Source: Bacteroidales bacterium (lineage in GTDB: Bacteria; Bacteroidota; Bacteroidia; Bacteroidales; UBA1402). Taken from it: DNA of 64,000 bases. How positions within the stretch are numbered: the stretch's first letter is position 1; each line of letters opens with the position of its first letter. Of this stretch, positions 1-64,000 are shown in pieces. Under the pieces are notes generated by a model that had not been told where the DNA came from, searched no databases, and was given only the letters and a program-made list of their open reading frames with translations. The stretch covers positions 72,708 through 136,707 of the forward strand of contig DASTGN010000009.1 in the NCBI GenBank assembly GCA_035719105.1, in the 5' to 3' direction. A program made the translations under genes and the position numbers.

Positions 1-83
1 TTTCGTTCAACGAGGCGTTTAGAAGGCATGTTCCTGTTGTTGACCTGGAAACTGATGAATAATCCATATGTTATAATTTAGTA

Positions 84-110
84 AAACCGTTCTGAAAGGA
101 CGGTTTTTTT
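84..110 (+). terminator. Rho-independent terminator-like hairpin with T-run, downstream of a gene that lies mostly off the left edge
   Basis: The stem AAACCGTTC / GGACGGTTT encloses a 5-nt loop and is followed by a run of about 7 T. Confidence 0.55.
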
Positions 111-247
111 GTTAAATTTCCAAGGGTTTCCTTGCTTTATTGATGCTGTTTTTGTACTCTTACACAAATAATTGAAAAGTGCGCAAAAAAGTAACTTAGA
201 ACACTAAAAAAAAAGTCCTTTTGCTATCTGGGCTTATCAAAAAGAAC

Positions 248-255
248 TATATTTG
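248..255 (+). promoter_or_regulatory. Bacteroidota-type -7 promoter box candidate (TAnnTTTG) upstream of the hdr/flx cluster
   Basis: TATATTTG lies about 45 bp upstream of the ATG at 301. This is a motif match only. Confidence 0.25.
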
Positions 256-300
256 GGCCGAAATTAGTAAGTCGAAATACGGCATAAAAACACTTTGTGG

Positions 301-861
301 ATGGATAACACAGCAACACTTTCGGAGAACGCATCTCTGAAGCAACTGGTGGAACAAACAGTAGGCGTTGAGATTCAAACCTGCTATCAATGCGGTAAAT
401 GTACCGCCGGTTGCCCTTTAAATGAAGAAATGGATTTGATGCCCAATCAAGTACTTCGAATGTTGCAATCCGAATATCCCGGTTACGAAAAAGAACTGCT
501 CTCGTCCATAAGCATTTGGCTTTGTTTGGCTTGCGACACTTGCTATTCGCGATGCCCTCAGGAAGTGAAACTGCCACTCATCATGGACTTCCTCCGGCAA
601 GAATCGATTCGTCGGAATTTGGTGAACCCAAAAGCCAGGAACATACTGAAGTTTCACCGTGCCTTTCTGGCTGAAGTGGAACGAAATGGCAAATTGAACG
701 AATTCGGTTTGACCATTGATTACAAACTGCACTCCATGAACCTTTTTCAAGACTTGCAGAATGCTCCTTCCATGCTGCTGAAGGGTAAACTCGGCTTTTT
801 TCCGCACAAAGTGCAGAATCCTGCTGAAATTAAAAAACTATTCAAAAAAATTATCGGATGA
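301..861 (+). CDS. hdrC: Heterodisulfide reductase subunit C-like 2x[4Fe-4S] protein
   Basis: It has two ferredoxin motifs, CYQCGKCTAGCP and CLACDTCYSRCP. It overlaps the next gene by 4 bp. I prefer the ATG at 301 over the TTG at 295. Confidence 0.8.
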   Translation: MDNTATLSENASLKQLVEQTVGVEIQTCYQCGKCTAGCPLNEEMDLMPNQVLRMLQSEYPGYEKELLSSISIWLCLACDTCYSRCPQEVKLPLIMDFLRQESIRRNLVNPKARNILKFHRAFLAEVERNGKLNEFGLTIDYKLHSMNLFQDLQNAPSMLLKGKLGFFPHKVQNPAEIKKLFKKIIG

Positions 862-1730
862 GAATAGGTTACTATCCTGGTTGTTCCCTTCAGGGATCGG
901 GAAAAGAATACAGCGAATCCTTGTTTGCCGTGGCCGAGAAGTGCGGTATCGAGTTGGAAGAAATCAACGACTGGAACTGTTGCGGGGCTTCGGCTGCACA
1001 CTCCCTGAACCACGATTTATCGGTGGCATTGCCTGCTCGAACGCTTGCCTTGGCCGAAAAGCAAGGTTTGGAGCAAATTCTGGTGCCTTGCGCTGCTTGT
1101 TTCGGAAGATTAGCTACGGCACAACAAGAATTGGTTTCAAGCGAAGCAATGAAAACGAAGATTTCGGACTATATTGAAATGCCTGTTCAAGGTAGTGCCC
1201 GCATACTGACCGTCTTCGAATTTTTGCAAGAACATATCTTTCCGGTAGCTGATCAATTCGTAGTCAACAAGTTGAACCATAAGACAGCCTGTTATTACGG
1301 TTGCCTGCTGTCCAGACCCAAAGAACTCACCCGCTTGGAACGTCCGGAAGACCCCATGGAAATGGAAAAGGTGATGGAAAAAGCTGGTGCAACGCCTATT
1401 GATTGGGCTTTCAAGACCGAATGCTGTGGTGCCGGACTTTCGGTTTCACGCACCGACATTGTAGCCAAGCTTTCAGCCAAAATAGTAGAAGATGCCGTGT
1501 CCCGCGGTGCCGAATCCATTGTGGTGGCTTGCCCCATGTGCCAGATGAACCTGGACCTTCGCCGCCCTGAAATAAACAAAAACATGGAGCAGCGTTCGGA
1601 TATACCGGTGATGTTCGTTACGCAGGCTTTGGGCCTGAGCATGGGCATCTCTGCCGACCAATTGGGATTGAACAGACATTTCGTATCCACCGACAAGGTT
1701 GTATCCTGTGTCGGCCGCAAAGAGCTTTAA
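858..1730 (+). CDS. hdrB: Heterodisulfide reductase subunit B-like protein with two CCG domains
   Basis: The duplicated CCG signature is present: WNCCGAS followed by PCAAC, and TECCGAG followed by ACPMC. Confidence 0.85.
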   Translation: MRIGYYPGCSLQGSGKEYSESLFAVAEKCGIELEEINDWNCCGASAAHSLNHDLSVALPARTLALAEKQGLEQILVPCAACFGRLATAQQELVSSEAMKTKISDYIEMPVQGSARILTVFEFLQEHIFPVADQFVVNKLNHKTACYYGCLLSRPKELTRLERPEDPMEMEKVMEKAGATPIDWAFKTECCGAGLSVSRTDIVAKLSAKIVEDAVSRGAESIVVACPMCQMNLDLRRPEINKNMEQRSDIPVMFVTQALGLSMGISADQLGLNRHFVSTDKVVSCVGRKEL

Positions 1731-1732
1731 TT

Positions 1733-3745
1733 ATGGCAAGAATAGGCGTTTTTATTTGTCACTGTGGCGAAAACATTTCTGCTACGGTTGATGTGGAAAA
1801 AGTGGCAAGGTTGGCCGGCAAGCTTTCGGGCGTGGCGTACAGCGTGGATTATAAATACATGTGTTCGGATCCAGGACAAACCCTGATCGTGGATGCCATA
1901 AAAGAACACAAACTTACTGGAATAGTTGTTGGAGCCTGTTCGCCGCGAATGCACGAGGGCACTTTTCGCAAAGCTGCCGAAAAAGCGGGCATCAATCCCT
2001 ATTTCTGCGAAATGGCCAACATCCGCGAACACTGCTCCTGGGTACACCCCAAATCGGACGAAACGACACAAAAAGCATTGGACATTGTTCGAACCATGAT
2101 TGAAAAGGTGAAAACCAATTCAGCTTTATTCCCCATCAAAGTGCCCATCACCAAAACAGCTTTGGTCATCGGTGGTGGCATTGCAGGGATTCAAGCAGCA
2201 TTGGATATTGCTAATGCAGGCCATCAGGTCATTATGGTGGAAAAAACACCATCCATCGGCGGGCACATGTCCCAGCTTTCGGAAACCTTCCCCACCCTCG
2301 ACTGCTCGCAGTGTATTTTAACACCGCGTATGGTGGAAGTCGCTCAACATCCAAACATTAAGCTGCACACTTTTGCCACGGTCGAAAACGTTTCCGGCTT
2401 TATCGGCAACTTTGATGTGAACATTCGATTAAAGGCCAAAAGCGTAGACTTTGAAAAATGCACGGGTTGCGGTTCCTGTTGGCAGAAATGTCCCACTAAA
2501 AAAATACCCGACGAATTCAATGCCGGCATGAGTTTCCGCACGGCCATCTATACGCCGTTCCCGCAAGCGGTACCCAACAAGCCGGTCATCGACCGTGCCA
2601 ACTGCAGTTGGTTCACCAAAGGCGGCAAATGCGGCGTGTGTGCTAAGATATGCCCCGTAGGTGCCATCGATTATACCAAGGAGGACGAAATCATTAGCGT
2701 TAAAGTGGGTTCCATCGTGACAGCAACGGGTTTCGACATCAAACACAGCGACTTCTTTCCTGAATACGGATATGGAAAACATCCGGACATCATCGATGGT
2801 TTGCAGTTTGAACGTTTGGCTTCTGCTTCTGGTCCGACTGGTGGTGAAATTCGTCGTCCATCTGACGGCAAAGAACCTGAAACCGTAGTATTTTTAGCTT
2901 GCGCGGGTTCTAGGGACAAGGCTAAGGGCATTGAATATTGCTCCAAAATCTGTTGCATGTACACGGCTAAGCACGCCATGCTGTACAAGCACAAAAACCA
3001 TCACGGAAAGGCACATGTGTTCTACATGGACATTCGTTCAGCCGGCAAGAGCTACGACGAGTTTGTGCGAAGAGCCATAGAAGAAGACGACGTGAACTAT
3101 ATTCGCGGACGGGTTTCCAAAATCTATGAGAAGAACGGCAAGCTGATGGTGGTTGGTGTGGATACGTTGCTGAACGCTAAACCTGTTGTCATCGAGGCTG
3201 ATTTGGTAGTGCTTGCCACAGCAGTGGTGGCCAACCAAGATGCCGAATCCATGGCACAGAAACTACACATCAGCTACGACAAACATCATTTCTTTGCCGA
3301 AGCCCATCCTAAACTCAAACCGGTGGAAACCAACACGGCAGGCATCACGCTGGCCGGTGCTTGCCAATCTGCCAAGGATATACCCGAAACAGTGGCGCAG
3401 GCCTCTGCTGCTGCTGCCAAGACCATCATTCTGTTCTCTGGCAATGAATTGACTCGTGAACCGGTTGTCGCGACGGTAAATCGCTCTGCCCCTCCTGTTT
3501 ACACGACTTGTACCGGCTGCTTCCTCTGCCAGGAAGTTTGCCCCTATCAAGCCATCGAGCGCGAAGAAATTCGTGACCGCGCCGGCAATCTGCTCATGAA
3601 CGCTGCAAAAGTCAATGCCGGACTCTGTCAAGGCTGTGGCACCTGCGTGGCGATGTGCCGCAACAAATCCATCGACCTTCAAGGCTTCTCCAACCAACAG
3701 ATGTTGTCTGAAGTCATGGGCCTGTTAAACGTACCTTTTGAATAA
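1733..3745 (+). CDS. hdrA: Heterodisulfide reductase subunit A-like FAD/FeS flavoprotein
   Basis: It carries the N-terminal VFICHCGENI Cys cluster, the GGGIAGIQAALD dinucleotide fold, and four CxxCxxCxxxC(P) motifs (CTGCGSCWQKCP, CGVCAKICP, CTGCFLCQEVCP, CQGCGTCVAMC). Length is 670 aa. Confidence 0.88.
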   Translation: MARIGVFICHCGENISATVDVEKVARLAGKLSGVAYSVDYKYMCSDPGQTLIVDAIKEHKLTGIVVGACSPRMHEGTFRKAAEKAGINPYFCEMANIREHCSWVHPKSDETTQKALDIVRTMIEKVKTNSALFPIKVPITKTALVIGGGIAGIQAALDIANAGHQVIMVEKTPSIGGHMSQLSETFPTLDCSQCILTPRMVEVAQHPNIKLHTFATVENVSGFIGNFDVNIRLKAKSVDFEKCTGCGSCWQKCPTKKIPDEFNAGMSFRTAIYTPFPQAVPNKPVIDRANCSWFTKGGKCGVCAKICPVGAIDYTKEDEIISVKVGSIVTATGFDIKHSDFFPEYGYGKHPDIIDGLQFERLASASGPTGGEIRRPSDGKEPETVVFLACAGSRDKAKGIEYCSKICCMYTAKHAMLYKHKNHHGKAHVFYMDIRSAGKSYDEFVRRAIEEDDVNYIRGRVSKIYEKNGKLMVVGVDTLLNAKPVVIEADLVVLATAVVANQDAESMAQKLHISYDKHHFFAEAHPKLKPVETNTAGITLAGACQSAKDIPETVAQASAAAAKTIILFSGNELTREPVVATVNRSAPPVYTTCTGCFLCQEVCPYQAIEREEIRDRAGNLLMNAAKVNAGLCQGCGTCVAMCRNKSIDLQGFSNQQMLSEVMGLLNVPFE

Positions 3746-4214
3746 TTCCATGGCTGAATCTTTTGAACCCAAAATTGTCGCATTCGTCTGCAACTGGTGT
3801 ACTTACGCCGGTGCTGACTTGGCTGGGACTTCCCGGACCAAATACGAGACCAACGTCCGAATCATTCGCTTCCCCTGTACGGGCCGCATTGACTTCATGT
3901 TGCTGATCAAGGCTTTTCAGAACGGTGCGGACGGCATCATCGTTTCGGGTTGTCATCCGAACGACTGTCACTACACTTCTGGAAATTTCCACGCTCGTCG
4001 TCGCTGGATGGTCTTCAAGTCGATGCTCGAGTTCATGGGCTTCCCGACCGAGCGCATCACTTTTTCATGGGTTTCGGCCGCTGAAGGGAAAAAATGGGCT
4101 GACTTGGTGAACGAAACGACGGACAGCATTCGTTCATTAGGACCCTTTACGGAATATAAGAATCTTGATTTTTCACAATTCAATCAGTTGGATCATGACG
4201 CCATTGCAAAATAA
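3738..4214 (+). CDS. MvhD/FlxD-like hydrogenase iron-sulfur subunit D family protein
   Basis: FVCNWCTYAGADLAG, RFPCTGR and SGCHPNDCHY are typical of MvhD-type proteins. It overlaps hdrA by 8 bp. Confidence 0.85.
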   Translation: MNNSMAESFEPKIVAFVCNWCTYAGADLAGTSRTKYETNVRIIRFPCTGRIDFMLLIKAFQNGADGIIVSGCHPNDCHYTSGNFHARRRWMVFKSMLEFMGFPTERITFSWVSAAEGKKWADLVNETTDSIRSLGPFTEYKNLDFSQFNQLDHDAIAK

Positions 4215-4998
4215 GGCCGCCGAGCTGCTGGAAAACGGAACCGTGAACTTGTTGATCGGTTTCAGCGAGGATTTGGGCAAACGTCCTGTCCCCTGCTTCA
4301 TCGAGACTGCCGCTGAAGCCAACACACTGATATTCAATCAGGATTGTAAAAACAACCTATCGGTTTACCTGCATAAGAAAGAAGTGAAGGAAGCGGTTAA
4401 AATCGGCTTGGTCGCCAATATAGCTACTTTGCGTTCCGTCATGCAGCTGCTCTCTGAAAATCAACTTTGGTCGCTGACCTTGACGTATCTGACCGTGAAT
4501 ACTGCCGGAGAGCTGGTTGTATTGAGTTCAGCCGAGGAGCTTGAAGCGTACGTACAGGCGAATTTTCCGACTTGCAGGCCAGAAGACCAGGAAATGTTGG
4601 ACAAACTCAACGCCATGAGCCGCGAAGAGCGTTGGGCTTTTTGGAAGGATCAGCTCTCCGAATGCGTGAAATGCTATGCTTGCCGTGCAGTTTGCCCGAT
4701 GTGCTATTGCACGGTCTGTACGACGGAATGCAACCAACCGCAATGGATTAAGACCTCAGCCGAAACATCCGGCAATTTTGAATACCACACCATGCGTGCC
4801 ATGCACCTGGGCGGACGTTGCATCAACTGCGGCGAATGCGGACGAATCTGTCCTGCAGGCATTCCGGTGCACTTGTTGACAGCACAAATGAACCAAGAAA
4901 TCGAGCAGGAATTCGGAGGAAAGACTGGTTGGTCGCTCAAAGGCGGATACGCCTTGAATTCGTTCAAGCCGGGCGACAAAGAAAACTTCATCAAATAA
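4195..4998 (+). CDS. FlxC-like 4Fe-4S dicluster protein
   Basis: It has the motifs CVKCYACRAVCPMCYC and CINCGECGRICPAG. The start is ambiguous between ATG 4165 and ATG 4195. Confidence 0.65.
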   Translation: MTPLQNKAAELLENGTVNLLIGFSEDLGKRPVPCFIETAAEANTLIFNQDCKNNLSVYLHKKEVKEAVKIGLVANIATLRSVMQLLSENQLWSLTLTYLTVNTAGELVVLSSAEELEAYVQANFPTCRPEDQEMLDKLNAMSREERWAFWKDQLSECVKCYACRAVCPMCYCTVCTTECNQPQWIKTSAETSGNFEYHTMRAMHLGGRCINCGECGRICPAGIPVHLLTAQMNQEIEQEFGGKTGWSLKGGYALNSFKPGDKENFIK

Positions 4999-5003
4999 GT
5001 GAT

Positions 5004-6011
5004 ATGGAACTGAAACTCATTTCAAACTCCGACATAGCCGTTTTCTTTGACGGTCTCCTTAAAGCTGGAAAAGTCGTGGTCGCTCCGGTGCTGAAGCAAA
5101 GCGGCAAAGTCTTTTTCAAACCCGTCCAGTCCTTCTCGGAAGTGGCGACAGATTACATTCAAACCGCCTTTTCGGCTAAGGAAGTGGTTTTTCCCAAAGT
5201 GGAAGAACTGTTTACTTTTCAGCACAACGAGGAGGGTGGCTTGGATATCAACGATCACCTGGATCGTATTCCCGAAACGGTGGTTTGGGGATTGCGCCCC
5301 TGCGATGCGGCGGCTTTTGATTACTTAAACCAATTCTTTCTGAAAGAGAACCCAGATGCCTATTTCAAAGCACGTTACGACAAGATGACGTTAGTCACCA
5401 TAAGTTGTCACTCCTGCGATGAAAGTTGTTTTTGCACCTCGGTGGGCTCCCATCCTGGCGATACGAAAGGTAGTGACTTGTTGCTCACGGCTATGAATGG
5501 TTCCTTTTATGTGGAAGTCATGACCGATAAAGGTAACAATCTAATTAATAGTAATTCAACCCTATTTGCTTCAACTGAAACTTTAAGCAAGGATGCCTTC
5601 TTGGCCAAACCGGTCACGCAGTTTTCGATGGACGAAATCAAGGATAAAATTCAGAACGCCTACGCTAGTGCGGAGTGGAAACACGCCTCGATGGGTTGCT
5701 ACAGTTGCGGTGCCTGTGCCTTTGCTTGCCCTACCTGCACCTGTTTCGACATCCAGGACGAAGGGACTCAAGATCATGGCAGACGGGTGCGCTGCTGGGA
5801 CGCCTGCGGGTTGAGCCAGTTCACCAAACACGCTTCCGGTCACAATCCCAGAAATACCCAAACCGAACGTCGCCGCCAGCGCCTGATGCACAAATTCAAG
5901 TATTCGGTCGAAAACTTGGGCGTTGTGAGTTGCGTCGGTTGCGGTCGTTGCATCCGCGTTTGCCCTTCCCATTTGAACATTTTTGAAAACATTCTGAGCG
6001 TTACGAAATAA
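5004..6011 (+). CDS. FlxB / AsrA / sulfhydrogenase-beta-like 4Fe-4S protein
   Basis: It has the motifs CYSCGACAFACPTCTCFD and CVGCGRCIRVCP. The ATG at 5004 sits just after the upstream stop. The longer ORF from 4818 overlaps the previous gene and was not used. Confidence 0.7.
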   Translation: MELKLISNSDIAVFFDGLLKAGKVVVAPVLKQSGKVFFKPVQSFSEVATDYIQTAFSAKEVVFPKVEELFTFQHNEEGGLDINDHLDRIPETVVWGLRPCDAAAFDYLNQFFLKENPDAYFKARYDKMTLVTISCHSCDESCFCTSVGSHPGDTKGSDLLLTAMNGSFYVEVMTDKGNNLINSNSTLFASTETLSKDAFLAKPVTQFSMDEIKDKIQNAYASAEWKHASMGCYSCGACAFACPTCTCFDIQDEGTQDHGRRVRCWDACGLSQFTKHASGHNPRNTQTERRRQRLMHKFKYSVENLGVVSCVGCGRCIRVCPSHLNIFENILSVTK

Positions 6012-6841
6012 TGGATACCAACCAATACATTCCTTATCAGGTCCGCATTGCCGACATCATCGAAGAAGCACCGCTGGTGCGAACATACAGGCTGGAATTT
6101 ACAGACCCGTCAGCTTCCTTCACCTTTAAAGCCGGGCAATTTGCCGAATACGGCGTGTTCGGCGAGGGAGAAAGCACGTTTTGCATTGCCTCCTCTCCCA
6201 CCCGCGAAGGGTACATTGAATGTACTTTTCGCAGCACAGGTCGGGTGACCAAAGCCTTGGCCAATTGCGAAATCAACGACATCATTGGTTTGCGAGGACC
6301 GTTTGGCAAAGCTTTCCCCATCGAAGAATGGTATGGCAAAGACATCGTATTTATCACGGGCGGTATTGGCTTGCCTCCCTTGCGTTGCGTGATTTGGAAT
6401 GTGCTCGATCAACGGGAAAAGTTCGGCAAGGTTTCCATTTATTACGGAGCAAGAACGGTTGCTGACTTGGTTTACAAGGAGGAATTGGAAAATTGGAAAA
6501 ACAGAGACGACGTGGATTTGTTCCTGACGGTCGATCCAGGTGGTGAAACCAAGGATTGGAAGGACAACGTGGGTTTCGTGCCGACCATCATTGAACAGAA
6601 CCTACCTTCCAGCGATAATGCCATAGCCATTGTGGCTGGACCTCCCATCCTCATTAAGATGTCCATGCCGATTTTGGCCAAGTGCGGATTCGCCAACGAT
6701 AAGATTTTCACTACGTTGGAGAACCGAATGAAATGTGGTGTCGGAAAATGCGGTCACTGCACGGTTGGTAAAACCTATGTTTGCAAGGACGGCCCTGTGT
6801 TCACGTACGAGGAAGTCTTGCAAATGCCGCAAGAATATTAG
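6011..6841 (+). CDS. FlxA / AsrB / PyrK-like FAD- and NAD(P)-binding oxidoreductase with C-terminal 2Fe-2S site
   Basis: FKAGQFAEY and FCIASSP mark the FAD-binding part, ITGGIGLPPL marks the NAD(P) fold, and the C-terminal Cys cluster is CGVGKCGHCTVG followed by VCKDGPVF. Confidence 0.8.
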   Translation: MDTNQYIPYQVRIADIIEEAPLVRTYRLEFTDPSASFTFKAGQFAEYGVFGEGESTFCIASSPTREGYIECTFRSTGRVTKALANCEINDIIGLRGPFGKAFPIEEWYGKDIVFITGGIGLPPLRCVIWNVLDQREKFGKVSIYYGARTVADLVYKEELENWKNRDDVDLFLTVDPGGETKDWKDNVGFVPTIIEQNLPSSDNAIAIVAGPPILIKMSMPILAKCGFANDKIFTTLENRMKCGVGKCGHCTVGKTYVCKDGPVFTYEEVLQMPQEY

Positions 6842-6906
6842 CCTCCTTGCGCCCAGTGCTTTTTGTATTTGATTGTATTTGGGGTGTAGTTATGTCAAAA
6901 CACGGT

Positions 6907-7052
6907 TTTTTATTATCGCTATAATAGGAGCGAAATTGCACCTAAAATAGACATTATGGTAGCTATAATTTGCAGCTTGGGGTTTGCATATTATAGATAC
7001 TCTGGTAGCTAATTTTGCCACTTTTTTGATAGCTCGATAGCGATAATAAAAA
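6907..7052. repeat. Perfect 16-bp inverted repeat flanking a 114-bp spacer that contains short direct repeats
   Basis: TTTTTATTATCGCTAT at 6907-6922 is the exact reverse complement of ATAGCGATAATAAAAA at 7037-7052. Inside the spacer, TGGTAGCTATAATTTGC (6957-6973) resembles TGGTAGCTAATTTTGC (7003-7018). TATAATAGG occurs at 6920-6928 and again at 7063-7071. Confidence 0.7.
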
Positions 7053-7082
7053 TGTGCGTTTTATAATAGGTAGAAACAAAAC

Positions 7083-7784
7083 TTATTGATCAATTCTATA
7101 AATCAATAAAACGCCTTGATCGATGGAAAGGGAGAATTGATCTCCGGCAGATTCGTTGAGGGTTCCCTGCCACCAAGAAGTAAGGCTTCTGTTTTCCAAT
7201 GCATAACGCAGACCGAGGGAGGAAATGCGGGTGTCGGGCGTCAAAGAAAAGATGGAAACTTGCTGTCCTTTAAAGCTTTGAAATCGAGCAACAGTAAATG
7301 CTCCATCCCGGGTGGTGCAAACTTCGGGAGCTTTGGTATCCAAACCCGGTTCTAAATAATCATCGACATTCATACCAGATCGGAAGGCATCGATGCGTCC
7401 ATAATCCGTGAGCAAACAGACTGATTTCAGACGGGTTGCATAATCGGCCAGTAAGGAAATGTTTCCAAGCGTGTGGTCTTCACGCAGGCCAGTGGCTCCA
7501 AGTATGGCTATTTCGTCAAATCCCTGAGTGATGCAATATTCCACCGCTTTGGTGAGATCGTTCGTTTCCTGCTCGGCCACAAGGTGAATCTTTGCGGTGA
7601 ACTGGGCTTTGAGTTCTGACGATAGACTGTCCATATCGCCGACAATGGCAAGGGGTTCACGGCCGAAATCGAGCAATTTTGCTGTTGCACCATCGCAGCA
7701 AACAATATTTTCGGCATTCCGAAGGAGTTCTTGACGTTTACGGGTGGTTGGAAAGGATCCATCTGCCAGAATGAGTGCTTGCAT
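7083..7784 (-). CDS. Thiamine pyrophosphokinase
   Basis: It has LILADG, VCCDGA and IVGDMDS motifs. At 233 aa it sits directly downstream of a riboswitch-controlled receptor. Confidence 0.8.
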   Translation of the reverse strand: MQALILADGSFPTTRKRQELLRNAENIVCCDGATAKLLDFGREPLAIVGDMDSLSSELKAQFTAKIHLVAEQETNDLTKAVEYCITQGFDEIAILGATGLREDHTLGNISLLADYATRLKSVCLLTDYGRIDAFRSGMNVDDYLEPGLDTKAPEVCTTRDGAFTVARFQSFKGQQVSIFSLTPDTRISSLGLRYALENRSLTSWWQGTLNESAGDQFSLSIDQGVLLIYRIDQ

Positions 7785-7789
7785 ACATT

Positions 7790-10018
7790 TTAGAATTTCA
7801 CCGTAAATTTAGCCAAATAATTCTGCGGTGCCACTACATAAAGGCCTTTTTCGGTATACGTAGGGTCGCCGTTGGCAAAATGTGCCTCGTAGCCCCAAGC
7901 ATTGTTCGCATATTTGGCGCTGAACACGTTGTTTACATACACCCCTAAGTTGGCATCGGCTCGTCCAAACAGTTTAAATTCGTAGTTGGCCGAGAAATCG
8001 GTCTGATTGTAAGCTGGGAGCTTCAAATCATCATTCTGAGTGTTGGTATAGTATTGCTGGGCAACGTATTTGTTGACGACGTTCAAGCGAACATTCTCAA
8101 TGGGCAAATAACTCACACTCAAAGCGGCAATCACTTCCGGCGAATTCGGCAATTTGATTTCGTTGAAATGTTGTGATTTTTGTGTGGCACTGGAAATCCA
8201 TGGGTCGTCAGAAATGGATTCATAGGTTTCGTACCATGCGGTGTAATCGACGATGCGGTTTCGGCTCAAGGTGGCGTTGGCGTCGATCTGAAGGCAATGG
8301 CAAGGTTTGTAACCCGCTTGAAGTTCGATTCCGGTGCGATAGCTTTTGGGCGCGTTGCTCATCAGCACATAACCCACCTCATTGAGCTTGCCCGTGGGCA
8401 CCAACTGATCCTTATAATTCATGTAATAGACATTGGCGGTGGCCATCCAAATCGTATTGTCGAACGAATAGCCCAACTCGAAATCCGTCAAGCGTTCGGC
8501 TTTGATGTCGGCCGTGCTGCCTGCTTTGCGGGCATCCTTGATGTCGGCGCGGGCTGGTTCGCGATTAGCCACTGCAACAGATGCAAACAGCTTTTGCTCT
8601 GCATTCAAATCGTAAAAGATTCCGGCCTTTGGATTGAAGAAATTCCAAGTGCGGTGTTGGGAGAAATCGGTCATGTCATCGTCGTCTAAGCCTTTCAGCA
8701 CATAGTCCACATAGCGGTACTGCAAGTCTAAATAGGCGTTCAAGCCATTACCCAGGTCGTATTCTGCCTTGGCAAAAATGTTGGCATCGGTTTTTTTGGC
8801 GTTGTTGCGAACCCATTCAAAGTTGGTGGGAATGGTTGCATTGCGTTCCACCCAACGTAATCTGGCATAGTGATCGCCGTCGTAAAACGTGTACATGGCG
8901 CCGCTCTGAAGGTTCAGGCCGTTTTTTCTATACTGCAGGTTGAGGTTGCCGGTATGAAAACCGTTTGACATGTTTTTTCGGCGAATCAGGTCGGTTTCAT
9001 AGTAGATTGTTCCACCCACTGTTTGATTGGGTATACCCATGCTAGAAAAGCTATTACCCATTATATATTCCTCGTAATAACCGTAGCCGTTGGTGTAATT
9101 CATTCCGGCGCTTAACAGTAAATTTTCTGTAAGTTCTTGTGTATAAAAGAACTGGAAATGATGCTGCCAATAATTGTCACTTTGATTGTCATAATAACTG
9201 CCGTCCGGTTTTTCGCCGGCTGGGTTGTAGGTCGGGTCCGTATCGAATTTTTCTTGTGAAATGCCTTCCCAAGTGATGCCGGTTTGCTCCTTGCCATAAA
9301 TGTAGTTGAATCTAAAAGCACCTTTGTTGAACCGTTTGGCGAAGGATGCGAACAACGATTCGTGGTCGAGCCAACCGTTGCGGATGTAACCGTCGGAATT
9401 CAATTTCGAATACCGAATGTCAACGCTGTAGCCCTTTCCGACCACACCGGTACCTGCCGCGATGTTTTCCTGAAAGGTTCCATAGCTGCCTACGGTCGTG
9501 GCCGATTCTACATAGGGTTTCATACCGGGAACGCGGGTGGTCATGTTGATGCTCGCACCAAAAGCGCCGGCTCCGTTGGTTGACGTCCCTACTCCGCGTT
9601 GCACCTGAATGGTCTGCAAGCCGGAGGAAATATCGGGTATGTCCACCCAGAACACATCTTGGGATTCGGGATTGTTGAGCGGAATGCCGTTCAAAGTCAC
9701 GTTGATGCGGCTGGCATCGGTGCCGCGAATGCGCATGTACGTGTTGCCGGAAGCGGTTCCGTTCTCACTGGTCGCCACTAAGGAAGGCGTCATCCAGAGC
9801 ACGAATGGAATGTTGTTGGCCAGCGTCAGTGCTTGGATTTGCTTGCCCTCCAGATTGGTCTGAGCGACCGGCGTTTGTTTACCTGCGCGATTTCCGATGA
9901 TGTAGACATCCTCGAGCTGGAGGTTTCTTAGACTGTCCTTGGCATAGGTTTCAGCCTTTAAAAAAGTGTTGGAAACGATGGTTGAAGCCGCCATCAGGCA
10001 TAAAAAAAACCTTTTCAT
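7790..10018 (-). CDS. TonB-dependent outer-membrane receptor, predicted thiamine or thiamine-precursor uptake
   Basis: It has a signal peptide and a plug-like region (RGTDASRINVTLNGIPLNNPE). The barrel is long and ends in AKFTVKF. A TPP riboswitch lies immediately upstream. Confidence 0.85.
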   Translation of the reverse strand: MKRFFLCLMAASTIVSNTFLKAETYAKDSLRNLQLEDVYIIGNRAGKQTPVAQTNLEGKQIQALTLANNIPFVLWMTPSLVATSENGTASGNTYMRIRGTDASRINVTLNGIPLNNPESQDVFWVDIPDISSGLQTIQVQRGVGTSTNGAGAFGASINMTTRVPGMKPYVESATTVGSYGTFQENIAAGTGVVGKGYSVDIRYSKLNSDGYIRNGWLDHESLFASFAKRFNKGAFRFNYIYGKEQTGITWEGISQEKFDTDPTYNPAGEKPDGSYYDNQSDNYWQHHFQFFYTQELTENLLLSAGMNYTNGYGYYEEYIMGNSFSSMGIPNQTVGGTIYYETDLIRRKNMSNGFHTGNLNLQYRKNGLNLQSGAMYTFYDGDHYARLRWVERNATIPTNFEWVRNNAKKTDANIFAKAEYDLGNGLNAYLDLQYRYVDYVLKGLDDDDMTDFSQHRTWNFFNPKAGIFYDLNAEQKLFASVAVANREPARADIKDARKAGSTADIKAERLTDFELGYSFDNTIWMATANVYYMNYKDQLVPTGKLNEVGYVLMSNAPKSYRTGIELQAGYKPCHCLQIDANATLSRNRIVDYTAWYETYESISDDPWISSATQKSQHFNEIKLPNSPEVIAALSVSYLPIENVRLNVVNKYVAQQYYTNTQNDDLKLPAYNQTDFSANYEFKLFGRADANLGVYVNNVFSAKYANNAWGYEAHFANGDPTYTEKGLYVVAPQNYLAKFTVKF

Positions 10019-10083
10019 GTTTTCTTTGGTTTAAAGTGAAACAATAAAAAGGGGTATTTGAGAAGTTGCACGGCCGTGCTGGT

Positions 10084-10162
10084 CTTTTTCCCGACGGTAG
10101 GATTATCTACATCCGGTTCAAAGGGTATTATCTCAGCCCCAATGCTTTGGGACACCCCTAAA
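10084..10162 (-). promoter_or_regulatory. TPP (THI-box) riboswitch aptamer
   Basis: The minus strand reads AGGGGUGUCCCAAAGCAUUGGGGCUGAGAUAAUACCCUUUGAACCGGAUGUAGAUAAUCCUACCGUCGGGAAA. The conserved GGGGUG, CUGAGA, ACCC, GAACC-GAU, GAUAAU and GGGAA elements are in the correct order. Confidence 0.88.
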
Positions 10163-10245
10163 ATTCTCTGCAAAGATAGGGATAAATTTTTCCAATTTCC
10201 TACCTTTGTGCTTCAAATAAAAATACAACCTTTAATTTATAATAG

Positions 10246-11439
10246 ATGGGAAAAGTACTCCAAATCGGCGCTGGCGGCGTCGGGACCGTGGTGGCCCACA
10301 AACTGGCCCAACATCCGGAAGTGTTCACAGACATCGTGTTGGCCAGCAGGACCAAATCCAAGTGTGATGCTATTGCAGAAGCAGTGGGTGGCGGTCGGAT
10401 TCGTACTGCTCAAGTGGATGCAGACGATGTAAATCAACTCATTGCATTGTTGACGTTGGAAAAACCGGAATTGGTGATCAACGTTGCTTTGCCTTATCAG
10501 GATTTGACCATCATGGATGCTTGCCTGGCCTGTGGCGTGAACTATTTGGACACGGCCAACTACGAACCTAAGGACGAAGCTCATTTTGAGTACTCCTGGC
10601 AATGGGCGTACAAAAAACGCTTCGAGGATGCTGGGCTGACCGCCATTCTGGGTTGCGGATTTGATCCTGGCGTAACAGGCGTTTGGACCGCATATGCCGC
10701 CAAGCACCATTTCGACGAGATTCATTACCTGGACATCGTGGATTGTAACGCTGGCGACCATGGCAAAGCTTTTGCCACCAATTTCAACCCTGAAATCAAC
10801 ATCCGCGAAGTAACGCAAAAAGGTAAATACTGGGAAAACGGCCAATGGGTCATCACCGAACCGCACGAAATCCATCAAGCTCTCAACTACCCCTCGGTAG
10901 GGCCGAAAGAGTCGTACGTCATTTACCACGAGGAGTTGGAATCGTTGGTCAAGAATTTTCCCACCCTAAAACGCGCTCGTTTCTGGATGACGTTCGGACA
11001 AGAATACCTCACGCATTTGCGGGTTATTCAGAACATCGGCATGTCTCGTATCGATCCCATCCTTTATAATGGGGTGGAAATCGTGCCCATTCAGTTCCTG
11101 AAGGCCGTATTGCCGGACCCGGGCGAACTGGGTGAGAACTACACCGGCCAAACCTCCATTGGGTGCCGCATCCGTGGTATCAAGGATGGCAAGGAGTTGA
11201 CGTATGCGGTTTATAACAACTGCAGCCACGAAGAAGCTTATAAGGAAACTGGCGCGCAAGGTGTGAGCTATACGACCGGTGTTCCTGCAATGTGTGGAGC
11301 CATGATGTTCCTGCAGGGACTTTGGAAAAAGCCGGGCGTGTGGAATGTGGAGGAATTCAATCCGGATCCTTTCTTGAAAGCTTTGGCCGAAAATGGATTA
11401 CCTTGGCAGGAGTACTTTGGAATCGACTTGGAGATTTAA
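10246..11439 (+). CDS. Saccharopine dehydrogenase family protein, possibly carboxynorspermidine synthase/dehydrogenase
   Basis: The N-terminal Rossmann motif is LQIGAGGVGTVVAHK. The 397-aa length and overall sequence fit this family. Confidence 0.7.
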   Translation: MGKVLQIGAGGVGTVVAHKLAQHPEVFTDIVLASRTKSKCDAIAEAVGGGRIRTAQVDADDVNQLIALLTLEKPELVINVALPYQDLTIMDACLACGVNYLDTANYEPKDEAHFEYSWQWAYKKRFEDAGLTAILGCGFDPGVTGVWTAYAAKHHFDEIHYLDIVDCNAGDHGKAFATNFNPEINIREVTQKGKYWENGQWVITEPHEIHQALNYPSVGPKESYVIYHEELESLVKNFPTLKRARFWMTFGQEYLTHLRVIQNIGMSRIDPILYNGVEIVPIQFLKAVLPDPGELGENYTGQTSIGCRIRGIKDGKELTYAVYNNCSHEEAYKETGAQGVSYTTGVPAMCGAMMFLQGLWKKPGVWNVEEFNPDPFLKALAENGLPWQEYFGIDLEI

Positions 11440-11555
11440 TATTTATTTCACGTATTATTATTATTTTAATAATATTTAACTGAAATAAAATGTGGAGGTT
11501 TCAGAATTTCGTTTATCTTTGAGTTCAGAAAAAAAAACATAAAAATTACGATAAA

Positions 11556-12587
11556 ATGGCAAAAAAAGAAGAAGCAGGTGCCCCTCTGGCTCCAGGCAAT
11601 GAAAAACTGAAAGCCTTGCAAGCTGCGATGGAAAAAATCGAGAAAAGCTACGGCAAGGGCTCCATTATGAAACTAGGTGACGAAGCCATCGAAGACGTCC
11701 CTGTCATCTCCAGCGGATCTATTGGATTGAACGTGGCTCTCGGTGTTGGCGGTTTCCCCAGAGGTCGAGTCATCGAAATCTACGGTCCTGAATCTTCTGG
11801 TAAGACGACCCTAGCCATACACGCCATTGCAGAAGCTCAAAAAGCTGGCGGCATTGCTGCTTTTATCGACGCGGAACACGCTTTCGACCGTTTTTATGCC
11901 GAAAAACTCGGGGTAGATGTGGGCAACCTTTGGATTTCACAACCGGACAATGGCGAACAGGCACTTGAAATTGCCGAATCGCTCATTCGCTCCTCTGCCA
12001 TCGATATTTTGGTCATCGACTCCGTTGCCGCATTGACGCCAAAAGCCGAATTGGAAGGTGATATGGGTGATTCAAAAATGGGTCTTCAGGCTCGTTTGAT
12101 GTCACAAGCCCTGCGCAAGCTTACAGCTGCCATTAGCAAAACCAACACAACTTGTATCTTTATCAACCAATTGCGCGAAAAGATCGGGGTGATGTTCGGC
12201 AATCCGGAAACAACCACTGGTGGTAATGCACTGAAGTTCTACGCTTCTGTACGTTTGGACATCCGTCGAATTGGACAAATCAAGGACGGTGAGGAATCCA
12301 CCGGTAACCAGACTCGTGTCAAAGTGGTCAAGAACAAAGTTGCGCCCCCCTTCCGTAAAGCTGAATTCGACATCATGTATGGTGAAGGCATCTCCAAGTC
12401 TGGAGAACTCATCGATATGGGTTCCGATTTGGGTATTATCAAGAAAAGTGGTTCCTGGTACAGTTACGGCGAAACCAAAATTGGACAAGGTCGCGAAGCA
12501 GCCAAGGAAGTCATGAAACAGAATCCAGAATTGGCAGATCAAATTGAACAGGAAATCTATGCAGCGCTAAAAGCTAAGCAAGCTTGA
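11556..12587 (+). CDS. recA: Recombinase RecA
   Basis: The Walker A motif is GPESSGKTT, and FIDAEHA and VIDSVAAL are present. Length is 343 aa. Confidence 0.98.
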
Positions 12588-12601
12588 GACCTCGTAAAAG
12601 T

Positions 12602-12648
12602 AAAACAAACAGGGTCGAACGAATCAATCGTCCGACCCTGTTTGTTTT
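12602..12648. terminator. Bidirectional hairpin terminator between convergent genes
   Basis: AAAACAAACAGGGTCG pairs with CGACCCTGTTTGTTTT in a perfect 16-bp stem. A/T runs lie on both sides. Confidence 0.75.
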
Positions 12649-12658
12649 AGTCTATTCG

Positions 12659-12982
12659 TTACTCAAAAACGCCCAACGAATCACAATAGGCAATTTCCGC
12701 ATCCACCACAAAGTGAATTTCTTCTTCAGTATAAACGCCTACTTTGTCCTTTTTTGATTGCTTGACCACAAATGCGGTCAATTCATCGAGGTCGATGTCA
12801 ACTTCGGTGTCGTTGTCTTCTAAAAAACCTTTTTCATCGTAAAACTCGTAAATGAGGTCAATGAGGTAACTCAAATCGTCATCACTGAACTTTTCTTTGA
12901 GTTCTTGGGGAATCTGATTTCGGATGAATTTGATGGCTTCATCGTCGTCGTAAGGCAGAAAATCTTCTTCGTTCGAATTCAT
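12659..12982 (-). CDS. Small, highly acidic hypothetical protein
   Basis: This is a clean 107-aa ORF, rich in D/E, with no recognisable motif. Confidence 0.5.
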   Translation of the reverse strand: MNSNEEDFLPYDDDEAIKFIRNQIPQELKEKFSDDDLSYLIDLIYEFYDEKGFLEDNDTEVDIDLDELTAFVVKQSKKDKVGVYTEEEIHFVVDAEIAYCDSLGVFE

Positions 12983-13002
12983 GAGAATAGCATTTAATTG
13001 GG

Positions 13003-14253
13003 TTAGAATCTTCGTTCAAGATGAATATCGCGGAAACCGAGAAAATAGAGGATGCCATCCAGTCCAATGGTAGAAATGGATTGACCAGCGCTTTCTTTAA
13101 CTTTGGGTTTGGCATGAAAAGCAATGCCCAAACCAGCTAAATTGATCATCGGCAAATCGTTTGCACCGTCACCTACCGCGATGGTTTGTTGCAAATCAAT
13201 ATGTTCAACTTGGGCAATTAGGCGTAAGAGCTCAGCCTTACGCTTTCCGTCCACCACATCACCGATGAAATTTCCAGTGAGCTTGCCATCCAGGATTTCG
13301 AGTTCGTTGGCATAAACGTAGTCGACATTGAAACGCTTCTTCAGCACCTCACCGAAATAACTGAATCCACCCGAAAGAATGGCAATTTTAAAACCACATT
13401 GTTTCAAAACGGACATCAGCTTGTCAGCTCCTTCCATGATGGGAAGCTGGTTGGCAATCTCGTTCAGAACAGTGGCATCAAGGCCTTTTAATAAAGCAAC
13501 GCGTTTGGAAAAACTTTCTTGAAAATCGATTTCACCGCGCATGGCAGATTCGGTAATGGCACGCACTTGTTCCCCCACTCCTGCCCGATCGGCAAGTTCG
13601 TCGATGACTTCGGTTTTGATGAGGGTGGAATCCATGTCAAAACAAATCAACCGCCTGTTGCGACGGAAAATGTTGTCTTCTTGAAAGGAAATGTCCACGT
13701 CCAATTCGGACGAGAGCTGAACCAATTGTTTTTGAATGGAATTTCGGTTGCTGAGCTCACCGCGAACAGAAAGCTCGATACAGGAACGTAAGTTTTCGAC
13801 ATCATTATTCAAGGGAGTTCGGCCGGTAATTCGTTTGATGGAATCGATGTTCATCTTTTCATCGGCCAAAACTTTTGTTACACGGCTTACCTGATTGGCC
13901 GTCAATACTTTACCAAGCAATGTCACGATGAAACGACCTTGTCCCTGACGGTTGACCCAATTGATATAGCGTTCGTCCGAGATGGGTGTAAACTTGATGC
14001 GCACATCCATTTCGGATGCCTTGAATAGCAAATCTTTGATGGCATCGCCCGAATTGAGGCGATTGTGCATTCGGAACAAAATTCCCAATGAAAGGCTGTG
14101 ATGGATGTCGGCCTGGCCTATGTCCAAAATTTCAGCTCCATAGCGGCCTAAAACTTCAGTCATGGCGGTCGTGACACCGGGACGGTCTTCGCCGGTAATG
14201 GTCACTAATAGAATTTCGTGTTCTACAGCCATCGGCAACGTCTTATGCTTCAA
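13003..14253 (-). CDS. serB: Phosphoserine phosphatase SerB with N-terminal ACT-like domains
   Basis: The HAD motifs FDMDSTL and GDGANDL are present. The N-terminal ACT-like region is ITGEDRPGVT. Confidence 0.88.
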   Translation of the reverse strand: MKHKTLPMAVEHEILLVTITGEDRPGVTTAMTEVLGRYGAEILDIGQADIHHSLSLGILFRMHNRLNSGDAIKDLLFKASEMDVRIKFTPISDERYINWVNRQGQGRFIVTLLGKVLTANQVSRVTKVLADEKMNIDSIKRITGRTPLNNDVENLRSCIELSVRGELSNRNSIQKQLVQLSSELDVDISFQEDNIFRRNRRLICFDMDSTLIKTEVIDELADRAGVGEQVRAITESAMRGEIDFQESFSKRVALLKGLDATVLNEIANQLPIMEGADKLMSVLKQCGFKIAILSGGFSYFGEVLKKRFNVDYVYANELEILDGKLTGNFIGDVVDGKRKAELLRLIAQVEHIDLQQTIAVGDGANDLPMINLAGLGIAFHAKPKVKESAGQSISTIGLDGILYFLGFRDIHLERRF

Positions 14254-14668
14254 CTTCCGGAGCTTTCTCTGTTTCTTCTTTGGGAGTAAAATCTGTATTC
14301 CCCGTTTCAGTCAACAAATTGTACCACTGCACCAATTTGCGGATATCGGTAGGATAAACGCGTTCACGGTCGAAGTCCGGAACAATCAGCTCAAAGTATT
14401 TGCGTAAGGTATCGTTGTCCGATTTTGGATCCACGCTGGCTTTAGCGCCGTTTTCCTTGACTTTGATGGCTTCCAGGATTTCGTGCAATGGTTTGTCTTC
14501 ACCTTCAGTGAACATGGAAATATCCCCTAAGGAGACCACTTTCTCGGAAGAATGGGCCGGAATGCGCTTGCCATCGGTCAGATTTTCGACAATAAGCATG
14601 TTTTTCCCTTGAGATAGGACTTTGTATAAGCCTGGTTTGCCTGAAATGGCAACGATTGATTTCAACAT
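14243..14668 (-). CDS. Conserved Bacteroidota hypothetical protein (DUF5606-like)
   Basis: The N-terminus ISGKPGLYKVLSQGKNMLIVE matches what I recall of this family. It overlaps serB by 11 bp. Confidence 0.55.
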   Translation of the reverse strand: MLKSIVAISGKPGLYKVLSQGKNMLIVENLTDGKRIPAHSSEKVVSLGDISMFTEGEDKPLHEILEAIKVKENGAKASVDPKSDNDTLRKYFELIVPDFDRERVYPTDIRKLVQWYNLLTETGNTDFTPKEETEKAPEVEA

Positions 14669-14681
14669 AAAATAAGCAGTT

Positions 14682-15278
14682 TTAAATATTGGGTACGAAA
14701 TTAGCTATTTTTTTTAACAGGTCCTCTATTTGAGGAATCAAAGGTGTGACCTCATCGTTGACCAAAATCAAGTCAGAGCGTTGAATGCGTTCATTGTCTG
14801 ACAGTTGATTGTGTAATCGAGCTTTAAACTCCTCTTTGCTCATTCCACTTCTGGCAAGGACTCTTTCCTGTCTGAGTGCTTCGGGCGCGGTGACGCATAC
14901 GATGATGTCGTACCTATTTTCAAGTCCGGCCTCAAAGAGAATGGCAGTTTCCTGAACAACAAAAGGAGCCTTTTGCTGACGAACCCACTCGATAAAATCC
15001 AGACCGACAACAGGATGTATCAAATTGTTGGCTGCCTGCATCAACGTTTTATCTTCGAAAATAGCTTTTGCCATGAAGGGACGATTCAGGCTTCCGTCTG
15101 GCATATAAACGTCATCGCCGAATAGATGCTTAAGTTGTTGAATAAGCGTTGAATCGGTCTGGCAAAGCTCTTTGGAACGGCTGTCCGAATCATAAACCGG
15201 AATGCCATATAGCCGCAACAATTCGGCCACGACCGTTTTACCGCTGCCGATACCACCAGTAAGTCCTACAATCTTCAT
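14682..15278 (-). CDS. coaE: Dephospho-CoA kinase
   Basis: The P-loop is GLTGGIGSGKT. Length is 198 aa. Confidence 0.9.
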   Translation of the reverse strand: MKIVGLTGGIGSGKTVVAELLRLYGIPVYDSDSRSKELCQTDSTLIQQLKHLFGDDVYMPDGSLNRPFMAKAIFEDKTLMQAANNLIHPVVGLDFIEWVRQQKAPFVVQETAILFEAGLENRYDIIVCVTAPEALRQERVLARSGMSKEEFKARLHNQLSDNERIQRSDLILVNDEVTPLIPQIEDLLKKIANFVPNI

Positions 15279-16279
15279 TGACTTTTTTCAGAAAGGCATT
15301 CCACCGATTCTGGTTGAATGCGAATGTTTTGAACCACTTCAGGACGTTTGATCAATCGAACTTTGCAGACGTTGTTTTTGGTTGTCAGGAAGTCTTTGTA
15401 ATCGACCACCGCTTGAAAATCGGACGCTTTGATTTTGTTGTAAACAGATAGTCCTAGGAAAAAGCGGATGTTGACCGTGGGTGGGAAGGATAACAAGGAG
15501 TGGCCGATGGGGAAATGCAAACCTTCGACCGGAATGGAAAAGGTTCGTTCCGTGAATTCTTCCACGCATAGGCGAACCTCCACAGTATTGACGGAGAATC
15601 GAGCTCCTTTAATAGGTTTAAGTCCGACCGTAACTACCGTCGTATCGCTTAATTCCTCCATAGAAAGAACCTGGGTTTCAACTCGTTCAATATTTTTGAG
15701 AATGCTGGCCGGAGCAAATACCTGAACAGTCGTCGGATGAATGAAGGGAGTGTCCGCCAACAAATGTTGAGAAGCAAAATTGAGGTTGGAAACCAAACGA
15801 ACAGGTACGTTTTTTGCTTTTTTAGGGGCGAAAAAAACAGGAATGAAATCCGGTTCGATTCGAATCAATTGGGTCGTGGTCATCAATTTTTCGCGCAGAA
15901 GCGACTCGATGGTGGAGGACGGAATTTTTCCAATATCCTCTTTATGGTAGTAATCCAGAATATTGAGCCGGATGGTTAGTCCTTTGCGATGTCGATAATA
16001 ATAATATAAGTTGGTGCCTTTGTCACGAACCGTTACGAAAACATAGGATGGTAGTTCGTTGGTGATGGAGATATGAGGTGGCAATTCACTGTAAATTACA
16101 GGTATACGCATTTCAACCTCACGTACTTCCTGAAGACTTTGGAGCAACCAGAAAAAACAGGAAATGGCGAGAAAAATCAAGAAAATCCGGAACTCCCTGC
16201 TAAACGGATGTTTAACGAGTGTCCGGATTTTTTTGTTCATTGGTTGCAGAAACCCCGATTTGGATGGAGAGTCTTCCAC
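15275..16279 (-). CDS. YbbR-like domain protein
   Basis: It has an N-terminal TM helix followed by repeated YbbR-like beta-rich segments. Its position between yajC and coaE is conserved. The start is uncertain; an alternative ATG is at 16240. Confidence 0.6.
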   Translation of the reverse strand: MEDSPSKSGFLQPMNKKIRTLVKHPFSREFRIFLIFLAISCFFWLLQSLQEVREVEMRIPVIYSELPPHISITNELPSYVFVTVRDKGTNLYYYYRHRKGLTIRLNILDYYHKEDIGKIPSSTIESLLREKLMTTTQLIRIEPDFIPVFFAPKKAKNVPVRLVSNLNFASQHLLADTPFIHPTTVQVFAPASILKNIERVETQVLSMEELSDTTVVTVGLKPIKGARFSVNTVEVRLCVEEFTERTFSIPVEGLHFPIGHSLLSFPPTVNIRFFLGLSVYNKIKASDFQAVVDYKDFLTTKNNVCKVRLIKRPEVVQNIRIQPESVECLSEKSQ

Positions 16280-16291
16280 AATTTCTGGTTA

Positions 16292-16621
16292 TTATTTCTT
16301 TTCTTCGGTTACAGCTTCGGTACCTGCAGCGAAAACAGCTGATTTTTCGACACGGATACGTACGTTTTCGGAGATTTCAATGATGAAAGAATCGTCCTTT
16401 ACATCTTTAATCTTACCAAAGATACCACCGGAAGTAACCACTCTATCGCCTGCTTTGAGGGCGGCGCGAGCTTTCTGGATTTCTTTCTGCTTTTTGTTTT
16501 GCGGACGAATCATAAAGAAATAGAACACTACAAAGATCAAAAGCATCGGTAGCAGCATGCTCATCATCGAACCTTGTCCGGCTGCAGCTGCGGCTTGCAA
16601 TAAAATGGTAGCTAAAGTCAT
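16292..16621 (-). CDS. yajC: Preprotein translocase subunit YajC
   Basis: It has a single TM helix, and the FFMIRPQNKKQKE and GDRVVTSGGIFGKI motifs are present. Confidence 0.9.
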   Translation of the reverse strand: MTLATILLQAAAAAGQGSMMSMLLPMLLIFVVFYFFMIRPQNKKQKEIQKARAALKAGDRVVTSGGIFGKIKDVKDDSFIIEISENVRIRVEKSAVFAAGTEAVTEEKK

Positions 16622-16682
16622 GTTTTTATTTTTTTAATGGTAATGTGCAAATATACATTTTTTTCGTAAATAGAAAAGGGTT

Positions 16683-17609
16683 TCAGGACTTGAACAATTT
16701 GTTTTCCTTACGAAGTTCTGTCACAATGTGGTCCAGTGTTCCATTGACGAACAGTCCGCTCTTTTGCGTGCTGTAGGACTTGGCAATGTCAATGTATTCG
16801 TTCAAACTGACATTGACAGGCACACCGTCAATATCCATGATTTCAGCCAAAGCCACCTGCAGGATGAGTAAATCCATCATGGCCAATCGTTCGATTTCCC
16901 AGTTTTTGACCGCCTCGTCAATGAGTGCGCGGTATTTGTCACGATTACGGATGGTGGTGCAGAAAAGATCGGAGGCGAACTTACGGTCTTCATCATCCTT
17001 GAACATCGGGAGCAATTCCTGATTGGCACCATTTTCCAGCTTGAAGCGCTTGATGGTTTTCATGACGAAAGTCAGGATGATTTCCAAATCGTCGTTCCAG
17101 TAAATATTCTGTTCTTCTAGGACTTCGGGCAACTCCTCGCTCTTTTGCAGGATGGACTTGAAGATTTTACGCCAAATTTCCTGATCGGCTTCGTAACTGG
17201 ATTCGGGAGCGTTCATGTATTCCAGGTAGAAATCGCTCGCCAAGATGGATTCGTAAATATTCTTGACAAAGGCTTCGTGGTTGACCCAGGACATTTTCGT
17301 ATTGTTCAAATACGTGTTCAGCAATTTGTTTTTAGCCAACTGTGCAACAAAAGCATTGTCAATGAAACGAGTATTCGGATTTTTTTCTTCCTCGCTGGGT
17401 AAGTACTTGTTTCTGGCGGCATCTAATCGCTGGTAAGCGAAATCGGTTACAGCCTGAATCAGTTGCAAGAGGTAGTGATACAAGTCAGCAGCTTTTTCGA
17501 TGCTGTGAAAGAATTCTTTTTCTGCCTTGGCTAGGTCTTTGGAGTCGCTTTGGTAGTAAGCGTAAACCATTTGAACCACCTTGATGCGTATGAGTGCGCG
17601 GTTGATCAT
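16683..17609 (-). CDS. nusB: Transcription antitermination factor NusB (long Bacteroidota form)
   Basis: The N-terminus is RIKVVQMVYAY, and a C-terminal NusB-like region (LAEI, DIAK) is present. It sits in the yajC neighbourhood. Confidence 0.8.
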   Translation of the reverse strand: MINRALIRIKVVQMVYAYYQSDSKDLAKAEKEFFHSIEKAADLYHYLLQLIQAVTDFAYQRLDAARNKYLPSEEEKNPNTRFIDNAFVAQLAKNKLLNTYLNNTKMSWVNHEAFVKNIYESILASDFYLEYMNAPESSYEADQEIWRKIFKSILQKSEELPEVLEEQNIYWNDDLEIILTFVMKTIKRFKLENGANQELLPMFKDDEDRKFASDLFCTTIRNRDKYRALIDEAVKNWEIERLAMMDLLILQVALAEIMDIDGVPVNVSLNEYIDIAKSYSTQKSGLFVNGTLDHIVTELRKENKLFKS

Positions 17610-17733
17610 ATTTGAAGGAGCTACTTATTATGATGCAAAAGTACTACAAAAAACCGTACGGAGCGTTGATTGTTTGGAATAAAATGCTGTACTTTGAATG
17701 GTCATACGAATCAATCACCATTCGAAAACGTTT

Positions 17734-18138
17734 ATGGAACAATTCAGAAAAGAAGATTCAGAACAGCGAGACAAAGAAATCGCCTACAGTCGAACCGTTA
17801 AGGCTGGCAAGCGCATCTATTACCTGGATGTGAAGCGCAGCAGGAACGAAGATCTGTATCTTTCTTTGACTGAAAGCAAGAAAAAGGTGTCTGGAGACCC
17901 TGAAAACCCGGATGTATCTTACGAAAAACACAAGATTTTCTTATACCGGGAAGATTTGTCCAAATTTACGGAAGCGCTCATCGATGTCATCCGCTTCATG
18001 CAGGACAACGACAGCCCTGAACCTAGCACCGATCTGGAGGAAGATCGTTTTACAGACGGCCTTTCCAACACCTTGACTGAGACCGATTTGATTGATGATG
18101 AACCAGCTATCAAGCTGAATTTGGAGGATTTCGAATAA
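17734..18138 (+). CDS. PUR-alpha-like nucleic-acid-binding protein (DUF3276 family)
   Basis: The core is VKAGKRIYYLDVKRSRNEDLYLSLTESKK, followed by an acidic C-terminal tail. I prefer the ATG at 17734 over the one at 17698. Confidence 0.65.
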   Translation: MEQFRKEDSEQRDKEIAYSRTVKAGKRIYYLDVKRSRNEDLYLSLTESKKKVSGDPENPDVSYEKHKIFLYREDLSKFTEALIDVIRFMQDNDSPEPSTDLEEDRFTDGLSNTLTETDLIDDEPAIKLNLEDFE

Positions 18139-18267
18139 ACCAAGTCTTGTTATTTGGTGATTCAACAGCTTTTTCATACCTTCGCGCCGCTTTTGACACA
18201 TCCGTGTGATGGGAAAAATTTGGAAGCAATATTCTAAAAATTTTTGAGTAACACAAAAACAATTCTT

Positions 18268-18852
18268 ATGAAAACTTATCAACTAACTGGTACGCCGAGA
18301 CCTGATTTCGGCAAAAAAGCGGCTAAAATTGTTCGCAATGAAGGAAATGTGCCCTGCGTACTCTACGGTGGTAGCGAAGTGGTTCACTTCTCTGCCTTGG
18401 ACAACGACTTGCGCGGACTGATCTACACTCCCGAAATTTTCCTCGTTGAGCTGACCCTTGGCGATAAAAAATACAAGAGCATTTTGAAAGATGCTCAATT
18501 TCACCCTGTTAAGGACACCACTTTACACTTGGACTTCTATGAAGTATCCGAAACCAAACCCATCTTGATGGACGTTCCCGTTCGCCTGAATGGTTTGGCC
18601 GATGGTGTTAAGAATGGTGGTAAACTGAGCCAGGAACTTCGCAAACTGAAAATCAAAGCTGTATATACCGATATCCCTGAAGTTCTCAACATTGATGTAA
18701 CCAACCTTGGATTGGGCAAAACCTTGCAAGTTGGAGCATTGAACTTCGACAAGCTAGAAATAGTTACCAACAAACAATCTGTCGTTTGTGCAGTCAAGTT
18801 GACTCGTGTTGCAAGAGGACTCGCAGCCGCAGCAGCTAAAGAAAAGAAATAA
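18268..18852 (+). CDS. rplY: 50S ribosomal protein L25 / general stress protein Ctc
   Basis: It contains GNVPCVLYGG and HPVKDTTLHLDF. It lies adjacent to pth. Confidence 0.88.
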   Translation: MKTYQLTGTPRPDFGKKAAKIVRNEGNVPCVLYGGSEVVHFSALDNDLRGLIYTPEIFLVELTLGDKKYKSILKDAQFHPVKDTTLHLDFYEVSETKPILMDVPVRLNGLADGVKNGGKLSQELRKLKIKAVYTDIPEVLNIDVTNLGLGKTLQVGALNFDKLEIVTNKQSVVCAVKLTRVARGLAAAAAKEKK

Positions 18853-18877
18853 GCGCTTTAAGGCCTTTCAATAAATG

Positions 18878-18916
18878 AAGGGATCGGGATTCGAAAGAAT
18901 TTCGATCCCTTTTTTG
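18878..18916 (+). terminator. Rho-independent terminator after rplY
   Basis: The stem AAGGGATCG / CGATCCCTT is followed by TTTTT. Confidence 0.7.
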
Positions 18917-18943
18917 TAGATTTGTGTAAAATTTAGAAATAAA

Positions 18944-19507
18944 ATGAATTTTTTGATTGTCGGTTTGGGAAATATTGGCGAGGAATACGCACACACCAGG
19001 CATAACATAGGCTTTGACGTTGTGGACGATTTGGCATTTGATGCCGGTGTGAAGTTCAAGACTGAACGCTATGGAGACATTGCCGAAGTGAAAGTGAAAA
19101 ACCATGTGATGATTTTGCTCAAGCCTTCTACCTTTATGAATTTAAGCGGAAATGCTGTCCGTTATTGGATGCAGACCAAAAAATTACCTATTGAACAGGT
19201 GCTGATCATCGTGGACGATTTGGCTTTGCCCTTTGGCAGCCTTCGACTGCGCGGCGATGGCGGAGATGCTGGCCACAACGGTCTCAACCACATCCAGGAA
19301 ACATTGGGCACTAAAAAATATGCACGATTACGCTTTGGCATCGGAAATGATTTCCCCAAAGGTTATCAAATTGATTATGTTTTAAGCGGTTGGACGCCTG
19401 AACAGTTGGAAACGCTTCCGGAACGCATCACTACTGCCGGAGCCATTGCCAAGAGCTTTTGTTTGAGCGGACTTCACCGCACCATGAACGATTACAACAA
19501 ACGCTGA
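18944..19507 (+). CDS. pth: Peptidyl-tRNA hydrolase
   Basis: The motifs [18 protein letters not shown] and GHNGL are present. Confidence 0.95.
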
Positions 19508-19917
19508 TGGCCGGGGAAGTTCGAATTGACAAGTGGTTGTGGGCTGCCAGAGTCTTCAAGACCAGGAACATTGCTGCAGAAGCCTGTAAAAAGGGACGCA
19601 TCAGCATGAATGGCAGCAATTTGAAAGCATCCAGAACCGTCAAGGTCGGCGATGTGATTCAAGTCAGAAAGGCACCCATCGTTTGGTCTTTCAAAGTCTT
19701 GCAAGCTACCGGGAATCGTGTCGGAGCCAAATTAGTGACGGAAGTCTTGGAAAACGTGACAACGGCGGATCAGCTGGAATTGTTGGAACTCAGCAAATTG
19801 AACGGTTACACTGGTAGATCGCGTGGAACAGGGCGACCGACCAAAAAAGACCGAAGAGACATCGATGAATTCGCAGAAAGTGTGGATGATGATTTCGATT
19901 TTGAATTTGATTTTTAA
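19507..19917 (+). CDS. hslR: Hsp15-like S4-domain RNA-binding heat-shock protein
   Basis: The S4 motif is RIDKWLWAARVFKTR. Its start overlaps the pth stop as TGATG. Confidence 0.8.
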   Translation: MAGEVRIDKWLWAARVFKTRNIAAEACKKGRISMNGSNLKASRTVKVGDVIQVRKAPIVWSFKVLQATGNRVGAKLVTEVLENVTTADQLELLELSKLNGYTGRSRGTGRPTKKDRRDIDEFAESVDDDFDFEFDF

Positions 19918-19934
19918 TTCAGAAAGGGTATAAA

Positions 19935-20789
19935 ATGGATTTGAGCATCATTATCCTAAACTTCAACGGCAAATCCTGGTTGGAAAATCTACTGACCTCG
20001 TTACAGTCGTATTGGTTGAATCAAACTCGGTATGTAACGGAAGTCGTTGTGGTGGACAATGCCAGTACGGATGACTCTGTCAGTTATTTACAGTCGCTGT
20101 CGGGTATCAGACTAATTTGCTCAGACCAAAACGGCGGCTTTGCTTACGGTAACAATCTTGCCCTGCGAAACAATCCTTCCCGCTATGTGATGTTGCTCAA
20201 CAGCGATACAGAATTTCTGCCACAGGGTTCCAACTTGGATTCGTTGATTGAGTACATGGATGAGGAGCCCAACGTTGGAATTGTAACGCCGAACTTGAGA
20301 TTGGACTCAGGATTACCGGACTCAGCGTGTCATCGGGGTGAACCGACACCCTGGGCAGCTTTCACTTATTTTTCGGGGCTGGAGCGAATGTTTCCCCGAA
20401 GTAAAATGTTTGGACAATACCACCAAACGTTTAAGTCCTCTAAAATCATTCACAACATTGATGCCTGCTCGGGTGCTGCCATGTTGGTTCGGAACGATGC
20501 CATTTCCAAAGTGGGTTTGTTGGATGAACAGTTCTTTATGTATGCCGAAGACATTGACTGGTGCAGACGTTTTAGAGAGGCTGGTTATCAGGTGATGTAT
20601 TATCCTGAAGTCACCCTTATTCACCATAAATATCAATCGGGTTTGGGAAACAGCGATGATAAAATCAAAAAAGAAGTTCACAAATGGTTTTACATGACCA
20701 TGTTGCAATACTACGACAAGCATTACAAAAAGAAATACCCTCCTTTTTACCGTTGGGCGTTAAAAGGTTTTCTGGCTTTGAAACGTTAG
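19935..20789 (+). CDS. Family 2 glycosyltransferase
   Basis: It has IIILNFNG, VVDNASTDDS, an LNSD DxD-like region and a YAEDIDWC motif. Confidence 0.8.
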   Translation: MDLSIIILNFNGKSWLENLLTSLQSYWLNQTRYVTEVVVVDNASTDDSVSYLQSLSGIRLICSDQNGGFAYGNNLALRNNPSRYVMLLNSDTEFLPQGSNLDSLIEYMDEEPNVGIVTPNLRLDSGLPDSACHRGEPTPWAAFTYFSGLERMFPRSKMFGQYHQTFKSSKIIHNIDACSGAAMLVRNDAISKVGLLDEQFFMYAEDIDWCRRFREAGYQVMYYPEVTLIHHKYQSGLGNSDDKIKKEVHKWFYMTMLQYYDKHYKKKYPPFYRWALKGFLALKR

Positions 20790-21313
20790 GACGGAAAACA
20801 TTGATAGACATACACATCTTCTAATCCCTGAGAAGCTTTGTTCCACTTTCGGAGCAAGCCGGATTCTGTAAAACCACAACGTCGGAACAAATGCTGGCTG
20901 GCAATGTTCATAGCCGGAATGAATGCATACAGTTGATTCAGTTGTAGGAAATGGAAAGCATAGCCTTTCATTAGGTTTAAGGCCTCGATGGCGAAACCTT
21001 GTTTTTGGTGTTCCGCATCAATTAGAATACCGATTCCGGCGCGTAAGTGAAAGGGGTCGAAATCGTAGAGGTCAATGGTACCAACAGGCTCATCCGTAGC
21101 CGTTTCAATAATCATTAGGCGAAGTTGTTTGGCTTCGTACAAATCCTGCCCCGAGTTTTCGATGTATTGACGGAGCACAAATCTGGAAAATGGGGTCAAC
21201 GTGCTGCCAAAAGCCCACAACCGATCGTCATTTTCCCAACGATACAGGCTATCCAGGTCTTCTGGTTCCAACGCACGAAGCCGAATTCGTTTGTTTTCCA
21301 AGAGCTTATCCAT
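20786..21313 (-). CDS. GNAT family N-acetyltransferase (RimJ/RimL-like)
   Basis: LRALEPEDLD and QKQGFAIEAL (acetyl-CoA-binding region) are present. Length is 175 aa. Confidence 0.8.
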   Translation of the reverse strand: MDKLLENKRIRLRALEPEDLDSLYRWENDDRLWAFGSTLTPFSRFVLRQYIENSGQDLYEAKQLRLMIIETATDEPVGTIDLYDFDPFHLRAGIGILIDAEHQKQGFAIEALNLMKGYAFHFLQLNQLYAFIPAMNIASQHLFRRCGFTESGLLRKWNKASQGLEDVYVYQCFPS

Positions 21314-21807
21314 TATTCTGATCCCAAATCTTCGTTGTTTTTTTCATCTTCATCTTCCGGCTTGGTCAAACCGGCTTCCATGATGAGACGTCCTCTGGAG
21401 GGCATGATAAACATGGTCAGCATGATGACCACCGCAAAAAGCATGGGCGCTCCTTTCATGATGGTAAACACATGCATGAACAGCACCAAAACTCCAAATA
21501 CAAAGAAAAGTCCCTGACGAATACGTGAGTAAGTTTCGTAGCGGTTCAACCGTTTCGGAATGTCTGTTTCTTTGAGTAGGTTGGTCATTTTATTTCGAAA
21601 CCACATAAAGGTACCGGGTAGACCCAACAACATGAGTAGCAGCAAAATGGACTGCAGGGTGATGGTCAAGCCTGGTTCGAACTTTTTCATTTCGGGAGCA
21701 AAAAAGACGCTCATGACACCTAAAATAGATAAAGCTGCGTACCAAATGTACATTTCAGTCTTGAGCGATTTTACAATGGTTTGTATTTGTTTTTCGTAGA
21801 TTTCCAT
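21313..21807 (-). CDS. Hypothetical membrane protein
   Basis: It has four predicted hydrophobic helices and an acidic C-terminal tail. I recognised no motif. Confidence 0.5.
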   Translation of the reverse strand: MEIYEKQIQTIVKSLKTEMYIWYAALSILGVMSVFFAPEMKKFEPGLTITLQSILLLLMLLGLPGTFMWFRNKMTNLLKETDIPKRLNRYETYSRIRQGLFFVFGVLVLFMHVFTIMKGAPMLFAVVIMLTMFIMPSRGRLIMEAGLTKPEDEDEKNNEDLGSE

Positions 21808-21818
21808 AGTGTATTTGA

Positions 21819-22430
21819 TTAACTTTTAAATTCAATTCGATTGACAATGGAACGGCCTAAGGTGATTTCATCCGCGTATTCCAGCTCATCGCCAACAGCG
21901 ACTCCACGGGCAATGGTAGTGATTTTCACATTCAGACCGACTAGTTTTCGATACAGGTAGAAGGCTGTGGCATCGCCTTCCATGGTAGCAGAAAGGGCCA
22001 ACAAGATTTCGTCCGGTTTTTCGTTTCGGACGCGTTCGACCAAACTTTCAATTTCCAAATCGGATGGGCCAACACCGTCCATGGGCGAGATAAGCCCTCC
22101 AAGTACGTGATAAACCCCTTGATACTGCGCGGTGCCTTCAACAGCCATGACTTCACGAACATTTTCGACCACGCAGATGAGCAGATGATCTCTCCGGAAA
22201 TCGGAACAAACCGGGCAAACATCGGAATCGGAAATGTTGTGACAATGAATGCAATGCTTGACCTCTTTCCGAAGGCGGATGACGGCGTTGCCAAACGTTG
22301 TGACCTGATCTTCCGGTTGGCGGAGCAGATGAAGGACCAACCTTAACGCCGTTTTTTTTCCAATGCCGGGCAAACGGGAAAATTCGTGGACAGCTTCTTC
22401 GAGCAGGGCGGAAGGATAGTTTGGAAGCAT
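21819..22430 (-). CDS. recR: Recombination protein RecR
   Basis: The helix-hairpin-helix is [12 protein letters not shown], the zinc finger is CIHCHN followed by CPVC, and a Toprim region is present. Confidence 0.95.
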
Positions 22431-22518
22431 TGGTCAAAATCGTTTAATTACTACAAATATAGAGCCAAAAACTCGCTTTGTCAAACGTTCGGAGAATTAA
22501 TGTTACCTTTGTGCTAAG

Positions 22519-23946
22519 ATGGGAAACTTGGTTATTTTACTCATTCTGCTGGGCTATTTTGGTCTGTTGATGTTGATTTCAGCCTGGGTAGGCAAATCAT
22601 CCGGTAACGATGCATTTTTTACCGGAAACCGCCGTGCACCTTGGTATGTGGTCTCCATCGGAATGATTGGTTCGTCGATTTCGGGCGTAAGTTTCATTTC
22701 CGTACCCGGGATGGTTGCCGGCAATGGTTTTCTGTACCTGCAAACAGTGGCCGGTTTCTTTTTTGGCTACATAATTCTTGCAAAAGTCTTATTACCTGTT
22801 TATTATAAGCTTGATTCGCCCAGCATTTACGTTTATTTGAAACAACGGTTCGGTGGCAGCGCCTACAAAACCGGTGCCTGGTTTTTTCTATTGTCGAAAG
22901 CAATTGGTGCTTCGGCCCGGGTGTATGTGGCGGTGCTGGTCCTGCACGAATTCATCCTAAAAAGTTGGGGGGTATCGTTTACAGCCACTTCCATCGTGGT
23001 GATTGCCATGATTTGGTTATACACGTTTAGAAGTGGCACCAAAACCATCATTTGGACGGATTTGATCCAAACCGTATTCATGGTTGCAGCCATGTTGCTG
23101 ATGTTGCTGCAGTTCAGTCGTGGACTGGATTTGGATGCGAAGGGCATTTGGAATACCGTTTTGAACAGTGATTACTCGCGGGTATTCGAGTTTGGAGATT
23201 GGACGAACAAGCAGTTCTTCTTCAAACAATTCTTCAGCGGCATCTTCATCGTATTGGTTATGACAGGTTTGGATCAGGAAATGATTCAAAAAAACCGAAC
23301 CATTCACGATTTGGACAAGGCGCAACGAAACATGTACTGGTATGGTTTCACGTTTTTGCCCATCAACCTGATTCTTCTGGTGATTGGGGTGCTGATGTAT
23401 GTTTTTGCTGCACAAAAAGGCATTGCATTGCCCAGTTCTCCGGACTCCGTGCTTCCAGTGTTGGCTACTGAGCAATTTGCAGGTGGTATCGGTGTTTTGC
23501 TCTTGCTGATCGGCGTTGTTTCAGCTACTTTTTCAGGTGCCGATTCGTCCATGACGGCTATCACGACTTCCTTCTGCATCGACATCCTTGGTCGTGAGGA
23601 TGAAGTGCGAACCAGGCGTAGGGTTCATGCGTCAGTAGCCCTGCTTTTTGTGGGTATCATCCTGTTGTTCAGAGCCATAAATAGCCTGACGTTGATCGAT
23701 GCCATCTATACCATTGCTTCGTACACCTACGGTCCACTGTTGGGTTTGTTTGCCTTTGGCATGTTCACCAAAAAGAAGGCCAACGACCGATGGATTCCGC
23801 TTATCGCCTTGGCTTCTCCTTTGTTCTGCTTTGCTTTGCAGGCCTTTACCGCAAAGGTTTTTGGGTATCGTTTCAGCTATGAATTGCTAATGTTGAACGG
23901 TCTGCTTACCTTTACGGGACTTTGGTTCACTTCCAATAAAAAATAA
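22519..23946 (+). CDS. Sodium:solute symporter family transporter
   Basis: It has about 13 hydrophobic helices and an N-terminus typical of the SSF family (FFTGNRRAPWYVV). Confidence 0.8.
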   Translation: MGNLVILLILLGYFGLLMLISAWVGKSSGNDAFFTGNRRAPWYVVSIGMIGSSISGVSFISVPGMVAGNGFLYLQTVAGFFFGYIILAKVLLPVYYKLDSPSIYVYLKQRFGGSAYKTGAWFFLLSKAIGASARVYVAVLVLHEFILKSWGVSFTATSIVVIAMIWLYTFRSGTKTIIWTDLIQTVFMVAAMLLMLLQFSRGLDLDAKGIWNTVLNSDYSRVFEFGDWTNKQFFFKQFFSGIFIVLVMTGLDQEMIQKNRTIHDLDKAQRNMYWYGFTFLPINLILLVIGVLMYVFAAQKGIALPSSPDSVLPVLATEQFAGGIGVLLLLIGVVSATFSGADSSMTAITTSFCIDILGREDEVRTRRRVHASVALLFVGIILLFRAINSLTLIDAIYTIASYTYGPLLGLFAFGMFTKKKANDRWIPLIALASPLFCFALQAFTAKVFGYRFSYELLMLNGLLTFTGLWFTSNKK

Positions 23947-23949
23947 TCG

Positions 23950-24558
23950 ATGCATATACAATCCGCCTCCTTTGTCGTCAGTAATTCCAAACGTACCTCT
24001 TGCCCCCAGGACGGCTTGCAGGAGTATGCCTTCATCGGTAGGTCCAATGTGGGGAAATCTTCGCTCATCAACATGCTGACCAATGTGAAGGATTTGGCGA
24101 AAACGTCTTCCAAACCTGGCAAAACACTGTTAATCAATCACTTTCTGGTAAACCAAGAATGGTACATCGTCGACTTGCCTGGATATGGTTACGCGAAGAT
24201 CAGTAAATCCATGCGGGAATCCGTGCACAAGATGATCACAGATTACGTGACCAAACGGGAACAGTTGGCTTGCCTGTTTGTACTGCTCGATTCCAGGCAT
24301 GAACCTCAGGAAATCGATATGGAGTTTTTGGAATTCCTAGGGGAAAACGGCGTTCCATTTGCCATCATCTTTACCAAAACGGATAAAGTATCACAGGCAG
24401 AAGTTGGTAAAAACATCCGCAAGTTCAAGGAAAAAATGTTGCAGACCTGGGAAGAATTGCCTGCTATATTTCAGACTTCGTCCAAGAAAAACAGAGGCCG
24501 GGAGGAAGTTTTGAACTACATCGAATCGATTATTCAGACGATTCGTGAAAACGATTGA
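23950..24558 (+). CDS. engB: Ribosome biogenesis GTPase YsxC/EngB
   Basis: The G1 motif is [13 protein letters not shown]3 is DLPGYG and G4 is TKTDK. Confidence 0.93.
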
Positions 24559-25204
24559 ACACGGTTCTCAAGGAATTATCCAACCCTTTTATCTTGCTAT
24601 TGATGAACCAGTTGTAACTCAACAACGCGGAAATCGTACCGATTGCCGAACCCACCACCACATCAATTGGAAAATGTTGGGAAAGGTATAATCTGGAATA
24701 ACCCACCAACATCGCAGCTATTAGGAACAACATTTGCCAAACCGGGCGTTTGTTGATGAGCGCCAGTGCCATGAACAATGCAAACGCTCCAGTGGTGTGA
24801 CCGGATGGGAAACTGTGTGCCGAATGCAGGTGCACCCCGGTTACATAATGAATGTCTGGTAGCGTATCGAAAATTACTTTGGGACGGGGAGCATCGAACC
24901 AGATAAATCGTTTAGCGAGTTGCACCAGCAGAAATCCCATCAGGGAAGATACGGCAGTAATCAACGCATGACGGTATTTCATAAAACATTGAATCAAGAT
25001 GATGGGACCGATCAGTGCAAAAGTCCCGAACAGCGTCCAGTATTTAAAAAAGACATCTAAGAGGGGCGTATTCATTTTATTAATGAACAAACTGATTTCC
25101 AGATTACTATGGAAAGACAAAATTAAAGTTCCCAATGCTAGGACTTGAAGGTAAGTAATCAATAAAAAACGGCGTTTTCGGATTAATTCGGCAATTTTAA
25201 ACAT
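24530..25204 (-). CDS. PAP2-family membrane phosphatase
   Basis: The PSGH and [12 protein letters not shown] (SRx5Hx3D) motifs are present, with multiple TM helices. Confidence 0.8.
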
Positions 25205-25324
25205 AAGGCTATTAGTATCAATTAAGTACCTGCAAAGATAGGATTTTGAATCCTTAATAAACCTTAAAGTGGAACACCGTCCAAAAATTATTGTATTTTT
25301 GTATTCCTTATAAAAATCAACCGC

Positions 25325-26590
25325 GTGGACCTTTTTGACCGCATAAAAACCTCCGAAGAACCCGTTTCCAAATTAGCCAGGCAAATGCATGGTTATTTTA
25401 CCTATCCGAAATTGGAAGGGCCGCTGGGTCCAAGGATGAAATTCCGCGGTCGGGAGGTTTTAAATTGGAACATCAGCGATTATATGGGATTTGCCTGCAA
25501 CGATGAAATCAGGCATTCTGATGAAGAGGCCGTTCTCAAATACGGTCTGTCCTACCCTGTCGGCAACCGAATGATGTCTGGACATACCAGTTTACACGAA
25601 AAGCTGGAGTCACTATTGGCTGAATTCACCGGCAAACAAGATGCGTTTGTATTGAATTTCGGCTATCAGGGTTTTTTGTCGATTATCGATACCTTATGCA
25701 GCAGGAACGATGTCATTGTTTACGATGCCGAAGTGCATGCTTCGCTGGTAGATGGCATTCGACTCCACATGGGCAAGCATTTCGTGTTTCAGCACAACGA
25801 CATGGACAACCTCGAAAAGCAATTGGTCAAAGCGGAAGCCTCTGCATTGGAATCGCAAGGTGGCGTGTTGGTCGTGACGCACGGTGTTTTTGGAACTGGT
25901 GGTGAATATGCCAAATTGGACAAAATCGTCAAGCTCAAGAAAAAATTCAATTTCAGACTGATGGTCAACGATGCCGACGGTTTCGGCATGGAAGGTGAAA
26001 CAGGTGCTGGAACGGGTGAACATTTCGGCATCAACAAGGACATCGATATTTATATGGGGTCCTTTTCCAAAGCTTTTGCTTCCATCGGTGGTTTCGCCGC
26101 TGGGCCTGAAGTGATCATGAATTACCTCAGGTATCATACCCGCTCGCAAATCCATTCCAAAGCGCTTCCAGCCATTTATGTGGAAGCAGTGATCAAGCGG
26201 TTGGCCTTTTTACAAAGTCATCCCAAATTAATCAAAGATTTGCACAAGAAGGCTGATCATTTTCGGAAAAAGTTGCGTAAAAACGACTTCAATACCGGGA
26301 ATTCGAACGCCTGCATCATACCCATCTATCTTCCCTGCTCCATTTACGAAGCGTTGAATCTCGTGATCGATTTGCGAGAGAATTACAACATCTTCTGCCC
26401 CATCTTGGTTTATCCGTTTGCCAGGAAAGACGAATTATTGCTTCGTTTCTTACCCACGGTCAATCATACCAAAGAAGACATTGACTATACGGTCGATGCG
26501 TTGGTTGCTGTTCGTGACAATCTCCAATCGGGCAAATATGCCACTGATAAATCAGATTTTTTTGGAGAGGCAGACTTACCTAAAGATTAG
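25325..26590 (+). CDS. Alpha-oxoamine synthase family PLP enzyme, serine palmitoyltransferase / 8-amino-7-oxononanoate synthase-like
   Basis: The PLP-lysine region is SFSKAFASIGGF, and the DADG motif is NDADGFG. It uses a GTG start and is 421 aa long. Confidence 0.75.
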   Translation: MDLFDRIKTSEEPVSKLARQMHGYFTYPKLEGPLGPRMKFRGREVLNWNISDYMGFACNDEIRHSDEEAVLKYGLSYPVGNRMMSGHTSLHEKLESLLAEFTGKQDAFVLNFGYQGFLSIIDTLCSRNDVIVYDAEVHASLVDGIRLHMGKHFVFQHNDMDNLEKQLVKAEASALESQGGVLVVTHGVFGTGGEYAKLDKIVKLKKKFNFRLMVNDADGFGMEGETGAGTGEHFGINKDIDIYMGSFSKAFASIGGFAAGPEVIMNYLRYHTRSQIHSKALPAIYVEAVIKRLAFLQSHPKLIKDLHKKADHFRKKLRKNDFNTGNSNACIIPIYLPCSIYEALNLVIDLRENYNIFCPILVYPFARKDELLLRFLPTVNHTKEDIDYTVDALVAVRDNLQSGKYATDKSDFFGEADLPKD

Positions 26591-27657
26591 CCGTTTATCT
26601 TTTTCCACTTCAAGTACTTCTCAAGCACCTTGAGTGGCGTATCGGTGTACCAGCCATAACCGTTGCGGCGTTCGTATCCGATTTCTGACAAATCGTATTT
26701 GATGATGCCGTCACGATCGCAAACAAAGGGTTTGTTGGTGTCCAATTCATAAAAACGTGCCCACAAGTCGTTGCCTTCGGTGCTTTCCACCCATCGGCGA
26801 TCGAGTTTGCCTTCCGCATTGGTGAATAGCTGAACCCGATGATCATGAATTCGTGTTGCTTCAAACCAAGCTATTGCACCTTCAACGGCTTCTTTGACCG
26901 CTTTGGAAGGATTTTTCAAATCCATGAGCAATTGAACCAATCCCACCGATTCGGAACCACTTAAAGAAGGTAATTCATAGGCTCTTGCCTTGGCTGGCAA
27001 TAAAGTTTTTTCATCGTGTTGTGCGCACCAAACTGTTTTTCTACCGTTTTGAACGTATTGCGTTTTTAGAATGCAATCAAGGCCTTTTTCGAAGGATGCC
27101 TTGGCTTCAGCCTGATCTTTCTTTTCAGTAATTCCTGCAAAAAGAGGGTTTCCAACCGCAATGGCATTCATCAACAACATAGCGTTCAACATGGCATTGT
27201 CATTGAACGTGATGTGGGTGTAATAGCCTTTGTTCCGTGCAAATTGTTTAAAACCGCCGTTGGCGTATTGCAGGGAATGCAAAAAAGACAATCCTTTCAG
27301 AAAGGCGGTCTTATATTGGCAATCTTTGGTTGCCTGGTACATTTTGGCTACGAAAAGCATTTCGGAATAGGTCGCACCGTTGTCGATGGTGGTTTCTTCC
27401 GGATCTTCCTTTTCTGCTTGATACTTAGTTATCTGATCAGCGCTCAGGGTATCTTTGTAAAATTTAATATTCTTGGGCCAGCCACCATTGTCGTGTTGAA
27501 GCAACAAGACATTTGACGCTACATGCAAAGATTGAGGTGTTCCATACCAGGCGGAATCTTGAAAAAGGGTGCCACCAGCGTTGCGTAAAGTTTGAGCCTG
27601 AATGGTCGAAACGATTGCAAAAAGCAAAATTGGTACAATGAATCGTTTGGTATACAT
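26587..27657 (-). CDS. PelA/Pel-15E-like (PL10) pectate lyase, secreted
   Basis: A signal peptide runs from the ATG at 27657. NGGWPKN and related motifs match what I recall of PL10 enzymes. Confidence 0.55.
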   Translation of the reverse strand: MYTKRFIVPILLFAIVSTIQAQTLRNAGGTLFQDSAWYGTPQSLHVASNVLLLQHDNGGWPKNIKFYKDTLSADQITKYQAEKEDPEETTIDNGATYSEMLFVAKMYQATKDCQYKTAFLKGLSFLHSLQYANGGFKQFARNKGYYTHITFNDNAMLNAMLLMNAIAVGNPLFAGITEKKDQAEAKASFEKGLDCILKTQYVQNGRKTVWCAQHDEKTLLPAKARAYELPSLSGSESVGLVQLLMDLKNPSKAVKEAVEGAIAWFEATRIHDHRVQLFTNAEGKLDRRWVESTEGNDLWARFYELDTNKPFVCDRDGIIKYDLSEIGYERRNGYGWYTDTPLKVLEKYLKWKKING

Positions 27658-27833
27658 AGGAGCCGAATTAATTGGAAACGCCACAAAGAAAAGAAACTTT
27701 ATGTAGATTGGTGTTTAATAATCAACAGATATGGGGTACTTTTTAACATTTTAAGTTTTGTTTGCGTATTCCGTCGGAAAACCTTTACTTTGTTGATAAA
27801 GGATTGGTTTAGCCAATAAATGCACCCCGAATT

Positions 27834-30038
27834 TTGAAAGACATCCTCCTCGTCACGCCTCCTTTCACGCAGTTGAATACGCCCTACCCTGCAACCATTT
27901 ATTTGAAAGGTTTTCTGAACACCAAAAAAATAAGCTGTTACCAGATGGATTTGGGTATTGAGGTGATTGACAAGGTCTTCTCTTTTTCTGGTCTGCAACA
28001 ATTGTTTGAATTGGCATTCAAAAATCAACGCATTTTATCGGCGAATGCAAGGCGTATTTATGCGCTAAAAGACGATTACTGCCGAACGATTGATTCCGTC
28101 ATTGCTTTTCTGCAAGGTAAAAATCAGACCTTGGCCAAACGAATTTGCATAGGTGATTTTCTTCCGCAGGCTGCTCGTTTTGAAACCGAGGCAGATCTGG
28201 AATGGAGTTTTGGCGAAATGGGTGTTCAAGACAAAGCCAAGCATTTATCGACGTTGTATCTGGAAGATTTGTCGGATTTCATTGCCGAATGCATCGATGC
28301 GGATTTTGGGTTCAGTCGTTATGCTGAAAGACTTGGAATGAGCGCCAATAGTTTTGATGAATTATATGCGCATTTGCAAAAACCATGCACGCATTTGGAC
28401 GAAGTGGCTTTGGATCTTTTTGATACTCAATTGAAGCGCGTTCAACCAAAATTGGTCGGCATTTCGGTGCCTTTTCCAGGAAACTTGTACAGCGCTTTCC
28501 GTTGTGCCCAACATCTTAAAAGAAACTATCCGACTATTAAAATTGTTATGGGCGGTGGGTTTCCGAGCACGGAACTTCGTAGCCTTACTGATATCAGAGT
28601 TTTCGAATTCTTCGATTACATCACCTTGGACGATGGCGAATTACCTCTGGAATTATTGATTTCGAACTGCCTGAATCCGATGGAAGAGCATCCCGAATTC
28701 GGATTACTCAAACGGACTTTTGAACTCAAAGATGGTAGGGTGTTCTACAACAATTTCACCCTGAAAAAAGATTATAAGCAAAGTGAATTGGGTACGCCCG
28801 ATTACTCCGATCTGCCGCTGGACAAATACATTTCGGTCATCGAAGTTACCAATCCCATGCACAGTCTTTGGAGCGATGGTCGTTGGAACAAGTTGACCAT
28901 GGCGCATGGTTGTTACTGGGGAAAATGTACGTTTTGTGATGGTTCGCTCGACTATGTCAAACGTTATGAGCCTATTGCGGCCTCTCTTTTAGTGGATAGA
29001 ATGGAGAGAATCATTGCTCAAACGGGTGAACGTGGCTTCCATTTTGTGGACGAAGCAGCTGCTCCATCGCTGATGGCCGCACTCGCCCTGGAAATTATTC
29101 GACGGAATCTGGTCGTTACCTGGTGGACCAACATTCGATTCGAAAAAAGGTTTACGCGCGATTTGTGTCGATTGTTGAAGGCTTCCGGTTGCATTGCCGT
29201 ATCCGGTGGTCTGGAAGTGGCGTCGGATCGCTTGCTAAAGCTCATCAACAAAGGTACCACCGTGGAACAAGTCGCTGTCGTTGCCAATAACTTCACACAA
29301 GAAGGCATGTTGGTCCACGCTTACCTGATGTACGCTTTTCCCACCCAAACGGTTCAGGAAACGGTGGATAGCCTGGAAATGGTCAGGCAGCTGTTTGCAA
29401 ACAACGTCATTCAATCGGGTTTCTGGCATCATTTTGCTTTGACGACTCACAGCCCTGTTGGTAGGGAACCCTCAAAATACGGTGTCATACCGGAGAATAA
29501 AGAAATTACCTTTGCTAAAAACGACGTTCAATTCACCGATAAAACGGGTATAGATCACAACCAGTTCAGTTTTGGCCTCAAAAAATCGCTGTTCAACTTT
29601 ATGAACGGCCTTGGTTTTGATTTGCCTTTGCAGGAGTGGTTCGAATGCAAGATCCCTCAAACCATCGTTTCTAAAGACTTCATTAAGAACTGTTTGAATG
29701 CACCAAAACAGGTTCAATCGGAACCAACGACGCAACTATATTGGTTGGGTGGTATGCCCTTGGTCAAGCAAGTGACCGTCCTTAAAAAAGGCAAGTCGAA
29801 GGAAATGCTTCAGATGACTTTTCACGATAGAACTCAGGAATTGCAAATTCGATTGGATCTTGAAAAGGGAATTTGGTTGCAGGGTATTTTAAAGGAAATG
29901 AGCGTCTTACAAGCAAGACCCTTTCATTTTTCGCAATTCAAGGAAGCCTATCAACAACAATTTTCGGATTTTGAGCTCTTTTGGTTTTCCAAACCTATTT
30001 CTGAATTAAAACAACACGGCTTACTGGCTATTCTATAA
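27834..30038 (+). CDS. Large B12-binding-domain-like radical SAM protein
   Basis: The N-terminus is ILLVTPPFTQLNTPYPA and the cluster site is AHGCYWGKCTFCDG. It uses a TTG start and is 734 aa long. Confidence 0.7.
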   Translation: MKDILLVTPPFTQLNTPYPATIYLKGFLNTKKISCYQMDLGIEVIDKVFSFSGLQQLFELAFKNQRILSANARRIYALKDDYCRTIDSVIAFLQGKNQTLAKRICIGDFLPQAARFETEADLEWSFGEMGVQDKAKHLSTLYLEDLSDFIAECIDADFGFSRYAERLGMSANSFDELYAHLQKPCTHLDEVALDLFDTQLKRVQPKLVGISVPFPGNLYSAFRCAQHLKRNYPTIKIVMGGGFPSTELRSLTDIRVFEFFDYITLDDGELPLELLISNCLNPMEEHPEFGLLKRTFELKDGRVFYNNFTLKKDYKQSELGTPDYSDLPLDKYISVIEVTNPMHSLWSDGRWNKLTMAHGCYWGKCTFCDGSLDYVKRYEPIAASLLVDRMERIIAQTGERGFHFVDEAAAPSLMAALALEIIRRNLVVTWWTNIRFEKRFTRDLCRLLKASGCIAVSGGLEVASDRLLKLINKGTTVEQVAVVANNFTQEGMLVHAYLMYAFPTQTVQETVDSLEMVRQLFANNVIQSGFWHHFALTTHSPVGREPSKYGVIPENKEITFAKNDVQFTDKTGIDHNQFSFGLKKSLFNFMNGLGFDLPLQEWFECKIPQTIVSKDFIKNCLNAPKQVQSEPTTQLYWLGGMPLVKQVTVLKKGKSKEMLQMTFHDRTQELQIRLDLEKGIWLQGILKEMSVLQARPFHFSQFKEAYQQQFSDFELFWFSKPISELKQHGLLAIL

Positions 30039-30050
30039 AAACTTATCAAA

Positions 30051-30941
30051 ATGCAAAAAGGCGCCCCCATAAGGCTCAACAAATACATCAGCGAAAGCGG
30101 CTTATGCTCACGCAGGGAAGCGGACAAATACATTGAAAACGGTCACGTGTTCATCAATGGAAAACGTGCGGTAATCGGTGATCAAGTCAAACCGGGTGAT
30201 CGGGTTCGTGTAAGTGGTCAGGACATTGAACCTCACGAGCGCGAACTCAATATTTTCATTGCGCTCAACAAACCGGTTGGAGTGACTTCGACCACGGAAG
30301 AAGGGGTTTCCAACAACATTGTCGATTACGTGAACTACGGCAAGCGTATTTTCCCGATTGGTCGGCTTGACAAGGATTCCCAAGGTCTTATCTTTTTGAC
30401 GAACAACGGAGATTTGGTCAACAAAATTCTGCGGGCTGGCAACAACCACGAAAAAGAATACGTGGTAACCGTGAACAAACCCTTGACGGAAGAGGTTTTA
30501 AAGGGAATGAGTGGTGGCGTTCCGATGTTGGGTGTCACCACACGTAAATGCAAGATTGTACAAGAAGCACCCAATCGTTTTCGCATCATTTTGATTCAGG
30601 GTTTGAACCGTCAAATTCGTCGAATGTGCGAACATTACGGATACGAAGTGACCAAACTGGAACGAATCCGCATCATGAACATTGACCTTAAGGGTTTGCC
30701 GTTGGGTGATTGGAGGGAATTAACGGAAAAGGAAATGGCTACGCTTTATTCCTTGATCGAAGACTCTTCATCCGAACATTTGAAAAACCCCAAAAAGGCG
30801 GCAGTCAAAAAAACACCCCATACCAACAAGGATATGAGGGGTACTCAAAAGTCGGTTCCAAATTCTAAAAAATCGACCTCTGGCAAACCAGCAGGTCGAA
30901 AGAACATGAAGGGCGCGGCTCCGCGTAAACGCAATAAATGA
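30051..30941 (+). CDS. rluF: RsuA/RluF-family rRNA pseudouridine synthase with basic C-terminal tail
   Basis: An S4 domain is followed by the catalytic motif [10 protein letters not shown]. The tail is rich in K/R. Confidence 0.85.
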
Positions 30942-31690
30942 TCGTATTTAAATATAAGGTAGGGGTATAAAAACCGAAGAGAGCGACCTTTTCGGATCGC
31001 TCTCCAACTCCGGTACAAAAGCTCAGCTCTGTCCGTCTGCAAGTCAACATCCTATAAACGATTTGACACTTACCGTCGGAATTGACGAATTACTTCATCA
31101 TTCTTAGTCAGATAACACTCAATTCGCTTAAAGAGATCCATTTATCATTGGTAATCAGGCAGTTTCTCTTCACTTTCTGAATGATTGCTCATTCATTATT
31201 TTCAGATTTTCTACTTATCCTCCAAGACTCTCTGATCTTCTTTTCAGATATCATGTCCAGGCATCGTAACAGAATACAAGGTTTAAACTTCCATCCTCTA
31301 TGGGATATCGCTCAAATCGTCTGGTAGCTCATAAGTTACTTGTTGAAACCTATCTACATCGACTTCCGACAAAGTCTTTGATCGACTGACTGTGTTCCAG
31401 GTGAAAAAGCATTGAACAGGGTCATTAAATTGTTTTATTTCTCAATAAAACACCTCAATCACGATGTAATACCTTACCAGCAGTACCTTAAAACGCCTTG
31501 CAATACCACGCTTCGTATTGCTTCAAATATAGTCATGAGATTTACGAAAAACAAAGTAATTGGTATTATTTTATCGTTATGTATTGAATATTTTATCGTT
31601 AATATATAACACGTTGTCAAACAACCACTTAACAATTTTAGGATTCCGATCAGATTCTAAAAATTCCCTTGACATGTCGTGGTAAATTCG

Positions 31691-31698
31691 TACATTTG
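31691..31698 (+). promoter_or_regulatory. TAnnTTTG -7 box candidate upstream of the DUF4494 gene
   Basis: TACATTTG lies about 47 bp upstream of the ATG at 31745. This is a motif match only. Confidence 0.25.
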
Positions 31699-31744
31699 TA
31701 TACGGAAAAATACAAATACATAATACAACTAACTGATACACAAG

Positions 31745-32206
31745 ATGGTTACAATGCACAACTGGTTTGAATGCAAAATTCAATACGATAAAATTGGCAC
31801 GGATGACGGCAAGCAAAAAAAGGTAACGGATACGTATTTAGTAGACGCTCTGAGTTTTACAGAAGCCGAAGCCCGGATCATCGAAGTGGTGCGCCCTTAT
31901 ATGACCGGTGAGTTCACAGTAGCGAACATCAAACGAGCCAAAGTTTACGAAATTTTCGAATCGCCTACTGGAGACCGTTGGTATCGGGCCAAAGTCTTGT
32001 TTGTTGTCCTGGATCAGGAAAAAGGAACCGAAAAGAAAATTCCCAGTACGATGCTGATTCAAGCCGAGGACATCAAAGATGCACTCAACAAGTTGGAAGA
32101 AGGCATGAAGGGCACCATGAGCGATTATGAAATAGCAATGATTACCGACACGCCCATTTTGGATGTGGTGCCTTATGGTGCTGGAAAAGATAAAGACGAA
32201 GATTAA
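31745..32206 (+). CDS. DUF4494-like conserved hypothetical protein
   Basis: NWFECKIQYDK and LVDALSFTEAEARIIE match what I recall of this Bacteroidota family. Confidence 0.6.
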   Translation: MVTMHNWFECKIQYDKIGTDDGKQKKVTDTYLVDALSFTEAEARIIEVVRPYMTGEFTVANIKRAKVYEIFESPTGDRWYRAKVLFVVLDQEKGTEKKIPSTMLIQAEDIKDALNKLEEGMKGTMSDYEIAMITDTPILDVVPYGAGKDKDED

Positions 32207-32210
32207 AAAC

Positions 32211-32867
32211 ATGTCCATTACCAACGAAATCCACCGGTTGCATCAGGAACTGCCCTCCACTACCAAATTGGTGGCCGTTTCCAAATTTCACCCTGCAGAA
32301 GCCATTGAAGAAGCTTATGCTGCAGGGCAACGGATTTTCGGTGAAAGCAGGGTGCAGGAACTCTGCGAAAAGCGGCCTCTCCTACCCCAGGATATTGAAT
32401 GGCATTTCATAGGACACCTCCAAACCAACAAAATCAAGCAAATCGTTCCGTTTGTTTCATTGATTCATGGCGTAGACAGTGCCAAGTTGCTTGGAGAGAT
32501 CAACAAGGAAGGTGAGAAAATCGGGCGTGTAGTCCCCTGCCTATTACAACTCTTTGTAGCACAAGAGGAAACCAAGTTCGGGCTTTCTCCTTCAGAATGC
32601 AGGGATTTGGTTGATAAAAGGGACCAATACCCCTATGTTCAATTATGCGGATTAATGGGAATGGCCAGCTTGACTGAAAACCAGACACAAATCCGTTCGG
32701 AATTCAAACTATTGAAATCCTTGTTTGATGAACTGAGATTAAAATTAAACACACCTTATTTCAAGGAATTGTCCATGGGAATGTCCCAAGATTATGCTTT
32801 GGCTGTGGAATGCGGAAGCACCATGGTTCGCATAGGCAGCCGCATTTTTGGATTCAGACAATATTAA
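32211..32867 (+). CDS. yggS: YggS-family PLP homeostasis protein
   Basis: VAVSKFHP contains the PLP lysine, and HFIGHLQTNK and SMGMSQDY are present. I prefer the ATG at 32211. Confidence 0.88.
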   Translation: MSITNEIHRLHQELPSTTKLVAVSKFHPAEAIEEAYAAGQRIFGESRVQELCEKRPLLPQDIEWHFIGHLQTNKIKQIVPFVSLIHGVDSAKLLGEINKEGEKIGRVVPCLLQLFVAQEETKFGLSPSECRDLVDKRDQYPYVQLCGLMGMASLTENQTQIRSEFKLLKSLFDELRLKLNTPYFKELSMGMSQDYALAVECGSTMVRIGSRIFGFRQY

Positions 32868-32873
32868 TAAAAA

Positions 32874-33317
32874 TCAAAGCGGAATCTTGTCGATGCGTGT
32901 TTGATGGCGACCACCATCAAAAGGGGTGTTGAAAAAGACTTCGACAATAGCGATGGCATCCTCCTTGCTCATATAACGACCTGGAAGACAGAGGACATTC
33001 GCATTATTGTGCTGTCTGGATAGTTTAGCAATCTCGGTGTTCCAAGCAAGTGCGGCGCGGATGCCTTGATGCTTGTTGGCGGTCATGCATGCACCTTGAC
33101 CTGAGCCACAAATGGCGATGCCAAGGGTTGATTCGCCATCTTCTATAGCTTCTGCCATAGGATGAACAAAATCTGCGTAGTCGACGCTTTCGGGTGAGTA
33201 CGTACCGAAGTTCGTAAATTCGATGTTTTTGGCGGTCAGCCAGTCAAGGATAGATTCTTTTAGTTCATAACCGGCGTGATCACTGCATATCGCCACCGGG
33301 TTGTCGTCCGAGTTCAT
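32874..33317 (-). CDS. rpiB: Ribose-5-phosphate isomerase B
   Basis: CGSGQGACMTANK is present. Length is 147 aa. Confidence 0.9.
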   Translation of the reverse strand: MNSDDNPVAICSDHAGYELKESILDWLTAKNIEFTNFGTYSPESVDYADFVHPMAEAIEDGESTLGIAICGSGQGACMTANKHQGIRAALAWNTEIAKLSRQHNNANVLCLPGRYMSKEDAIAIVEVFFNTPFDGGRHQTRIDKIPL

Positions 33318-33371
33318 AGGTTTTGCAAATTGGTTAGTTGAAACAAAAGTATAAAGATTTAATGAATAAAC

Positions 33372-33413
33372 AAAAAGAGCCGGGCCAACGTTACGTACAC
33401 CCGGCTCTTTTTT
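33372..33413 (-). terminator. Hairpin terminator downstream of tkt
   Basis: AAAAAGAGCCGGG pairs with CCCGGCTCTTTTT. The flanking A/T runs would allow it to act in either direction. Confidence 0.7.
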
Positions 33414-33423
33414 AAGGATTATC

Positions 33424-35445
33424 TTATTTCAGTAAGGATTTTACCTGGTTGTAGACATTCACTCCTGTAAATCCGAGTTTTTCGTCCAAAACTTTGTAAG
33501 GAGCAGAGAAACCAAAGGATTCAAGCCCCCAGATGCTACCATTTTCACCGACCAGACCAAGCAGATTGACCGGCAAACCTGCCGTCATGCCGAACCTTTT
33601 TACGCCAACTGGCAATACAGATGCCTGGTATTCAGCAGATTGATTGCGGAACAAACCTTCGGAAGGAACAGATACAATACGAACCTTGACACCGTCATTA
33701 CGGAGCAACGCGGCACCTTCCACCAAGGTAGCCACTTCGGAACCCGAAGCAAGCAATACCACATCGGGGTTCCCGTCACATTCAACCACATAGGCGCCTT
33801 GAGCAGCCTTAGAAGCTTGTGCGTAACTGGTTCCTGGAAGATCAGCAATGTTTTGACGACTCAAGATAAAGCCGGTCGGGGTCGTTGTATTTTCGAGTGC
33901 CAATTGATAAGCAACAGTCGTTTCTTGAACATCAGCCGGACGCAAAACCAACATGGAATTTTGGCCGTGGTGATTTTTCAATTTTTCCATCAGACGAATC
34001 TGAGCTTCTTGTTCGACAGGTTCGTGAGTGGGGCCGTCTTCACCAACACGGAAGGCATCGTGTGTCCAGATGAATTTGACTGGAACACCCATTAAAGCGG
34101 CCATGCGAACGGCGGGTTTCATATAGTCGGAGAATACGAAGAATGTACCGCAAGCAGGGATGACACCTCCGTGCAGACCCATTCCGATGCAAACGCAGGC
34201 CATGGTGAGTTCGGCAACTCCAGCTTGGAGAAATGCTCCGCTGAAATCATCCTTGGTCATAGCCTTGGTATTTTTGAGGAAACCGTCGGTTTTGTCTGAA
34301 TTGGACAAATCGGCAGAAGCGACAATCATGTTTTCTACATTCTTGGCCAGAAAGCCAAGGACGGTGGCAGAAGCTGCGCGGGTGGCTTGGCCCGGCTTTT
34401 GTTCGATGGATGCCCAGTCTACTTTTGGTGCGACACCGGCAAACCAACTTTCCATCTTGGCGGCAGCTTCGGGGTTTTTGGCAGCCCAATCAGCTTTTGC
34501 AGCATGACGTTCAGCTACAATGCTTTCGAGTTCGGAAGCACGTTTGGCATAAAGTTCAGCCACTTCTGGAAACACAACGAAAGGATTTTCGGGATTTCCA
34601 CCGAGATTAATGATGGATTTTTCAAAACTGGCACCACATTCGCTAAGTGGCATACCGTGAGTGGCACATTTTCTTTCGAAGTTGCTGCCGTCGGCTGTCA
34701 ATGCACCTTTGCCCATGATGGTCTTACCAATGATGAGGGTCGGTTTACCTTGTACAGCTTGTGCTTTTTTCAATGCGTCACGAAGCTGTTCCACGTTGCT
34801 ACCTTCTGCTTCGAGCACTTCCCAGCCCCAGGCTTTGTACTTGGCTGCGGTATCTTCGCTCGATACGGAATTGGTTTCAGTGGAAAGTTGAATATCGTTG
34901 GAATCGTAAAACATGATGAGGTTGTCCAGACCCAAATGTCCTGCCAAACGTCCTGCACCTTGAGAAATTTCTTCCTGAACACCTCCGTCGGAAATGTAGG
35001 CGTAAATGGTTTGGTTCATCCGATCACCGAATTTGGTTTTCAGGAATTTGGCAGCGATGGCTGCACCAACACCATAGGTATGACCTTGTCCAAGTGGGCC
35101 TGAGGTATTTTCAATACCACGTGCCACATCCACTTCAGGATGGCCTGGAGTCGGGCTTTCCCATTGACGGAACTGCTTGAGTTCGTCCATGCTGAACTTG
35201 CCAGCCAGAGCCAATTGGGAGTAAAGCATTGGTGACATGTGACCTGGGTCTAAGAAAAAGCGGTCGCGACCTTCCCATTTCGGGTTTTTGGGATCATAAA
35301 CTAAGAATTCGGAATAAAGGAGATTGATAAAATCGGCTCCTCCCATGGCGCCTCCCGGATGACCGGATTTGGCTTTTTCGACCATGGATGCAGCCAAAAT
35401 GCGGATATTATCGGCTGCTTTGTTTAAAAGGGCGGTGTTATTCAT
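33424..35445 (-). CDS. tkt: Transketolase
   Basis: SGHPGG, GPLGQG, the GDG-like TPP motif SDGGVQEG and DGPTHEP are present. From the ATG at 35445 the protein is 673 aa. The ORF extension to 35694 was rejected. Confidence 0.95.
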   Translation of the reverse strand: MNNTALLNKAADNIRILAASMVEKAKSGHPGGAMGGADFINLLYSEFLVYDPKNPKWEGRDRFFLDPGHMSPMLYSQLALAGKFSMDELKQFRQWESPTPGHPEVDVARGIENTSGPLGQGHTYGVGAAIAAKFLKTKFGDRMNQTIYAYISDGGVQEEISQGAGRLAGHLGLDNLIMFYDSNDIQLSTETNSVSSEDTAAKYKAWGWEVLEAEGSNVEQLRDALKKAQAVQGKPTLIIGKTIMGKGALTADGSNFERKCATHGMPLSECGASFEKSIINLGGNPENPFVVFPEVAELYAKRASELESIVAERHAAKADWAAKNPEAAAKMESWFAGVAPKVDWASIEQKPGQATRAASATVLGFLAKNVENMIVASADLSNSDKTDGFLKNTKAMTKDDFSGAFLQAGVAELTMACVCIGMGLHGGVIPACGTFFVFSDYMKPAVRMAALMGVPVKFIWTHDAFRVGEDGPTHEPVEQEAQIRLMEKLKNHHGQNSMLVLRPADVQETTVAYQLALENTTTPTGFILSRQNIADLPGTSYAQASKAAQGAYVVECDGNPDVVLLASGSEVATLVEGAALLRNDGVKVRIVSVPSEGLFRNQSAEYQASVLPVGVKRFGMTAGLPVNLLGLVGENGSIWGLESFGFSAPYKVLDEKLGFTGVNVYNQVKSLLK

Positions 35446-35499
35446 ACGTTGGCTTGAAAATTTTGTCAAAGATACGGAATGTTTGCTAAATTTGCCTTT

Positions 35500-37992
35500 A
35501 TGAAAAGGACAATTTACACCATTATATATGTCTTTCTGGTTGTTTTCGGTTCTGTTTTGAAAGTTCATTCTATTCCTGCCATCCGAAAACCAATTGAAGT
35601 AATCCAACCCGACGGTACGAAGTTGACCCTCTTGTTGAGTGGGGATGAATACTTGCATATTGCTCAAACCGAAGATGGCTATGATCTGAAGCAAAACGAG
35701 GCGGGTTTCTATACCTATGCAACTAGAGACGCGGAAGGCAAGCTGATTTCCAGTGATCGAATCGCTCGCAATTTGGCCGACCGCTCCGATTCGGATGCGA
35801 CATACCTTCGTACGATCCGTTCCGACGTCAAGTTTTCTGGAACGGTATTAAATAAAGCGTTGCAAAAGCGTATGAGTGCCCGCTTGAAGGGTAGTACCTT
35901 TTTACGGAGCAGTTCCAGCATTCCTGCGGGTTTGATTGCAGATTATCCCAGAACTGGATCTCCAAAATCCCTGGTCATCCTAGTTAATTTCTTGGATATA
36001 AGCTTTCAAACCAACAACAACAGTTCAGCTTTCAACGACATGTTGAACAAACCCGGATACAACGTCAACAAACATGTGGGCAGTGTAAAAGACTATTACA
36101 AATACAATTCCGGCGGATTATTTGATCCGAATTTCGTCGTTGTTGGTCCGGTAATCGTTCCTCATTCAGAATCTTATTACGGCGCAAACGATTCTCTAGG
36201 CAACGACAAACGTCCTGCTCAAATGGTTTATGATGCTTGTGTAAAGGCAGCAGATTTGGTGGATTTCGCCGAATTTGACGCTGACGTCAATGGGACTGTG
36301 GACAACATCTTTATTTACTATGCAGGCAAAGGTGAAGCAGACGGAGGTGGTGAAAATACGATATGGCCACATTCCTTTTCATTATCAAACGCCGGTTTAA
36401 ATTTGACGTTGGATGGTAAAAAAATTGATGACTATGCCTGCAGTAGTGAATTGGATGGTTTTACCGGAAAAATGACCGGCATAGGTGGGTTCACACACGA
36501 ATACAGCCACATACTGGGGTTGGCGGACATGTATGATGTGGATTACAATCAATACAATGGACAGGGCTTTGACTTGAATTACTGGTCGTTGATGGCTTGG
36601 GGTTCTTACAACAACGAATCTTGTACACCGCCCTGTTTGTCATTGCCTGAACGCTATTTGTTGGGGTGGGCCACTCCTACCGAACTGGATCCCTCACAGA
36701 CGGTGACATTGTCTGACTTTGGGTCCACCAATAACGGCTGTATGATTAAAACAGATAATGACGGTGAATATTTTCTTCTTGAAAATCGGCAGCAAACCAA
36801 GAATGTTTGGGATGCCTATTTGCCTTATCACGGGTTGCTTATCTACCACTTGGATTTAAGAACGGATCAAACCCTCTTGGTTAATTACTGGGGAACGACG
36901 TATTCGTTTCGACCGAGTGAAATGTGGAGGTACAATGTCGTCAATGCGGTGGCCAATCACCAATGTTGCGACCTGGAAGAAGCGGACAATCAGCGTTTGT
37001 TTAGAACCGGAAGCAACGAAACCAGTTATTTGAACAATTTAAAAGGTGATCCGTTTCCAGGAACAGCAGGAATCACTCAATTTACAGATTATTCATTGCC
37101 TTCAATGAAGTCTTGGAGTGGCGCAAACCTTACTAAGCCCATAACTGCTATCACGGAGTCGAATGGGGAGATACAATTTAAATTTAAGGATTTTTCTGGT
37201 TTTAACAAATCGCCGACGATATTGGCCGCCACTGAAGTTTGGCCCTATTCATTCACGGCATTGTGGAATTCTGTCAATAATGCCACTGGGTATTTCATTG
37301 ACGTTTTCACCTTAGACAAATCTAAAAATCCGTATGAGAAGGTTTTTTTGAGTGATTACCAAAGCAGATTGGTTACCGACACAGCTTTATCGGTTGTGGT
37401 ACCAGACGACTTGACCACCTATTATTATCAGGTTAGAGCTACGATCAACAATCAACTTTTCACAGTCCTCTCCGATAGCATGTCTGTGACGACGACGGAT
37501 GGAAAACCTGTAGCCCTGCCGGCCACTTTGATTGAGCCGTTTACGTTTAAAGCCAATTGGAATTCACCCCAGTATGCCACTGGATTTTATTTGGACGTTT
37601 TTTCAATTGATGAAACAACCAACGACACCTCCTGGACTGCGGGCTATCACAATTTATTCTTGACTAAGAACTTTCAGACCATCCGTGAACTGGATGACCA
37701 AACTTCCTATCGATATCGAGTACGGGCAACGAACGGAATAACCATTTCCAGAAGTTCTGATGAAATGCGTTTGACGACCGCCAAAGCTTCCGGAATTCTA
37801 GCATATGTATCTGATAGAGTATTGAATTTGAAGGGAATGGACAAGGGTGGAAAAGTGTTGATTCATTCTTTGGATGGGAAGTTGGTCCTGACCTCTTTTT
37901 CCAATCGAATCTACCTGGGCCGACCCGGCATTTACCTCATCACAGCGTCCTTCAATGGCAAACTAAAACAATTGAAGCTACTGGTTCCTTAA
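35500..37992 (+). CDS. Secreted M6 (immune inhibitor A-like) metalloprotease with FN3-like repeats and T9SS C-terminal sorting domain
   Basis: The zinc motif is HEYSHILGLADMYD. Two FN3-like repeats are present (FTALWNS, YYYQVRA; FKANWNS, YRYRVRA). The C-terminal ~80 aa beta-rich domain ends in KLKQLKLLVP. Confidence 0.8.
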   Translation: MKRTIYTIIYVFLVVFGSVLKVHSIPAIRKPIEVIQPDGTKLTLLLSGDEYLHIAQTEDGYDLKQNEAGFYTYATRDAEGKLISSDRIARNLADRSDSDATYLRTIRSDVKFSGTVLNKALQKRMSARLKGSTFLRSSSSIPAGLIADYPRTGSPKSLVILVNFLDISFQTNNNSSAFNDMLNKPGYNVNKHVGSVKDYYKYNSGGLFDPNFVVVGPVIVPHSESYYGANDSLGNDKRPAQMVYDACVKAADLVDFAEFDADVNGTVDNIFIYYAGKGEADGGGENTIWPHSFSLSNAGLNLTLDGKKIDDYACSSELDGFTGKMTGIGGFTHEYSHILGLADMYDVDYNQYNGQGFDLNYWSLMAWGSYNNESCTPPCLSLPERYLLGWATPTELDPSQTVTLSDFGSTNNGCMIKTDNDGEYFLLENRQQTKNVWDAYLPYHGLLIYHLDLRTDQTLLVNYWGTTYSFRPSEMWRYNVVNAVANHQCCDLEEADNQRLFRTGSNETSYLNNLKGDPFPGTAGITQFTDYSLPSMKSWSGANLTKPITAITESNGEIQFKFKDFSGFNKSPTILAATEVWPYSFTALWNSVNNATGYFIDVFTLDKSKNPYEKVFLSDYQSRLVTDTALSVVVPDDLTTYYYQVRATINNQLFTVLSDSMSVTTTDGKPVALPATLIEPFTFKANWNSPQYATGFYLDVFSIDETTNDTSWTAGYHNLFLTKNFQTIRELDDQTSYRYRVRATNGITISRSSDEMRLTTAKASGILAYVSDRVLNLKGMDKGGKVLIHSLDGKLVLTSFSNRIYLGRPGIYLITASFNGKLKQLKLLVP

Positions 37993-38001
37993 ATTTATTT
38001 T

Positions 38002-41000
38002 ATGAAAGACACCCTTCGAAAAATCGTTGATCTATTTTTTTCCATGGTGACGACCGTTGTGCTATTGTTGTTTTACGCATTTGGAATCGGTTATGCGACT
38101 TTTGTTGAAAATGCACAAGGCACCGAAGTAGCCAAAGCATTGATATACAACGCACACTGGCTGGAATGCGTCTATCTGTTGTTGGTTGTCAATTTAATTG
38201 GCAGCATCTTCAAATACCAATTGGTACGTAAGCAAAAAAGATCGATTTTGGTCTTCCATTTGGCATTTTTATTAATGCTCACCGGTGCTGGCATCACTCG
38301 GTTTAACAGTTCTGAAGGTTTGATGCACATTCGGGAAGGGCAGTCCAGCAACGAAATTAGTTCAGACAAGACTTCACTTCATATTGAGGCATATGCTGGT
38401 AACCAACGGGTTGAACGAAGCATAGAAACACAAATCAGTGAGAAATCCAAGACTTCCTTAAGTGAATCTTTGGAAGTGGGTGGAAAAACCATTACTGTTG
38501 AAAAGGAATTTTTCGTTCCGAATGCTTTTGAAACGATTGTGCCCGACCAGGAAGGGGAACCCGCCATCTCTCTATTTGTTTTGGATCAAGCGAACAACAG
38601 ACTGGATGGTATTTTGACCAAAAACAAACGAATCACTTTCCAGGATTTGACAATCGCTTTCTCTGATTCTGCAGCCTCAGCCGATGTGGTTTTTTCAGAA
38701 ACCAAACAGGGTGTTCAATTTGTTTCGAATTTGCCCGTTTCTGAAATGGGTATGATGAATCACAGTCAAAAAATGTATCAGTCGGGGCAACCGATTTTGG
38801 TTGTTGCCAAGACCTTATATACCATCAATCACCTGGTTTTGGTAATTAAGACGTATCTGCCCCAAGCCAAAATCAATCTGACTCAAGCTGTTCCAGGAGC
38901 TGATGCATCGGGTATAATGCGAGAAGGAAGAGATGCTGTCGTTTTTAAAGTCAGCGATGGCAACCAGGTGAAACGGATGAATGTGTTCAGCGATTCGAAC
39001 CCTTTGACTGAAGCTTCAAGCAGTCGGTTGGGGGACGTGAGCGTTCGTTTGTCTTATGGAGTCATGCCAAAATTGCTTCCATTTAGCATCAAGTTGCGTG
39101 ACTTTGAATTGGAGCGATATCCAGGTTCCAACAGCCCTTCATCGTATGCGAGTGAAATCACGGTGATTGATCCGGAGCGCAAAATGGTGCTGCCTTATCG
39201 GATTTTCATGAATAACATATTGAATTACAGAGGCTATCGCTTCTTCCAATCATCTTATGATCAGGATGAGCAAGGCACGATCTTATCGGTGAGTCACGAT
39301 TACTGGGGCACCCTGATCACGTATGCGGGCTATTTGATGTTGATCATTGGATTGATTTGGACACTATTCAACAAACAGAGCCGTTTTCGGACTTTACTGA
39401 AATGGAGCAGTGAACTTCAAAAGAAGCGTCAAAAAGTTTTATTCGTTTCACTGATGCTGATAACTGTTGGAGCTCAAGCGCAAACGGTGACCAAGAATCA
39501 GCATTTGAATCAAGTCGACCGATTGCTTGTTCAGGATATGAATCAAGGTCGAATTGAACCGTTCAGCACGTTTGCTTCGGATGTTTTTCGTAAGATCTCT
39601 AAAAAGACGGGTTACCATCAAGCCTCGCCTTCTGAAGTGTTGATTGGTATGATTTCAAATCCCTCTTATTGGCAAAACGAACCCATTATCAAGGTTTCCA
39701 ACGATAAATTGGAAAAGGAATTGGGTGGTATAAACGGTTATGTGGCTTTCAATCAATTGTTTGACTTTGAAAATGGAAATGCCTACAAGCTCAGTGAAAA
39801 GGTGGAAACGGTGTACCATAAGGAACCAACCTTGAGGGACAAATACGACAAGGAGATTTTGAACGTCGATGAACGGATTAATATCTGCTACGAAATTTAC
39901 ACCGGTGCCCTACCCGCTTTCTTGCCTGTTATAGGTCAGCCGGGAGCAAAATGGACTACTCTTTCAGGCGAAATGACGACTGCCCAAACCATGACCCCTT
40001 TGTTGCATCCTTACCTGGTTGCCGTATCGCAAGCATCTAAAACCGGGAATTGGCAACAAGCTGATATCGCACTTCAAAACATTTTGAATTATCAACAGCA
40101 AAACGGAGGCACGATACTGCCATCCAACACACAAATAGGTTTGGAAAAGTTCTACAACGAATGGAATATTTTTGGACTATTGGCAAAGATTTACGCCATG
40201 CTTGGTATGGTGTTGCTCCTGATGCATTTGTTTTACATCTTCAACACAAAAAGCAGTTTAGGGTTCGTTTTGGAAAAGTCCGTTTACCTATTTTGGTTGC
40301 TTTTCGCCTTATACACCATAGGTTTAGGTATTCGTTGGTACATTTCGGGGCACGCTCCCTGGAGCAATGGTTATGAGTCCATGATTTTTGTCGGATGGGC
40401 AACATCCTTGTCGGGCATTGTGTTTGCAAAACGTTCAACCGTCTCACTGGCAATCACGTCGGTGTTGGCAGGTATTATTCTGTTCGTAGCAGGTATGAGC
40501 TGGATGAACCCGGAAATCACGCCCTTGGTTCCAGTATTGAAATCGTATTGGCTCATCATTCATGTCGCAGTAATCACCTCCAGTTATGGATTCCTGGCCA
40601 TGGCTGCTTTACTCGGCTTGCTGAACTTAAGCTTGATGGTTGCACACGCAAAGGTTCGTACGGAACGATTGAGCGATAGTATTTTAGAAATCAGCTACAT
40701 CATTGAACTGGCGATGATCATTGGATTGATGTTGCTGACAGCCGGCTGTTTTATCGGTGCCGTTTGGGCAAATGAGTCGTGGGGACGTTATTGGGGCTGG
40801 GATCCCAAGGAAACCTGGGCATTAGTGAGCATCATCACCTACACCGCCATCTTGCATCTAAGAAACGTTCCTGCCGCCAACAATCGATGGGTATTGAGCA
40901 GTCTGTCGGTATTAGGGTTCAGCACCATTATCATGACCTTCTTTGGCGTTAATTATTACCTGACCGGTATGCACTCTTACGCTCAAGATAGCCCACCGGC

Positions 41001-41094
41001 AATTCCAAAGGCTGTATATTTAGTTGCTGTCGGCATCTTCGTACTGATTGCTTTTGCATACAGGGCGTATAAAAAGGAAATCAAGAATTTATGA
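38002..41094 (+). CDS. ccsBA: Fused system II cytochrome c biogenesis protein CcsBA (ResB-like plus CcsA-like)
   Basis: The protein is 1030 aa. The N-terminal ResB-like part has TM helices and a large periplasmic loop. The C-terminal part has many TM helices and the WWD motif WGRYWGWDPKETWA. Confidence 0.88.
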   Translation: MKDTLRKIVDLFFSMVTTVVLLLFYAFGIGYATFVENAQGTEVAKALIYNAHWLECVYLLLVVNLIGSIFKYQLVRKQKRSILVFHLAFLLMLTGAGITRFNSSEGLMHIREGQSSNEISSDKTSLHIEAYAGNQRVERSIETQISEKSKTSLSESLEVGGKTITVEKEFFVPNAFETIVPDQEGEPAISLFVLDQANNRLDGILTKNKRITFQDLTIAFSDSAASADVVFSETKQGVQFVSNLPVSEMGMMNHSQKMYQSGQPILVVAKTLYTINHLVLVIKTYLPQAKINLTQAVPGADASGIMREGRDAVVFKVSDGNQVKRMNVFSDSNPLTEASSSRLGDVSVRLSYGVMPKLLPFSIKLRDFELERYPGSNSPSSYASEITVIDPERKMVLPYRIFMNNILNYRGYRFFQSSYDQDEQGTILSVSHDYWGTLITYAGYLMLIIGLIWTLFNKQSRFRTLLKWSSELQKKRQKVLFVSLMLITVGAQAQTVTKNQHLNQVDRLLVQDMNQGRIEPFSTFASDVFRKISKKTGYHQASPSEVLIGMISNPSYWQNEPIIKVSNDKLEKELGGINGYVAFNQLFDFENGNAYKLSEKVETVYHKEPTLRDKYDKEILNVDERINICYEIYTGALPAFLPVIGQPGAKWTTLSGEMTTAQTMTPLLHPYLVAVSQASKTGNWQQADIALQNILNYQQQNGGTILPSNTQIGLEKFYNEWNIFGLLAKIYAMLGMVLLLMHLFYIFNTKSSLGFVLEKSVYLFWLLFALYTIGLGIRWYISGHAPWSNGYESMIFVGWATSLSGIVFAKRSTVSLAITSVLAGIILFVAGMSWMNPEITPLVPVLKSYWLIIHVAVITSSYGFLAMAALLGLLNLSLMVAHAKVRTERLSDSILEISYIIELAMIIGLMLLTAGCFIGAVWANESWGRYWGWDPKETWALVSIITYTAILHLRNVPAANNRWVLSSLSVLGFSTIIMTFFGVNYYLTGMHSYAQDSPPAIPKAVYLVAVGIFVLIAFAYRAYKKEIKNL

Positions 41095-41765
41095 ACCGAT
41101 ACCTTCATATAGCTCTGATCACCTTTTATTTTTTGGTGGTGGTAGTGGTCTTATCTTTGCTCATCTACTTTGGACTATCCTACTATCAATTGCCCATCGA
41201 GGAACGTTTTTTTCATCCCATGTACCAAATGTTGAAACCAAGCGGCTTTCTGGGTCATGGTTATGGAGTGTTTGGAACCTTGCTGATTGTAATCGGCTTG
41301 TTTTCGTACATGGCTAGGAAGCATCTGCGAATCTTTTGGGGTCTCGGTTTGTTGAAGCATTGGTTGGAGTTGCACATTTTTCTCTGCACGTTGGGTACCG
41401 AGCTCGTTGTTTTTCACACTACATTCAAATTTGGCGGACTAGTCTCTGTTGGATTCTGGAGTCTGATGATTGTGTGGTTCAGTGGTTTGATCGGCCGGTT
41501 CATCTATATTCAAATTCCATTGTCGATTGAGGGTAGAATGCTTAGTATTCAAGAGGTTCAAGAAAAAATTGAGAATTTGGAATCGGACCATCAAGATGAA
41601 AGGTTGCTCAAAAAATTGAGAAGGCAAGTAAAACATTTGGGAAGAATGAAACGAGTCTTTAAACGTTGGCATTACGCTCATTTGCCCTTTGCACTTATCA
41701 TGCTGATTATAATGATGATACACGTATCGGTGGTTTTAGTCCTGGGTTACAAATGGATTTTCTGA
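41091..41765 (+). CDS. Hypothetical polytopic membrane protein with histidines in or near TM helices
   Basis: It has about 5 hydrophobic helices. His residues occur at GHGYG, KHWLELHIF, VVFHT, WHYAH and MIHV, and there is a long charged helix. The ATGA overlap with ccsBA suggests translational coupling. Confidence 0.6.
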   Translation: MNRYLHIALITFYFLVVVVVLSLLIYFGLSYYQLPIEERFFHPMYQMLKPSGFLGHGYGVFGTLLIVIGLFSYMARKHLRIFWGLGLLKHWLELHIFLCTLGTELVVFHTTFKFGGLVSVGFWSLMIVWFSGLIGRFIYIQIPLSIEGRMLSIQEVQEKIENLESDHQDERLLKKLRRQVKHLGRMKRVFKRWHYAHLPFALIMLIIMMIHVSVVLVLGYKWIF

Positions 41766-41769
41766 AAAT

Positions 41770-43098
41770 ATGAATCAACTGATTGAATGGGGCATTTATG
41801 GCGGTGTTTTTCTGCTTGTTACATCGGTTCTTTTGGTGTACATCCTGAAGCAACGTCGCGAATCGAAGCGTTCGACAGAGAAATTGAGTATTGCCAAGGA
41901 AGAAAACTCGCATGAACCCGTTTCCATTTATCCTTTTATTGACCCGGATCGTTGTTTTAAGAGCGGTGCATGTGCCATGGCTTGTCCGGAAACCGACGTG
42001 TTGGGCATTCGACATGGCCGGGCAGTGCTTATCAATGCTTCCCATTGTGTAGGACACGGAGCATGCATGAGAGCATGTCCGGTAGAAGCCATTTCCTTGC
42101 GAATCGGAACAGAAAAAAGAGGGGTAGACCTGCCTCATCTGAATCCCAATTTCGAAACCAACGTCAAAGGCATTTATGTCGCTGGCGAATTGGGCGGGAT
42201 GGGTTTGATCAGAAATGCTGTAAAACAGGGCAAAGAAGCGGTAGACAACATTCACCATGCCATCAATAAGAAAATAGATGCGGAATTTGATTTAATCGTA
42301 GTCGGTGCCGGACCTGCCGGCATTTCGGCAACATTGCAGGCTATAAACTTGGGAATGAGCGTGTTGACTTTAGAACAAGACACTTTGGGTGGAACCGTGT
42401 ATACCTTCCCAAGGTCAAAAATTGTAATGACAGCACCCATGGACTTACCCACTTACGGCAAAGTTAAATGGAAAGAGACGACTAAGACGGACTTGTTGGA
42501 ACTTTGGCATAAGGTTCTATCAGCAAGGCACATACAAATTAAGGAAAGCACAAAAGTTATTGGAATTGAATCACAAAACGGTGCTTTTCAAGTCAAAACG
42601 AACGAGAATCAGTCTTATACATCCAGAGCTGTTTTATTGGCAATTGGTCGAAGGGGGTCCCCACGAAAATTGAACATTCCTGGTGAGTTATGTGAGAAAG
42701 TAGCCTATCGTTTGCTTGAACCCGAAGAAATCACCGGTAAACGCATCGTCGTAGTCGGTGGAGGGGATTCAGCCATTGAAGCTGCACTTGCCCTGGCGGA
42801 TCATAACGAAGTCATTCTCTCCTATCGTGGCGAGGCATTTAATCGAATTAAAGCAGGCAATGCCCGAAAAATAAGCGATGCAATCAAGACTGGGTTAATA
42901 CCAGTTTTATTCAATTCAAACATTATTTCCATCGAAGAGCATCAAGTTCGTTATAAATTGGACGAATCGGATACCATTCATGAGCTGGAAAACGATTTAG
43001 TGTTTATATTTGCCGGAGGGGAACTTCCTGTTGAGTTTTTGAAAAAAGTGGGTGTACAGGTTACCACCAAACGAGGCGAAACAATTCAAAAAAGCTGA
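41770..43098 (+). CDS. Membrane-anchored 2x[4Fe-4S] ferredoxin-domain FAD/NAD(P)-dependent oxidoreductase
   Basis: The N-terminal TM helix is followed by KQRRESKR. The ferredoxin motifs are CFKSGACAMACP and CVGHGACMRACP. The dinucleotide folds are LIVVGAGPAGISA and IVVVGGGDSAIEAA. Confidence 0.8.
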   Translation: MNQLIEWGIYGGVFLLVTSVLLVYILKQRRESKRSTEKLSIAKEENSHEPVSIYPFIDPDRCFKSGACAMACPETDVLGIRHGRAVLINASHCVGHGACMRACPVEAISLRIGTEKRGVDLPHLNPNFETNVKGIYVAGELGGMGLIRNAVKQGKEAVDNIHHAINKKIDAEFDLIVVGAGPAGISATLQAINLGMSVLTLEQDTLGGTVYTFPRSKIVMTAPMDLPTYGKVKWKETTKTDLLELWHKVLSARHIQIKESTKVIGIESQNGAFQVKTNENQSYTSRAVLLAIGRRGSPRKLNIPGELCEKVAYRLLEPEEITGKRIVVVGGGDSAIEAALALADHNEVILSYRGEAFNRIKAGNARKISDAIKTGLIPVLFNSNIISIEEHQVRYKLDESDTIHELENDLVFIFAGGELPVEFLKKVGVQVTTKRGETIQKS

Positions 43099-44688
43099 AT
43101 GAAAAAACACTTTCTGCTTTCTATTTGTCTTCTAAGCATTTTCACGCTGTCCGCTCAGATATCTCCGGGTGAATTAAGCAATGCTCACGCCAATCTGGAA
43201 GGGGTAAGCAATTGTACCAACTGCCACACGGTGGGCAATAAAGTGACTAACGATCATTGTTTGGCCTGTCATCCGGAAATTCGCTCCAATCAAGCTACCA
43301 AAAAGGGATATCACGGTTCCGTCGATGTAATGGGGAAAAATTGTTTCGCTTGCCACAACGAACATCATGGTCGCACCTTTCGGTTGATCAATTTCAATAA
43401 AAAAACGTTTGATCATCGAAAAACGGGCTTCGAGTTAAAGGGGGTGCACGCTACGTTGGATTGCCAGAATTGTCACCAGGCTGAGCACATTGCCAATGTC
43501 AAACTGAAGCAGAAACGATCCACCTATTTAGGTTTAAACAAAAACTGCCTGACTTGCCACGATGACTTCCACCAAGGTAACATGTCGTCGAACTGTTTGG
43601 AATGTCATCGTTTTGATAGTTTTAAAAACCCAAAAGCTTTTGACCACAACAAAACCCATTTCCCTTTGCTCGGCAAGCATAAAACGTTGAATTGTAAAGA
43701 GTGTCACAAAAATGAACTTGTTCATGGGAAAATCAGACAAGGTTTCAAAAACTTGAGATTTGCGAACTGCAATGCTTGTCACCAGGATGTGCACGATAAT
43801 AAATTCGGCCAAAATTGTAAGAAGTGTCATCAAGAAAATTCGTTCACCAGCATTCGAAATGATAGTGTTTTTAATCACGACAAGACTGATTTTCCACTTT
43901 TGGGGAAACATCGGCTATTGGAATGCAAGCAATGTCATCAATCGGGCAATATGACCAAACCGTTGAAACACGGTCGATGTTCAGACTGCCACCAAGACAT
44001 TACTCACCGAGGTGAATTCGCTGTAAATGGAAAGTCTCCTGATTGTGCCGAATGTCACGACAACAACGGATTCCTTCCTTCCACTTATACGGTGGAAAGA
44101 CACAATGCCTCGGCGTTCAAGCTTTCCGGAGCACACGAAGCAACATCCTGCATGACGTGTCACTACAAGGAAGGCAACTGGCATTTTCGTACTATCGGCA
44201 AAAAGTGTGTGGATTGTCATAAAGACGAACATCAAGGTTTAATTTCAGAGAAGTTTTATAAGCAGGCAACTTGTACCGAATGTCATAATGAATCTAACTG
44301 GAAAACGGTATCGTTTGATCACAATCAAACCAAATTCAAACTGGATGGAAAACATGCGGAACTGGCCTGCAAAGCTTGCCATTATGCTAAAAATGATCGG
44401 GGCGAAATCGTTCAAAAATTCGAGGGCCTTTCTACGAATTGCAATGCTTGTCATACAGACGAGCACGCCGGTCAATTCGAAGTGGACGGAAAAACTGATT
44501 GTGCGCGATGTCACCAAACGAGCCGTTGGAAAGACTCTAAATTTGATCACAATTCTTCACGATTTAAGCTGGAAGGGGCTCACCAGGCAGTTGCATGTGC
44601 CGAATGTCACAAATTAATATCAACTCCAAAAGGTACGTTTGTCGAATACAAATTTAAAGACATCGAATGCTCAAGGTGTCATCAATAA
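43099..44688 (+). CDS. Multiheme c-type cytochrome with 20 CxxCH motifs (c3/c7-like repeats)
   Basis: It has a signal peptide. I counted 20 CxxCH motifs by eye in 529 aa. The module FDHxxTxFxLxGxHxxxxCxxCH recurs. Confidence 0.9.
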   Translation: MKKHFLLSICLLSIFTLSAQISPGELSNAHANLEGVSNCTNCHTVGNKVTNDHCLACHPEIRSNQATKKGYHGSVDVMGKNCFACHNEHHGRTFRLINFNKKTFDHRKTGFELKGVHATLDCQNCHQAEHIANVKLKQKRSTYLGLNKNCLTCHDDFHQGNMSSNCLECHRFDSFKNPKAFDHNKTHFPLLGKHKTLNCKECHKNELVHGKIRQGFKNLRFANCNACHQDVHDNKFGQNCKKCHQENSFTSIRNDSVFNHDKTDFPLLGKHRLLECKQCHQSGNMTKPLKHGRCSDCHQDITHRGEFAVNGKSPDCAECHDNNGFLPSTYTVERHNASAFKLSGAHEATSCMTCHYKEGNWHFRTIGKKCVDCHKDEHQGLISEKFYKQATCTECHNESNWKTVSFDHNQTKFKLDGKHAELACKACHYAKNDRGEIVQKFEGLSTNCNACHTDEHAGQFEVDGKTDCARCHQTSRWKDSKFDHNSSRFKLEGAHQAVACAECHKLISTPKGTFVEYKFKDIECSRCHQ

Positions 44689-45893
44689 TGGTAGCCTTGC
44701 TGATATCAGCTCATTTATCAGGGCAATCTCCCCACGGAAATGCTTTGAGGGTGAGTTGTCATGTTTGTCATACGACAGAGAATTGGAAAGTCAAGGAAAA
44801 GGGATTCGATCACCATACTACCTCGTTTAAATTGGATGGACAGCATAAAGATGTTTCCTGCAAGACTTGCCACCCATCCTTGGTTTTTACTGATGCTCAG
44901 ACAGATTGTGCTTCCTGTCATAAGGATGTCCACCAAGAAACGGTGGGTCGAGATTGCGACCGTTGCCACAACACGACTTCCTGGATGGTCGGCAAAATAA
45001 GGGAAATCCACCGTCTGACGCGTTTTCCATTGGAGGGTGGACACGCCGGCGTAGATTGTAACCAGTGCCACAAATCGGGTTCTCGGCTTCGGTTTGACCC
45101 GATAAGTACGGAATGTGAGTCTTGTCACTTAAAAGATTACAACGCTACGACGAATCCGGCACATGCTGTAGCACAGTTTCCAACCGATTGCAAGATGTGT
45201 CACGATGAAACGGATTGGAAAAACGCTTCGTTTGATCACAATTCCACCACCAGTTTTCCTTTAAGGGGAGGGCATCTGGGACTTAATTGCAATCAGTGTC
45301 ATTCACAGGGTTTTGCAGGGACTGCAACGGCCTGCGTTGCTTGCCACCAAAAGGATTTCAACACCACCATCAACCCCTCCCATTCGGCGGCGGGGTTCAG
45401 CGCCGATTGTCAAACTTGCCATACGGAAACTTCCTGGAAACCCAGTTCGTACAACCATAACACGGCAACCAGCTTTCCATTGAACGGGGGACACCGAGCA
45501 GTGAGTTGCAATCAATGTCATACGCAGGGCTTTGTAGGAACGTCCACCGCTTGTGTGGCATGTCACCTGAAGGATTACAATGCCACGACAAATCCGGCCC
45601 ATGCCACAGCCAAATTTCCTACCAATTGCGAGACTTGCCATACGACTACAACCTGGACAACTTCCACCTTTAATCATGACAGCCAAAATTTCCCGATTTA
45701 TAGTGGAAGGCACCGCGGGCTATGGACTACGTGTACGCAATGCCACACCAGTCCGGCGAACTTTGCTGTTTTCTCCTGCATAACCTGTCATGAGCACAAC
45801 AAAACCTCGATGGATGCCAAACACTTAGGAAGAAGTGGATACGTTTACAACAGCATCAATTGTTTAAGTTGTCACCCACGTGGAAGTACGTAA
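44667..45893 (+). CDS. Multiheme c-type cytochrome with 16 CxxCH motifs
   Basis: I counted 16 CxxCH motifs. Three tandem tri-heme modules each begin with CNQCH. The start is ambiguous between 44667 and 44688, where TAATG overlaps the upstream stop. Confidence 0.88.
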   Translation: MLKVSSIMVALLISAHLSGQSPHGNALRVSCHVCHTTENWKVKEKGFDHHTTSFKLDGQHKDVSCKTCHPSLVFTDAQTDCASCHKDVHQETVGRDCDRCHNTTSWMVGKIREIHRLTRFPLEGGHAGVDCNQCHKSGSRLRFDPISTECESCHLKDYNATTNPAHAVAQFPTDCKMCHDETDWKNASFDHNSTTSFPLRGGHLGLNCNQCHSQGFAGTATACVACHQKDFNTTINPSHSAAGFSADCQTCHTETSWKPSSYNHNTATSFPLNGGHRAVSCNQCHTQGFVGTSTACVACHLKDYNATTNPAHATAKFPTNCETCHTTTTWTTSTFNHDSQNFPIYSGRHRGLWTTCTQCHTSPANFAVFSCITCHEHNKTSMDAKHLGRSGYVYNSINCLSCHPRGST

Positions 45894-45949
45894 TTTCGAT
45901 TAAAATCCTTAGATTTACAGCATTAAAATTCGATTTTTTTTTTCGACCG

Positions 45950-46975
45950 ATGCATCGATTTATTGTACTCCTTTCCATTTTGATCCTGACGTTAAATTGT
46001 TACGCCATGAAATCACCTCATGGAAAAAACTTAACATTGAAGTGTAGCGATTGCCATACCACGGAACAATGGAATGAAGTAAAACCTGAAGATTTTGATC
46101 ATCAAACGACGAAGTTTCCTTTGGTAGGCCAACATCAGATGGTTGGTTGCAAAGCATGTCATCCCACACTCGTTTTTTCGGAAGCACCAACGGAATGTTC
46201 TGAATGTCACACTGATATACACCAGCAAACGGTCGGTGCCGATTGTGCGCGTTGTCATACGCCAGAATCGTGGTTGGTAAAAAACTCTAAAAACAAGGAA
46301 ATTCATCACCAAAGTGGTTTTCCATTGGTTGGTTCACATGCTTCAGCAGAATGTCGGCGTTGTCACGTTTCAGGTTCGAATCAACGGTTTGATATAATTG
46401 ACACTGAATGTTTCAGTTGCCACCGCGACAAATACGAGGCTACTGTCAACCCAAACCACCGAACGGCGGGTTTTGGAACCGACTGCAATCGATGCCACAA
46501 TATGGTTGGAAGGCAGTGGAACGGTTCGAATCAGGGTTTTGAACATGGATTTTTCCCCTTAAAAGGTGGTCATCAGCTTGAATGTGTGCGGTGTCATGCC
46601 AGCGGCACTTATACCGGATTATCCAAAGAATGCGTTTCCTGCCATCAAGCGGACTACAACGCCACAACAAACCCGAATCACGCCGGTTCAGGTTTCTCCA
46701 CAGAATGCCAGACTTGTCACAACATTACTTCTTGGAAGGGGGCTACTTTTGACCATGATGCGAACTTCTTCCCCATTTATAGTGGCAAACACAAGGGTCA
46801 ATGGAATGCCTGTACAGATTGCCACACCAATGCCTCAAACTATGGAACTTTTACTTGCCTGAATTGCCATGCACACAGTAAAACAGCCATGGATTCCAAA
46901 CATCGGGAAGTTGGTGGATATTCTTACATCAGTTCCAGTTGCATGACTTGTCACCCACGAGGTAATGTCAATTAA
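45950..46975 (+). CDS. Multiheme c-type cytochrome with 13 CxxCH motifs, paralogous to the 16-heme protein
   Basis: The signal peptide is MHRFIVLLSILILTLNCYA. It has 13 CxxCH motifs. Its C-terminal module (FPIYSGKHKGQW, CLNCHAH, CMTCHPRG) matches the C-terminus of the upstream gene. Confidence 0.88.
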   Translation: MHRFIVLLSILILTLNCYAMKSPHGKNLTLKCSDCHTTEQWNEVKPEDFDHQTTKFPLVGQHQMVGCKACHPTLVFSEAPTECSECHTDIHQQTVGADCARCHTPESWLVKNSKNKEIHHQSGFPLVGSHASAECRRCHVSGSNQRFDIIDTECFSCHRDKYEATVNPNHRTAGFGTDCNRCHNMVGRQWNGSNQGFEHGFFPLKGGHQLECVRCHASGTYTGLSKECVSCHQADYNATTNPNHAGSGFSTECQTCHNITSWKGATFDHDANFFPIYSGKHKGQWNACTDCHTNASNYGTFTCLNCHAHSKTAMDSKHREVGGYSYISSSCMTCHPRGNVN

Positions 46976-46985
46976 TCACAGATCA

Positions 46986-48563
46986 ATGAGAAAACTGACG
47001 CTACTCCTACTTATTTGTCTGTCGACAACAACTTTTGGTCAAAAGATCATAAAGGGTTCGATTACTTTTCGGAGTTCACAAAATATCTATGTGATGTTTG
47101 AGAACACGGAAGGAATACAAGTCGGTGACACCTTGTTTTCTGAAGTGAAAGGTTGGTTGGTTCCCGTGTTGCTCGTAAAGAGTTTTTCTTCTACTTCCTG
47201 CCTTTGTGTTGCATTGAGCAAACTTAAAATGGATGAGACGGCGTTTATCCAAGCTAAAATTCCAGTTGTAGAAGAAGCGTTGCCCGTCCATCAGACTGCT
47301 GATGAATTGGAGGCCACCAAATCTGTCAATGCTGATGCAATCGGTGCAGTTCTTCAGGGCAAAAAAGTAAAAAAGCTACAACCGCAGTTTGATGGACGAC
47401 TTTCACTGACTTCTTATTCGAACCTGACGGGTGTCAATTCCAATCAGCGTTTTCGATACAACCTTTCTTTTAATGCACAAAACATAGACAGTTCAGCCTT
47501 TTCTGCAGAAAGTTATTTGTCGTTCTCGCACCGATTGGGTGAATGGAAGGGTATTACGGATGCTTTGAAGGTGTACAGTTTGGCTGTGAATTATCATTCT
47601 GGAAATCACGCTGTGACGTTGGGTCGAAAAATCAATCTGAATATGGCGAACATTGGCGCGGTTGACGGCCTCCAATATGAATACACCAGGAAAGCGTTGA
47701 CTTTTGGCCTCATGGGAGGATCCAGACCGGATTATTACACTTATGGGTTGAACCCGGACTTGCTGCAATTTGGCGCATTTGTAAGCCATCATGTTCAAAT
47801 GGACAAAGGGGATATGCAAACGTCGCTGGCCCTATTCAACCAAATGAATCAATTCAAAACGGACAGACGTTTTGCTTACCTTCAGCACAGCAACGCATTG
47901 CTTAAAAACTTGAATGTATTTGCCTCTGCCGAAGTGGATTTCTACACCCTAGTGAATCTTCAACCAACTTCAACGTTTGACTTGACAAGTGCCTATGTAT
48001 CTTTGCGGTATAAGCCATTTTCCAATTTGTCCCTCTCTTTGTCCTACGATGCCAGAAAGAACATTTACTACTATGAGACTTTTAAGAATCAGATTGACAG
48101 CATCATAGACCGTGAAACCAGACAAGGTCTGCGTTTTAATTTCAACTATAGGCCATTTAAGAAGATCGTTTGGGGTGGAAATGCGGGTTATCGATCCAAG
48201 AAATCGGATCGCACGCCTTCGGTCAATGCCAACACCTATTTGTCTTATATGGAATTGCCTTGGATTAATGCCTATGGCACATTGGATTTGACGTATTTGA
48301 AAACCAGCTACTTGAATGGTATGGTTTACGGTGCCTCCCTATCAAAGGAATTGTTTGATGGTAAAGTTTACGGGGAATTGAAATATAGGCTAGTTAACTA
48401 CGACTATACCAACTCCAGTAGCACCTTGAGACAAAACATTGCGGAATGCAGTCTTTCTTGGCGAATGGCTAAAAAATTGATGCTTTCTGTCGATTTTGAA
48501 GGAACGATGGAATCAATCGGAAATTCGGCAAGAGTTTATTTGAATCTCACCCGGCGATTTTAA
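46986..48563 (+). CDS. Predicted outer-membrane beta-barrel protein of unknown family
   Basis: The signal peptide is MRKLTLLLLICLSTTTFGQ. Alternating hydrophobic beta-strand patterns run throughout, rich in aromatics, G, N and S. The C-terminus is YLNLTRRF, ending in Phe. Confidence 0.65.
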   Translation: MRKLTLLLLICLSTTTFGQKIIKGSITFRSSQNIYVMFENTEGIQVGDTLFSEVKGWLVPVLLVKSFSSTSCLCVALSKLKMDETAFIQAKIPVVEEALPVHQTADELEATKSVNADAIGAVLQGKKVKKLQPQFDGRLSLTSYSNLTGVNSNQRFRYNLSFNAQNIDSSAFSAESYLSFSHRLGEWKGITDALKVYSLAVNYHSGNHAVTLGRKINLNMANIGAVDGLQYEYTRKALTFGLMGGSRPDYYTYGLNPDLLQFGAFVSHHVQMDKGDMQTSLALFNQMNQFKTDRRFAYLQHSNALLKNLNVFASAEVDFYTLVNLQPTSTFDLTSAYVSLRYKPFSNLSLSLSYDARKNIYYYETFKNQIDSIIDRETRQGLRFNFNYRPFKKIVWGGNAGYRSKKSDRTPSVNANTYLSYMELPWINAYGTLDLTYLKTSYLNGMVYGASLSKELFDGKVYGELKYRLVNYDYTNSSSTLRQNIAECSLSWRMAKKLMLSVDFEGTMESIGNSARVYLNLTRRF

Positions 48564-48584
48564 AAACAATGGTTTTTTGTATAT

Positions 48585-48627
48585 GAAAATGGCGTCCCAA
48601 TTGTTAATTTGAGACGCCATTTTGTTT
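48585..48627. terminator. Bidirectional hairpin terminator between the cytochrome cluster and araB
   Basis: GAAAATGGCGTC pairs with GACGCCATTTTG across a 16-nt loop. A/T runs lie on both sides. Confidence 0.75.
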
Positions 48628-48639
48628 ATTTACAATGGA

Positions 48640-50316
48640 TTACAAACTTCTATAGAAGGATTCTTCCGTAATTTGACCAAGTTTTTGGTATTCTTTATAG
48701 AGTTCAGCATACATCTTGGCTGCTTTAGGATTGGGAAGGTACTCCATCGCGAATCCTTGCCCCATAGCCTTTTGAGCCTCTTCGACTTTTGCATACTGAC
48801 CTGCAACGACTGCAGCAAACATGGCGGCACCAAAAGCACAAGCTTGGTCGCTTTTGGCAACTTTGATGGGCATATTCAGAACATCGGCCATGGTTTGCAT
48901 GACGAACGGTGATTTCAGGGAGATGCCACCAATACCGATGACACTTTCAATCTTGACTTGTTCCTCCTTAAAGCGGTCAACAATGGCTCTGGAGCCAAAG
49001 GCAGTAGCTTCCACCAACGCGCGGAACATCATGGGAGCAGTCGTACCAAGAGTCAAACCGGTTATGCTGCCCTTGACCAGCTGACTGGCGTCCGGCGTGC
49101 GGCGACCGTTCATCCAGTCGGTGGCAACGACCATGCTTTCTTTGGGATCGATGGCAGCGGCTTGTTCGGAAAGAACGGGAATGATCTTGTCCATGGCTTC
49201 AACCATGAGTTTTTGCTTGGTAACTTCGTCTATCAGACTGGATTGGCCGATAAGTTCCTCAATGGGCCAAGCCATGATGCGTTTGAACCAGGCGTAGATA
49301 TCTCCGAAAGCAGATTGACCGGCTTCCAAGCCCATCATTCCTGGAATGACGGAACCGTCTACTTGGCCGCAAATGCCTTTAACCAATTTATTCCCCACTT
49401 CTTCATTGGATGAAACAAGGATGTCGCAAGTTGAAGTACCGATGATGCGAACCAAGGTGTTGGGGGTGATTTCAGCACCAACAGCGCCCATGTGCGCATC
49501 GAATGCACCCACTCCTACAGCCACATTGGTGGAGAGTCCGAGGCGTTGAGCCCATTCTTCGGTGAGGTAGCCCACTTTAACATCACTGGCATATGTTTCC
49601 TTGAACAAACGGTCACGAAGTCCTGCCAACAGGGGATCCAAGGTTGTCAAGAACTCTTCGGAGGGCAGTCCGCCCCATTGTTCTAACCACATGGCCTTAT
49701 GCCCGGCAGCGCAACGACTGCGTTTCAGGTTTTCGGGACGGGTGTCGCCACAAATCAAGGCTGGCAACCAATCGCAGTGTTCAACAATGGAGTAGGCAGC
49801 CTTGCGGACCTTTTCATCGGCGCGAAGCACATGCAATGCTTTGGCCCAAAACCATTCCGAAGAATAAATACCGCCTTCGTAAGATGTGTAGTCGATTTTC
49901 CATTTGGAACAAAGTTCGTTAATCTCGGCAGCTTCCTTGATTCCGGTGTGGTCTTTCCACAACACAAACATGGCGTTGGGATTTTCGGCGAATTCGGGCA
50001 GTAATGCCAAGGGCGTACCATTTTTGTCTGTGAACACTGGGGTAGAACCCGTGGTGTCGAAGGACATGCCGATCACATTGGCTGCAACGGAAGGATCACA
50101 CTTTGCAAGTGCTTCTTTCACAGCATCTTCCAGGCACTCAACATAATCCTTTGGGTGTTGACGATATTGGTTGGCCGTAGGTTGGCAATAAAGGCCTTTA
50201 GCCCAACGGGGATAGTACTTGACAGCGTTTCCCTGTTCGGCACCCGTTTCAGCATCTACTATATAAGCGCGGGCAGAGTCGGTACCGTAATCCAATCCGA
50301 TAACATACTTGCTCAT
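48640..50316 (-). CDS. araB: Ribulokinase
   Basis: The FGGY-family N-terminus is YVIGLDYGTDS. At 558 aa it sits directly downstream of araA. Confidence 0.9.
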   Translation of the reverse strand: MSKYVIGLDYGTDSARAYIVDAETGAEQGNAVKYYPRWAKGLYCQPTANQYRQHPKDYVECLEDAVKEALAKCDPSVAANVIGMSFDTTGSTPVFTDKNGTPLALLPEFAENPNAMFVLWKDHTGIKEAAEINELCSKWKIDYTSYEGGIYSSEWFWAKALHVLRADEKVRKAAYSIVEHCDWLPALICGDTRPENLKRSRCAAGHKAMWLEQWGGLPSEEFLTTLDPLLAGLRDRLFKETYASDVKVGYLTEEWAQRLGLSTNVAVGVGAFDAHMGAVGAEITPNTLVRIIGTSTCDILVSSNEEVGNKLVKGICGQVDGSVIPGMMGLEAGQSAFGDIYAWFKRIMAWPIEELIGQSSLIDEVTKQKLMVEAMDKIIPVLSEQAAAIDPKESMVVATDWMNGRRTPDASQLVKGSITGLTLGTTAPMMFRALVEATAFGSRAIVDRFKEEQVKIESVIGIGGISLKSPFVMQTMADVLNMPIKVAKSDQACAFGAAMFAAVVAGQYAKVEEAQKAMGQGFAMEYLPNPKAAKMYAELYKEYQKLGQITEESFYRSL

Positions 50317-50318
50317 GG

Positions 50319-51821
50319 TTAACGGAGGGCTTTATTCAACATGTAATACACTTCGTTGTTGCGGATATCCTGCTTGAACTGGCGAATGGTCGTGTCTTTG
50401 TCGATGAGCAGCAGTTCAATGTCGGCGATTTCGGCATAATCTTCCATATATTCTTGAGTCAGGGCGTAAGAGAAGCTGGAATGATGTGTTCCACCAGCAG
50501 TGATCCATGCACCTGCACCGACTTCGAAGTTGGGAAGTGGTTTCCACAGGGCACAGGCAACTGGTAATTTCGGGAGGTCTTTGGGTTTGATGACGTCCAC
50601 ATCACTGCAAATCATGCGGAAGCGATTGCCCATGTCTACGACGGTGCATGCGACGCCGGTGCCTTTATGAGCCTGGAAAACCAGTCGGGCACAGGTTCCT
50701 GCATCGCCGATTCCAAGGAAATGAACTTCAACGCGGGGTTTGTTTCCAGCAATTTCAGGGCTGATTTCCAACATGTGGGCTTGGAGAATGGAGCTGTTGT
50801 TTCCATCGAAATTCAGAGTGTAGTCTTCCAGGAAGGAACAGCCACCGGGCAGACCTTGGGCCATTACCCACATGCTGCGGCATAGAGCGGCCGTTTTCCA
50901 ATCGCCTTCGGCACCAAAGCCATAACCTTCGGCCATCAATCGTTGTGAAGCAAAGCCCATCAGCTGTTTCATGCCTTCCAGTTCGTTGAAGCTGGTGGTA
51001 AATGCCTTGGCACCTCGATCTTCGAGGAATCGACGAAGCCCGATTTCCTGAGCAGCTGCTTCGCGAACGCTCGTATGATCTTTACCACCTCTGGCTGCAT
51101 TGTCTGCAAAGTCGTAAATCTTTTCGTACTCGGCTACCAATGCATCGATTTCAGCTTCGGTTACGGCTTCAACAAAAGGAACTAGTAGAGCAATCGGTGC
51201 ATTGTCAACGTGATAACCCAAGCGGATTTCTGCTTCAACTTTGTCTCCATCGGTTACGGCAACATTGTTCATGTTGTCGCCGAAACGGATGATGAGCATG
51301 TCCTGTGAGTCGGCCCAAGCTGCAGAAACACGCATCCAAACAGCAATCTTGTCTTGCGTGTCGGAATCTTTCCAATAGCCGACAACCACTTTGCGAGGTT
51401 TGCGCAGGCGACTGGTGATGTGACCGAATTCACGGTCTCCGTGAGCACTCTGATTGAGGTTCATGAAGTCCATGTCGATTTCGTTCCATGGAATAGTTTC
51501 GTTGTATTGGGTATGCAAGTGAAGAAGCGGCTTTTTGAAATCCATCAAGCCGTGAATCCACATTTTGGCAGGTGAAAAAGTGTGCATCCAAGTGATGATG
51601 CCGACGCACTTGGTGTCACCATTGGCGGCACGCATGATTTCAGACACTTCGGATGAGGAATTGGCGGTACCTTTGTAAACCACCTTGATGGGCAAACGGC
51701 CTGATTCGTTCAGAGCGGCTACCATTTCGTTGGAGTGAGCATCCACCTTAACAACAGCTCCGCCGCCGTAAAGTAGTTGGGCACCGGTGACGAACCAAAC
51801 TTCTAAATCTTTAAAATTCAT
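50319..51821 (-). CDS. araA: L-arabinose isomerase
   Basis: The N-terminus is EVWFVTGAQLLYG. The 500-aa length and the araD/araB context fit this call. Confidence 0.93.
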   Translation of the reverse strand: MNFKDLEVWFVTGAQLLYGGGAVVKVDAHSNEMVAALNESGRLPIKVVYKGTANSSSEVSEIMRAANGDTKCVGIITWMHTFSPAKMWIHGLMDFKKPLLHLHTQYNETIPWNEIDMDFMNLNQSAHGDREFGHITSRLRKPRKVVVGYWKDSDTQDKIAVWMRVSAAWADSQDMLIIRFGDNMNNVAVTDGDKVEAEIRLGYHVDNAPIALLVPFVEAVTEAEIDALVAEYEKIYDFADNAARGGKDHTSVREAAAQEIGLRRFLEDRGAKAFTTSFNELEGMKQLMGFASQRLMAEGYGFGAEGDWKTAALCRSMWVMAQGLPGGCSFLEDYTLNFDGNNSSILQAHMLEISPEIAGNKPRVEVHFLGIGDAGTCARLVFQAHKGTGVACTVVDMGNRFRMICSDVDVIKPKDLPKLPVACALWKPLPNFEVGAGAWITAGGTHHSSFSYALTQEYMEDYAEIADIELLLIDKDTTIRQFKQDIRNNEVYYMLNKALR

Positions 51822-51857
51822 AGTTTTATGTTTAAATTAATTGGAATGACAAGTCGA

Positions 51858-52544
51858 TTAATCTTGACCGTAATAGGCTCCTGGGCCATGTTTACGGAAG
51901 AAATGTTTTTTGATGAGCAACGGATTCATCGTCAGGTTGGGATTAACTCCGTAAGAAATGAAAGCCATTTTGGCCACTTGTTCCACAACGACTGCATGAT
52001 GTACGGCATCGTGTGCATCTTTGCCCCAAGTAAACGGACCGTGGTTTTTAACGAGAACTGCAGGGACGTGGTTCGGATTGATTCCTTTGAATCGTTCAAT
52101 AATGACTTTACCGGTTTCTTTTTCATACTCAGCCATTTCAACCTCCGTCATGTCTCGGGTGCAAGGTATTTCCTGGCTAAAATAGTCAGCGTGCGTGGTT
52201 CCGATGTTGGGTAGGTCGAGCCCAGCCTGGGCCCATGCGGTGGCGAAGGTGGAATGGGTATGGACCACCCCTCCTATTTCTGGAAAGGCTTTGTATAGTT
52301 CCAAATGCGTGGCGGTGTCGGAGGAAGGTTTGAGTGAGCCTTCTAGGATTTTACCGTCCAGGTCGACAACAACCATTTGTTCAGCCTTCATTTTGTCGTA
52401 AGAAACACCGGAGGGCTTGATTACGACAATGCCTTTTTCACGATCGATGGCACTGACGTTGCCCCACGTGAAAATGACCAGTTCATGTTTGACCAAATCG
52501 AGATTGGCTTCGAACACTACTTTTTTTAGAGCTGCTAAGTCCAT
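51858..52544 (-). CDS. araD: L-ribulose-5-phosphate 4-epimerase
   Basis: The class II aldolase motifs GNVSA and VVHTHS are present. Length is 228 aa. Confidence 0.92.
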
Positions 52545-52570
52545 ATGTTGGTAATTAGGTCGTTATTTTT

Positions 52571-53263
52571 TCAAAGGGTGAAAGAAAAGCCTTCATTGAT
52601 AGCCTTTTCGTACCGTTCCTGATTGAAGGTATAAAGGAATGCACCCCGCTTGGAGCTGCTTTTATCTTTTTCATCCGATTTTTCAAGAAAATCCATCGTT
52701 TGAATTTTTTTGCGAAAGTTCCGTTTGTCGATGCTTCTTCCGTAAATGGCTTCGTACAAGGTTTGAAGCTGCGGAACCGTAAATTTTTCGGGTAAAAGGT
52801 TGAATCCGACTGGTTCGGTGGAGGCTTTACGCTGCAAGCGTCTGAGTGCGGAGTGAACCATGTCGTCGTGGTCGAAAATCAAACCTGGCAAATCATTGAT
52901 GTTTCGCCAATGCGCATTGTGTTGCTGAACCAAGCTTCGGTTGTAATCTTCCACGTTGACCAAGGCATAATATGCGATGGAAAGCACCCGCTCTCCTGGA
53001 TCGCGAAATTCCTCCGTGAACGTTTTCAATTGCTCCATATAAAGTTCTTCCAGGCCTGTTAGCGAACGAAGCACGCGAGCAGCAGCTTCTTCTGCACTTT
53101 CATGCTCTTTTACGAAACCACCCGGCAAAGACCAGCAACCAAGAGCCGGTTCCATGCTTCGTTTAAGAAGCAGAAGATTCAGTTCGCCTTCGGAAAAACC
53201 GAAAATGATGCAATCGACTGCAACCAAAAAACGGGTTTGATCGGTATAGAAAGGGGTATTCAT
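52571..53263 (-). CDS. araR: NUDIX-domain transcriptional regulator, AraR (NrtR-like) type
   Basis: The Nudix box region is LPGGFVKEHESAEEAAARVLRSLTGL, and a C-terminal winged-helix-like domain is present. Its start overlaps the galM stop as ATGA. Confidence 0.7.
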   Translation of the reverse strand: MNTPFYTDQTRFLVAVDCIIFGFSEGELNLLLLKRSMEPALGCWSLPGGFVKEHESAEEAAARVLRSLTGLEELYMEQLKTFTEEFRDPGERVLSIAYYALVNVEDYNRSLVQQHNAHWRNINDLPGLIFDHDDMVHSALRRLQRKASTEPVGFNLLPEKFTVPQLQTLYEAIYGRSIDKRNFRKKIQTMDFLEKSDEKDKSSSKRGAFLYTFNQERYEKAINEGFSFTL

Positions 53264-54489
53264 TCTTTCCCGGCGCATTTTGAACACTTCTCATTCTTTT
53301 GGCATGCACCGGTTTTTGTTTTGCAGCAATCCGAAGTGGCATTTTTGCAAGCGGCCGGTTCCATGATGCCGAATTGGTAAATGCAATGGCTGGTGTACGT
53401 TTGTCCCGGACGAAGAACAACTGATGGCCACTGAGGTTTGTTGGGACTGTCAGGATAATGTTGCGTTTCGAGGCAAATTCCTGTACGTTGCTGGTAGACC
53501 ACACCTTTTTTGCCTGTTACGCTTCCGTTCAGAAAATTTCCAGTATAGACTTGCAAACCTGGTTCGTTGGTATATACGGTCAGCGTACGTCCACTTACAG
53601 GTTCAGAAAGGAAACAAGCAGGCGCGCCATCATTGCCTTTGGTATTGAGTACCCAGTTGTGATCGTAGCCTTTGCCGTTTTTCATCTGAACGTTATCGTA
53701 GTTGTTGATGCGTTCGCCAATGGGACAAGGTTTGCGGAAATCCATGGGAGTACAACATACCGGGCTGATTTCACCTGTAGTCATGACGGTGGTGTCTACA
53801 GGTGTGAAACCGTCCGCATCAATGCTCATCACATGACCCAGAATATCCCGTTTAGGATTTCCGGTCAAATTGAAATAGGAATGGTTGGTCAGGTTTACAA
53901 CGGTAGGCTTATCGGTTGTTGCAGTGTATCTTATATCGATAGCATTGTTTGAAGTCAGGGTGTAAGTGGCCTTGGAGGTCAATTTTCCCGGGAAACCCAT
54001 TTCATTGTCCGCAGAGACATAAGTAGCTTCCAACGAAGTGTCACTCAATTGTTTAATGTCAAACATGCAATATTGGAACCCTTTTACACCACCGTGCAAG
54101 CAGTGACCAAAATTATTTTGTGAGAGTTGGTACTCTTTACCGTCCAAACTAAACTTTCCTTGAGCGATACGATTGCCATAACGACCGATAAAAGCGCCAA
54201 AGTCGGTTTTATTGTTCAGATATCCACCAATGGAGTCGAAACCAAGCACAACGTCAGCAAAATTGCCGTTTTTATCCGGTACCCAAACGGAAACGATGCG
54301 GGCCCCATAGTTGGTCATGCATACTTCCATTCCATTTTTGTTTTTCAGAACGTACAGGTCATTTTTCTTGCCATCTATCTCCGTGCGGAAATTTTTTGGG
54401 TTCAAACCAGAGAGGGTCACATTGGAATTCGTACAACTTGTCAACACCAAAGTCATTACGAATGAGGCTAATACCAAATGTTTCATCAT
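53260..54489 (-). CDS. galM: Aldose 1-epimerase (galactose mutarotase) with unusual Cys-rich C-terminal extension
   Basis: It has a signal or lipoprotein-like N-terminus (LTSC). The mutarotase motifs are GRYGNRI, NNFGHCLHGG and ETQHYPDSPN. The tail is EPAACKNATSDCCKTKTGACQKNEKCSKCAGKE. Confidence 0.85.
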   Translation of the reverse strand: MMKHLVLASFVMTLVLTSCTNSNVTLSGLNPKNFRTEIDGKKNDLYVLKNKNGMEVCMTNYGARIVSVWVPDKNGNFADVVLGFDSIGGYLNNKTDFGAFIGRYGNRIAQGKFSLDGKEYQLSQNNFGHCLHGGVKGFQYCMFDIKQLSDTSLEATYVSADNEMGFPGKLTSKATYTLTSNNAIDIRYTATTDKPTVVNLTNHSYFNLTGNPKRDILGHVMSIDADGFTPVDTTVMTTGEISPVCCTPMDFRKPCPIGERINNYDNVQMKNGKGYDHNWVLNTKGNDGAPACFLSEPVSGRTLTVYTNEPGLQVYTGNFLNGSVTGKKGVVYQQRTGICLETQHYPDSPNKPQWPSVVLRPGQTYTSHCIYQFGIMEPAACKNATSDCCKTKTGACQKNEKCSKCAGKE

Positions 54490-54571
54490 AAAGTAAAAGG
54501 TTTTTGGAAGTGATTTTGCTTAATTGGTGTAAAAATAACCCTTATTTTTGCGAAACCGCTTTTGGATCATA

Positions 54572-54583
54572 TGTTGTACAACA
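54572..54583. promoter_or_regulatory. Perfect 12-bp palindrome upstream of the galM-araR-araDAB operon, candidate operator
   Basis: TGTTGTACAACA is perfectly palindromic. It lies between the upstream terminator and the galM start at 54489. Confidence 0.25.
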
Positions 54584-54588
54584 CATAT

Positions 54589-54626
54589 CAAAAAAAACCC
54601 GGACTCACGTGCTGCGAATCCGGGTT
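54589..54626 (-). terminator. Rho-independent terminator after the DUF4861-kduD-kduI unit
   Basis: The minus strand reads AACCCGGA-loop-TCCGGGTT followed by T8. Confidence 0.75.
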
Positions 54627-54644
54627 CCATGAATGTTGGACCGA

Positions 54645-55778
54645 TTATTTCAGAATCTTTATTTTCAAAGGTTGCAATAAAGCAGCCTTTTTGTTATTCA
54701 AATAATTGAACCAATCCATATCGGTGGCAAAACCATGTTTGTTCCAGCCTGCACCAAAATAATATTGGAATTCGGTTCCCATTTTATAATCGACGATTCC
54801 GACCATGTGATCAGAAATCTTCTTAGATTCGTTCCAGCTCTTCGGAAAAACTACTCCAGTGTAGCCACGTCCTGCAGAAACGGGTTTCTTACCTTCGGTC
54901 ATCATGTTTTCAGCATAACCGATGGTAGCCAAGTCCTGATTCACGTTCAGACTTTGGATGGAATCGTGAAGCCAAATACCAGCTGCCAGACGGATTTGAG
55001 TGGTGTCCCCTGTGTATCGAACCCGAACTTCGTTCAAGTTGGAACCAGCATCCAAATTAACCATGAATTCTGCCTTCAATGTTTTTCCCTGATACGGTAT
55101 GGCATCATAAAAAAGCACGAAAGAGGAACGGATGGGACCATTGTCTAAAATCTGATAGCGATCGAAGTAACGACCAATCCAGAGTGAATCGGTGGAATAA
55201 GGACAAATGCTTCCAGCGCCCAGTGTATGAGCTACTTTGTAGCAGTCCAGCCCTTCACCATGATCTACGTGGTAGGATTGTTTGCCGGAAAGGTCGTCTT
55301 TGTACCATTTACTGGCAACAAGTGCTTCCGTCCGTTTGAACCAAACGTCTGCGCCATTGCTTGGATTTTCGGGAGCCAGCTTAGGGCCGTACATACGAAA
55401 AGCAATGCGGTCGTTCTCCCAGCAAAAATCGTCTTTGCGTTGCGGAACAAACTGAGCAAAAGTCTTGGGGGTGTAAGCTTCAGGAGTCCCTTCTTTCAGC
55501 GTAAAGGTTTCTTCCTTTCCTGCTGCCAGGGTCACTTGAAAAATCAAGCTTTGAGGTTTGTCGGTTCCTCTGTACAAAACCTGTGAAGGAATTTGTTTGC
55601 CATCAGCTTTCAATACAACGATTTTTTTTGCATCGATACCGGTCAATTCACAAAGGCAAAGTTCTACCGTTTCGTTTACCCGGTCCACATTGGAATTGTT
55701 AAAGACCGAAACTTCTACTTTTCCATTGCAGGAGTACAGCAATAAAGCAGAAACTACTAACAATAAATATTTTTTCAT
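54645..55778 (-). CDS. DUF4861-like protein associated with hexuronate/pectin utilisation
   Basis: It has a lipoprotein-like signal (LLYSC). It is 377 aa long and co-oriented with kduD, overlapping it by 4 bp. Confidence 0.6.
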   Translation of the reverse strand: MKKYLLLVVSALLLYSCNGKVEVSVFNNSNVDRVNETVELCLCELTGIDAKKIVVLKADGKQIPSQVLYRGTDKPQSLIFQVTLAAGKEETFTLKEGTPEAYTPKTFAQFVPQRKDDFCWENDRIAFRMYGPKLAPENPSNGADVWFKRTEALVASKWYKDDLSGKQSYHVDHGEGLDCYKVAHTLGAGSICPYSTDSLWIGRYFDRYQILDNGPIRSSFVLFYDAIPYQGKTLKAEFMVNLDAGSNLNEVRVRYTGDTTQIRLAAGIWLHDSIQSLNVNQDLATIGYAENMMTEGKKPVSAGRGYTGVVFPKSWNESKKISDHMVGIVDYKMGTEFQYYFGAGWNKHGFATDMDWFNYLNNKKAALLQPLKIKILK

Positions 55779-56554
55779 TTGGGTTGTTTTCCTATGTAAG
55801 CGAGAATACCGCCATCTACATACAAAATATGACCATTGACAAAGTCAGAGGCACCGGAGGCTAAAAAGATAGCAGGACCAGTCAAATCTTCGGGTGTTCC
55901 CCAACGTGCAGCTGGAGTTTTTGCGATGATGAAATCGTTGAACGGATGTCCTGGAGTGCGTAAAGGAGCCGTCTGTGGGGTAGCGATGTAACCCGGGCCA
56001 AGGCCGTTGACTTGAATGTTGAATTCACCCCATTCGGAAGCCAGATTCTTGGTCAACATTTTCAGACCACCTTTGGCAGAAGCATAAGCAGCAACCGTTT
56101 CGCGACCGAGTTCACTCATCATGGAACAAATGTTGATGATCTTGCCAGCACCTTTTTCGATCATGGCAGGAGCAACCGCTTTGGAAACGATGAACGGGCC
56201 GTTCAAGTCGATGTCAATAACCTGACGGAATTCAGCAGCGGTCATTTCGACTGCAGGAATGCGCTTGATGATGCCAGCGTTGTTTACCAGGATATCGATG
56301 GTTCCCACTTCTTTTGCAATCTGTGCAACCATGGCGTTGACCTGATCTTCGTTCGTCACGTCGCAGACATAACCGTGTGCATCAATGCCACAGCTTTTAT
56401 ATTCTTCTAAGCCTTTTTGAATCAATTCTTCTTTGATGTCGTTGAAAACGATGGTCGCGCCAGCTTCTGCATACCCTTTGGCTATGGCCATGCCGATGCC
56501 GTAAGAGGCGCCTGTGATCAAGGCAACTTTGCCTTTTAAGGAAAATGTACTCAT
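55775..56554 (-). CDS. kduD: 2-dehydro-3-deoxy-D-gluconate 5-dehydrogenase / gluconate 5-dehydrogenase (SDR)
   Basis: The SDR motifs are TGASYGIG, NNAG and YASAK. It lies adjacent to kduI. Confidence 0.85.
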   Translation of the reverse strand: MSTFSLKGKVALITGASYGIGMAIAKGYAEAGATIVFNDIKEELIQKGLEEYKSCGIDAHGYVCDVTNEDQVNAMVAQIAKEVGTIDILVNNAGIIKRIPAVEMTAAEFRQVIDIDLNGPFIVSKAVAPAMIEKGAGKIINICSMMSELGRETVAAYASAKGGLKMLTKNLASEWGEFNIQVNGLGPGYIATPQTAPLRTPGHPFNDFIIAKTPAARWGTPEDLTGPAIFLASGASDFVNGHILYVDGGILAYIGKQPK

Positions 56555-56571
56555 TGTTTTATAGGTTATAG

Positions 56572-57417
56572 TTAACGTAAATCGGTGTTTTTGAAAAATT
56601 CCTGGTCGCCATAGTCGAGGTTTTCACCACCCATGCCCCAAATGAACGTATAATTGGAAGTGGCAGCAGCAGAGTGAATGGACCATTCGGGAGAGAAAAC
56701 GGCTTGATCGCCCTTCATCCAAATATGACGGCTTTCGGTCGGTTCGCCCAGGAAGTGGCAAACAGCGTTTTCTTCAGGAACTTCAAAGTAAAAATAGGCT
56801 TCCATACGGCGGCTGTGGATGTGTGCCGGCATGGTATTCCAAACGCTGCCCGGTGCCAGTTCGGTCATGCCCATTTGCAATTGACAAGTAGGAAGCACTT
56901 GATTCACAATCATTTTGTTGATGTTGCGATGGTTTGCACCTTCTAGGCTACCCAGTTCCACACAAACAGCATCGGCTTTGGTGATTTTTTTGTCGGGATA
57001 GGTTTGATGAGCAACCAACGAGTTGAAATAAAATTTGGCTGGTTTGCTGGCATCTTTGCTTTCGAATTGTATTTCACGGTCGCCTGCACCGATGTACAGG
57101 GCTTCTTTATAATTCAGTTCAAACGTTTGGTCACCAACCTTGACAATACCTTCGCCCAAACCGACATTGAAAATGCCCAGTTCACGGCGGTGCAAGAAAC
57201 AAGGCGCTTTCAAAGGTTCAATTGCTTCGAGCCGCAAGCTTTCTCCAACTGGCATCGCACCTCCCACTACCATGCGATCGTACATGGTGTAGACCATATT
57301 AACTTCGTTGGCGGTAAACAACGTTTCAATAAGCATTTCCTTGCGGAGTCTGGCGGTGTCGTAACTTTTGGCATCAGCCGGATGAGAAGCGTAACGGATT
57401 TCGTAATTTGTTTTCAT
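56572..57417 (-). CDS. kduI: 5-dehydro-4-deoxy-D-glucuronate isomerase
   Basis: The protein is 281 aa with cupin-type His residues (WNTMPAHIHSRRMEAYFYF). It sits in the kduD context. Confidence 0.88.
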   Translation of the reverse strand: MKTNYEIRYASHPADAKSYDTARLRKEMLIETLFTANEVNMVYTMYDRMVVGGAMPVGESLRLEAIEPLKAPCFLHRRELGIFNVGLGEGIVKVGDQTFELNYKEALYIGAGDREIQFESKDASKPAKFYFNSLVAHQTYPDKKITKADAVCVELGSLEGANHRNINKMIVNQVLPTCQLQMGMTELAPGSVWNTMPAHIHSRRMEAYFYFEVPEENAVCHFLGEPTESRHIWMKGDQAVFSPEWSIHSAAATSNYTFIWGMGGENLDYGDQEFFKNTDLR

Positions 57418-57636
57418 ATTCTATTTAGATTGAATGATCGAACTAAAATGTTGTTGTTATCGGCGATTTGAATAAGCCTATGCAAATATAAGGGATTTGT
57501 TTGGCAACTCAAAGTAACAATAAACAGTCATTCGCCGAATAATTTTCATTTTTAACCGATAGATATTAAACCATAGACACATATGCCCATCAAACTGACA
57601 TTAATAAAACAAAAGTATCTTATTTACGCCCATTTT

Positions 57637-60420
57637 ATGAAAAAAACGACAACGCTCTTATTGTTGATTTTCCTCAGTATCAGCGCTTTTGCCCAGAAGT
57701 CCGTGCAAGGAAAGGTGCAGGATAAAAAAGACGAAGGCAGTATCGAATCTGCAACCATCAGACTTCTTAACGCCAAAGATTCCAGCCTGATACAGGGTTG
57801 TTTCACGGATAGCAAGGGAGAATTTTCACTGAGCCGTATCAAAAATGGCAATTATATCATCGAAGTACGTTTTCTCGGTTATACGAACGCAACCAGAAGC
57901 TTCTCGGTTATGGATAAAAACGTTTTGCTGAAACCCATTTATTTGAGTGAATCGCAGAAAAACCTAAAAGAAGTGGTCGTGAGTGGCATGGCTGCACAAA
58001 TGGCGGTCAAAGGGGACACGATCGAGTACAATCCAGCAGCATTCAAACTTGCAGACAATGCAGTAGTAGAAGATTTGCTTAAGAAACTGCCCGGTGTGCA
58101 AGTCGATGCGGCAGGTAAAGTGACTGTCAATGGCGAGGAAATCAAGAAAGTTCGTGTCGACGGTAAAAAATTCTTTGATAGCGACCCGACCATGGCGACA
58201 AAGAATTTCACGGTAGACATGGTTGATAAAATTCAGGTCATCGATCAAAAATCGGAAATGTCACAATTGACTGGATTTGAAGACGACAATACCGAACGCA
58301 TCATCAATTTGACCATTAAACAGAACCGAAAAAAAGGTGTTTTCGGAAATGTAGGTGCTGGAGCTGGTGCAGATAAAGATGGCGGTTTGCGGTACGATGC
58401 TAACACCTTCTTGACCATGATGCGGGGAGAATCCATGACGACCTTGACCGGGGGAGCAAACAATGTGAACAAAATGCGCAGTGGCAGAGGCCGCGGTGGC
58501 ATTTCCGGTGGTGGCAGCGGACTGATAGAATCGCAAAACATCGGTGTCAACAACAATACTGAAGTTTCCAAAACACTGAAAATTGGTGGAGACGGTTCCT
58601 ATAATCACTTGACCAACACTTCGGAATCTTCTTCCGAGCGCGAAAATTATTTAAATGGAGAAACGCGTTCGACCAATAGCCAATCACTCTCGGTTCGGGA
58701 AAACAATCAAGCTAACCTTAGACTTGAAATGGAATGGGCCCTTGACACGTTGACCACCATGATTGTTCAACCAAGTTTGGGTTATTCAAATAGCAATTCC
58801 AATTCCGAAAGCAACAACATCAACTTTTCAGACGGTGACTCCATCAGTTGGGGAAAATCCAATAGTAACAGTTTGACCAATGGCATTGACGGAGGTTTGC
58901 GGTTCATTTTCAATCGGAAGTCTGCCGTAAAAAAAGGTAGGACCTTCACGCTCAACGTAGGCGGTACTTTAAGCAATTCAAACAGCGACGGACATAATTT
59001 TACAGAAAAGAACACCTTTGCCGACACGACCAAAATCAATCAGCGAACGGAAAACAAATCTAACTCTTACAATGTTGATGTTCGAGCCTCTTTTGTGGAA
59101 CCTCTTTGGAACCTTCGCAACTTTCTGGAAGTTGCCGGAACGTTTTCAACGAACAGTACCAATTCCAATAAGTTCCTTTACAACGACTTGAATAACGACG
59201 GGAATTTTACGGACATCGATTCAACCTACAGCAATGAATTCACCAGAAATTTCTACAGAGAATCATTAGAGTTGAATTACCGTCATCAGGCAGCTTCGTA
59301 CAATTATATGGTCGGTGTCAAGGCTGAACCGGCTCAAACATACAGTACGACCAATTATCTGAATTCATTGGCTGTAAATAGGCCAAACGAAGTGCTGAAT
59401 TTTGCTCCCTCCGGGCAGTTCCGTTACAACTTTGGTCGGAAACAATTCGCCAGGTTGGAATACAGGGGGCGTACCGAACAACCCTCCATCGACCAGATGC
59501 AGCCGCTCAAAACCAACAACCCCATGTATGTTTCGACTGGAAATCCATCGTTGAGTCCTTCGTTCACTCACAATATGAACTTGATGTATTCCAGTTTCAA
59601 CCAGGAACATTTGTCATCGTTTAGCCTTGGACTGAACGGATCTTATACGCTGGATGCGTTGGTCAACAATTCCATTTATGATGAAACTGGCAAACAGTAC
59701 AACCAAACGGTCAATGCCGTCGATGCACCGTTTTCTGCCAACGCAAACATCATGTTCAATACGCCCATCATTCAAAAAAGATTGCAATTCAGCACACAAA
59801 CCTCAGGAAGATATCAACAACGTTTCGGATACTCCGATTTGATCTCAGGCTCCAGTGTCTTCGACGCAAACGACAATTTGTTGATGGGCAAGCTCAGCAA
59901 TACCGTTTCCAAAGGATTCAATGAAAACATCAATTTAACGTTTACGACGGACATGGTGGAACTCGGAGTGCGCGGATCGGTGAATTACAATACCACTCGC
60001 AACAATTTGAATGCGAATAAGAATCAGGAAACTTGGGATTATGTTTACACCGCCAACTTAAATTTGCGCTTACCCTACAGTTGGACCATTTCAAACGACA
60101 TGAGTTATACGACGCGTCAAGGCTATTCCGAATACAGCAAAGACGAATGGGTATGGAATGCATCCATTGACAAATCGGTTTTCAAGAAACAAGGCACTAT
60201 TTCCTTGCGTTTGAATGACATACTGCAGCAGAAGCTCAGTGTTTTTGAAAACATCGGTGACAACTACAGAACGTTGAACCGGAGCAAAATTCTGACATCC
60301 TATTTCATCGTAAGTTTCACCTATCGCATAGCAAGATTCGGTGGCGGCGCAGGGGCTGGTGACATGTTCCGTGGCGGCGACCGTGGTATGCGCAGAGGCG
60401 GCGGAATGTTTGACAACTAA
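57637..60420 (+). CDS. Outer-membrane beta-barrel family protein with N-terminal carboxypeptidase-regulatory-like domain (TonB-dependent-receptor-like)
   Basis: The signal peptide is MKKTTTLLLLIFLSISAFAQ, followed by a CarbopepD_reg-like segment (GKVQDKKDEGSIESATIRLL). A plug-like region and a long barrel follow. The C-terminal tail is rich in G/R. Confidence 0.75.
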   Translation: MKKTTTLLLLIFLSISAFAQKSVQGKVQDKKDEGSIESATIRLLNAKDSSLIQGCFTDSKGEFSLSRIKNGNYIIEVRFLGYTNATRSFSVMDKNVLLKPIYLSESQKNLKEVVVSGMAAQMAVKGDTIEYNPAAFKLADNAVVEDLLKKLPGVQVDAAGKVTVNGEEIKKVRVDGKKFFDSDPTMATKNFTVDMVDKIQVIDQKSEMSQLTGFEDDNTERIINLTIKQNRKKGVFGNVGAGAGADKDGGLRYDANTFLTMMRGESMTTLTGGANNVNKMRSGRGRGGISGGGSGLIESQNIGVNNNTEVSKTLKIGGDGSYNHLTNTSESSSERENYLNGETRSTNSQSLSVRENNQANLRLEMEWALDTLTTMIVQPSLGYSNSNSNSESNNINFSDGDSISWGKSNSNSLTNGIDGGLRFIFNRKSAVKKGRTFTLNVGGTLSNSNSDGHNFTEKNTFADTTKINQRTENKSNSYNVDVRASFVEPLWNLRNFLEVAGTFSTNSTNSNKFLYNDLNNDGNFTDIDSTYSNEFTRNFYRESLELNYRHQAASYNYMVGVKAEPAQTYSTTNYLNSLAVNRPNEVLNFAPSGQFRYNFGRKQFARLEYRGRTEQPSIDQMQPLKTNNPMYVSTGNPSLSPSFTHNMNLMYSSFNQEHLSSFSLGLNGSYTLDALVNNSIYDETGKQYNQTVNAVDAPFSANANIMFNTPIIQKRLQFSTQTSGRYQQRFGYSDLISGSSVFDANDNLLMGKLSNTVSKGFNENINLTFTTDMVELGVRGSVNYNTTRNNLNANKNQETWDYVYTANLNLRLPYSWTISNDMSYTTRQGYSEYSKDEWVWNASIDKSVFKKQGTISLRLNDILQQKLSVFENIGDNYRTLNRSKILTSYFIVSFTYRIARFGGGAGAGDMFRGGDRGMRRGGGMFDN

Positions 60421-60438
60421 TCAAAAAAACAAAAGGGT

Positions 60439-60472
60439 AAGGGCGACGGTTGCATGCTGTCGCCCTTTTTGT
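60439..60472. terminator. Bidirectional hairpin terminator
   Basis: AAGGGCGAC pairs with GTCGCCCTT and is followed by TTTT. It lies between convergent genes. Confidence 0.7.
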
Positions 60473-61588
60473 TTAGTTCTTTTTACGGTAACTCAGGATG
60501 GCCCAGGAATTGAAAACGACTGCAAAACAAATCAGGGCGAACATCGGTTGAACCAATTCAGCAGTGGCACTGCCTTTCAAATAAACCAGCCGCATCACTT
60601 GTATGAAGTATTTGAGCGGACTGATGTCGCTGATATATTGCGCCCATTGCGGCATATTGTCCACTGGTGTGTACATGCCACTCATAAAAATAAAGGTGAT
60701 GACGCAGAAAAAAATGATGAACACCGCTTGCTGAACGGTGCTGGCATAATTGGATATGACCAGCCCCAATCCCGAAAAGGCTAAGACAAAAACCAAGGCA
60801 AACAAATAGATGGTCAGAACGCTTCCCACAGGCAACATGCTGTAAAACAGCCAGGCCACCCCGAAACAAATGTTCAAAACCACAAAACCAATCACCCAAA
60901 AAGGGATCAATTTTGCGAGGATCAAATTAAACTTACTGGCAGGGGTTACGTTCAGTTGCTCGATGGTTCCGGCTTCTTTTTCGGCTACGATGTTGAATGC
61001 AGGCAGGAATCCGGTGATCATGGCCAACAGCATCACCATAATGGCTGGCACCATGAAATATTTGTATTTGAGTTTGGGATTGAATTTGAAAATCCTGGAA
61101 ACATCGATGCCAGAGGCCTGAACCGAGTGACCAGCGGGAACAAGTTCAGCACGGATATCCCTGTTGAAATCTCCCACAATACTGGCCAGATAGGCACTGC
61201 CCAAGCCTCCCTTGACTCCGTTGACAGCATTCGGCAAAATCATGACTTTGGCTTCCTGCTCCCGAATCAGGCTTTGTTCGAAGTCGGGTGGAATCATCAG
61301 AATAATGTCCGATTCGTACTTATTGACACTTGCCAAGGCTTCCTGATAGGTGTTTGCCACTTTGCTCAGGTGAAAATAGCCCGAAGCCGTTGCCTGATGA
61401 ACCAACCGTTGGGAATACGGTGAATGATTGCTGTCCACCACGCACATGTTCAGCTCCTTTACTTCGAAATTGGCAGCCAAAGGCAAAATGAGCAACATTG
61501 CAAAAGGAAAGACAAAAATGAATTTCGGAATGATTGGATTCCGAAAGAGCTGCTTGAACTCTTTTTCGACGAGGTATTTGAGTATCAT
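60473..61588 (-). CDS. ABC-2 type transporter permease (YbhR/YbhS-like)
   Basis: An N-terminal TM helix and a large loop are followed by five C-terminal TM helices. It overlaps the upstream paralogue by 4 bp. Confidence 0.8.
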   Translation of the reverse strand: MILKYLVEKEFKQLFRNPIIPKFIFVFPFAMLLILPLAANFEVKELNMCVVDSNHSPYSQRLVHQATASGYFHLSKVANTYQEALASVNKYESDIILMIPPDFEQSLIREQEAKVMILPNAVNGVKGGLGSAYLASIVGDFNRDIRAELVPAGHSVQASGIDVSRIFKFNPKLKYKYFMVPAIMVMLLAMITGFLPAFNIVAEKEAGTIEQLNVTPASKFNLILAKLIPFWVIGFVVLNICFGVAWLFYSMLPVGSVLTIYLFALVFVLAFSGLGLVISNYASTVQQAVFIIFFCVITFIFMSGMYTPVDNMPQWAQYISDISPLKYFIQVMRLVYLKGSATAELVQPMFALICFAVVFNSWAILSYRKKN

Positions 61589-62727
61589 TCCAATCGGATT
61601 TTAAAATTACGCAAACTAATGATAATCAGCACAATACCCATACCGACCAAGATCGCCATTTCTTGCAGGATGGCTGAAAGTCCGAGCCCCATGATCATGA
61701 GTTTCCGAATGGCTTCAATGTACCATCGGGCAGGAATGACATCGGCTATCCATCGGATGTAAACCGGCATGTTTTCGATGGGGAACATCATGCCAGACAT
61801 CAGCATGACCGGCATCATCAAGCCAATGGCCGAAATAATCAAGGCGGCCATTTGGGTTTCCACCACGGTCGATATCAACAATCCCAAGGCTAAACAAACG
61901 AATATGTAAACCAAGGAGATGATGATGAGCCAAAATAAGCTGCCTGCAATAGGAACATGCATGATGAAATAAGCAATCAACAAAATGGTTGCCAAATTCA
62001 CCAAGGACAGAAAGAAATATGGAACAGCCTTGGACAGAATAACATACAACGGTTTCATCGGGGAAACCAACAGTACTTCCATGGTACCCCGCTCCTTTTC
62101 ACGGGTGATGGAAACGGAAGTCATCATCGCACAGATGAGCAGTAGAATCATGCCCATGACACCAGGTACGAAATTATAAGCCGCCACCATGGATGGATTG
62201 TACAGTAATTTGACTTCGGGCGTGATCAAATAAGGAATTTTCCCCGTTTTCATCAGATCCATCTGATAAGACGACAAAATGGAAGTGGCGTAGGTCGTTA
62301 TGATGTTGGCCGTGTTTGGATCGCTCCCATCGGCCAATAACTGAATTTGAGCATAACCACCATGCATCAGGTTTTCGTAAAAACGATCGCTAAAAACGAC
62401 AACCATGGACACTTCACCGCTTTGAAAAACCCGTTCTGCCTCCGAAGCGCTGGTCAATACCTTTTTGAGAATGAAGTAGTTGTTGATTTGCAGTTTTTCC
62501 ACCATGGATCGGGTAACTTCGTCTCGTGAGGGATCATAGACAGCGATTTTGGAGTTCTTCACCTCCGTATTCAAGGCGTAACCGAATAAGACCAACATCA
62601 GGATGGGCATCACCAACAGAATCATCACACTGGTTCTGTCTCTGAAAATATGGTGGAATTCTTTACGAACGAATGCCATGAAGAATTTCCAGTTGTTGGC
62701 TGCTTTTATCAAGTTTGAGTTTTCCAT
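61585..62727 (-). CDS. ABC-2 type transporter permease (YbhS/YbhR-like)
   Basis: Its architecture is the same as the neighbouring permease. Length is 380 aa. Confidence 0.8.
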   Translation of the reverse strand: MENSNLIKAANNWKFFMAFVRKEFHHIFRDRTSVMILLVMPILMLVLFGYALNTEVKNSKIAVYDPSRDEVTRSMVEKLQINNYFILKKVLTSASEAERVFQSGEVSMVVVFSDRFYENLMHGGYAQIQLLADGSDPNTANIITTYATSILSSYQMDLMKTGKIPYLITPEVKLLYNPSMVAAYNFVPGVMGMILLLICAMMTSVSITREKERGTMEVLLVSPMKPLYVILSKAVPYFFLSLVNLATILLIAYFIMHVPIAGSLFWLIIISLVYIFVCLALGLLISTVVETQMAALIISAIGLMMPVMLMSGMMFPIENMPVYIRWIADVIPARWYIEAIRKLMIMGLGLSAILQEMAILVGMGIVLIIISLRNFKIRLE

Positions 62728-62729
62728 TT

Positions 62730-63497
62730 TTAAGCTTTTCTACGGGCTCCCCTTGCCAGATGTTGAAACACTTCGTCCATATTTTTGGCACCGTACGTTT
62801 TTTTGAGATTTCCAGGGCTGTCTAGAGCATCGATTCGACCGTCAACCATAATGGTAACGCGGTCGCAGTATTCGGCTTCGTCCATGTAGTGAGTGGTCAC
62901 GAAAATGGTGATGCCGCGGTCGGCGGCCTGGTAAATGAGTTCCCAGAACTGCCTTCTGGTAGCCGGATCTACGCCACCGGTGGGTTCGTCCAGGAAAACG
63001 ATGCTGGGTTCATGAAAAATGGCTACCGAAAACGAAAGTTTTTGCTTCCATCCGAGCGGCAACGATTTGACCAAGGTATTTTTTTCGCTCTCAAAGCCCA
63101 ATCGATGCAACAATTCGTCAGTTTTGGGGCCAATTTGGCGTTCGGGCACACCATAAATACCTGCGTACAAACGAATATTCTCCCAAACTTGCAGGTCTTC
63201 GTACAACGCGAATTTCTGGCTCATGTAGCCAATGCGTTTCTTGATTTGTTCCGACTGGTGATTGATGTCAAAACCCGCCACCCATGCCTGCCCCGAAGTG
63301 GATTTACTCAATCCGCACAACATGCGCATGGCCGTCGTTTTCCCCGCACCATTCGCTCCGAGAAATCCAAATATCTCGCCCTTTTTCACATCCAAACTAA
63401 TGCGATCGACAGCGGTAAAATCACCGTACGATTTCGTCAATTCATTGGCCAAAATGACCACATCGTCGGGCATCGAAATGGGATGGTGCATACTCAT
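62730..63497 (-). CDS. ABC transporter ATP-binding protein
   Basis: Walker A is GANGAGKTT, the signature region is LPLGWKQKLS and Walker B is VFLDEPT. Confidence 0.9.
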   Translation of the reverse strand: MSMHHPISMPDDVVILANELTKSYGDFTAVDRISLDVKKGEIFGFLGANGAGKTTAMRMLCGLSKSTSGQAWVAGFDINHQSEQIKKRIGYMSQKFALYEDLQVWENIRLYAGIYGVPERQIGPKTDELLHRLGFESEKNTLVKSLPLGWKQKLSFSVAIFHEPSIVFLDEPTGGVDPATRRQFWELIYQAADRGITIFVTTHYMDEAEYCDRVTIMVDGRIDALDSPGNLKKTYGAKNMDEVFQHLARGARRKA

Positions 63498-64000
63498 GAT
63501 TGTAAGATTTTACCGGAAAGTCGCATGAAACAGTCCTCCACATTGGCTTCTATGGAGCGGATAATCACATGCTTGTGTCCCTTGGAGTGCAAATATTCGA
63601 TCATATCTTGTTCGGTCGGCGGTTCCTGTTTAAACGTCACGTGGTGAGTATCACCAAAGGCAAAACACGTATCCACCGCTTCAAAAAGCCTAAGGTCGGT
63701 GAGCAATTTGGACATTTGATTGCTCTTGACAGACCAAAGTTCGGTACCGAATTCTTGTATCATGTTATGCGGGGTATCGGTTTTGAGGAACTGGCCGTCT
63801 TGAATCAGCGCAATGCGGTCGCAAAGGCTGGCTTCGTCCATATAGGGCGTGGAAACAAGAATGGCGATGCCCAGTTTCTTCAAACGTTTGAGCATGTTCC
63901 AGAATTCCTTGCGGGAAACTGGATCGACACCTGTCGTAGGTTCGTCCAGAAACAACACCGTCGGTTTGTGGATGAGCGCACAGCACAAGGCCAGCTTTTG
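63494..64000 (-). CDS. ABC transporter ATP-binding protein, C-terminal part only (continues past the right edge)
   Basis: The frame stays open to position 64000. It reads QKLALCCALIHKPTVLFLDEPTTGVDP (Walker B and D-loop). It overlaps the next ATPase gene as ATGA. Confidence 0.85.
   Translation of the reverse strand, partial: QKLALCCALIHKPTVLFLDEPTTGVDPVSRKEFWNMLKRLKKLGIAILVSTPYMDEASLCDRIALIQDGQFLKTDTPHNMIQEFGTELWSVKSNQMSKLLTDLRLFEAVDTCFAFGDTHHVTFKQEPPTEQDMIEYLHSKGHKHVIIRSIEANVEDCFMRLSGKILQS

Follow-up and report, generated by a model that had tools for sequence, protein, structure and literature searches.

Which redox complex is encoded by the heterodisulfide-reductase-type genes of this uncultured Bacteroidales bacterium, and to which acceptor could its electrons be passed? 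The genes lie at the beginning of the window, the stretch of 64,000 nucleotides that was analyzed here, and had been read as an NAD(P)H-linked, possibly electron-bifurcating complex without an obvious thiol substrate. Flx-Hdr is among the most widespread putative electron-bifurcating complexes, and its physiological acceptor is only a proposal, namely DsrC, for sulfate reducers. As described below, the protein families point to what is probably an NAD(P)H-linked, bifurcating complex of the Flx-Hdr type.

As seen in Table 1, seven co-directional and tightly packed genes occupy positions 301 to 6841 in the order hdrC-hdrB-hdrA-flxD-flxC-flxB-flxA, and the Flx-Hdr operon is intact. The coordinates agree with the original prediction of seven contiguous or overlapping genes, overlaps being found between hdrC and hdrB, flxD and flxC, and flxB and flxA. 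The start of flxB was set at 5004, since homology begins at approximately that position and the raw open reading frame from 4818 represents an upstream extension. For FlxD, alignment with 7bkb_F pairs M5 of the longer open reading frame with M1 of MvhD. An Lrp/AsnC gene upstream of the operon ends near position 62 and is closed by the terminator-like hairpin, indicating that the hdr operon has its own start. The possible promoter, which we take to resemble the Bacteroides -33/-7 consensus, places the candidate element TATATTTG 44 nt ahead of the hdrC ATG. A sigma-70 promoter scan gave no excess of matches over shuffles, and zero Rfam families (riboswitches or other RNAs) were detected in window positions 1-7200. 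Elsewhere in the same window, a multiheme electron conduit is encoded.

Table 1. Features of the Flx-Hdr operon and its upstream region (window coordinates)
Feature	Position	Strand	Description
intrinsic-terminator-like hairpin	83..117	+	11-bp stem and T run (terminator scan)
possible Bacteroidetes-type promoter	218..257	+	TTTG at ~220-223, TATATTTG at ~250-257; by eye from sequence
hdrC	301..861	+	186 aa; two [4Fe-4S] sites (CxxCxxCxxxCP twice)
hdrB	858..1730	+	290 aa; two CCG domains; ATGA overlap with hdrC
hdrA	1733..3745	+	670-aa flavoprotein; FAD and Cys motifs for six [4Fe-4S] clusters
flxD	3750..4214	+	154-aa MvhD-like [2Fe-2S] connector; alternative TTG start at 3738
flxC	4195..4998	+	267-aa Fe-S protein; 20-nt overlap with flxD
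flxB	5004..6011	+	335-aa AsrA/sulfhydrogenase-beta-like Fe-S protein
flxA	6011..6841	+	276-aa FAD/NAD(P)H-binding protein with C-terminal [2Fe-2S] site; AsrB/HydG/PyrK-like; 1-nt overlap with flxB

A complete HdrABC, an MvhD-like FlxD and a FlxCBA set had been predicted, and Pfam and NCBIfam profiles of the seven proteins bear this out. All of the features expected of the Hdr subunits were recovered: two Fe-S motifs in HdrC, two CCG domains in HdrB, and an FAD fold with multiple Fe-S clusters in HdrA. Both motifs of HdrC fall within a single 4Fe-4S dicluster domain, and its 8 Cys are 100% kept in 75 homologues. HdrA combines an FAD/pyridine-nucleotide fold with several Fer4 domains and matches the structurally characterized bifurcating HdrA of methanogens over its full length (PDB 5odc_A, 658 bits). 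Its best NCBIfam match is the HdrA2 model NF040770 (749 bits, below the cut-off of 1100). Across homologous operons, identity reaches 95% or more in 52% of HdrA columns, and 28 of its 29 Cys are kept at 99% or above, the remaining one at 94%. HdrA is presumed to be the bifurcating subunit.

In HdrB, PF02754 occurs twice (87 bits), and the CCG cysteines proved to be conserved on alignment; C9, C41, C42, C78, C81, C145, C149, C189, C190, C225, and C228 are invariant in homologous operons. HdrB is presumed to be the catalytic, disulfide-reducing subunit, with two non-cubane [4Fe-4S] sites. That the substrate is a disulfide is less certain, because the likeness to methanogen HdrB is distant (PDB 8rvu_b, 128 bits) and the models of the SdhE-type CCG subunit (168 bits) and of HdrB (160 bits) score roughly equally, both far under cut-off. 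The NCBIfam equivalog cut-offs of the canonical CoB-CoM HdrABC were missed by all three subunits (HdrA 570 vs 1400, HdrB 160 vs 345, and HdrC 67 vs 160 bits), and CoM-S-S-CoB is not expected in bacteria.

The Flx subunits also agree with their predicted types: an MvhD-like FlxD, two Fe-S proteins like FlxC and FlxB/AsrA, and an FAD-NAD(P) protein with a 2Fe-2S site like FlxA. FlxD belongs to the FlpD/MvhD family (PF02662, 172 bits) and scores 152-156 bits against MvhD of the Hdr complexes 5odc and 7bkb (156 to 7bkb_F); its 5 Cys are all invariant in homologous operons. FlxC is a Fer4 dicluster protein whose Cys-rich C-terminal part contains 11 invariant Cys, its N-terminal domain matches no named family, and an Atlas search returned only generic 'Fe-S oxidoreductase' clusters as neighbours. 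FlxB is AsrA/HydB-like (Fer4_22, 109 bits; NF040833, 165 bits; TIGR02910, 150 bits), and its nearest solved relative is the beta subunit of Pyrococcus furiosus sulfhydrogenase I (9nez_B, 137 bits). FlxA is composed of PF00970 (FAD_binding_6), PF00175 (NAD_binding_1), and PF10418 (DHODB 2Fe-2S), with the gamma subunit of the same sulfhydrogenase as its nearest solved relative (PDB 9nez_C, 191 bits; TIGR02911, 190 bits). The [2Fe-2S] ligands C242, C247, C250, and C258 of FlxA are invariant in homologous operons. This protein is presumed to be the NAD(P)H entry point; the NCBIfam names of models matched by FlxB and FlxA (NF040833 and NF040835) label the sulfhydrogenase as NADPH-dependent. No convincing membrane helix was found in any of the seven proteins. 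When a complex of FlxB, FlxC, and FlxD was predicted with FlxD as partner, the control in which chain 1 was replaced also scored high.

Every putative Fe-S ligand Cys is kept at 97-100% in 62-78 homologous operons, indicating that the matches to the Flx-Hdr family are not due to chance. Synteny extends through Bacteroidota and beyond, with the identical seven-gene order in about 65 of 80 fetched loci; carriers in this order include Bacteroides, Segatella, Dysgonomonas, Paludibacter, Prolixibacteraceae, Ignavibacteria, Aminicenantes, and Leptospirales. Of 301 genomes sampled from the phylum, 66 encode a relative of HdrB. Anaerobic Bacteroidota commonly carry the Flx-Hdr operon. Its neighbourhood offered no hint of the acceptor: besides the seven genes, none is kept across the loci compared. 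In one Bacteroidales clade, the operon stands head to head with an 11-subunit nuo operon, and in a Marinifilum MAG it is followed by a co-directional DHOD-like gene and nuoABCDH. No literature tying a DHOD-like protein to Hdr was found. A selenocysteine considered for HdrA of one family of genomes (f22) was rejected, as the in-match 'stops' proved to be nothing but the terminal stop codon, past which the match continues.

It is fairly probable that the products of the operon form a soluble Flx-Hdr (Flox-Hdr) complex in the cytoplasm, of the Desulfovibrio/Bilophila kind, and that this complex works by the following path, in which NAD(P)H use and bifurcation are proposed from homology and the wiring order, direction, and acceptor are likewise predicted. 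A hydride from NAD(P)H would be transferred to the FAD of FlxA, and electrons would move through its [2Fe-2S] cluster to the Fe-S clusters of FlxB and FlxC, then through the MvhD-like [2Fe-2S] cluster of FlxD to the HdrA-bound FAD, where the electron pair would be split. One electron would be driven uphill via the ferredoxin domains of HdrA to ferredoxin, and the other would run downhill via HdrC to HdrB, whose two non-cubane clusters would reduce a high-potential acceptor, most likely a disulfide. The reverse reaction may also take place.

The absence of dsrC, metF/metV, and hydrogenase genes nearby, noted in the original prediction, was upheld when the host genome (97% complete) was searched. 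DsrC (PF04358) was not found anywhere in it, and neither was a second CCG-domain protein or second HdrB. A single metF lies on contig C4 between U32 and S41 peptidase genes with no metV adjoining, and the one [FeFe] hydrogenase is on a different contig from the operon. DsrC as partner was therefore rejected for the studied genome, and also for most carriers, since the search found none in 35 of 48 operon-bearing genomes. DsrC was found only in the other 13, so its absence is not special to this genome. The novelty implied by the missing thiol substrate was thus overstated, and this gap in DsrC-less carriers has already been discussed for a Syntrophomonas genome (PMC6687939).

The genome encodes PFOR in addition to the [FeFe] hydrogenase, and rnfC was not found in it; therefore, the complex likely serves in fermentation as a link between the pools of NADH and ferredoxin. 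Among the 48 operon-bearing genomes, rnfC is present in 24, which indicates that Flx-Hdr is not simply a replacement for Rnf. Within f22, all 21 sampled rnfC-less genomes carry the operon and all 13 operon-less genomes carry rnfC, a pattern reflecting few independent events. By genus, the operon is present in 28 of 28 genomes of the f22 genera g58/g61 and in 0 of 13 of g67, and in another family, f25, it occurs in 6 of 14. Complementarity of Rnf and Flx-Hdr as a general rule was rejected, as it holds inside f22 and fails across the 48 carriers.

Several other readings of the same genes were weighed. The enzyme may be a plain NAD(P)H:disulfide (or polysulfide/persulfide) reductase without bifurcation, or it may run mainly in reverse, confurcating reduced ferredoxin and thiol to NAD(P)H; we regard this as unlikely. 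The closest relatives of FlxA and FlxB are sulfhydrogenase gamma and beta, from an enzyme that also reduces sulfur in vitro, and PFOR of the studied genome is a source of reduced ferredoxin. Moreover, the Desulfovibrio enzyme reportedly operates backwards when cells ferment (PMC12125255). A plain reductase is nevertheless disfavoured, because no cluster site and no domain of the bifurcating methanogen enzyme has been lost from HdrA, a set that such a reductase would not need. The direction of the reaction is not readable from sequence.

With the same architecture, the acceptor could also be something other than a disulfide: HdrB, SdhE-like and at the membrane surface, might reduce menaquinone, or another organic oxidant, so that an NADH:ferredoxin/quinone bifurcase feeds the respiratory chain. 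This appears improbable. HdrB scores slightly better with the model of SdhE (methylmenaquinol:fumarate reductase) than with that of HdrB, although both scores are far under cut-offs. The genome yielded neither DsrC nor another CCG-domain protein through which a thiol could be re-oxidised; however, HdrB keeps all of the ten-plus CCG cysteines of the disulfide-reducing site, and the seven proteins have no membrane anchor or convincing hydrophobic helix. The adjacency of nuo, and of the DHOD-like gene in Marinifilum, also favours a quinone, but nuo adjacency is limited to one clade and one extra locus and is absent at the studied locus, where nuo is located on contig C4.

An sHdr-type sulfur-oxidizing system would share the HdrABC-like genes, and the genome has a DsrE2-like gene at another site. 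Such systems have a short sHdrA (~340 aa), two HdrB/HdrC pairs, and LbpA lipoate-binding proteins, and no MvhD or Flx. Here, HdrA is full length, and its 658 bits to methanogen HdrA compare with a partial match of 143 bits to sHdrA 6tjr. The operon also encodes MvhD and FlxCBA, the single HdrB of the genome means that there is no hdrC2B2, and the only GcvH-type gene is on contig C4, outside the cluster; domain architecture and gene set thus rule out this very improbable reading. An acetogen-type HdrCBA-MvhD-MetVF methylene-tetrahydrofolate reductase, or an Hdr linked to hydrogenase or formate dehydrogenase, is equally hard to credit, for although HdrCBA and MvhD are common to those systems, gene context rules them out: metF stands alone on another contig, and the operon is flanked by no hydrogenase or formate dehydrogenase gene, FlxCBA occupying that place.

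Returning to the Flx-Hdr complex, its operon suggests a means of keeping NADH and ferredoxin in balance in a fermenter whose genome yielded no rnfC. A further proposal, to which we give a small chance, is that in DsrC-less Bacteroidota, including the studied genome, where rnfC was not found either, Flx-Hdr would be the main soluble NADH/ferredoxin coupler with a novel acceptor. Candidates would be a new disulfide, either of low molecular weight or on a protein, and a non-thiol oxidant, for example menaquinone or the compound on which the DHOD-like protein associated with the operon in one clade acts. If true, the identity of the acceptor would add a branch to what is known of anaerobic energy metabolism, in a phylum dominant in gut and sediment. 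Most of the Bacteroidota-type carriers surveyed are without DsrC, and cultures exist for several (Segatella paludivivens DSM 17968, Dysgonomonas species such as D. macrotermitis DSM 27370, and Bacteroides sp. KFT8), making the acceptor question testable in tractable organisms.

Compared to known systems, HdrA aligns from end to end with that of the MvhAGD-HdrABC and Fdh-Hdr complexes of methanogens (PDB 5odc, 7bkb, and 8rvu) and retains all cluster sites, MvhD is similarly related, and the cofactor motifs of HdrB and HdrC are the same. The donor module here is FlxCBA, for NAD(P)H, whereas theirs is a hydrogenase or formate dehydrogenase, and HdrB has diverged. HdrA2B2C2 of Methanosarcina acetivorans provides the best NCBIfam model for HdrA, and FlxD aligns with the fused MvhD portion of HdrA2 (162 bits, like HdrA below the 1100-bit cut-off). 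In that enzyme MvhD is fused, the donor is F420H2 or ferredoxin, and a Flx module is lacking (PMC5296606), whereas MvhD here is a separate gene. The sulfhydrogenase I beta/gamma subunits of P. furiosus and AsrAB of anaerobic sulfite reductase are the nearest solved or named relatives of FlxB/FlxA; unlike in those systems, hydrogenase alpha/delta and AsrC siroheme subunits are not encoded here, and all scores are under the family cut-offs.

The closest counterpart, judged by protein type and published order, is FlxABCD-HdrABC of Desulfovibrio (Nitratidesulfovibrio) vulgaris Hildenborough and Bilophila wadsworthia, which has the same seven protein types. The original prediction described the gene order as different from the known cluster; this was mistaken, as hdrCBA-flxDCBA is the published order (PMC6103483, PMC12125255). 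The present operon differs in its host, an uncultured fermentative-type Bacteroidales, and in having no adjacent alcohol dehydrogenase; additionally, since DsrC was not found, the DsrC acceptor proposed for Desulfovibrio cannot apply in this host. Both complexes are soluble and possess an FAD/NAD(P)H entry subunit, an MvhD-like connector, and a full HdrABC. The studied operon is nothing new in kind: the Flx-Hdr complex has already been described, and its published cluster has been tied to NADH recycling (PMC12125255, PMC6103483).

The operon consists of seven closely packed genes read in one direction (window 301-6841). The window itself corresponds to G000:C9:72708-136707. For flxD, flxC and flxB the raw ORFs begin farther upstream, and the ATG starts in the table were set by alignment to homologues and PDB chains. 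The original prediction of a seven-gene cluster with Fe-S, CCG and FAD/NAD(P)H hallmarks is fully confirmed by family matches and invariant cysteines. HdrC has a single 4Fe-4S dicluster domain with the CxxCxxCxxxCP motif twice, and HdrB has two CCG domains. HdrA matches the HdrA2 model with 749 bits and, aligned over its full length, the HdrA of 5odc, the solved bifurcating MvhAGD-HdrABC complex, with 658 bits. FlxD belongs to the MvhD/FlpD proteins (Pfam, 172 bits; 7bkb_F, 156 bits). FlxB and FlxA are most similar to P. furiosus sulfhydrogenase I (9nez; beta and gamma subunit, respectively) and to AsrA and AsrB. FlxC is a Cys-rich Fe-S protein whose N-terminal domain belongs to no named family. 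All putative Fe-S ligand cysteines, including the CCG cysteines of HdrB, are invariant among the 62-78 homologous operons compared, and 52% of HdrA alignment columns are at least 95% identical. The proteins are soluble, with no convincing membrane helix in any of the seven.

Features of the hdr-flx operon, its surroundings and related loci (window positions, unless a fetched locus, L, or a contig of the window's genome, G000:C, is named)
Feature	Position	Strand	Remark
Lrp/AsnC-family regulator gene	1-62 (L001 11586-12062)		directly upstream of hdrC, co-directional
Terminator hairpin	83-107		strong; between Lrp/AsnC gene and operon
hdrC	301-861	+	first gene of operon
hdrB	858-1730	+	4-nt ATGA overlap with hdrC
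hdrA	1733-3745	+	2-nt gap after hdrB
flxD	3750-4214	+	4-nt gap after hdrA
flxC	4195-4998	+	20-nt overlap with flxD
flxB	5004-6011	+	5-nt gap after flxC
flxA	6011-6841	+	1-nt overlap with flxB
MvhD-like protein, 132 aa	L002 4018-11234 cluster	-	
GltD/NfnB-like NAD(P)-binding fusion with HdrA part, 917 aa	L002 4018-11234 cluster	-	
HdrA-like protein, 687 aa	L002 4018-11234 cluster	-	
QmoC-like protein, 348 aa	L002 4018-11234 cluster	-	~6 membrane helices
NuoB/NuoD-like genes; separate [FeFe] hydrogenase gene with NuoF/RnfC-like frame	G000:C8:205278-207113 and G000:C4:495875-500125		listed jointly
DHOD-like gene	L020 7129-8163		
DHOD-like gene	L022 8381-9415		
DHOD-like gene	L023 11083-12117		

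The Lrp/AsnC gene occurs upstream of hdrC only in the window's own clade (the window and loci L004 and L005) and is absent beside the operons of other carriers; its product may regulate the operon specifically in this lineage. Downstream, the opposite strand carries a thiamin pyrophosphokinase gene and a TonB-dependent receptor gene. An Rfam search of the operon region found no RNA element.

A pattern scan of species genomes gave 594 confirmed HdrB relatives, and approximately 65 of the best 80 loci, which were examined, have all seven genes in identical order. Clustering of all flanking ORFs across loci revealed no conserved gene beyond the seven. Among the carriers are the cultured Segatella paludivivens, four Dysgonomonas, Bacteroides sp. 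KFT8 and B. vicugnae, as well as MAGs labelled Paludibacter, Prolixibacteraceae, Lentimicrobium, Rikenellaceae, Ignavibacteria, Aminicenantes, Acidobacteria, Omnitrophica and Leptospirales. Of 301 genomes sampled evenly across the phylum, 66 have an HdrB relative, and most of these come from one family (f22). The one f22 genome that was fetched carries all seven genes in unchanged order, its HdrA being 63% identical. Within f22, HdrA occurs in 14/14 and 14/14 genomes of two genera; none of the genomes of a third genus yielded one (0/13).

The HdrA tree mostly tracks taxonomy, and the window's clade (window, L004, L006, L027) adjoins Ignavibacteria-like rows. Operons of MAGs titled Hyphomicrobiales (L008, L010, L016, L060) also group with these rows, and an "Omnitrophica" row (L018) branches as the strongly supported sister of Lentimicrobium; these placements point to bins that may be mislabelled or contaminated, or to gene transfer. 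Certain Bacteroidales genomes, several of termite-gut origin, have hdrC-hdrB on their own (L046, L057, L079, L042); hdrA, 70-71% identical, lies elsewhere in three of these four genomes (not found for L042), and the operon is therefore split there. In Paludibacter/Microbacter-type operons (L012, L014, L015, L017, L035) the genes are spaced unusually far apart, and small extra ORFs lie between them.

We infer that electrons from NAD(P)H would enter at FlxA (FAD, 2Fe-2S) and pass through FlxB/FlxC and FlxD to the HdrA flavin, from which one branch would lead to ferredoxin and the other through HdrC and HdrB to a second acceptor, in a possibly reversible reaction. NADH stands at -320 mV, and driving ferredoxin reduction needs a second acceptor near -150 mV or higher; lipoamide and thioredoxin-type couples are therefore excluded on textbook potentials. 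By this thermodynamic argument, the acceptor would be either a special disulfide or an oxidant that is not a thiol, for example menaquinone. A non-thiol oxidant finds little support, and the idea is kept because two models, that of the SdhE-type CCG subunit and that of methanogen HdrB, give HdrB about equal scores (168 and 160 bits, respectively, both sub-threshold). GcvH is single-copy in the genome, and no CCG-domain enzyme other than HdrB, able to re-oxidise a thiol at the membrane, was found there.

The original prediction saw no obvious thiol substrate and no dsrC nearby. The absence extends to the whole genome (2.95 Mb, 97% complete), where DsrC/TusE was not found; the gap is not new, having been raised for a Syntrophomonas genome lacking DsrC (PMC6687939). 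DsrC was found in 13 of 48 operon-bearing genomes, none of them among the cultured Bacteroidales of this set, and in f22 it occurs both with and without the operon. Locus L008 carries a DsrC-family gene on the other strand, about 2.3 kb beyond flxA.

Other Hdr types were rejected. The sHdr type is contradicted by HdrA, whose match to sHdrA (6tjr) is partial with 143 bits versus the full-length match to 5odc, by the presence of MvhD and Flx, and by a missing second HdrB, since CCG domains in the genome are confined to hdrB. As predicted, neither metF/metV nor a hydrogenase gene adjoins the operon: the sole metF is on contig C4, flanked by peptidase genes and without adjacent metV, which excludes the acetogen MetFV type, and with no formate dehydrogenase gene adjoining either, hydrogenase- and formate-dehydrogenase-linked types are dismissed. 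Every score is well under the equivalog cut-offs for a canonical CoM-CoB Hdr.

The genome also encodes PFOR, an 11-subunit-type nuo operon on contig C4, and one [FeFe] hydrogenase gene beside a NuoF/RnfC-like frame, possibly HydABC-type; NuoB/NuoD-like genes apart from the nuo operon are possibly an Ech/Mbh-type membrane hydrogenase. rnfC was not found in the genome, and together these features outline the organism's ferredoxin economy. In f22, the operon is present in 21/21 sampled genomes without rnfC, and rnfC in 13/13 without the operon, a pattern consistent with both systems acting in NADH/ferredoxin coupling, with very few independent events behind it. rnfC is also present in 24/48 operon carriers.

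This genome, where DsrC was not found, has a second Hdr-related cluster (locus L002, G000:C8:443000-462999), which appears to encode a Qmo-type complex bound to the membrane and linked to NAD(P)H. Genes for a YeiH-type membrane protein and a DsrE2-like sulfur carrier adjoin it. Among relatives, a 344-aa "dihydroorotate dehydrogenase-like protein" (DHOD-like; NCBIfam PRK07565, 400 bits) is encoded with the operon in one HdrA clade, at 11 loci (three in the table and 8 more), placed before hdrC, between hdrB and hdrA, or after flxA. Because FlxA is PyrK-like, the DHOD-like protein might serve as a substrate module specific to this clade; the window's genome yielded no homologue. The operon and the 11-subunit nuo operon (nuoA-H seen) are arranged head to head in one Bacteroidales clade (L037, L043, L047, L049, L053, L056, L062, L069, L070, L074, L080), and in a Marinifilum MAG (L020) flxA is followed on the same strand by the DHOD-like gene and nuoABCDH. 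These arrangements hint that Flx-Hdr and the complex I of Bacteroidota, which lacks NuoEFG, are linked.

The gene order had been thought different from that of Desulfovibrio. This was not borne out: the published cluster is hdrCBA-flxDCBA (PMC6103483, PMC12125255), and the supposed difference therefore came from misreading how the proteins are named. That cluster is described as widespread across phyla, as taking part in NADH recycling in Desulfovibrio and as needed by Bilophila to colonise the gut (PMC6103483, PMC12125255). With the same gene set and order as in these two genera, the window operon is an intact, typical example of the known Flx-Hdr cluster.

Follow-up and report, generated by a model that had tools for sequence, protein, structure and literature searches.

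Trans-envelope electron conduits of the porin-cytochrome type include MtrCAB from Shewanella, MtoAB from Sideroxydans and PioAB from Rhodopseudomonas. In Bacteroidetes, 'putative novel porin-cytochrome clusters' have already been flagged but not dissected; they come from a humic bog hypolimnion and an anode biofilm, and their proteins have no matches beyond hypothetical ones from Bacteroidetes and Ignavibacteriae (PMC6344600, PMC8258643). An anode-enriched Bacteroidetes MAG carries an uncharacterised cluster of cytochrome and barrel genes (PMC8258643). Ignavibacteria with 40- and 33-heme cytochromes are abundant in an anode biofilm (PMC7399161), and the cluster reported for I. album encodes, besides a porin, a 400-aa cytochrome with 14 hemes and another cytochrome whose motif is atypical (PMC4245776, PMC7399161).

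The cluster described here (Table 1) lies in a window of 64,000 nucleotides, the whole stretch of Bacteroidales DNA that was analysed. Comparison across genomes indicates that it is a real, widely conserved and uncharacterised cluster of Bacteroidota and Ignavibacteria and no accident of one genome. With a confidence only slightly better than even, we read it as a dedicated electron-export chain across the envelope, of porin-cytochrome type and built of two modules, with a NOX-like input that is, on our best reading, new.

Table 1. Features of the multiheme cytochrome cluster, in window coordinates.
Feature	Position	Strand	Remarks
g1, fused CcsBA (system II cytochrome c synthase / heme exporter)	38002..41094	+	1030 aa, ResB + Cytochrom_C_asm
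g2, 5-helix inner-membrane protein, candidate di-heme b cytochrome, orphan family	41091..41765	+	224 aa, 12 His
g3, N-terminally anchored Fe-S flavoprotein, putative NAD(P)H input	41770..43098	+	442 aa
g4, Sec-exported 20-heme c-type cytochrome, candidate periplasm-spanning wire	43099..44688	+	529 aa
g5, Sec-exported 16-heme modular cytochrome, 'SPHG' family long class	44667..45893	+	408 aa
g6, Sec-exported 13-heme cytochrome, 'SPHG' short class, adjoins barrel gene	45950..46975	+	341 aa
g7, predicted outer-membrane beta-barrel, orphan family	46986..48563	+	525 aa, C-terminal Phe
Hairpin terminator common to the cluster and convergent araB	48585..48627	.	-22.8 kcal/mol

An earlier, sequence-only reading had placed seven co-oriented genes at 38002-48563, and the ORF check found all of them there on the plus strand; g1 and g2 share an ATGA overlap, and g4 and g5 overlap by 22 nt. 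For g6, the homologs support the start at 45950 over the public gene call at 46007, which gives a protein of 322 aa without a signal peptide. The CxxCH counts of 20, 16 and 13 claimed for g4, g5 and g6 (49 in total) were reproduced exactly, and the proposed density of about one heme site per 25-26 residues agrees with the 25.5-26.4 aa per motif that we obtained. These 49 motifs fall in 1333 aa, whereas the rest of the window's six-frame ORFs with a length of 100 aa or more (31,460 aa) contain a single one, in the zinc finger of RecR, so that the enrichment is far above chance. Sugar-utilisation genes surround the window. The strong terminator that had been proposed downstream was upheld, as the hairpin has a minimum free energy of -22.8 kcal/mol (z = -4.58) and none of 200 shuffled sequences was as stable. 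The araB gene on the minus strand ends at 48640 and is convergent with the cluster. A consensus terminator scan did not list the hairpin; the scan accepts loops of up to 8 nt, and the longer loop here is the probable reason.

The cluster had also been said to contain no terminal-reductase module, and our searches agree. No CxxCK, CxxxCH or CxxxxCH motif was found when g4-g6 were scanned, and Pfam and NCBIfam profile searches of the cluster returned no molybdopterin, siroheme or copper family. Nothing in the cluster matches Mtr proteins or known reductases above family thresholds, and in the NCBIfam search its cytochromes stay below the cut-offs of all known reductase and EET families, which leaves no clear orthology to a known periplasmic reductase. 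The profile searches that the sequence-only reading had suggested for the maturase and the cytochromes did give matches above cut-off: g1 matches ResB (69.6 bits) and Cytochrom_C_asm (139.5 bits), as expected of the fused CcsBA maturase it was taken for, and g4 matches Cytochrome_C7 (83.8 bits). Against TIGR03144 (CcsB), g1 scores 175.7 bits, below the cut-off of 187.6, and its translation shows a WGRYWGWD (WWD) motif. The g1 gene is linked to the cluster in Paludibacter-like Bacteroidales and in the isolate Parabacteroides sp. FAFU027, is linked but on the opposite strand in Saprospiraceae, and is not linked in the Mariniphaga, Prolixibacteraceae and Ignavibacteria loci.

Conservation was followed from two independent anchors, the barrel (70 genomes) and g2 (80 metagenome contigs). 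With the barrel as anchor, Bacteroidales, Ignavibacteriales and Saprospiraceae all show the order g2-g3-cytochromes-barrel; the synteny, which the sequence-only reading had proposed to test, is thus strong and reaches across three deep lineages. With g2 as anchor, g3 follows g2 in all 55 loci, in 40 of 40 the pair is followed by g4, a cytochrome with 10 hemes or more, and the barrel gene is present in 20 of 23. Some loci are split, either with g2-g3-g4 alone (L090, L096, L112) or with a 12-heme cytochrome and the barrel alone (L038, L043), and these back a two-module organisation. Sister clusters contain or adjoin genes that we take for surface accessories, namely those of T9SS-sorted DUF2271 proteins and BspA-type LRR proteins. 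The record titles of the relatives name metagenomes of anoxic lake, peat, aquifer and sludge. The cluster is also carried by a cultured isolate, Parabacteroides sp. FAFU027, in which rubrerythrin and catalase genes follow it at a distance of a few kb. Paludibacter jiangxiensis is, by the title of its cited description, a propionate-producing fermenter.

The inner-membrane pair g2-g3 would form the input. No Pfam or NCBIfam family matches g2, but seven of its histidines (H6, H56, H95, H109, H194, H197 and H211) are invariant, also in Saprospiraceae. H95/H109 and H197/H211 are each spaced i, i+14 inside a helix predicted by AF2 and so match the bis-His heme pairs of bc1 cytochrome b and NOX in their spacing. 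By the positive-inside rule, H95 and H197 lie near the cytoplasmic face and H109 and H211 near the periplasmic face, a topology consistent with one putative heme at each face of the membrane. Weak matches of five of 24 family members to DUF4405 and to Ni_hydr_CYTB, the prokaryotic cytochrome b561 family, point the same way. Homology to a b-type cytochrome family was nevertheless not detectable: no member matches Pfam Ferric_reduct, and the hhalign probability against genuine b561 proteins is 0.1%. The AF2 model of g2 is weak (pLDDT 67), and Foldseek returned no match below E = 1. We infer heme b binding from the histidines and the topology.

The partner g3 has a single N-terminal transmembrane helix, then KQRRESKRSTEK; this anchor and the positive-inside rule place the protein in the cytoplasm with its Fe-S domain beside the membrane. 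Fer4_2, Fer4_10 and Pyr_redox_3 (142 bits) all score above cut-off, and the nearest solved relatives are YpdA/Bdr (7a76, 9.5e-26) and a TrxR-type ferredoxin-NADP reductase (3ab1, 1.8e-16). The Fe-S domain had been described as 2x[4Fe-4S]. It passes the Fer4 thresholds with six cysteines only and so is not canonical; its two motifs, C62-x2-S65-x2-C68-x3-C72-P (Cys3Ser) and C93-x2-H96-x2-C99-x3-C103-P (Cys3His), are invariant in 38 homologs. The FAD and NAD(P)H motifs (GxGPAG, GGGDSA, R352 and R358) are conserved and the homologs have no conserved CxxC that could form a redox disulfide, which leaves the Fe-S clusters as the only obvious exit for electrons. NAD(P)H is thus the putative donor of g3, which would act in a complex with g2.

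All three cytochromes carry Sec signals and enough spare histidines for bis-His ligation of every heme (28 in g4 and 16 in g6). The heme number of g4 is exactly 20 in all 40 complete copies from barrel-anchored loci and in all complete g2-anchored copies but one (L138, with 23); Saprospiraceae g4 has 23 hemes. Its only similarity in the PDB is a weak one, to the Geobacter c7-polymer fragment 3ouq (E = 0.0065), and a sequence search found no PDB relative of g6. The SPHG cytochromes, of which each cluster has one or two with 12-63 hemes, are modular. Their triheme module of ~73 aa has a heme spacing of 33/15/25 and occurs in 4 to ~20 copies, and the motifs of g5, which is 44% identical to g6, can be written as 1 + 5x3. 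The g5 class is optional in relatives and there has 15 to 63 hemes in triheme units of ~73 aa, encoded by DNA repeats of 216-219 nt that are up to 98% identical; the copy number is still changing. In nearly all loci for which sequence upstream of the barrel is available, an SPHG-family gene is located there; L035 is the exception, as no such gene was called in it. The proteins g4, g5 and g6 show no obvious lipobox and do not match Por_Secre_tail (the T9SS sorting domain), so nothing predicts a surface-exposed heme protein.

In the AF2 model (mean pLDDT 76.5), g7 consists of a signal peptide, a small N-terminal beta domain with strands in residues 19-93, a disordered linker of low confidence (95-128) and a barrel of about 22 strands in 134-524 that ends in the C-terminal Phe. 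The predicted strand number is even. Neither Pfam nor NCBIfam has a match to g7, whose family comprises 1124 clusters at 50% identity (E <= 1e-3). Foldseek finds only generic outer-membrane barrels with TM-scores of at most 0.46; the best TM-scores (0.42-0.46) belong to the usher pores FimD and PapC, and generic porins have better E-values. The model supports a large barrel, not a small porin, and g7 belongs to no characterised family.

In the export chain that we propose, cytoplasmic NAD(P)H would reduce the FAD of membrane-anchored g3, and electrons would leave one by one through the two membrane-proximal Fe-S clusters (Cys3Ser and Cys3His) to a b heme of g2 on the cytoplasmic side (His95/His197) and from there to a second one on the periplasmic side (His109/His211). 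The 20-heme g4 would carry them through the periplasm to the modular bis-His cytochromes g5 and g6, one of which may sit in or against the 22-strand g7 and so lead electrons across the outer membrane. Outside the cell they could be taken up, for example, by Fe(III), Mn(IV), humic quinones, an electrode or a partner cell. CcsBA (g1) would export heme and attach the 49 hemes. In mostly fermentative anaerobes, the chain would likely serve as a sink for NAD(P)H re-oxidation and not as a proton-pumping respiration; the energetic benefit would be indirect, because export from NAD(P)H via a membrane b-heme pair consumes membrane potential. If so, fermenting bacteria could dispose of electrons on iron minerals or humic matter, and the cultured carrier FAFU027 opens the idea to test.

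The same conduit could be fed by quinol instead, g2 being a menaquinol dehydrogenase like CymA, CbcL, ImcH or the NarI-type proteins, and g3 a regulatory, repair or side-input subunit, for example one that holds the chain in its reduced state or connects ferredoxin/NADPH with the quinone pool. In every characterised Gram-negative EET chain, quinol is the starting point (PMC6295460). Di-heme b proteins often have quinone sites, and quinone entry, in contrast to direct export from NAD(P)H, would allow energy to be conserved upstream. Moreover, a genuine b561 of the Ni_hydr_CYTB family is encoded between g4 and g6 in some sister clusters, so that electrons could enter from quinol, either instead of NAD(P)H or alongside it. 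However, g3 is never apart from g2, its Fe-S domain is directly behind the membrane anchor and it has no other conserved redox exit, which together suggest that g3 feeds g2 directly; we consider quinone entry unlikely, though the likeliest of the rival readings. It is rather improbable that the system is strictly periplasmic, an electron store or a non-specific reductase of soluble oxidants (chelated metals, oxyanions, or O2/ROS in detoxification) with g7 only a substrate-uptake porin. The plain Sec signals and missing surface-sorting signals of g4-g6 would fit, as would the rubrerythrin and catalase near the FAFU027 cluster, and bis-His multiheme proteins can reduce many soluble acceptors. 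Against it, there is no catalytic heme motif or partner enzyme, barrel and cytochrome adjoin in almost every locus, as in MtrAB/PioAB/Pcc, and sister clusters add T9SS-secreted and LRR proteins; length-variable chains of up to 63 hemes are also hard to explain for a reductase confined to the periplasm.

Two further readings keep the conduit and change its use. Electron uptake, with Fe(II), reduced humics, cathodes or partner cells as donors and NAD(P)+ as the acceptor, is highly improbable, even though porin-cytochrome conduits can be reversible (PMC8258643) and a dedicated outer-surface cytochrome is missing here as in PioAB/MtoAB, proposed for Fe(II) oxidation (PMC6344600). Export is favoured because inward flow would have to oppose both redox and membrane potential: reducing NAD(P)+ with Fe(II) or humics is strongly uphill, and an inside-negative potential works against inward flow via the b-heme pair. 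The host genera are known, from their cultured members, for fermenting carbohydrates, and the sugar-utilisation genes around the window point the same way. The trans-envelope conduit of the sequence-only reading is supported by synteny, by the barrel and by the lack of any known family, and none of the in-silico tests named there as able to refute it did so, as far as the tools allowed; its "in either direction" was too generous. We also doubt strongly that g7 is not a sheath but a secretion or assembly pore that exports an SPHG cytochrome as a free or tethered extracellular heme wire, which would be a sub-variant of the export model and no true alternative. The usher pores among its top TM-scores, the extra N-terminal beta domain with its flexible linker, and the hypervariable SPHG length with near-identical tandem DNA modules, expected for a surface-exposed structure tuned to the environment, speak for such a pore; the TM-scores are low, however, generic porins match with better E-values, and no chaperone or energy-coupling partner is encoded.

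Compared with known systems, the proposed export chain shares with MtrCAB, MtoAB and PioAB a periplasmic multiheme cytochrome gene next to that of a large outer-membrane barrel, and bis-His electron-transfer cytochromes without a catalytic site; like MtoAB and PioAB, it encodes no dedicated surface lipoprotein cytochrome. It differs in the barrel (about 22 strands against 26 in MtrB, and no MtrB_PioB match in any of 31 g7-family members), in the partner cytochrome (12-63 hemes in triheme modules against 10; DmsE/MtrA-family scores of 21-35 bits, cut-off 192) and in the input, a flavoprotein and putative cytochrome b in place of CymA. The Geobacter Pcc/Ext systems (OmbB-OmaB-OmcB, ExtABCD) and the 'OmbB-like' clusters of Ignavibacteria (PMC4245776, PMC7399161) resemble it in pairing barrels of 18-22 predicted strands with periplasmic cytochromes of variable heme number, and in varying in size with extra cytochromes. 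Judged by their descriptions, Pcc/Ext differ from our cluster, which lacks an outer-membrane lipoprotein cytochrome and an ImcH/CbcL-type quinol oxidase; the composition of the I. album cluster is different as well.

The proposed input logic, NAD(P)H to flavin to two b hemes, is that of the NADPH oxidase (NOX)/ferric reductase (FRD) superfamily and of MsrQ with its flavin reductase, with b hemes stacked on two helices by His pairs ~13 residues apart, an acceptor on the outer side and no quinone. Here, however, the system is split into two polypeptides, has five helices and not six, inserts an Fe-S relay between flavin and heme, has no Ferric_reduct match, and would deliver to a multiheme chain and not to O2, Fe(III) or MsrP. 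Tmc, Hmc and Qmo of sulfate reducers also join a periplasmic multiheme cytochrome, a membrane cytochrome b and a cytoplasmic Fe-S/flavoprotein, but their electrons run inward to sulfate reduction through HdrD/HdrA-like subunits and they have no outer-membrane component; our cytochromes reach 16-18 bits with the HmcA model (cut-off 400). With the Geobacter c7 polymers (GSU1996 family, 'nanowire'), the cluster has in common repeated triheme modules in long linear bis-His chains, the Cytochrome_C7 match and the weak similarity to 3ouq, and differs in module length, spacing and copy number, the TIGR04257 triheme domain giving 21-23 bits (cut-off 40). The Bacteroidetes-MAG 'putative novel PCC' reports (He et al. 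2019, PMC6344600; Berger et al. 2021, PMC8258643) give no family definition, inner-membrane module or heme-module analysis, but their clusters are like ours in phylum, in habitat type and, by description, in combining multiheme cytochromes with a predicted barrel.

The seven-gene layout proposed for the cytochrome cluster in the sequence-only reading was recovered exactly, with all seven open reading frames (g1 to g7) on the plus strand at the positions listed in the table. The claimed counts of 20, 16 and 13 CxxCH motifs in the three cytochromes g4, g5 and g6 are exact as well, and these proteins contain no CxxCK, as had also been claimed, and no CxxxCH or CxxxxCH. Their 49 motifs in 1333 residues compare with a single CxxCH in the 31,460 residues that make up the window's remaining six-frame ORFs, which belongs to the zinc finger of RecR. 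In the public annotation of the identical sequence, g6 begins at an internal Met at 46007, giving a 322-residue protein that has lost its signal peptide; the upstream ATG at 45950 (341 residues) is favoured by homologs.

The strong terminator expected after g7 was found as a hairpin of -22.8 kcal/mol (z = -4.6). It is not listed by the consensus terminator scan, probably because its loop is longer than the 8-nt limit of that scan. A sigma-70 promoter scan returned 22 sites against 23.7 expected, and sigma-70 is not the promoter class appropriate to this phylum. Near the cluster there is a single promoter motif of the Bacteroidetes type (TTTG...TAnnTTTG), at 35462-35494, just upstream of an M6-family metalloprotease gene, and no such motif was found upstream of g1. 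As the nearby motif precedes the protease and not g1, the protease gene may be co-transcribed with the cluster. The closest relatives, L073 and L074, likewise have the protease ahead of g1, and more distant ones do not. Window-wide, the Bacteroidetes-type motif is enriched (11 observed, 3.1 expected), and two copies stand back to back on opposite strands at 22454-22511, between recR and a transporter-like gene. A TPP riboswitch is the only Rfam match in the window, which contains no tRNA genes.

Features of the window referred to in the text (nucleotide positions, except for the parts of g7, which are in residues)
Feature	Position	Strand	Remarks
TPP riboswitch RF00059	10072-10169	-	65.2 bits, gathering score 54.3
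recR	21819-22430	-	beside the paired promoter motifs
Transporter-like gene	22519-23946	+	beside the paired promoter motifs
M6-family metalloprotease gene	35479-37992	+	TIGR03296 domain, 177.8 bits; ends 9 nt before g1
g1, fused CcsBA	38002-41094	+	ORF
g2, membrane protein	41091-41765	+	ORF; ATGA overlap with g1
g3, anchored Fe-S flavoprotein	41770-43098	+	ORF
g4, 20-heme cytochrome	43099-44688	+	ORF
g5, 16-heme cytochrome	44667-45893	+	ORF; 22-nt overlap with g4
g6, 13-heme cytochrome	45950-46975	+	ORF; ends 10 nt before g7
g7, barrel	46986-48563	+	ORF
g7, signal peptide			AlphaFold model
g7, small beta domain	19-93		AlphaFold model
g7, linker	95-128		AlphaFold model, low confidence
g7, 22 strands	134-524		AlphaFold model
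Arabinose block (araB, araA, araD, NUDIX/AraR-type regulator)	48640-53287	-	convergent with the cluster
Aldose epimerase, DUF4861, SDR, KduI	after the arabinose block, to about 57400		
CarboxypepD_reg + OMP_b-brl_3 outer-membrane protein gene	start near 57580	+	

The Pfam assignments anticipated for the maturase and the cytochromes were borne out, with ResB and Cytochrom_C_asm in g1 and Cytochrome_C7 / Cytochrom_c3_2 in g4 to g6. Fer4 and Pyr_redox_3 were confirmed in g3, the window proteins g2 and g7 matched nothing in Pfam, and none of the seven proteins has an NCBIfam equivalog. The maturase g1 carries ResB (PF05140, 69.6 bits) and CcsA (PF01578, 139.5 bits) in one polypeptide together with a WWD motif (WGRYWGWD), and is by these features a System II cytochrome c synthase of the CcsBA type. 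Its score against the TIGR03144 equivalog (175.7 bits) is just under the cut-off of 187.6, as expected of a fusion protein. A CcsBA gene is linked to the cluster in the Paludibacter-like group, in the cultured Parabacteroides sp. isolate FAFU027 and in Saprospiraceae; this linkage was not seen in the Mariniphaga, Prolixibacteraceae or Ignavibacteria loci.

Scanning the barrel alignment against one genome per species gave 69 loci in Bacteroidales (including Paludibacter, Mariniphaga, Prolixibacteraceae and 'Parabacteroides') and Ignavibacteriales. Wherever the flank suffices, the genes are co-oriented and run g2, g3 and g4, then a long and a short cytochrome, each of them optional, and last the barrel. 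In an independent, g2-anchored sample of metagenome contigs, g3 follows g2 in 55 of 55 testable loci, a cytochrome with at least 10 hemes comes after them in 40 of 40, and the barrel is present in 20 of the 23 loci with at least 9 kb downstream; in two of the three exceptions, 60+25-heme and 51+27-heme genes push the barrel past the flank examined. The recurrence of synteny across Bacteroidota, which the conduit proposal implied, therefore holds for the g2-g3-cytochrome-barrel order in both samples. The FAFU027 locus consists of CcsBA, g2, g3, a 534-residue cytochrome of the g4 class, a 333-residue cytochrome of the g6 class and the barrel. In another class of Bacteroidota, a Saprospiraceae MAG encodes g2 and g3 followed by cytochromes of 23 and 58 hemes and the barrel, with CcsBA nearby on the opposite strand, and retains all key histidines of g2 and all cluster ligands of g3.

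Cytochrome-barrel adjacency is kept in almost every locus examined, and some loci depart from the full order. The cluster stops after g4 in three loci (L096, plus L090 and L112 with shorter downstream flanks), extra loci contain a 12-heme cytochrome and the barrel alone (L038 and L043), and two others (L027 and L042) have a 20-heme cytochrome, an LRR protein, a 12-heme cytochrome and the barrel, without g2-g3; L042 is in the same MAG as another barrel locus, L003. These split arrangements show that the system consists of two usually fused modules, g2-g3-g4 and an SPHG-family cytochrome (the family of g5 and g6) with the barrel.

Several accessory genes found in relatives are absent from the window. 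A TM and TPR protein lies between g2 and g3 in Ignavibacteria. BspA-type LRR proteins (~488 residues) lie between g4 and the short (12/13-heme) cytochrome in about nine loci (L023, L027, L031, L033, L039, L042 and L049-L051), one of them with a lipoprotein-like N-terminus (...SSCDDDN) as judged by eye. DUF2271-like proteins with a T9SS sorting domain stand beside the cluster in about 12 loci (L018, L027, L028, L038, L040-L043, L054, L056, L069 and L070); the cultured isolate L070 has three copies (628-1449, 11845-12618 and 12639-13406), and L038 and L043 have, immediately before the 12-heme gene, a version in which the domain is joined to fn3 repeats. These small T9SS-sorted proteins may be surface partners of the conduit. 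A genuine b561 gene is placed between g4 and the short cytochrome in four loci. We considered b561 as a stand-in for g2-g3 and dropped the idea, since L029, L040 and L055 have both, and the contig of L036 ends before g2-g3 would be reached. Separately, a 252-residue predicted lipoprotein (...FICSCDSG) is encoded directly after the barrel in the Saprospiraceae locus (L072:11641-12399), with no counterpart in the window.

The first cytochrome, g4, has exactly 20 hemes in ~530 residues in all 40 complete copies of the barrel-anchored loci, and 20 in every complete copy but one of the g2-anchored set (L138, 23 hemes); the Saprospiraceae protein also has 23. The paralogs g5 and g6 (44% identical) belong to the SPHG family, whose mature N-terminus starts with SPHG and whose C-terminus ends in CxxCHP. 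Its short form has 11-13 hemes and its long form 15/16, 22, 25, 28, 31, 34, 37, 40, 43, 52, 58 and up to 63, most of these counts fitting a single heme at the N-terminus and n triheme units of ~73 residues (heme spacing 33/15/25). At the DNA level the units are tandem repeats of 216-219 nt, which have diverged to 60-75% identity in the window and are 82-86% identical in L046 and 92-98% in L065. The near-identical repeats lie inside giant cytochrome genes (L065:7161-7892 and L046:6270-8759), one triheme module each, and in L046 alternate copies are more alike, giving a 438-nt super-repeat. Such repeats in relatives indicate that heme-module expansion is recent or ongoing and that wire length is still changing. 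Since spare histidines outnumber hemes in each window cytochrome (28/20 in g4, 20/16 in g5 and 16/13 in g6), all hemes could be bis-His electron-transfer hemes. By eye, g4, g5 and g6 have plain Sec signal peptides with no obvious lipobox, and they do not match Por_Secre_tail. A Gln follows the likely cleavage site in g4, g5 and g7, again by eye, as is often seen in Bacteroidetes proteins cleaved by signal peptidase I. Against PDB sequences, the g6 profile found nothing and that of g4 weak matches alone.

The sequence-only reading had described g3 as a 2x[4Fe-4S] plus FAD/NAD(P) oxidoreductase. The flavoprotein part of this description stands, whereas the canonical eight-Cys ferredoxin part does not. 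The FAD motif GAGPAG and the NAD(P)H motif GGGDSA are conserved, R352 and R358 after the latter are invariant, and the PF13738 (Pyr_redox_3) score of 142.3 bits far exceeds the cut-off of 30, all of which marks g3 as a TrxR-like flavoprotein. Outside the Fe-S domain it has no conserved Cys, hence no redox-active CxxC as in TrxR. The closest solved relatives are the NADPH-dependent YpdA/Bdr 7a76 (9.5e-26) and the TrxR-type ferredoxin-NADP reductase 3ab1 (1.8e-16), and the scores do not reach equivalog level (TIGR04018, 163.7 vs 339.9 bits; TIGR01292, 79.7 vs 343). In the Fe-S domain (residues 55-110), the two CxxCxxCxxxCP motifs of a bacterial 2x[4Fe-4S] ferredoxin are replaced by C62-x2-S65-x2-C68-x3-C72-P and C93-x2-H96-x2-C99-x3-C103-P, with Ser65 and His96 invariant in 38 homologs plus one Saprospiraceae genome; the Fer4_2 and Fer4_10 models nonetheless score above cut-off. 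With only six Cys and Ser/His at the second position, the clusters would be either [3Fe-4S] or [4Fe-4S] with Ser/His ligands. The N-terminus forms one hydrophobic helix followed by KQRRESKRSTEK, which supports the earlier placement of the catalytic part in the cytoplasm and puts the Fe-S domain beside the membrane.

The membrane protein g2 has thousands of relatives, labelled 'hypothetical'. The window protein (224 residues) lacks ~37 residues of a charged cytoplasmic helical insert present in most homologs (261 residues; 289-291 in Ignavibacteria and Saprospiraceae), a short form common to the window and its closest relatives. An alignment of 24 sequences contains seven invariant histidines, among them H95/H109 and H197/H211, which are also kept in Saprospiraceae. 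Each pair is 14 residues apart in an AF2-predicted helix (88-114 and 170-223). The K/R-rich loops 72-89 and 135-199 are cytoplasmic by the positive-inside rule, so that H95 and H197 would lie towards the cytoplasmic side of the membrane and H109 and H211 towards the periplasmic side. The two bis-His b hemes of bc1 cytochrome b and of NOX-type ferric reductases have this geometry, with two transmembrane His pairs, ~13 residues between partners and one pair per membrane face. No homology to known b-cytochrome families such as Ni_hydr_CYTB, Ferric_reduct or DUF4405 is detectable, with only marginal matches to Ni_hydr_CYTB and DUF4405 (E >= 0.011) in 5 of 24 members, and because it could not be demonstrated we treat g2 as a candidate di-heme cytochrome b. 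An hhalign comparison with the genuine b561 proteins of sister clusters gave a probability of 0.1%, the g2 profile matched no PDB sequence, and Foldseek against the PDB with a weak model (pLDDT 67) found nothing under E = 1; matches to cytochrome b561, NOX2, NarI and Dcytb were at the noise level and were dropped as evidence.

The beta-barrel character and C-terminal Phe attributed to g7 are reproduced in an AlphaFold model built with 31 homologs (mean pLDDT 76.5), in which the barrel has 22 strands and the Phe is conserved; an even strand count and a conserved terminal Phe are as expected of an outer-membrane barrel. All of its approximately 1100 relatives are 'hypothetical'. Foldseek against the PDB returned generic outer-membrane barrels alone (TM-score <= 0.46, usher pores best), the profile matched no PDB sequence, and at E <= 10 the 31 members gave marginal DUF2490 matches and none to MtrB_PioB or any other defined family.

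From the observed parts, with their conservation, obligate linkage and export signals and the topology predicted for them, we infer the following electron chain. NAD(P)H would reduce the FAD of g3, which would pass electrons to the two atypical Fe-S clusters beside the membrane anchor, then to a cytoplasmic-side b heme of g2 (H95/H197) and on to a periplasmic-side one (H109/H211). From there they would enter g4, which could potentially bridge the periplasm. Linear c7 polymers span roughly 1 nm per heme, and with 20 hemes g4 would be long enough for a periplasm ~20 nm wide. The SPHG cytochromes g5 and g6 would accept the electrons and deliver them to an acceptor outside the cell, either through the g7 barrel or along it, while g1 would attach the 49 hemes. 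After the synteny, barrel-model and family tests, the trans-envelope conduit of the sequence-only reading is still the best hypothesis, and we lean towards one that operates outward. Flow in either direction had been proposed, and only its outward half is favoured, because inward reduction of NAD(P)+ would oppose both the redox potential and the inside-negative membrane potential; the latter aids outward electron flow through a transmembrane heme pair. On the same grounds, electron uptake would be energetically unfavourable. Electron export would conserve no energy by itself, and its likely benefit to fermenters is re-oxidation of NAD(P)H, allowing more acetate and more ATP from substrate-level phosphorylation. 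Such a sink fits the arabinose and pectin utilisation genes nearby and the habitats of relatives, which record titles give as anoxic lake water, peat, aquifers and sludge.

The point of entry is less certain. Direct, quinone-independent oxidation of NAD(P)H is a rather doubtful proposition. Entry from quinol would match all characterised Gram-negative systems and is hinted at by the extra b561 genes of sister clusters; quinol entry, however, would leave the invariant g2-g3 pairing unexplained. The system might also be purely periplasmic and g7 merely a porin, given that no cytochrome carries a surface signal, but three observations argue against this: barrel and cytochrome genes stay adjacent, the wires are of extreme and variable length, and there are accessory proteins of the cell surface. 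A sub-variant of the export model would make g7 the export pore for the variable-length cytochrome itself. Returning to the outward conduit, its most specific form is a lineage-specific machine for extracellular electron transfer in members of Bacteroidota and Ignavibacteriota, in which a NOX-like pair, the NAD(P)H flavoprotein g3 with its Cys3Ser/Cys3His clusters and the orphan di-heme b protein g2, bypasses quinone, g4 serves as a fixed 20-heme 'ruler' across the periplasm and a cassette wire threads the barrel; we hold this only tentatively and think it improbable in full. In that form the wire would be a single polypeptide inside the 22-strand barrel, with a length set by the gain and loss of 73-residue triheme cassettes over a range of 12 to 63 hemes, and widespread polysaccharide fermenters in anoxic lakes, peat and sludge would be unrecognised iron and humic reducers.

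If the model is true, the family would join Mtr and Pcc as a third porin-cytochrome design of independent evolutionary origin. It would be a porin-cytochrome-type variant with a new inner-membrane input, as entry through a flavoprotein and a putative cytochrome b has not previously been described for extracellular electron transfer. Reduction of iron and humics, and possibly electrode activity, would then be assigned to Bacteroidales, Saprospiraceae and Ignavibacteria that are abundant fermenters in anoxic freshwater, peat and engineered systems, and whose role in metal and carbon cycling has so far been inferred from heme counts only. The cassette wires, with up to 63 hemes per protein and DNA repeats up to 98% identical, are a natural experiment on single-chain length, and the presence of the cluster in at least one cultured isolate makes its function directly testable.

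In metagenomic work, 'putative novel PCCs' have been pointed out in Bacteroidetes (PMC6344600), an anode-enriched Bacteroidetes MAG contains an uncharacterised cytochrome and barrel cluster (PMC8258643), and Ignavibacteria with 40- and 33-heme cytochromes are abundant in an anode biofilm (PMC7399161). The composition of the Pcc cluster reported for I. album (PMC4245776) differs from the present one. We found no paper defining this cluster family, its g2-g3 module or its modular heme wires, and no mention of strain FAFU027; the Melioribacter multi-omics paper does not treat the cluster, nor do the Peterson and Prolixibacteraceae papers describe it.

Among known systems, the proposed inner module follows a logic like that of NOX/ferric reductases and MsrQ and has an architecture like that of the Tmc/Hmc complexes, membership being undetectable in either case. 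No known periplasmic reductase system is recognisable, Nrf, Hmc, Otr and ACIII having been rejected on NCBIfam scores far below the cut-offs; all matches to DmsE/MtrA, HmcA, QrcA, ExtN/ExtO and the triheme 'nanowire' domain are equally far below theirs. With Mtr/Mto/Pio the cluster has in common that a multiheme cytochrome gene lies next to the gene of an outer-membrane barrel (g6 and g7). However, solved MtrB has 26 strands and g7 ~22, the 31 g7 members do not match PF11854 at E <= 10, and the 50 best Foldseek matches of the g7 model do not include MtrB. The cytochromes, with 20, 16 and 13 hemes, are likewise distinct from the MtrA/DmsE decahemes (TIGR03508; 34.9 bits for g4 and 21.3 for g6 vs 192.2). 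ExtN and ExtO score 31-32 bits against cut-offs of 200, over heme-motif stretches only, and a canonical lipobox, as in the outer-membrane lipoprotein cytochrome of Geobacter Pcc/Ext, was not seen by eye in g4 to g6. The barrels of Geobacter Pcc/Ext have 18-22 strands and are encoded next to a periplasmic cytochrome (PMC4245776), and g7, with 22 strands in the AF2 model and a cytochrome gene beside it, agrees with them in both respects. Although it falls outside the Mtr families, the cluster appears by analogy to work like a porin-cytochrome conduit of the Mtr/Mto/Pio and Geobacter Pcc/Ext kind.

Follow-up and report, generated by a model that had tools for sequence, protein, structure and literature searches.

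Among the steps of extracellular electron transfer, the exit of electrons from the inner membrane is the one least understood outside Geobacter and Shewanella. The window analyzed here, a stretch of 64,000 nucleotides from the genome of a Bacteroidales bacterium (assembly GCA_035719105.1, contig DASTGN010000009.1), contains a cluster of genes for multihaem cytochromes, and we asked which proteins deliver electrons to it. The genome is a clean case for this question: the three cytochromes of the cluster are its only multihaem cytochromes, and the fused CcsBA protein encoded in the cluster is its only haem lyase and its single match to cytochrome c assembly genes. A preliminary description, made from the sequence alone, had called two open reading frames at 41091-43098 on the forward strand, which we confirm at these coordinates, and had seen in their products an unusual module in place of a quinol dehydrogenase of the NapC, CymA or NrfD type. 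We conclude from a sequence signature and from the gene content that the two proteins probably serve as the inner-membrane portion of a PCC3-type porin-multihaem-cytochrome cluster. We further favor, with somewhat better than even confidence, a role for them in quinone-independent export of electrons from NAD(P)H to a haem wire, for which proteins of 224 and 442 amino acids would be a compact two-protein transmembrane system.

All of the genes described below lie on the forward strand. The start of the gene for the inner membrane protein P0001 (41091-41765; identified as an ORF and by its translation) overlaps the stop codon of the CcsBA gene (38002-41094; Pfam ResB and Cytochrom_C_asm) in an ATGA at 41091-41094, and is followed by the gene for the membrane-anchored FeS flavoprotein P0002 (41770-43098; translation and Pfam). 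Downstream are genes for a periplasmic cytochrome c with 20 haems (43099-44688; 20 CxxCH motifs), for cytochromes c with 16 and 13 haems (44667-46975; CxxCH counts and Pfam), and for P0126 (46965-48563), a probable outer-membrane barrel. P0126 had no match in Pfam; it is assigned from its conserved position, with orthologues at the end of the cluster in 19/20 and 36/39 related loci, and feature matches to barrel families in the Atlas score 0.86, which we treat as no more than a lead. The genes around the cluster are of the sugar-fermentation type.

The claim that no dehydrogenase of the NapC, CymA or NrfD type is present held for the genome as a whole. Searches for NapC/NirT (PF03264) and NrfD (PF03916), in which the controls were matched, found no match in the whole 97%-complete genome. 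Outside the cluster a single ORF carries two CxxCH motifs and none carries more than two, and therefore haem-c quinol dehydrogenases of the CymA, ImcH and CbcL types are excluded. The genome does encode MenA and menaquinone synthesis, Nuo, Nqr/Rnf and cytochrome bd, so that a quinone link is possible.

The AF2 model of P0001 (mean pLDDT 94) contains helices at residues 3-32, 53-78, 88-109, 116-140, 153-165 and 170-217, which we read as five transmembrane (TM) helices and one charged cytoplasmic helix. TM5 occupies residues 197-217 inside the last helix, hydropathy concurs with the count of five, and the model bears out the earlier picture of a 224-residue protein with five TM segments and a long charged helix. 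Regular-expression searches located W91-x3-H95-x13-H109 on TM3 (41361-41417), S131-G132-x-x-G135 (SGLIG) on TM4 (41481-41495), and W193-x3-H197-x13-H211 on TM5 (41667-41723), with exactly two occurrences of W-x3-H-x13-H in the protein. P0001 is an exact match to the signature reported by He, Barco, Emerson & Roden in 2017 (PMC5566968) for the "conserved inner membrane protein" of PCC3 and PCC4 clusters, namely five TM helices, SGxxG on TM4, and W-x3-H-x13-H on TM3 and TM5, in which those authors predicted two b haems. Because the di-haem prediction was published at that time, the module can be called unusual only in relation to Geobacter and Shewanella; for this type of cluster it is the rule.

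The P0001 family comprises at least 4513 proteins in 2175 representative clusters, and a relative is encoded in at least 588 stretches of the species-genome collection. The residues that outrank all others in conservation are H95, H109, H197 and H211, which sit within TM3 and TM5, 14 positions apart on each helix. H95 and H109 are each histidine in 138/139 family representatives, H197 is histidine in 110/118 and H211 in 110/115 of those without a gap at the position, and the latter two are invariant in alignment A1. The four histidine-containing strings quoted in the preliminary description are all found in P0001, but their histidines fared differently: these four are conserved, whereas H90 is kept in only 22/139 representatives and H194 is moderately conserved (102/119), and the histidines beyond the four are variable across representatives. 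On TM4, conservation is 94% at S131 and 99% at both G132 and G135. At the level of motifs, SGxxG is found in 132/138 representatives, two copies of W-x3-H-x13-H in 98/138 and one copy in 34/138, and at least two copies of H-x13-H in 121/138.

P0001 itself had no match in Pfam or NCBIfam, and none by Foldseek or by PDB profile search. Among 64 relatives checked, the only recurring Pfam signals were DUF4405 (38/64, best 5.7e-6), Ferric_reduct (20/64, best 2.8e-5) and Ni_hydr_CYTB (18/64, best 2.7e-4), all of them sub-threshold, and the gathering cut-offs of these families were reached by neither P0001 nor the relatives. Shorter relatives of P0001 yield the same three families, all of which are di-haem b families. 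Profile searches for cytochrome b-like families had been proposed earlier; no unrelated function is known for the P0001 family. For a DUF4405 protein, binding of haem b has been demonstrated (Huang et al. 2024, PMC11334425). In structural comparison by VIA-align, the top match of the P0001 model was E. coli CybB (5oc0_A; Z 9.2, rmsd 3.5, 135 residues aligned), with the designed two-haem protein 7ah0 (Z 9.0, rmsd 2.7, 103 residues aligned) and Dcytb 5zlg (Z 8.1) also matched, values that lie in the range reached by helical bundles through arrangement alone. Judging from its sequence, P0001 is probably a two-haem b membrane protein in which four histidines on two helices make up two bis-His sites.

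P0002 matches Pyr_redox_3 (2.6e-41) and Fer4 families in Pfam. Its single N-terminal TM anchor, at approximately residues 5-27 (41782-41850; hydropathy, and an AF2 helix at 2-44), is kept in 19 orthologues and is followed by the basic stretch KQRRESKRS, from which we infer, by the positive-inside rule, an N-out, C-in orientation with the bulk of the protein facing the cytoplasm. Two FeS motifs were located by regular expression, C62-x2-S65-x2-C68-x3-C72-P (41953-41988) and C93-x2-H96-x2-C99-x3-C103-P (42046-42081); the preliminary description was right as to their number, but their spacing is C-x5-C-x3-C-P and not C-x4-C-x3-C-P. Position 65 is serine in the protein's own clade and cysteine, giving the canonical CxxCxxCxxxCP, in a more distant clade, and H96, at the second ligand position of motif 2, is invariant in 20/20 sequences. 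The ferredoxin domain scores 40.3 against Fer4_2 (cut-off 24.5) and 39.2 against Fer4_10 (cut-off 25.5). With six cysteines, P0002 departs from the eight-Cys pattern of 2x[4Fe-4S] proteins (two CxxCxxCxxxCP), and its clusters may be [3Fe-4S] or Ser/His-ligated [4Fe-4S].

A two-Rossmann FAD/NAD(P)H domain of the YpdA / TrxR-type-FNR kind, lacking CxxC, occupies 42283-43080, as identified by PDB profile and Foldseek searches. The two dinucleotide folds that had been noticed earlier correspond to GAGPAG at residue 179 and GGGDSA at residue 330. The PDB sequence matches are 7a76 (9.5e-26), 7a7b (4.8e-24) and 3ab1 (1.8e-16), and Foldseek matched 7a7b_A at 2e-22. A regular-expression search found no CxxC (C..C) anywhere in P0002, and C308, the sole cysteine outside the FeS motifs, is not conserved. 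The cut-offs for YpdA/Bdr (TIGR04018; 163.7 vs 339.9 bits) and for thioredoxin reductase (TIGR01292; 79.7 vs 343) were not reached.

The two genes are strictly linked. Among 401 Bacteroidota genomes, a P0002 orthologue is present in 42 and a P0001 orthologue in 42/42 of these; none encodes the flavoprotein without the membrane protein, and only 2 encode the membrane protein without the flavoprotein, both with an in-frame TAA in the membrane-protein gene. The flavoprotein, the 20-haem cytochrome and a larger cytochrome adjoin the membrane-protein gene in 19/20 and 39/39 loci. This distribution, always with the membrane protein and beside multihaem cytochromes, is not that of the stand-alone enzyme resembling thioredoxin reductase that had been considered at the outset. 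In nearly every related locus the 20-haem orthologue comes after the pair, and this cytochrome is the likely direct acceptor of electrons from it. Further, the ESM Atlas holds a cluster of 805-aa proteins in which 215 residues align to the P0001 model (TM 0.79) and which carry Pyr_redox_2 and Pyr_redox_3 in all members and Fer4_10 in 98%; on this structural match, it is probably a fusion of P0001-type and P0002-type proteins. Co-folding of P0001 with P0002, which the preliminary description had suggested, gave a score of 0.36, against 0.00 for the best control, at a level (0.60 or below) where we find only 7 of 80 solved complexes and both of the mismatched pairs that passed. Contact agreement between runs was at least 74% and partner pLDDT at least 72, and the pass mark is one reached by 58/80 solved complexes and 2/110 mismatched pairs. 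The co-fold lends weak support to contact between the two proteins.

These features suggest the following path, on which the preliminary reading of a b-haem relay fed by a cytoplasmic flavoprotein is supported in silico. TM2-TM5 of P0001 would form a bundle with TM3 and TM5 parallel and running in the same direction, in which the pair H95 and H197 would ligate one b haem towards the cytoplasmic side and the pair H109 and H211 another towards the periplasmic side. P0002, tethered by its N-terminal helix and facing the cytoplasm, would pass hydride from NAD(P)H onto FAD, and its two FeS clusters would split the hydride into single electrons, the cluster with the invariant His ligand being a possible exit cluster. 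Electrons would then move from the FeS clusters to the inner b haem, across the membrane to the outer b haem, to the 20-haem periplasmic cytochrome, and on through the 16- and 13-haem cytochromes to the outer-membrane barrel. Downstream of the pair there would be 49 haems, periplasmic and outer, with no quinol dehydrogenase in the path. In this way reducing equivalents would be exported, NOX-like and independently of quinone, to an acceptor outside the cell.

The alternative that survives best, though we consider it unlikely, is that P0001 is a quinone-active cytochrome b that connects the menaquinone pool and the cytochromes, with the flavoprotein as an auxiliary or alternative input. This is the model proposed by He et al. 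(PMC5566968), in which the PCC3 protein exchanges electrons with the quinone pool, with inward flow in iron oxidizers, and the genome has the menaquinone synthesis and respiratory complexes listed above. CybB, the best structural match, is a quinone-linked cytochrome b561, but no quinone site was identified on P0001, and a haem pair spanning the membrane would be needless for mere oxidation of quinol towards the periplasm. Genes for shorter P0001 relatives adjoin one for a multihaem cytochrome, and no gene for a cytoplasmic partner is seen beside them, an arrangement that fits a quinone-active ancestor; against the same role for P0001 stand the strict co-occurrence with the flavoprotein, the conserved synteny and the probable fusion of the two proteins. 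Export from NAD(P)H remains the reading that we prefer.

A chain running inward, with Fe(II) or Mn(II) outside the cell or a cathode as the electron source, has been hypothesized for the PCC3 of iron oxidizers, but we regard it as improbable here. PCC3 was first described in Fe(II) oxidizers, and its inner-membrane gene is upregulated in iron-oxidizing Sideroxydans cells; transfer from Fe(II) to NAD(P)+ would, from established bioenergetics, run uphill and against the membrane potential, in a genome with only three multihaem cytochromes and with surroundings suggestive of sugar fermentation. We give very little credence to a role in cytochrome c maturation, in which the pair would provide CcsBA with reductant for haem or apocytochrome thiols: the gene overlap with the only haem lyase of the genome is suggestive, but CcsBA adjoins the pair in just 6 of the 39 related loci and in 1 of the 20 others, and the genome encodes a DsbD-type transporter of thiol reductant at another locus. 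Equally implausible is that P0002 is an ordinary thiol-disulfide reductase present by chance, as its top sequence and fold matches to YpdA/Bdr and TrxR might suggest, given the lack of CxxC, the unconserved C308, the TIGR04018 score, the fused ferredoxin domain and TM anchor, and its constant association with the membrane protein across 401 genomes.

A broader proposal, which we hold with a little less than even confidence, is that Bacteroidota, fermentative and other, possess a quinone-independent NOX-like chain of NAD(P)H, FAD, two FeS clusters (with exit via the His-ligated cluster), two b haems, at least 20 c haems and a barrel, that would send cytoplasmic reducing equivalents straight to minerals, humics or partner cells, driven in part by the membrane potential, and that published PCC3 clusters generally receive their electrons from the cytoplasm instead of from quinol. 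If true, a widespread cluster would feed long haem wires from NAD(P)H directly, without a quinol dehydrogenase; the energy yield, direction and ecological role predicted for PCC3-type conduits would change, and their role in soils and sediments would move from respiration to redox balancing for fermenters.

Several known systems bear comparison with the pair. In NADPH oxidase and ferric reductase, electrons pass from NAD(P)H to flavin and through two b haems stacked across the membrane to an outside acceptor, and in NOX an FNR-type C-terminal dehydrogenase is fused to six TM helices, without FeS clusters. By analogy, the proposed path would share NAD(P)H, flavin and two b haems, with H-x13-H pairs on two helices; the weak Ferric_reduct matches of the P0001 family are the search result that bears on this likeness. 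It differs from NOX in that P0002 has the TrxR fold, is a separate polypeptide, places a ferredoxin domain in between and would have a multihaem cytochrome as acceptor; P0001 ends after TM5, with no fused FNR-type C-terminal domain. CymA, NapC/NirT, ImcH, CbcL and NrfD-type dehydrogenases stand, as is proposed for the pair, at the point where electrons enter a periplasmic haem wire from the inner membrane, but these are haem-c or NrfD-type proteins that oxidize quinol, and none is encoded in the present genome. The two-Rossmann FAD/NAD(P)H fold of P0002 is common to YpdA/Bdr and to TrxR-type ferredoxin-NADP+ reductases (7a7b, 7a76, 3ab1, 2zbw). Unlike these, P0002 is membrane-anchored, lacks CxxC and scores well under the YpdA cut-off, and whereas TrxR-type FNRs move electrons between NADPH and a separate ferredoxin, P0002 carries its ferredoxin in cis.

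On the membrane side, DUF4405, MsrQ and PepSY-like cytochromes (PMC11334425) share with P0001 four central, most-conserved histidines that form two haem b sites, a role that is predicted in P0001. DUF4405 proteins are described as having six TM helices, as against five, and flavinylated (ApbE) partners (PMC11334425), whereas P0001 is partnered by a FeS flavoprotein on the cytoplasmic side and by haem c wires; the likeness of the P0001 family to DUF4405 consists of recurrent weak matches below Pfam cut-offs, with none for P0001 itself.

The closest comparison is with PCC3, in which an inner membrane protein is encoded together with a barrel and two large multihaem cytochromes, one of them a periplasmic protein with about 21 haems (PMC5566968; Gallionellaceae pangenome, PMC10734462). 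The gene content of the window cluster, with 20, 16 and 13 CxxCH motifs and the probable barrel P0126, is comparable. PCC3 has been described mainly from Proteobacteria, as a set of four genes with presumed ties to iron oxidation and the quinone pool, whereas the cluster in this Bacteroidales genome has a fifth gene, for the strictly co-occurring FeS flavoprotein; "FAD", "pyridine nucleotide" and "ferredoxin" have zero occurrences in the PCC3 paper (PMC5566968), and such a partner goes unmentioned in the PCC3 literature consulted. P0001 is also a short form, of 224 against about 300 residues, without some 65-70 residues of the cytoplasmic insert between TM4 and TM5. In PCC4, or ptdABCDEFG (PMC5566968; Elbon et al., bioRxiv 10.1101/2023.11.21.568154), the cytochromes have 5, 4 and 10 haems, the FeS protein has cyclic-nucleotide-binding domains and the flavoprotein is of another type and encoded by a separate gene, whereas P0002 unites TM anchor, ferredoxin domain and TrxR-fold flavoprotein in one polypeptide. 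The logic of PCC4 is nevertheless the same, with cytoplasmic redox proteins wired via a two-haem membrane protein.

The membrane protein P0001 (224 aa, 41091-41765) and the FeS flavoprotein P0002 (442 aa, 41770-43098) are encoded in a tight run of forward-strand genes. The run begins with a fused CcsBA haem lyase (38002-41094), continues beyond the pair with cytochromes c carrying 20, 16 and 13 CxxCH motifs (43099-46975), and ends with a 532-aa protein (46965-48563) that looks like an outer-membrane barrel, a reading for which an Atlas feature search gave leads and no more. An M6-type metallopeptidase gene (35479-37992) lies 10 bp upstream of CcsBA, and the arabinose genes downstream are unrelated to the module. 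Scans of window positions 35000-49000 for sigma-70 promoters and terminators yielded counts no higher than in shuffled sequence.

In the host genome (2.95 Mb, 97% complete), no ORF besides the three cytochromes of this cluster has more than two CxxCH motifs, and CcsBA is the sole cytochrome c assembly protein; the organism's whole haem-c complement therefore lies in the cluster at 38002-48563. One other ORF, of 949 aa (G000:C6:203985-206834), reaches two motifs. The preliminary description had proposed that the pair forms an inner-membrane input module replacing a NapC/CymA/NrfD-type quinol dehydrogenase, and the absence on which it drew extends to the genome as a whole, where no protein of the NapC/NirT or NrfD families was found. 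Because MenA, cytochrome bd, a Nuo-type complex and an Nqr/Rnf-type complex are encoded, a quinone pool exists; the host genome has no recognised quinol dehydrogenase linking this pool to the cytochromes.

The two genes are strictly linked. Across 401 genomes of the phylum, a P0002 orthologue (E <= 1e-70) was present in 42, from 36 genera, and all 42 encode a full-length membrane protein; none of the 401 carries the orthologue without it. The membrane protein was found without the flavoprotein in only two genomes. Because related genomes are not independent samples, we give counts and no statistical test. At 19 of 20 loci drawn from the same search for synteny, the membrane protein, flavoprotein, a 20-haem cytochrome, a larger cytochrome (16-67 haems) and the barrel occur together, in varying order. 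A 12-row alignment led to another 39 loci, at species level, whose flanks were long enough to judge. All of them have the flavoprotein and cytochromes and 36 have the barrel; CcsBA accompanies only 6, and none contains the M6 peptidase, which we excluded from the module on that basis. Cultivable carriers include Saccharicrinis sp. FJH54 and Paludibacter jiangxiensis.

The two loci with the membrane protein only (G177:C5:99301-100173, named L002/L032, and G397:C56:46386-47135) each contain an in-frame TAA. L032 has no cytochromes nearby, suggesting that it is what is left of a decaying module. At L149:1853-3109, also with no cytochromes nearby, TM1-TM4 of the membrane protein lead straight into the C-terminal half of the flavoprotein within a 418-aa ORF, found on contigs of two samples, as though an internal deletion had run across both neighbouring genes.

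Structural modelling also bears on the association. A fold search of the ESM Atlas returned a cluster of 805-aa proteins, commonest in Myxococcota, whose model aligns to P0001 over 215 residues (TM 0.79) and whose members all contain Pyr_redox_2 and Pyr_redox_3, with Fer4_10 in 98%. These models point to proteins in which P0001 and P0002 may be fused. Sequence searches with P0001 or with A1, the alignment of its relatives, found no longer, fused forms, a weak kind of negative, and the fusion is therefore a structural lead drawn from the Atlas match only. When P0001 and P0002 were co-folded, the score was 0.36 against 0.00 for the best control; the runs share at least 74% of contacts, with a partner pLDDT of at least 72. 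Of 80 solved complexes, 58 reached the pass mark for such scores, against 2 of 110 mismatched pairs, and scores of 0.60 or below held only 7 of the 80 solved complexes, plus both mismatched pairs that passed. The co-fold thus lends weak support to a predicted contact between the two proteins.

P0001 matches nothing in Pfam or NCBIfam, yet its family, which has no name, is very large: 4513 relatives were found by word-indexed search and 2175 representative clusters, at 50% identity, by exhaustive search. An AlphaFold model built from 64 relatives is confident (mean pLDDT 94), and has five transmembrane helices, with the charged helix running on into TM5. The preliminary description had singled out histidines in or beside the helices as possible ligands of b-type haem, and four of them are conserved. 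H95 and H109 are the top-conserved residues of the protein (each in 138 of 139 representatives), and H197 (110/118) and H211 (110/115) are no less constant in sequences that include the C-terminus; the remaining histidines vary among the 139. These four fall within the only two W-x3-H-x13-H motifs of P0001, at residues 91-109 and 193-211, and SGLIG occupies residues 131-135. By the positive-inside rule, TM3 and TM5 should both run from cytoplasm to periplasm, so that H95 and H197 would sit towards the cytoplasmic side of the membrane and H109 and H211 towards the periplasmic side. This predicted arrangement is that of a two-haem transmembrane wire.

Most relatives are 261-293 aa long, with a cytoplasmic insert between TM4 and TM5. 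P0001 is a short form without some 65-70 residues of this insert (window 41540-41670, residues ~150-195), and the insert is therefore dispensable. Short relatives (~190-250 aa), which keep TM2-TM5 and both histidine pairs, occur at loci L141, L142, L146, L147 and L148 (for example L142:8986-9573 and L146:9024-9614); one family whose genomes are small (2-3 Mb) has them in 66 of 87 genomes. At the annotated loci L142 and L146 the very next gene encodes a multihaem cytochrome c (275-327 aa), and the one after it is a cation-efflux (CDF) gene. Among distant representatives, P0237 adjoins multihaem cytochromes, the contigs of P0226, P0167 and P0237 being short.

When the 64 aligned relatives of P0001 were scanned against Pfam, only di-haem b families recurred, and none of these matches reached the cut-off (DUF4405 was matched by 38 relatives, Ferric_reduct by 20 and Ni_hydr_CYTB by 18); the 190-250-aa relatives (profile E 1e-17 to 1e-26) match the same three. 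Haem b binding has been shown for a purified DUF4405 protein (PMC11334425). Against the PDB, Foldseek with the P0001 model gave no match at E <= 0.001, and a profile search with A1 gave chance coiled-coil matches only (E > 0.6). An exhaustive VIA-align search with the model placed di-haem four-helix bundles on top, namely E. coli CybB (135 residues aligned at rmsd 3.5, Z 9.2), a designed two-haem protein (103 residues at rmsd 2.7, Z 9.0) and Dcytb (Z 8.1); because helical-bundle arrangement can reach such values by itself, they are consistent with a di-haem fold and do not prove it.

P0002 begins with a single hydrophobic helix and, after it, a run of basic residues, an arrangement that is conserved in 19 orthologues and would place the rest of the protein in the cytoplasm. 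Its ferredoxin domain scores above Pfam cut-offs and has six cysteines rather than eight. The preliminary description of the two proteins was otherwise accurate, but the FeS spacing is C-x5-C-x3-C-P, not C-x4-C-x3-C-P. At the second ligand position of motif 1 (window 41953-41988), the P0002 clade has Ser and a more distant clade (L037, L041, L045, L046 and others compared) has the Cys of a canonical CxxCxxCxxxCP; in motif 2 that position is an invariant His in 20 of 20 sequences from both clades. The clusters are therefore expected to be [3Fe-4S], or [4Fe-4S] with Ser or His ligation. In [NiFe] hydrogenases the distal FeS cluster is His-ligated, and by analogy the His-ligated cluster of P0002 may be the electron exit.

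The nearest solved structures to the flavin domain are YpdA/Bdr (sequence E 9.5e-26 and 4.8e-24; Foldseek 2e-22), then TrxR-type ferredoxin-NADP+ reductases (C. tepidum FNR, 3ab1, E 1.8e-16). We take GGGDSA and the invariant Y352-R353...R359 to resemble the NADPH-binding motif of TrxR, with a putative preference for NADPH. P0002 contains no CxxC, its sole Cys outside the FeS motifs is not conserved, and it scores far under the YpdA and TrxR family cut-offs. These features speak against a disulfide reductase, and we rejected a stand-alone TrxR or YpdA because CxxC is missing and none of the 401 genomes carries the flavoprotein alone.

We consider it rather probable that electrons pass from NAD(P)H to the FAD of P0002, through its two FeS clusters to two predicted b haems of P0001, and thence to the 20-haem cytochrome and outwards, so that the input module first proposed gains support in silico. 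The main rival, which we regard as improbable, makes P0001 a quinone-active cytochrome b; the host has a quinone pool, and He et al. 2017 (PMC5566968) placed the inner membrane protein of the porin-cytochrome c cluster PCC3 at the quinone pool; on the other side stands the constant presence of the flavoprotein. Inward electron flow is less likely than this rival. So is a role for the pair in cytochrome c maturation, which the neighbouring CcsBA might suggest, and we dismissed a maturation helper because most loci do not have CcsBA next to the pair and DsbD is encoded elsewhere in the genome.

Literature searches on quinone-independent EET and on multihaem Bacteroidetes, Paludibacter and Prolixibacter turned up no account of such an input pair; an anode-enriched Bacteroidetes MAG is reported to carry multihaem cytochromes and a barrel together in one uncharacterised cluster (PMC8258643). 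In the PCC4/ptd cluster, an FAD/NAD(P) oxidoreductase and a cyclic-nucleotide-binding FeS protein stand beside a ferric-reductase-like membrane protein (PMC5566968; bioRxiv 10.1101/2023.11.21.568154). L144:6521-11694 is a paralogous cluster of this type, encoding a protein with two cyclic-nucleotide-binding domains and 4Fe-4S clusters, a 278-aa relative of P0001, a 559-aa multihaem cytochrome and an FHA-domain protein. The PCC3 inner membrane protein crosses the membrane five times, with SGxxG on TM4 and a W-x3-H-x13-H motif on each of TM3 and TM5, and two b haems were predicted for it by likeness to the ferric reductase domain (PMC5566968). P0001 shares the helix number and all of these motifs; two haems had thus been proposed before, for a family already predicted in print. 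FAD, pyridine nucleotide and ferredoxin have zero occurrences in that paper, and later PCC3 papers describe four genes and term the complex functionally unverified; the strictly linked flavoprotein is mentioned in none of them. Specific to this case are the clean genomic background and the short form of the membrane protein, and the linked flavoprotein changes how the PCC3-type membrane protein family would work.
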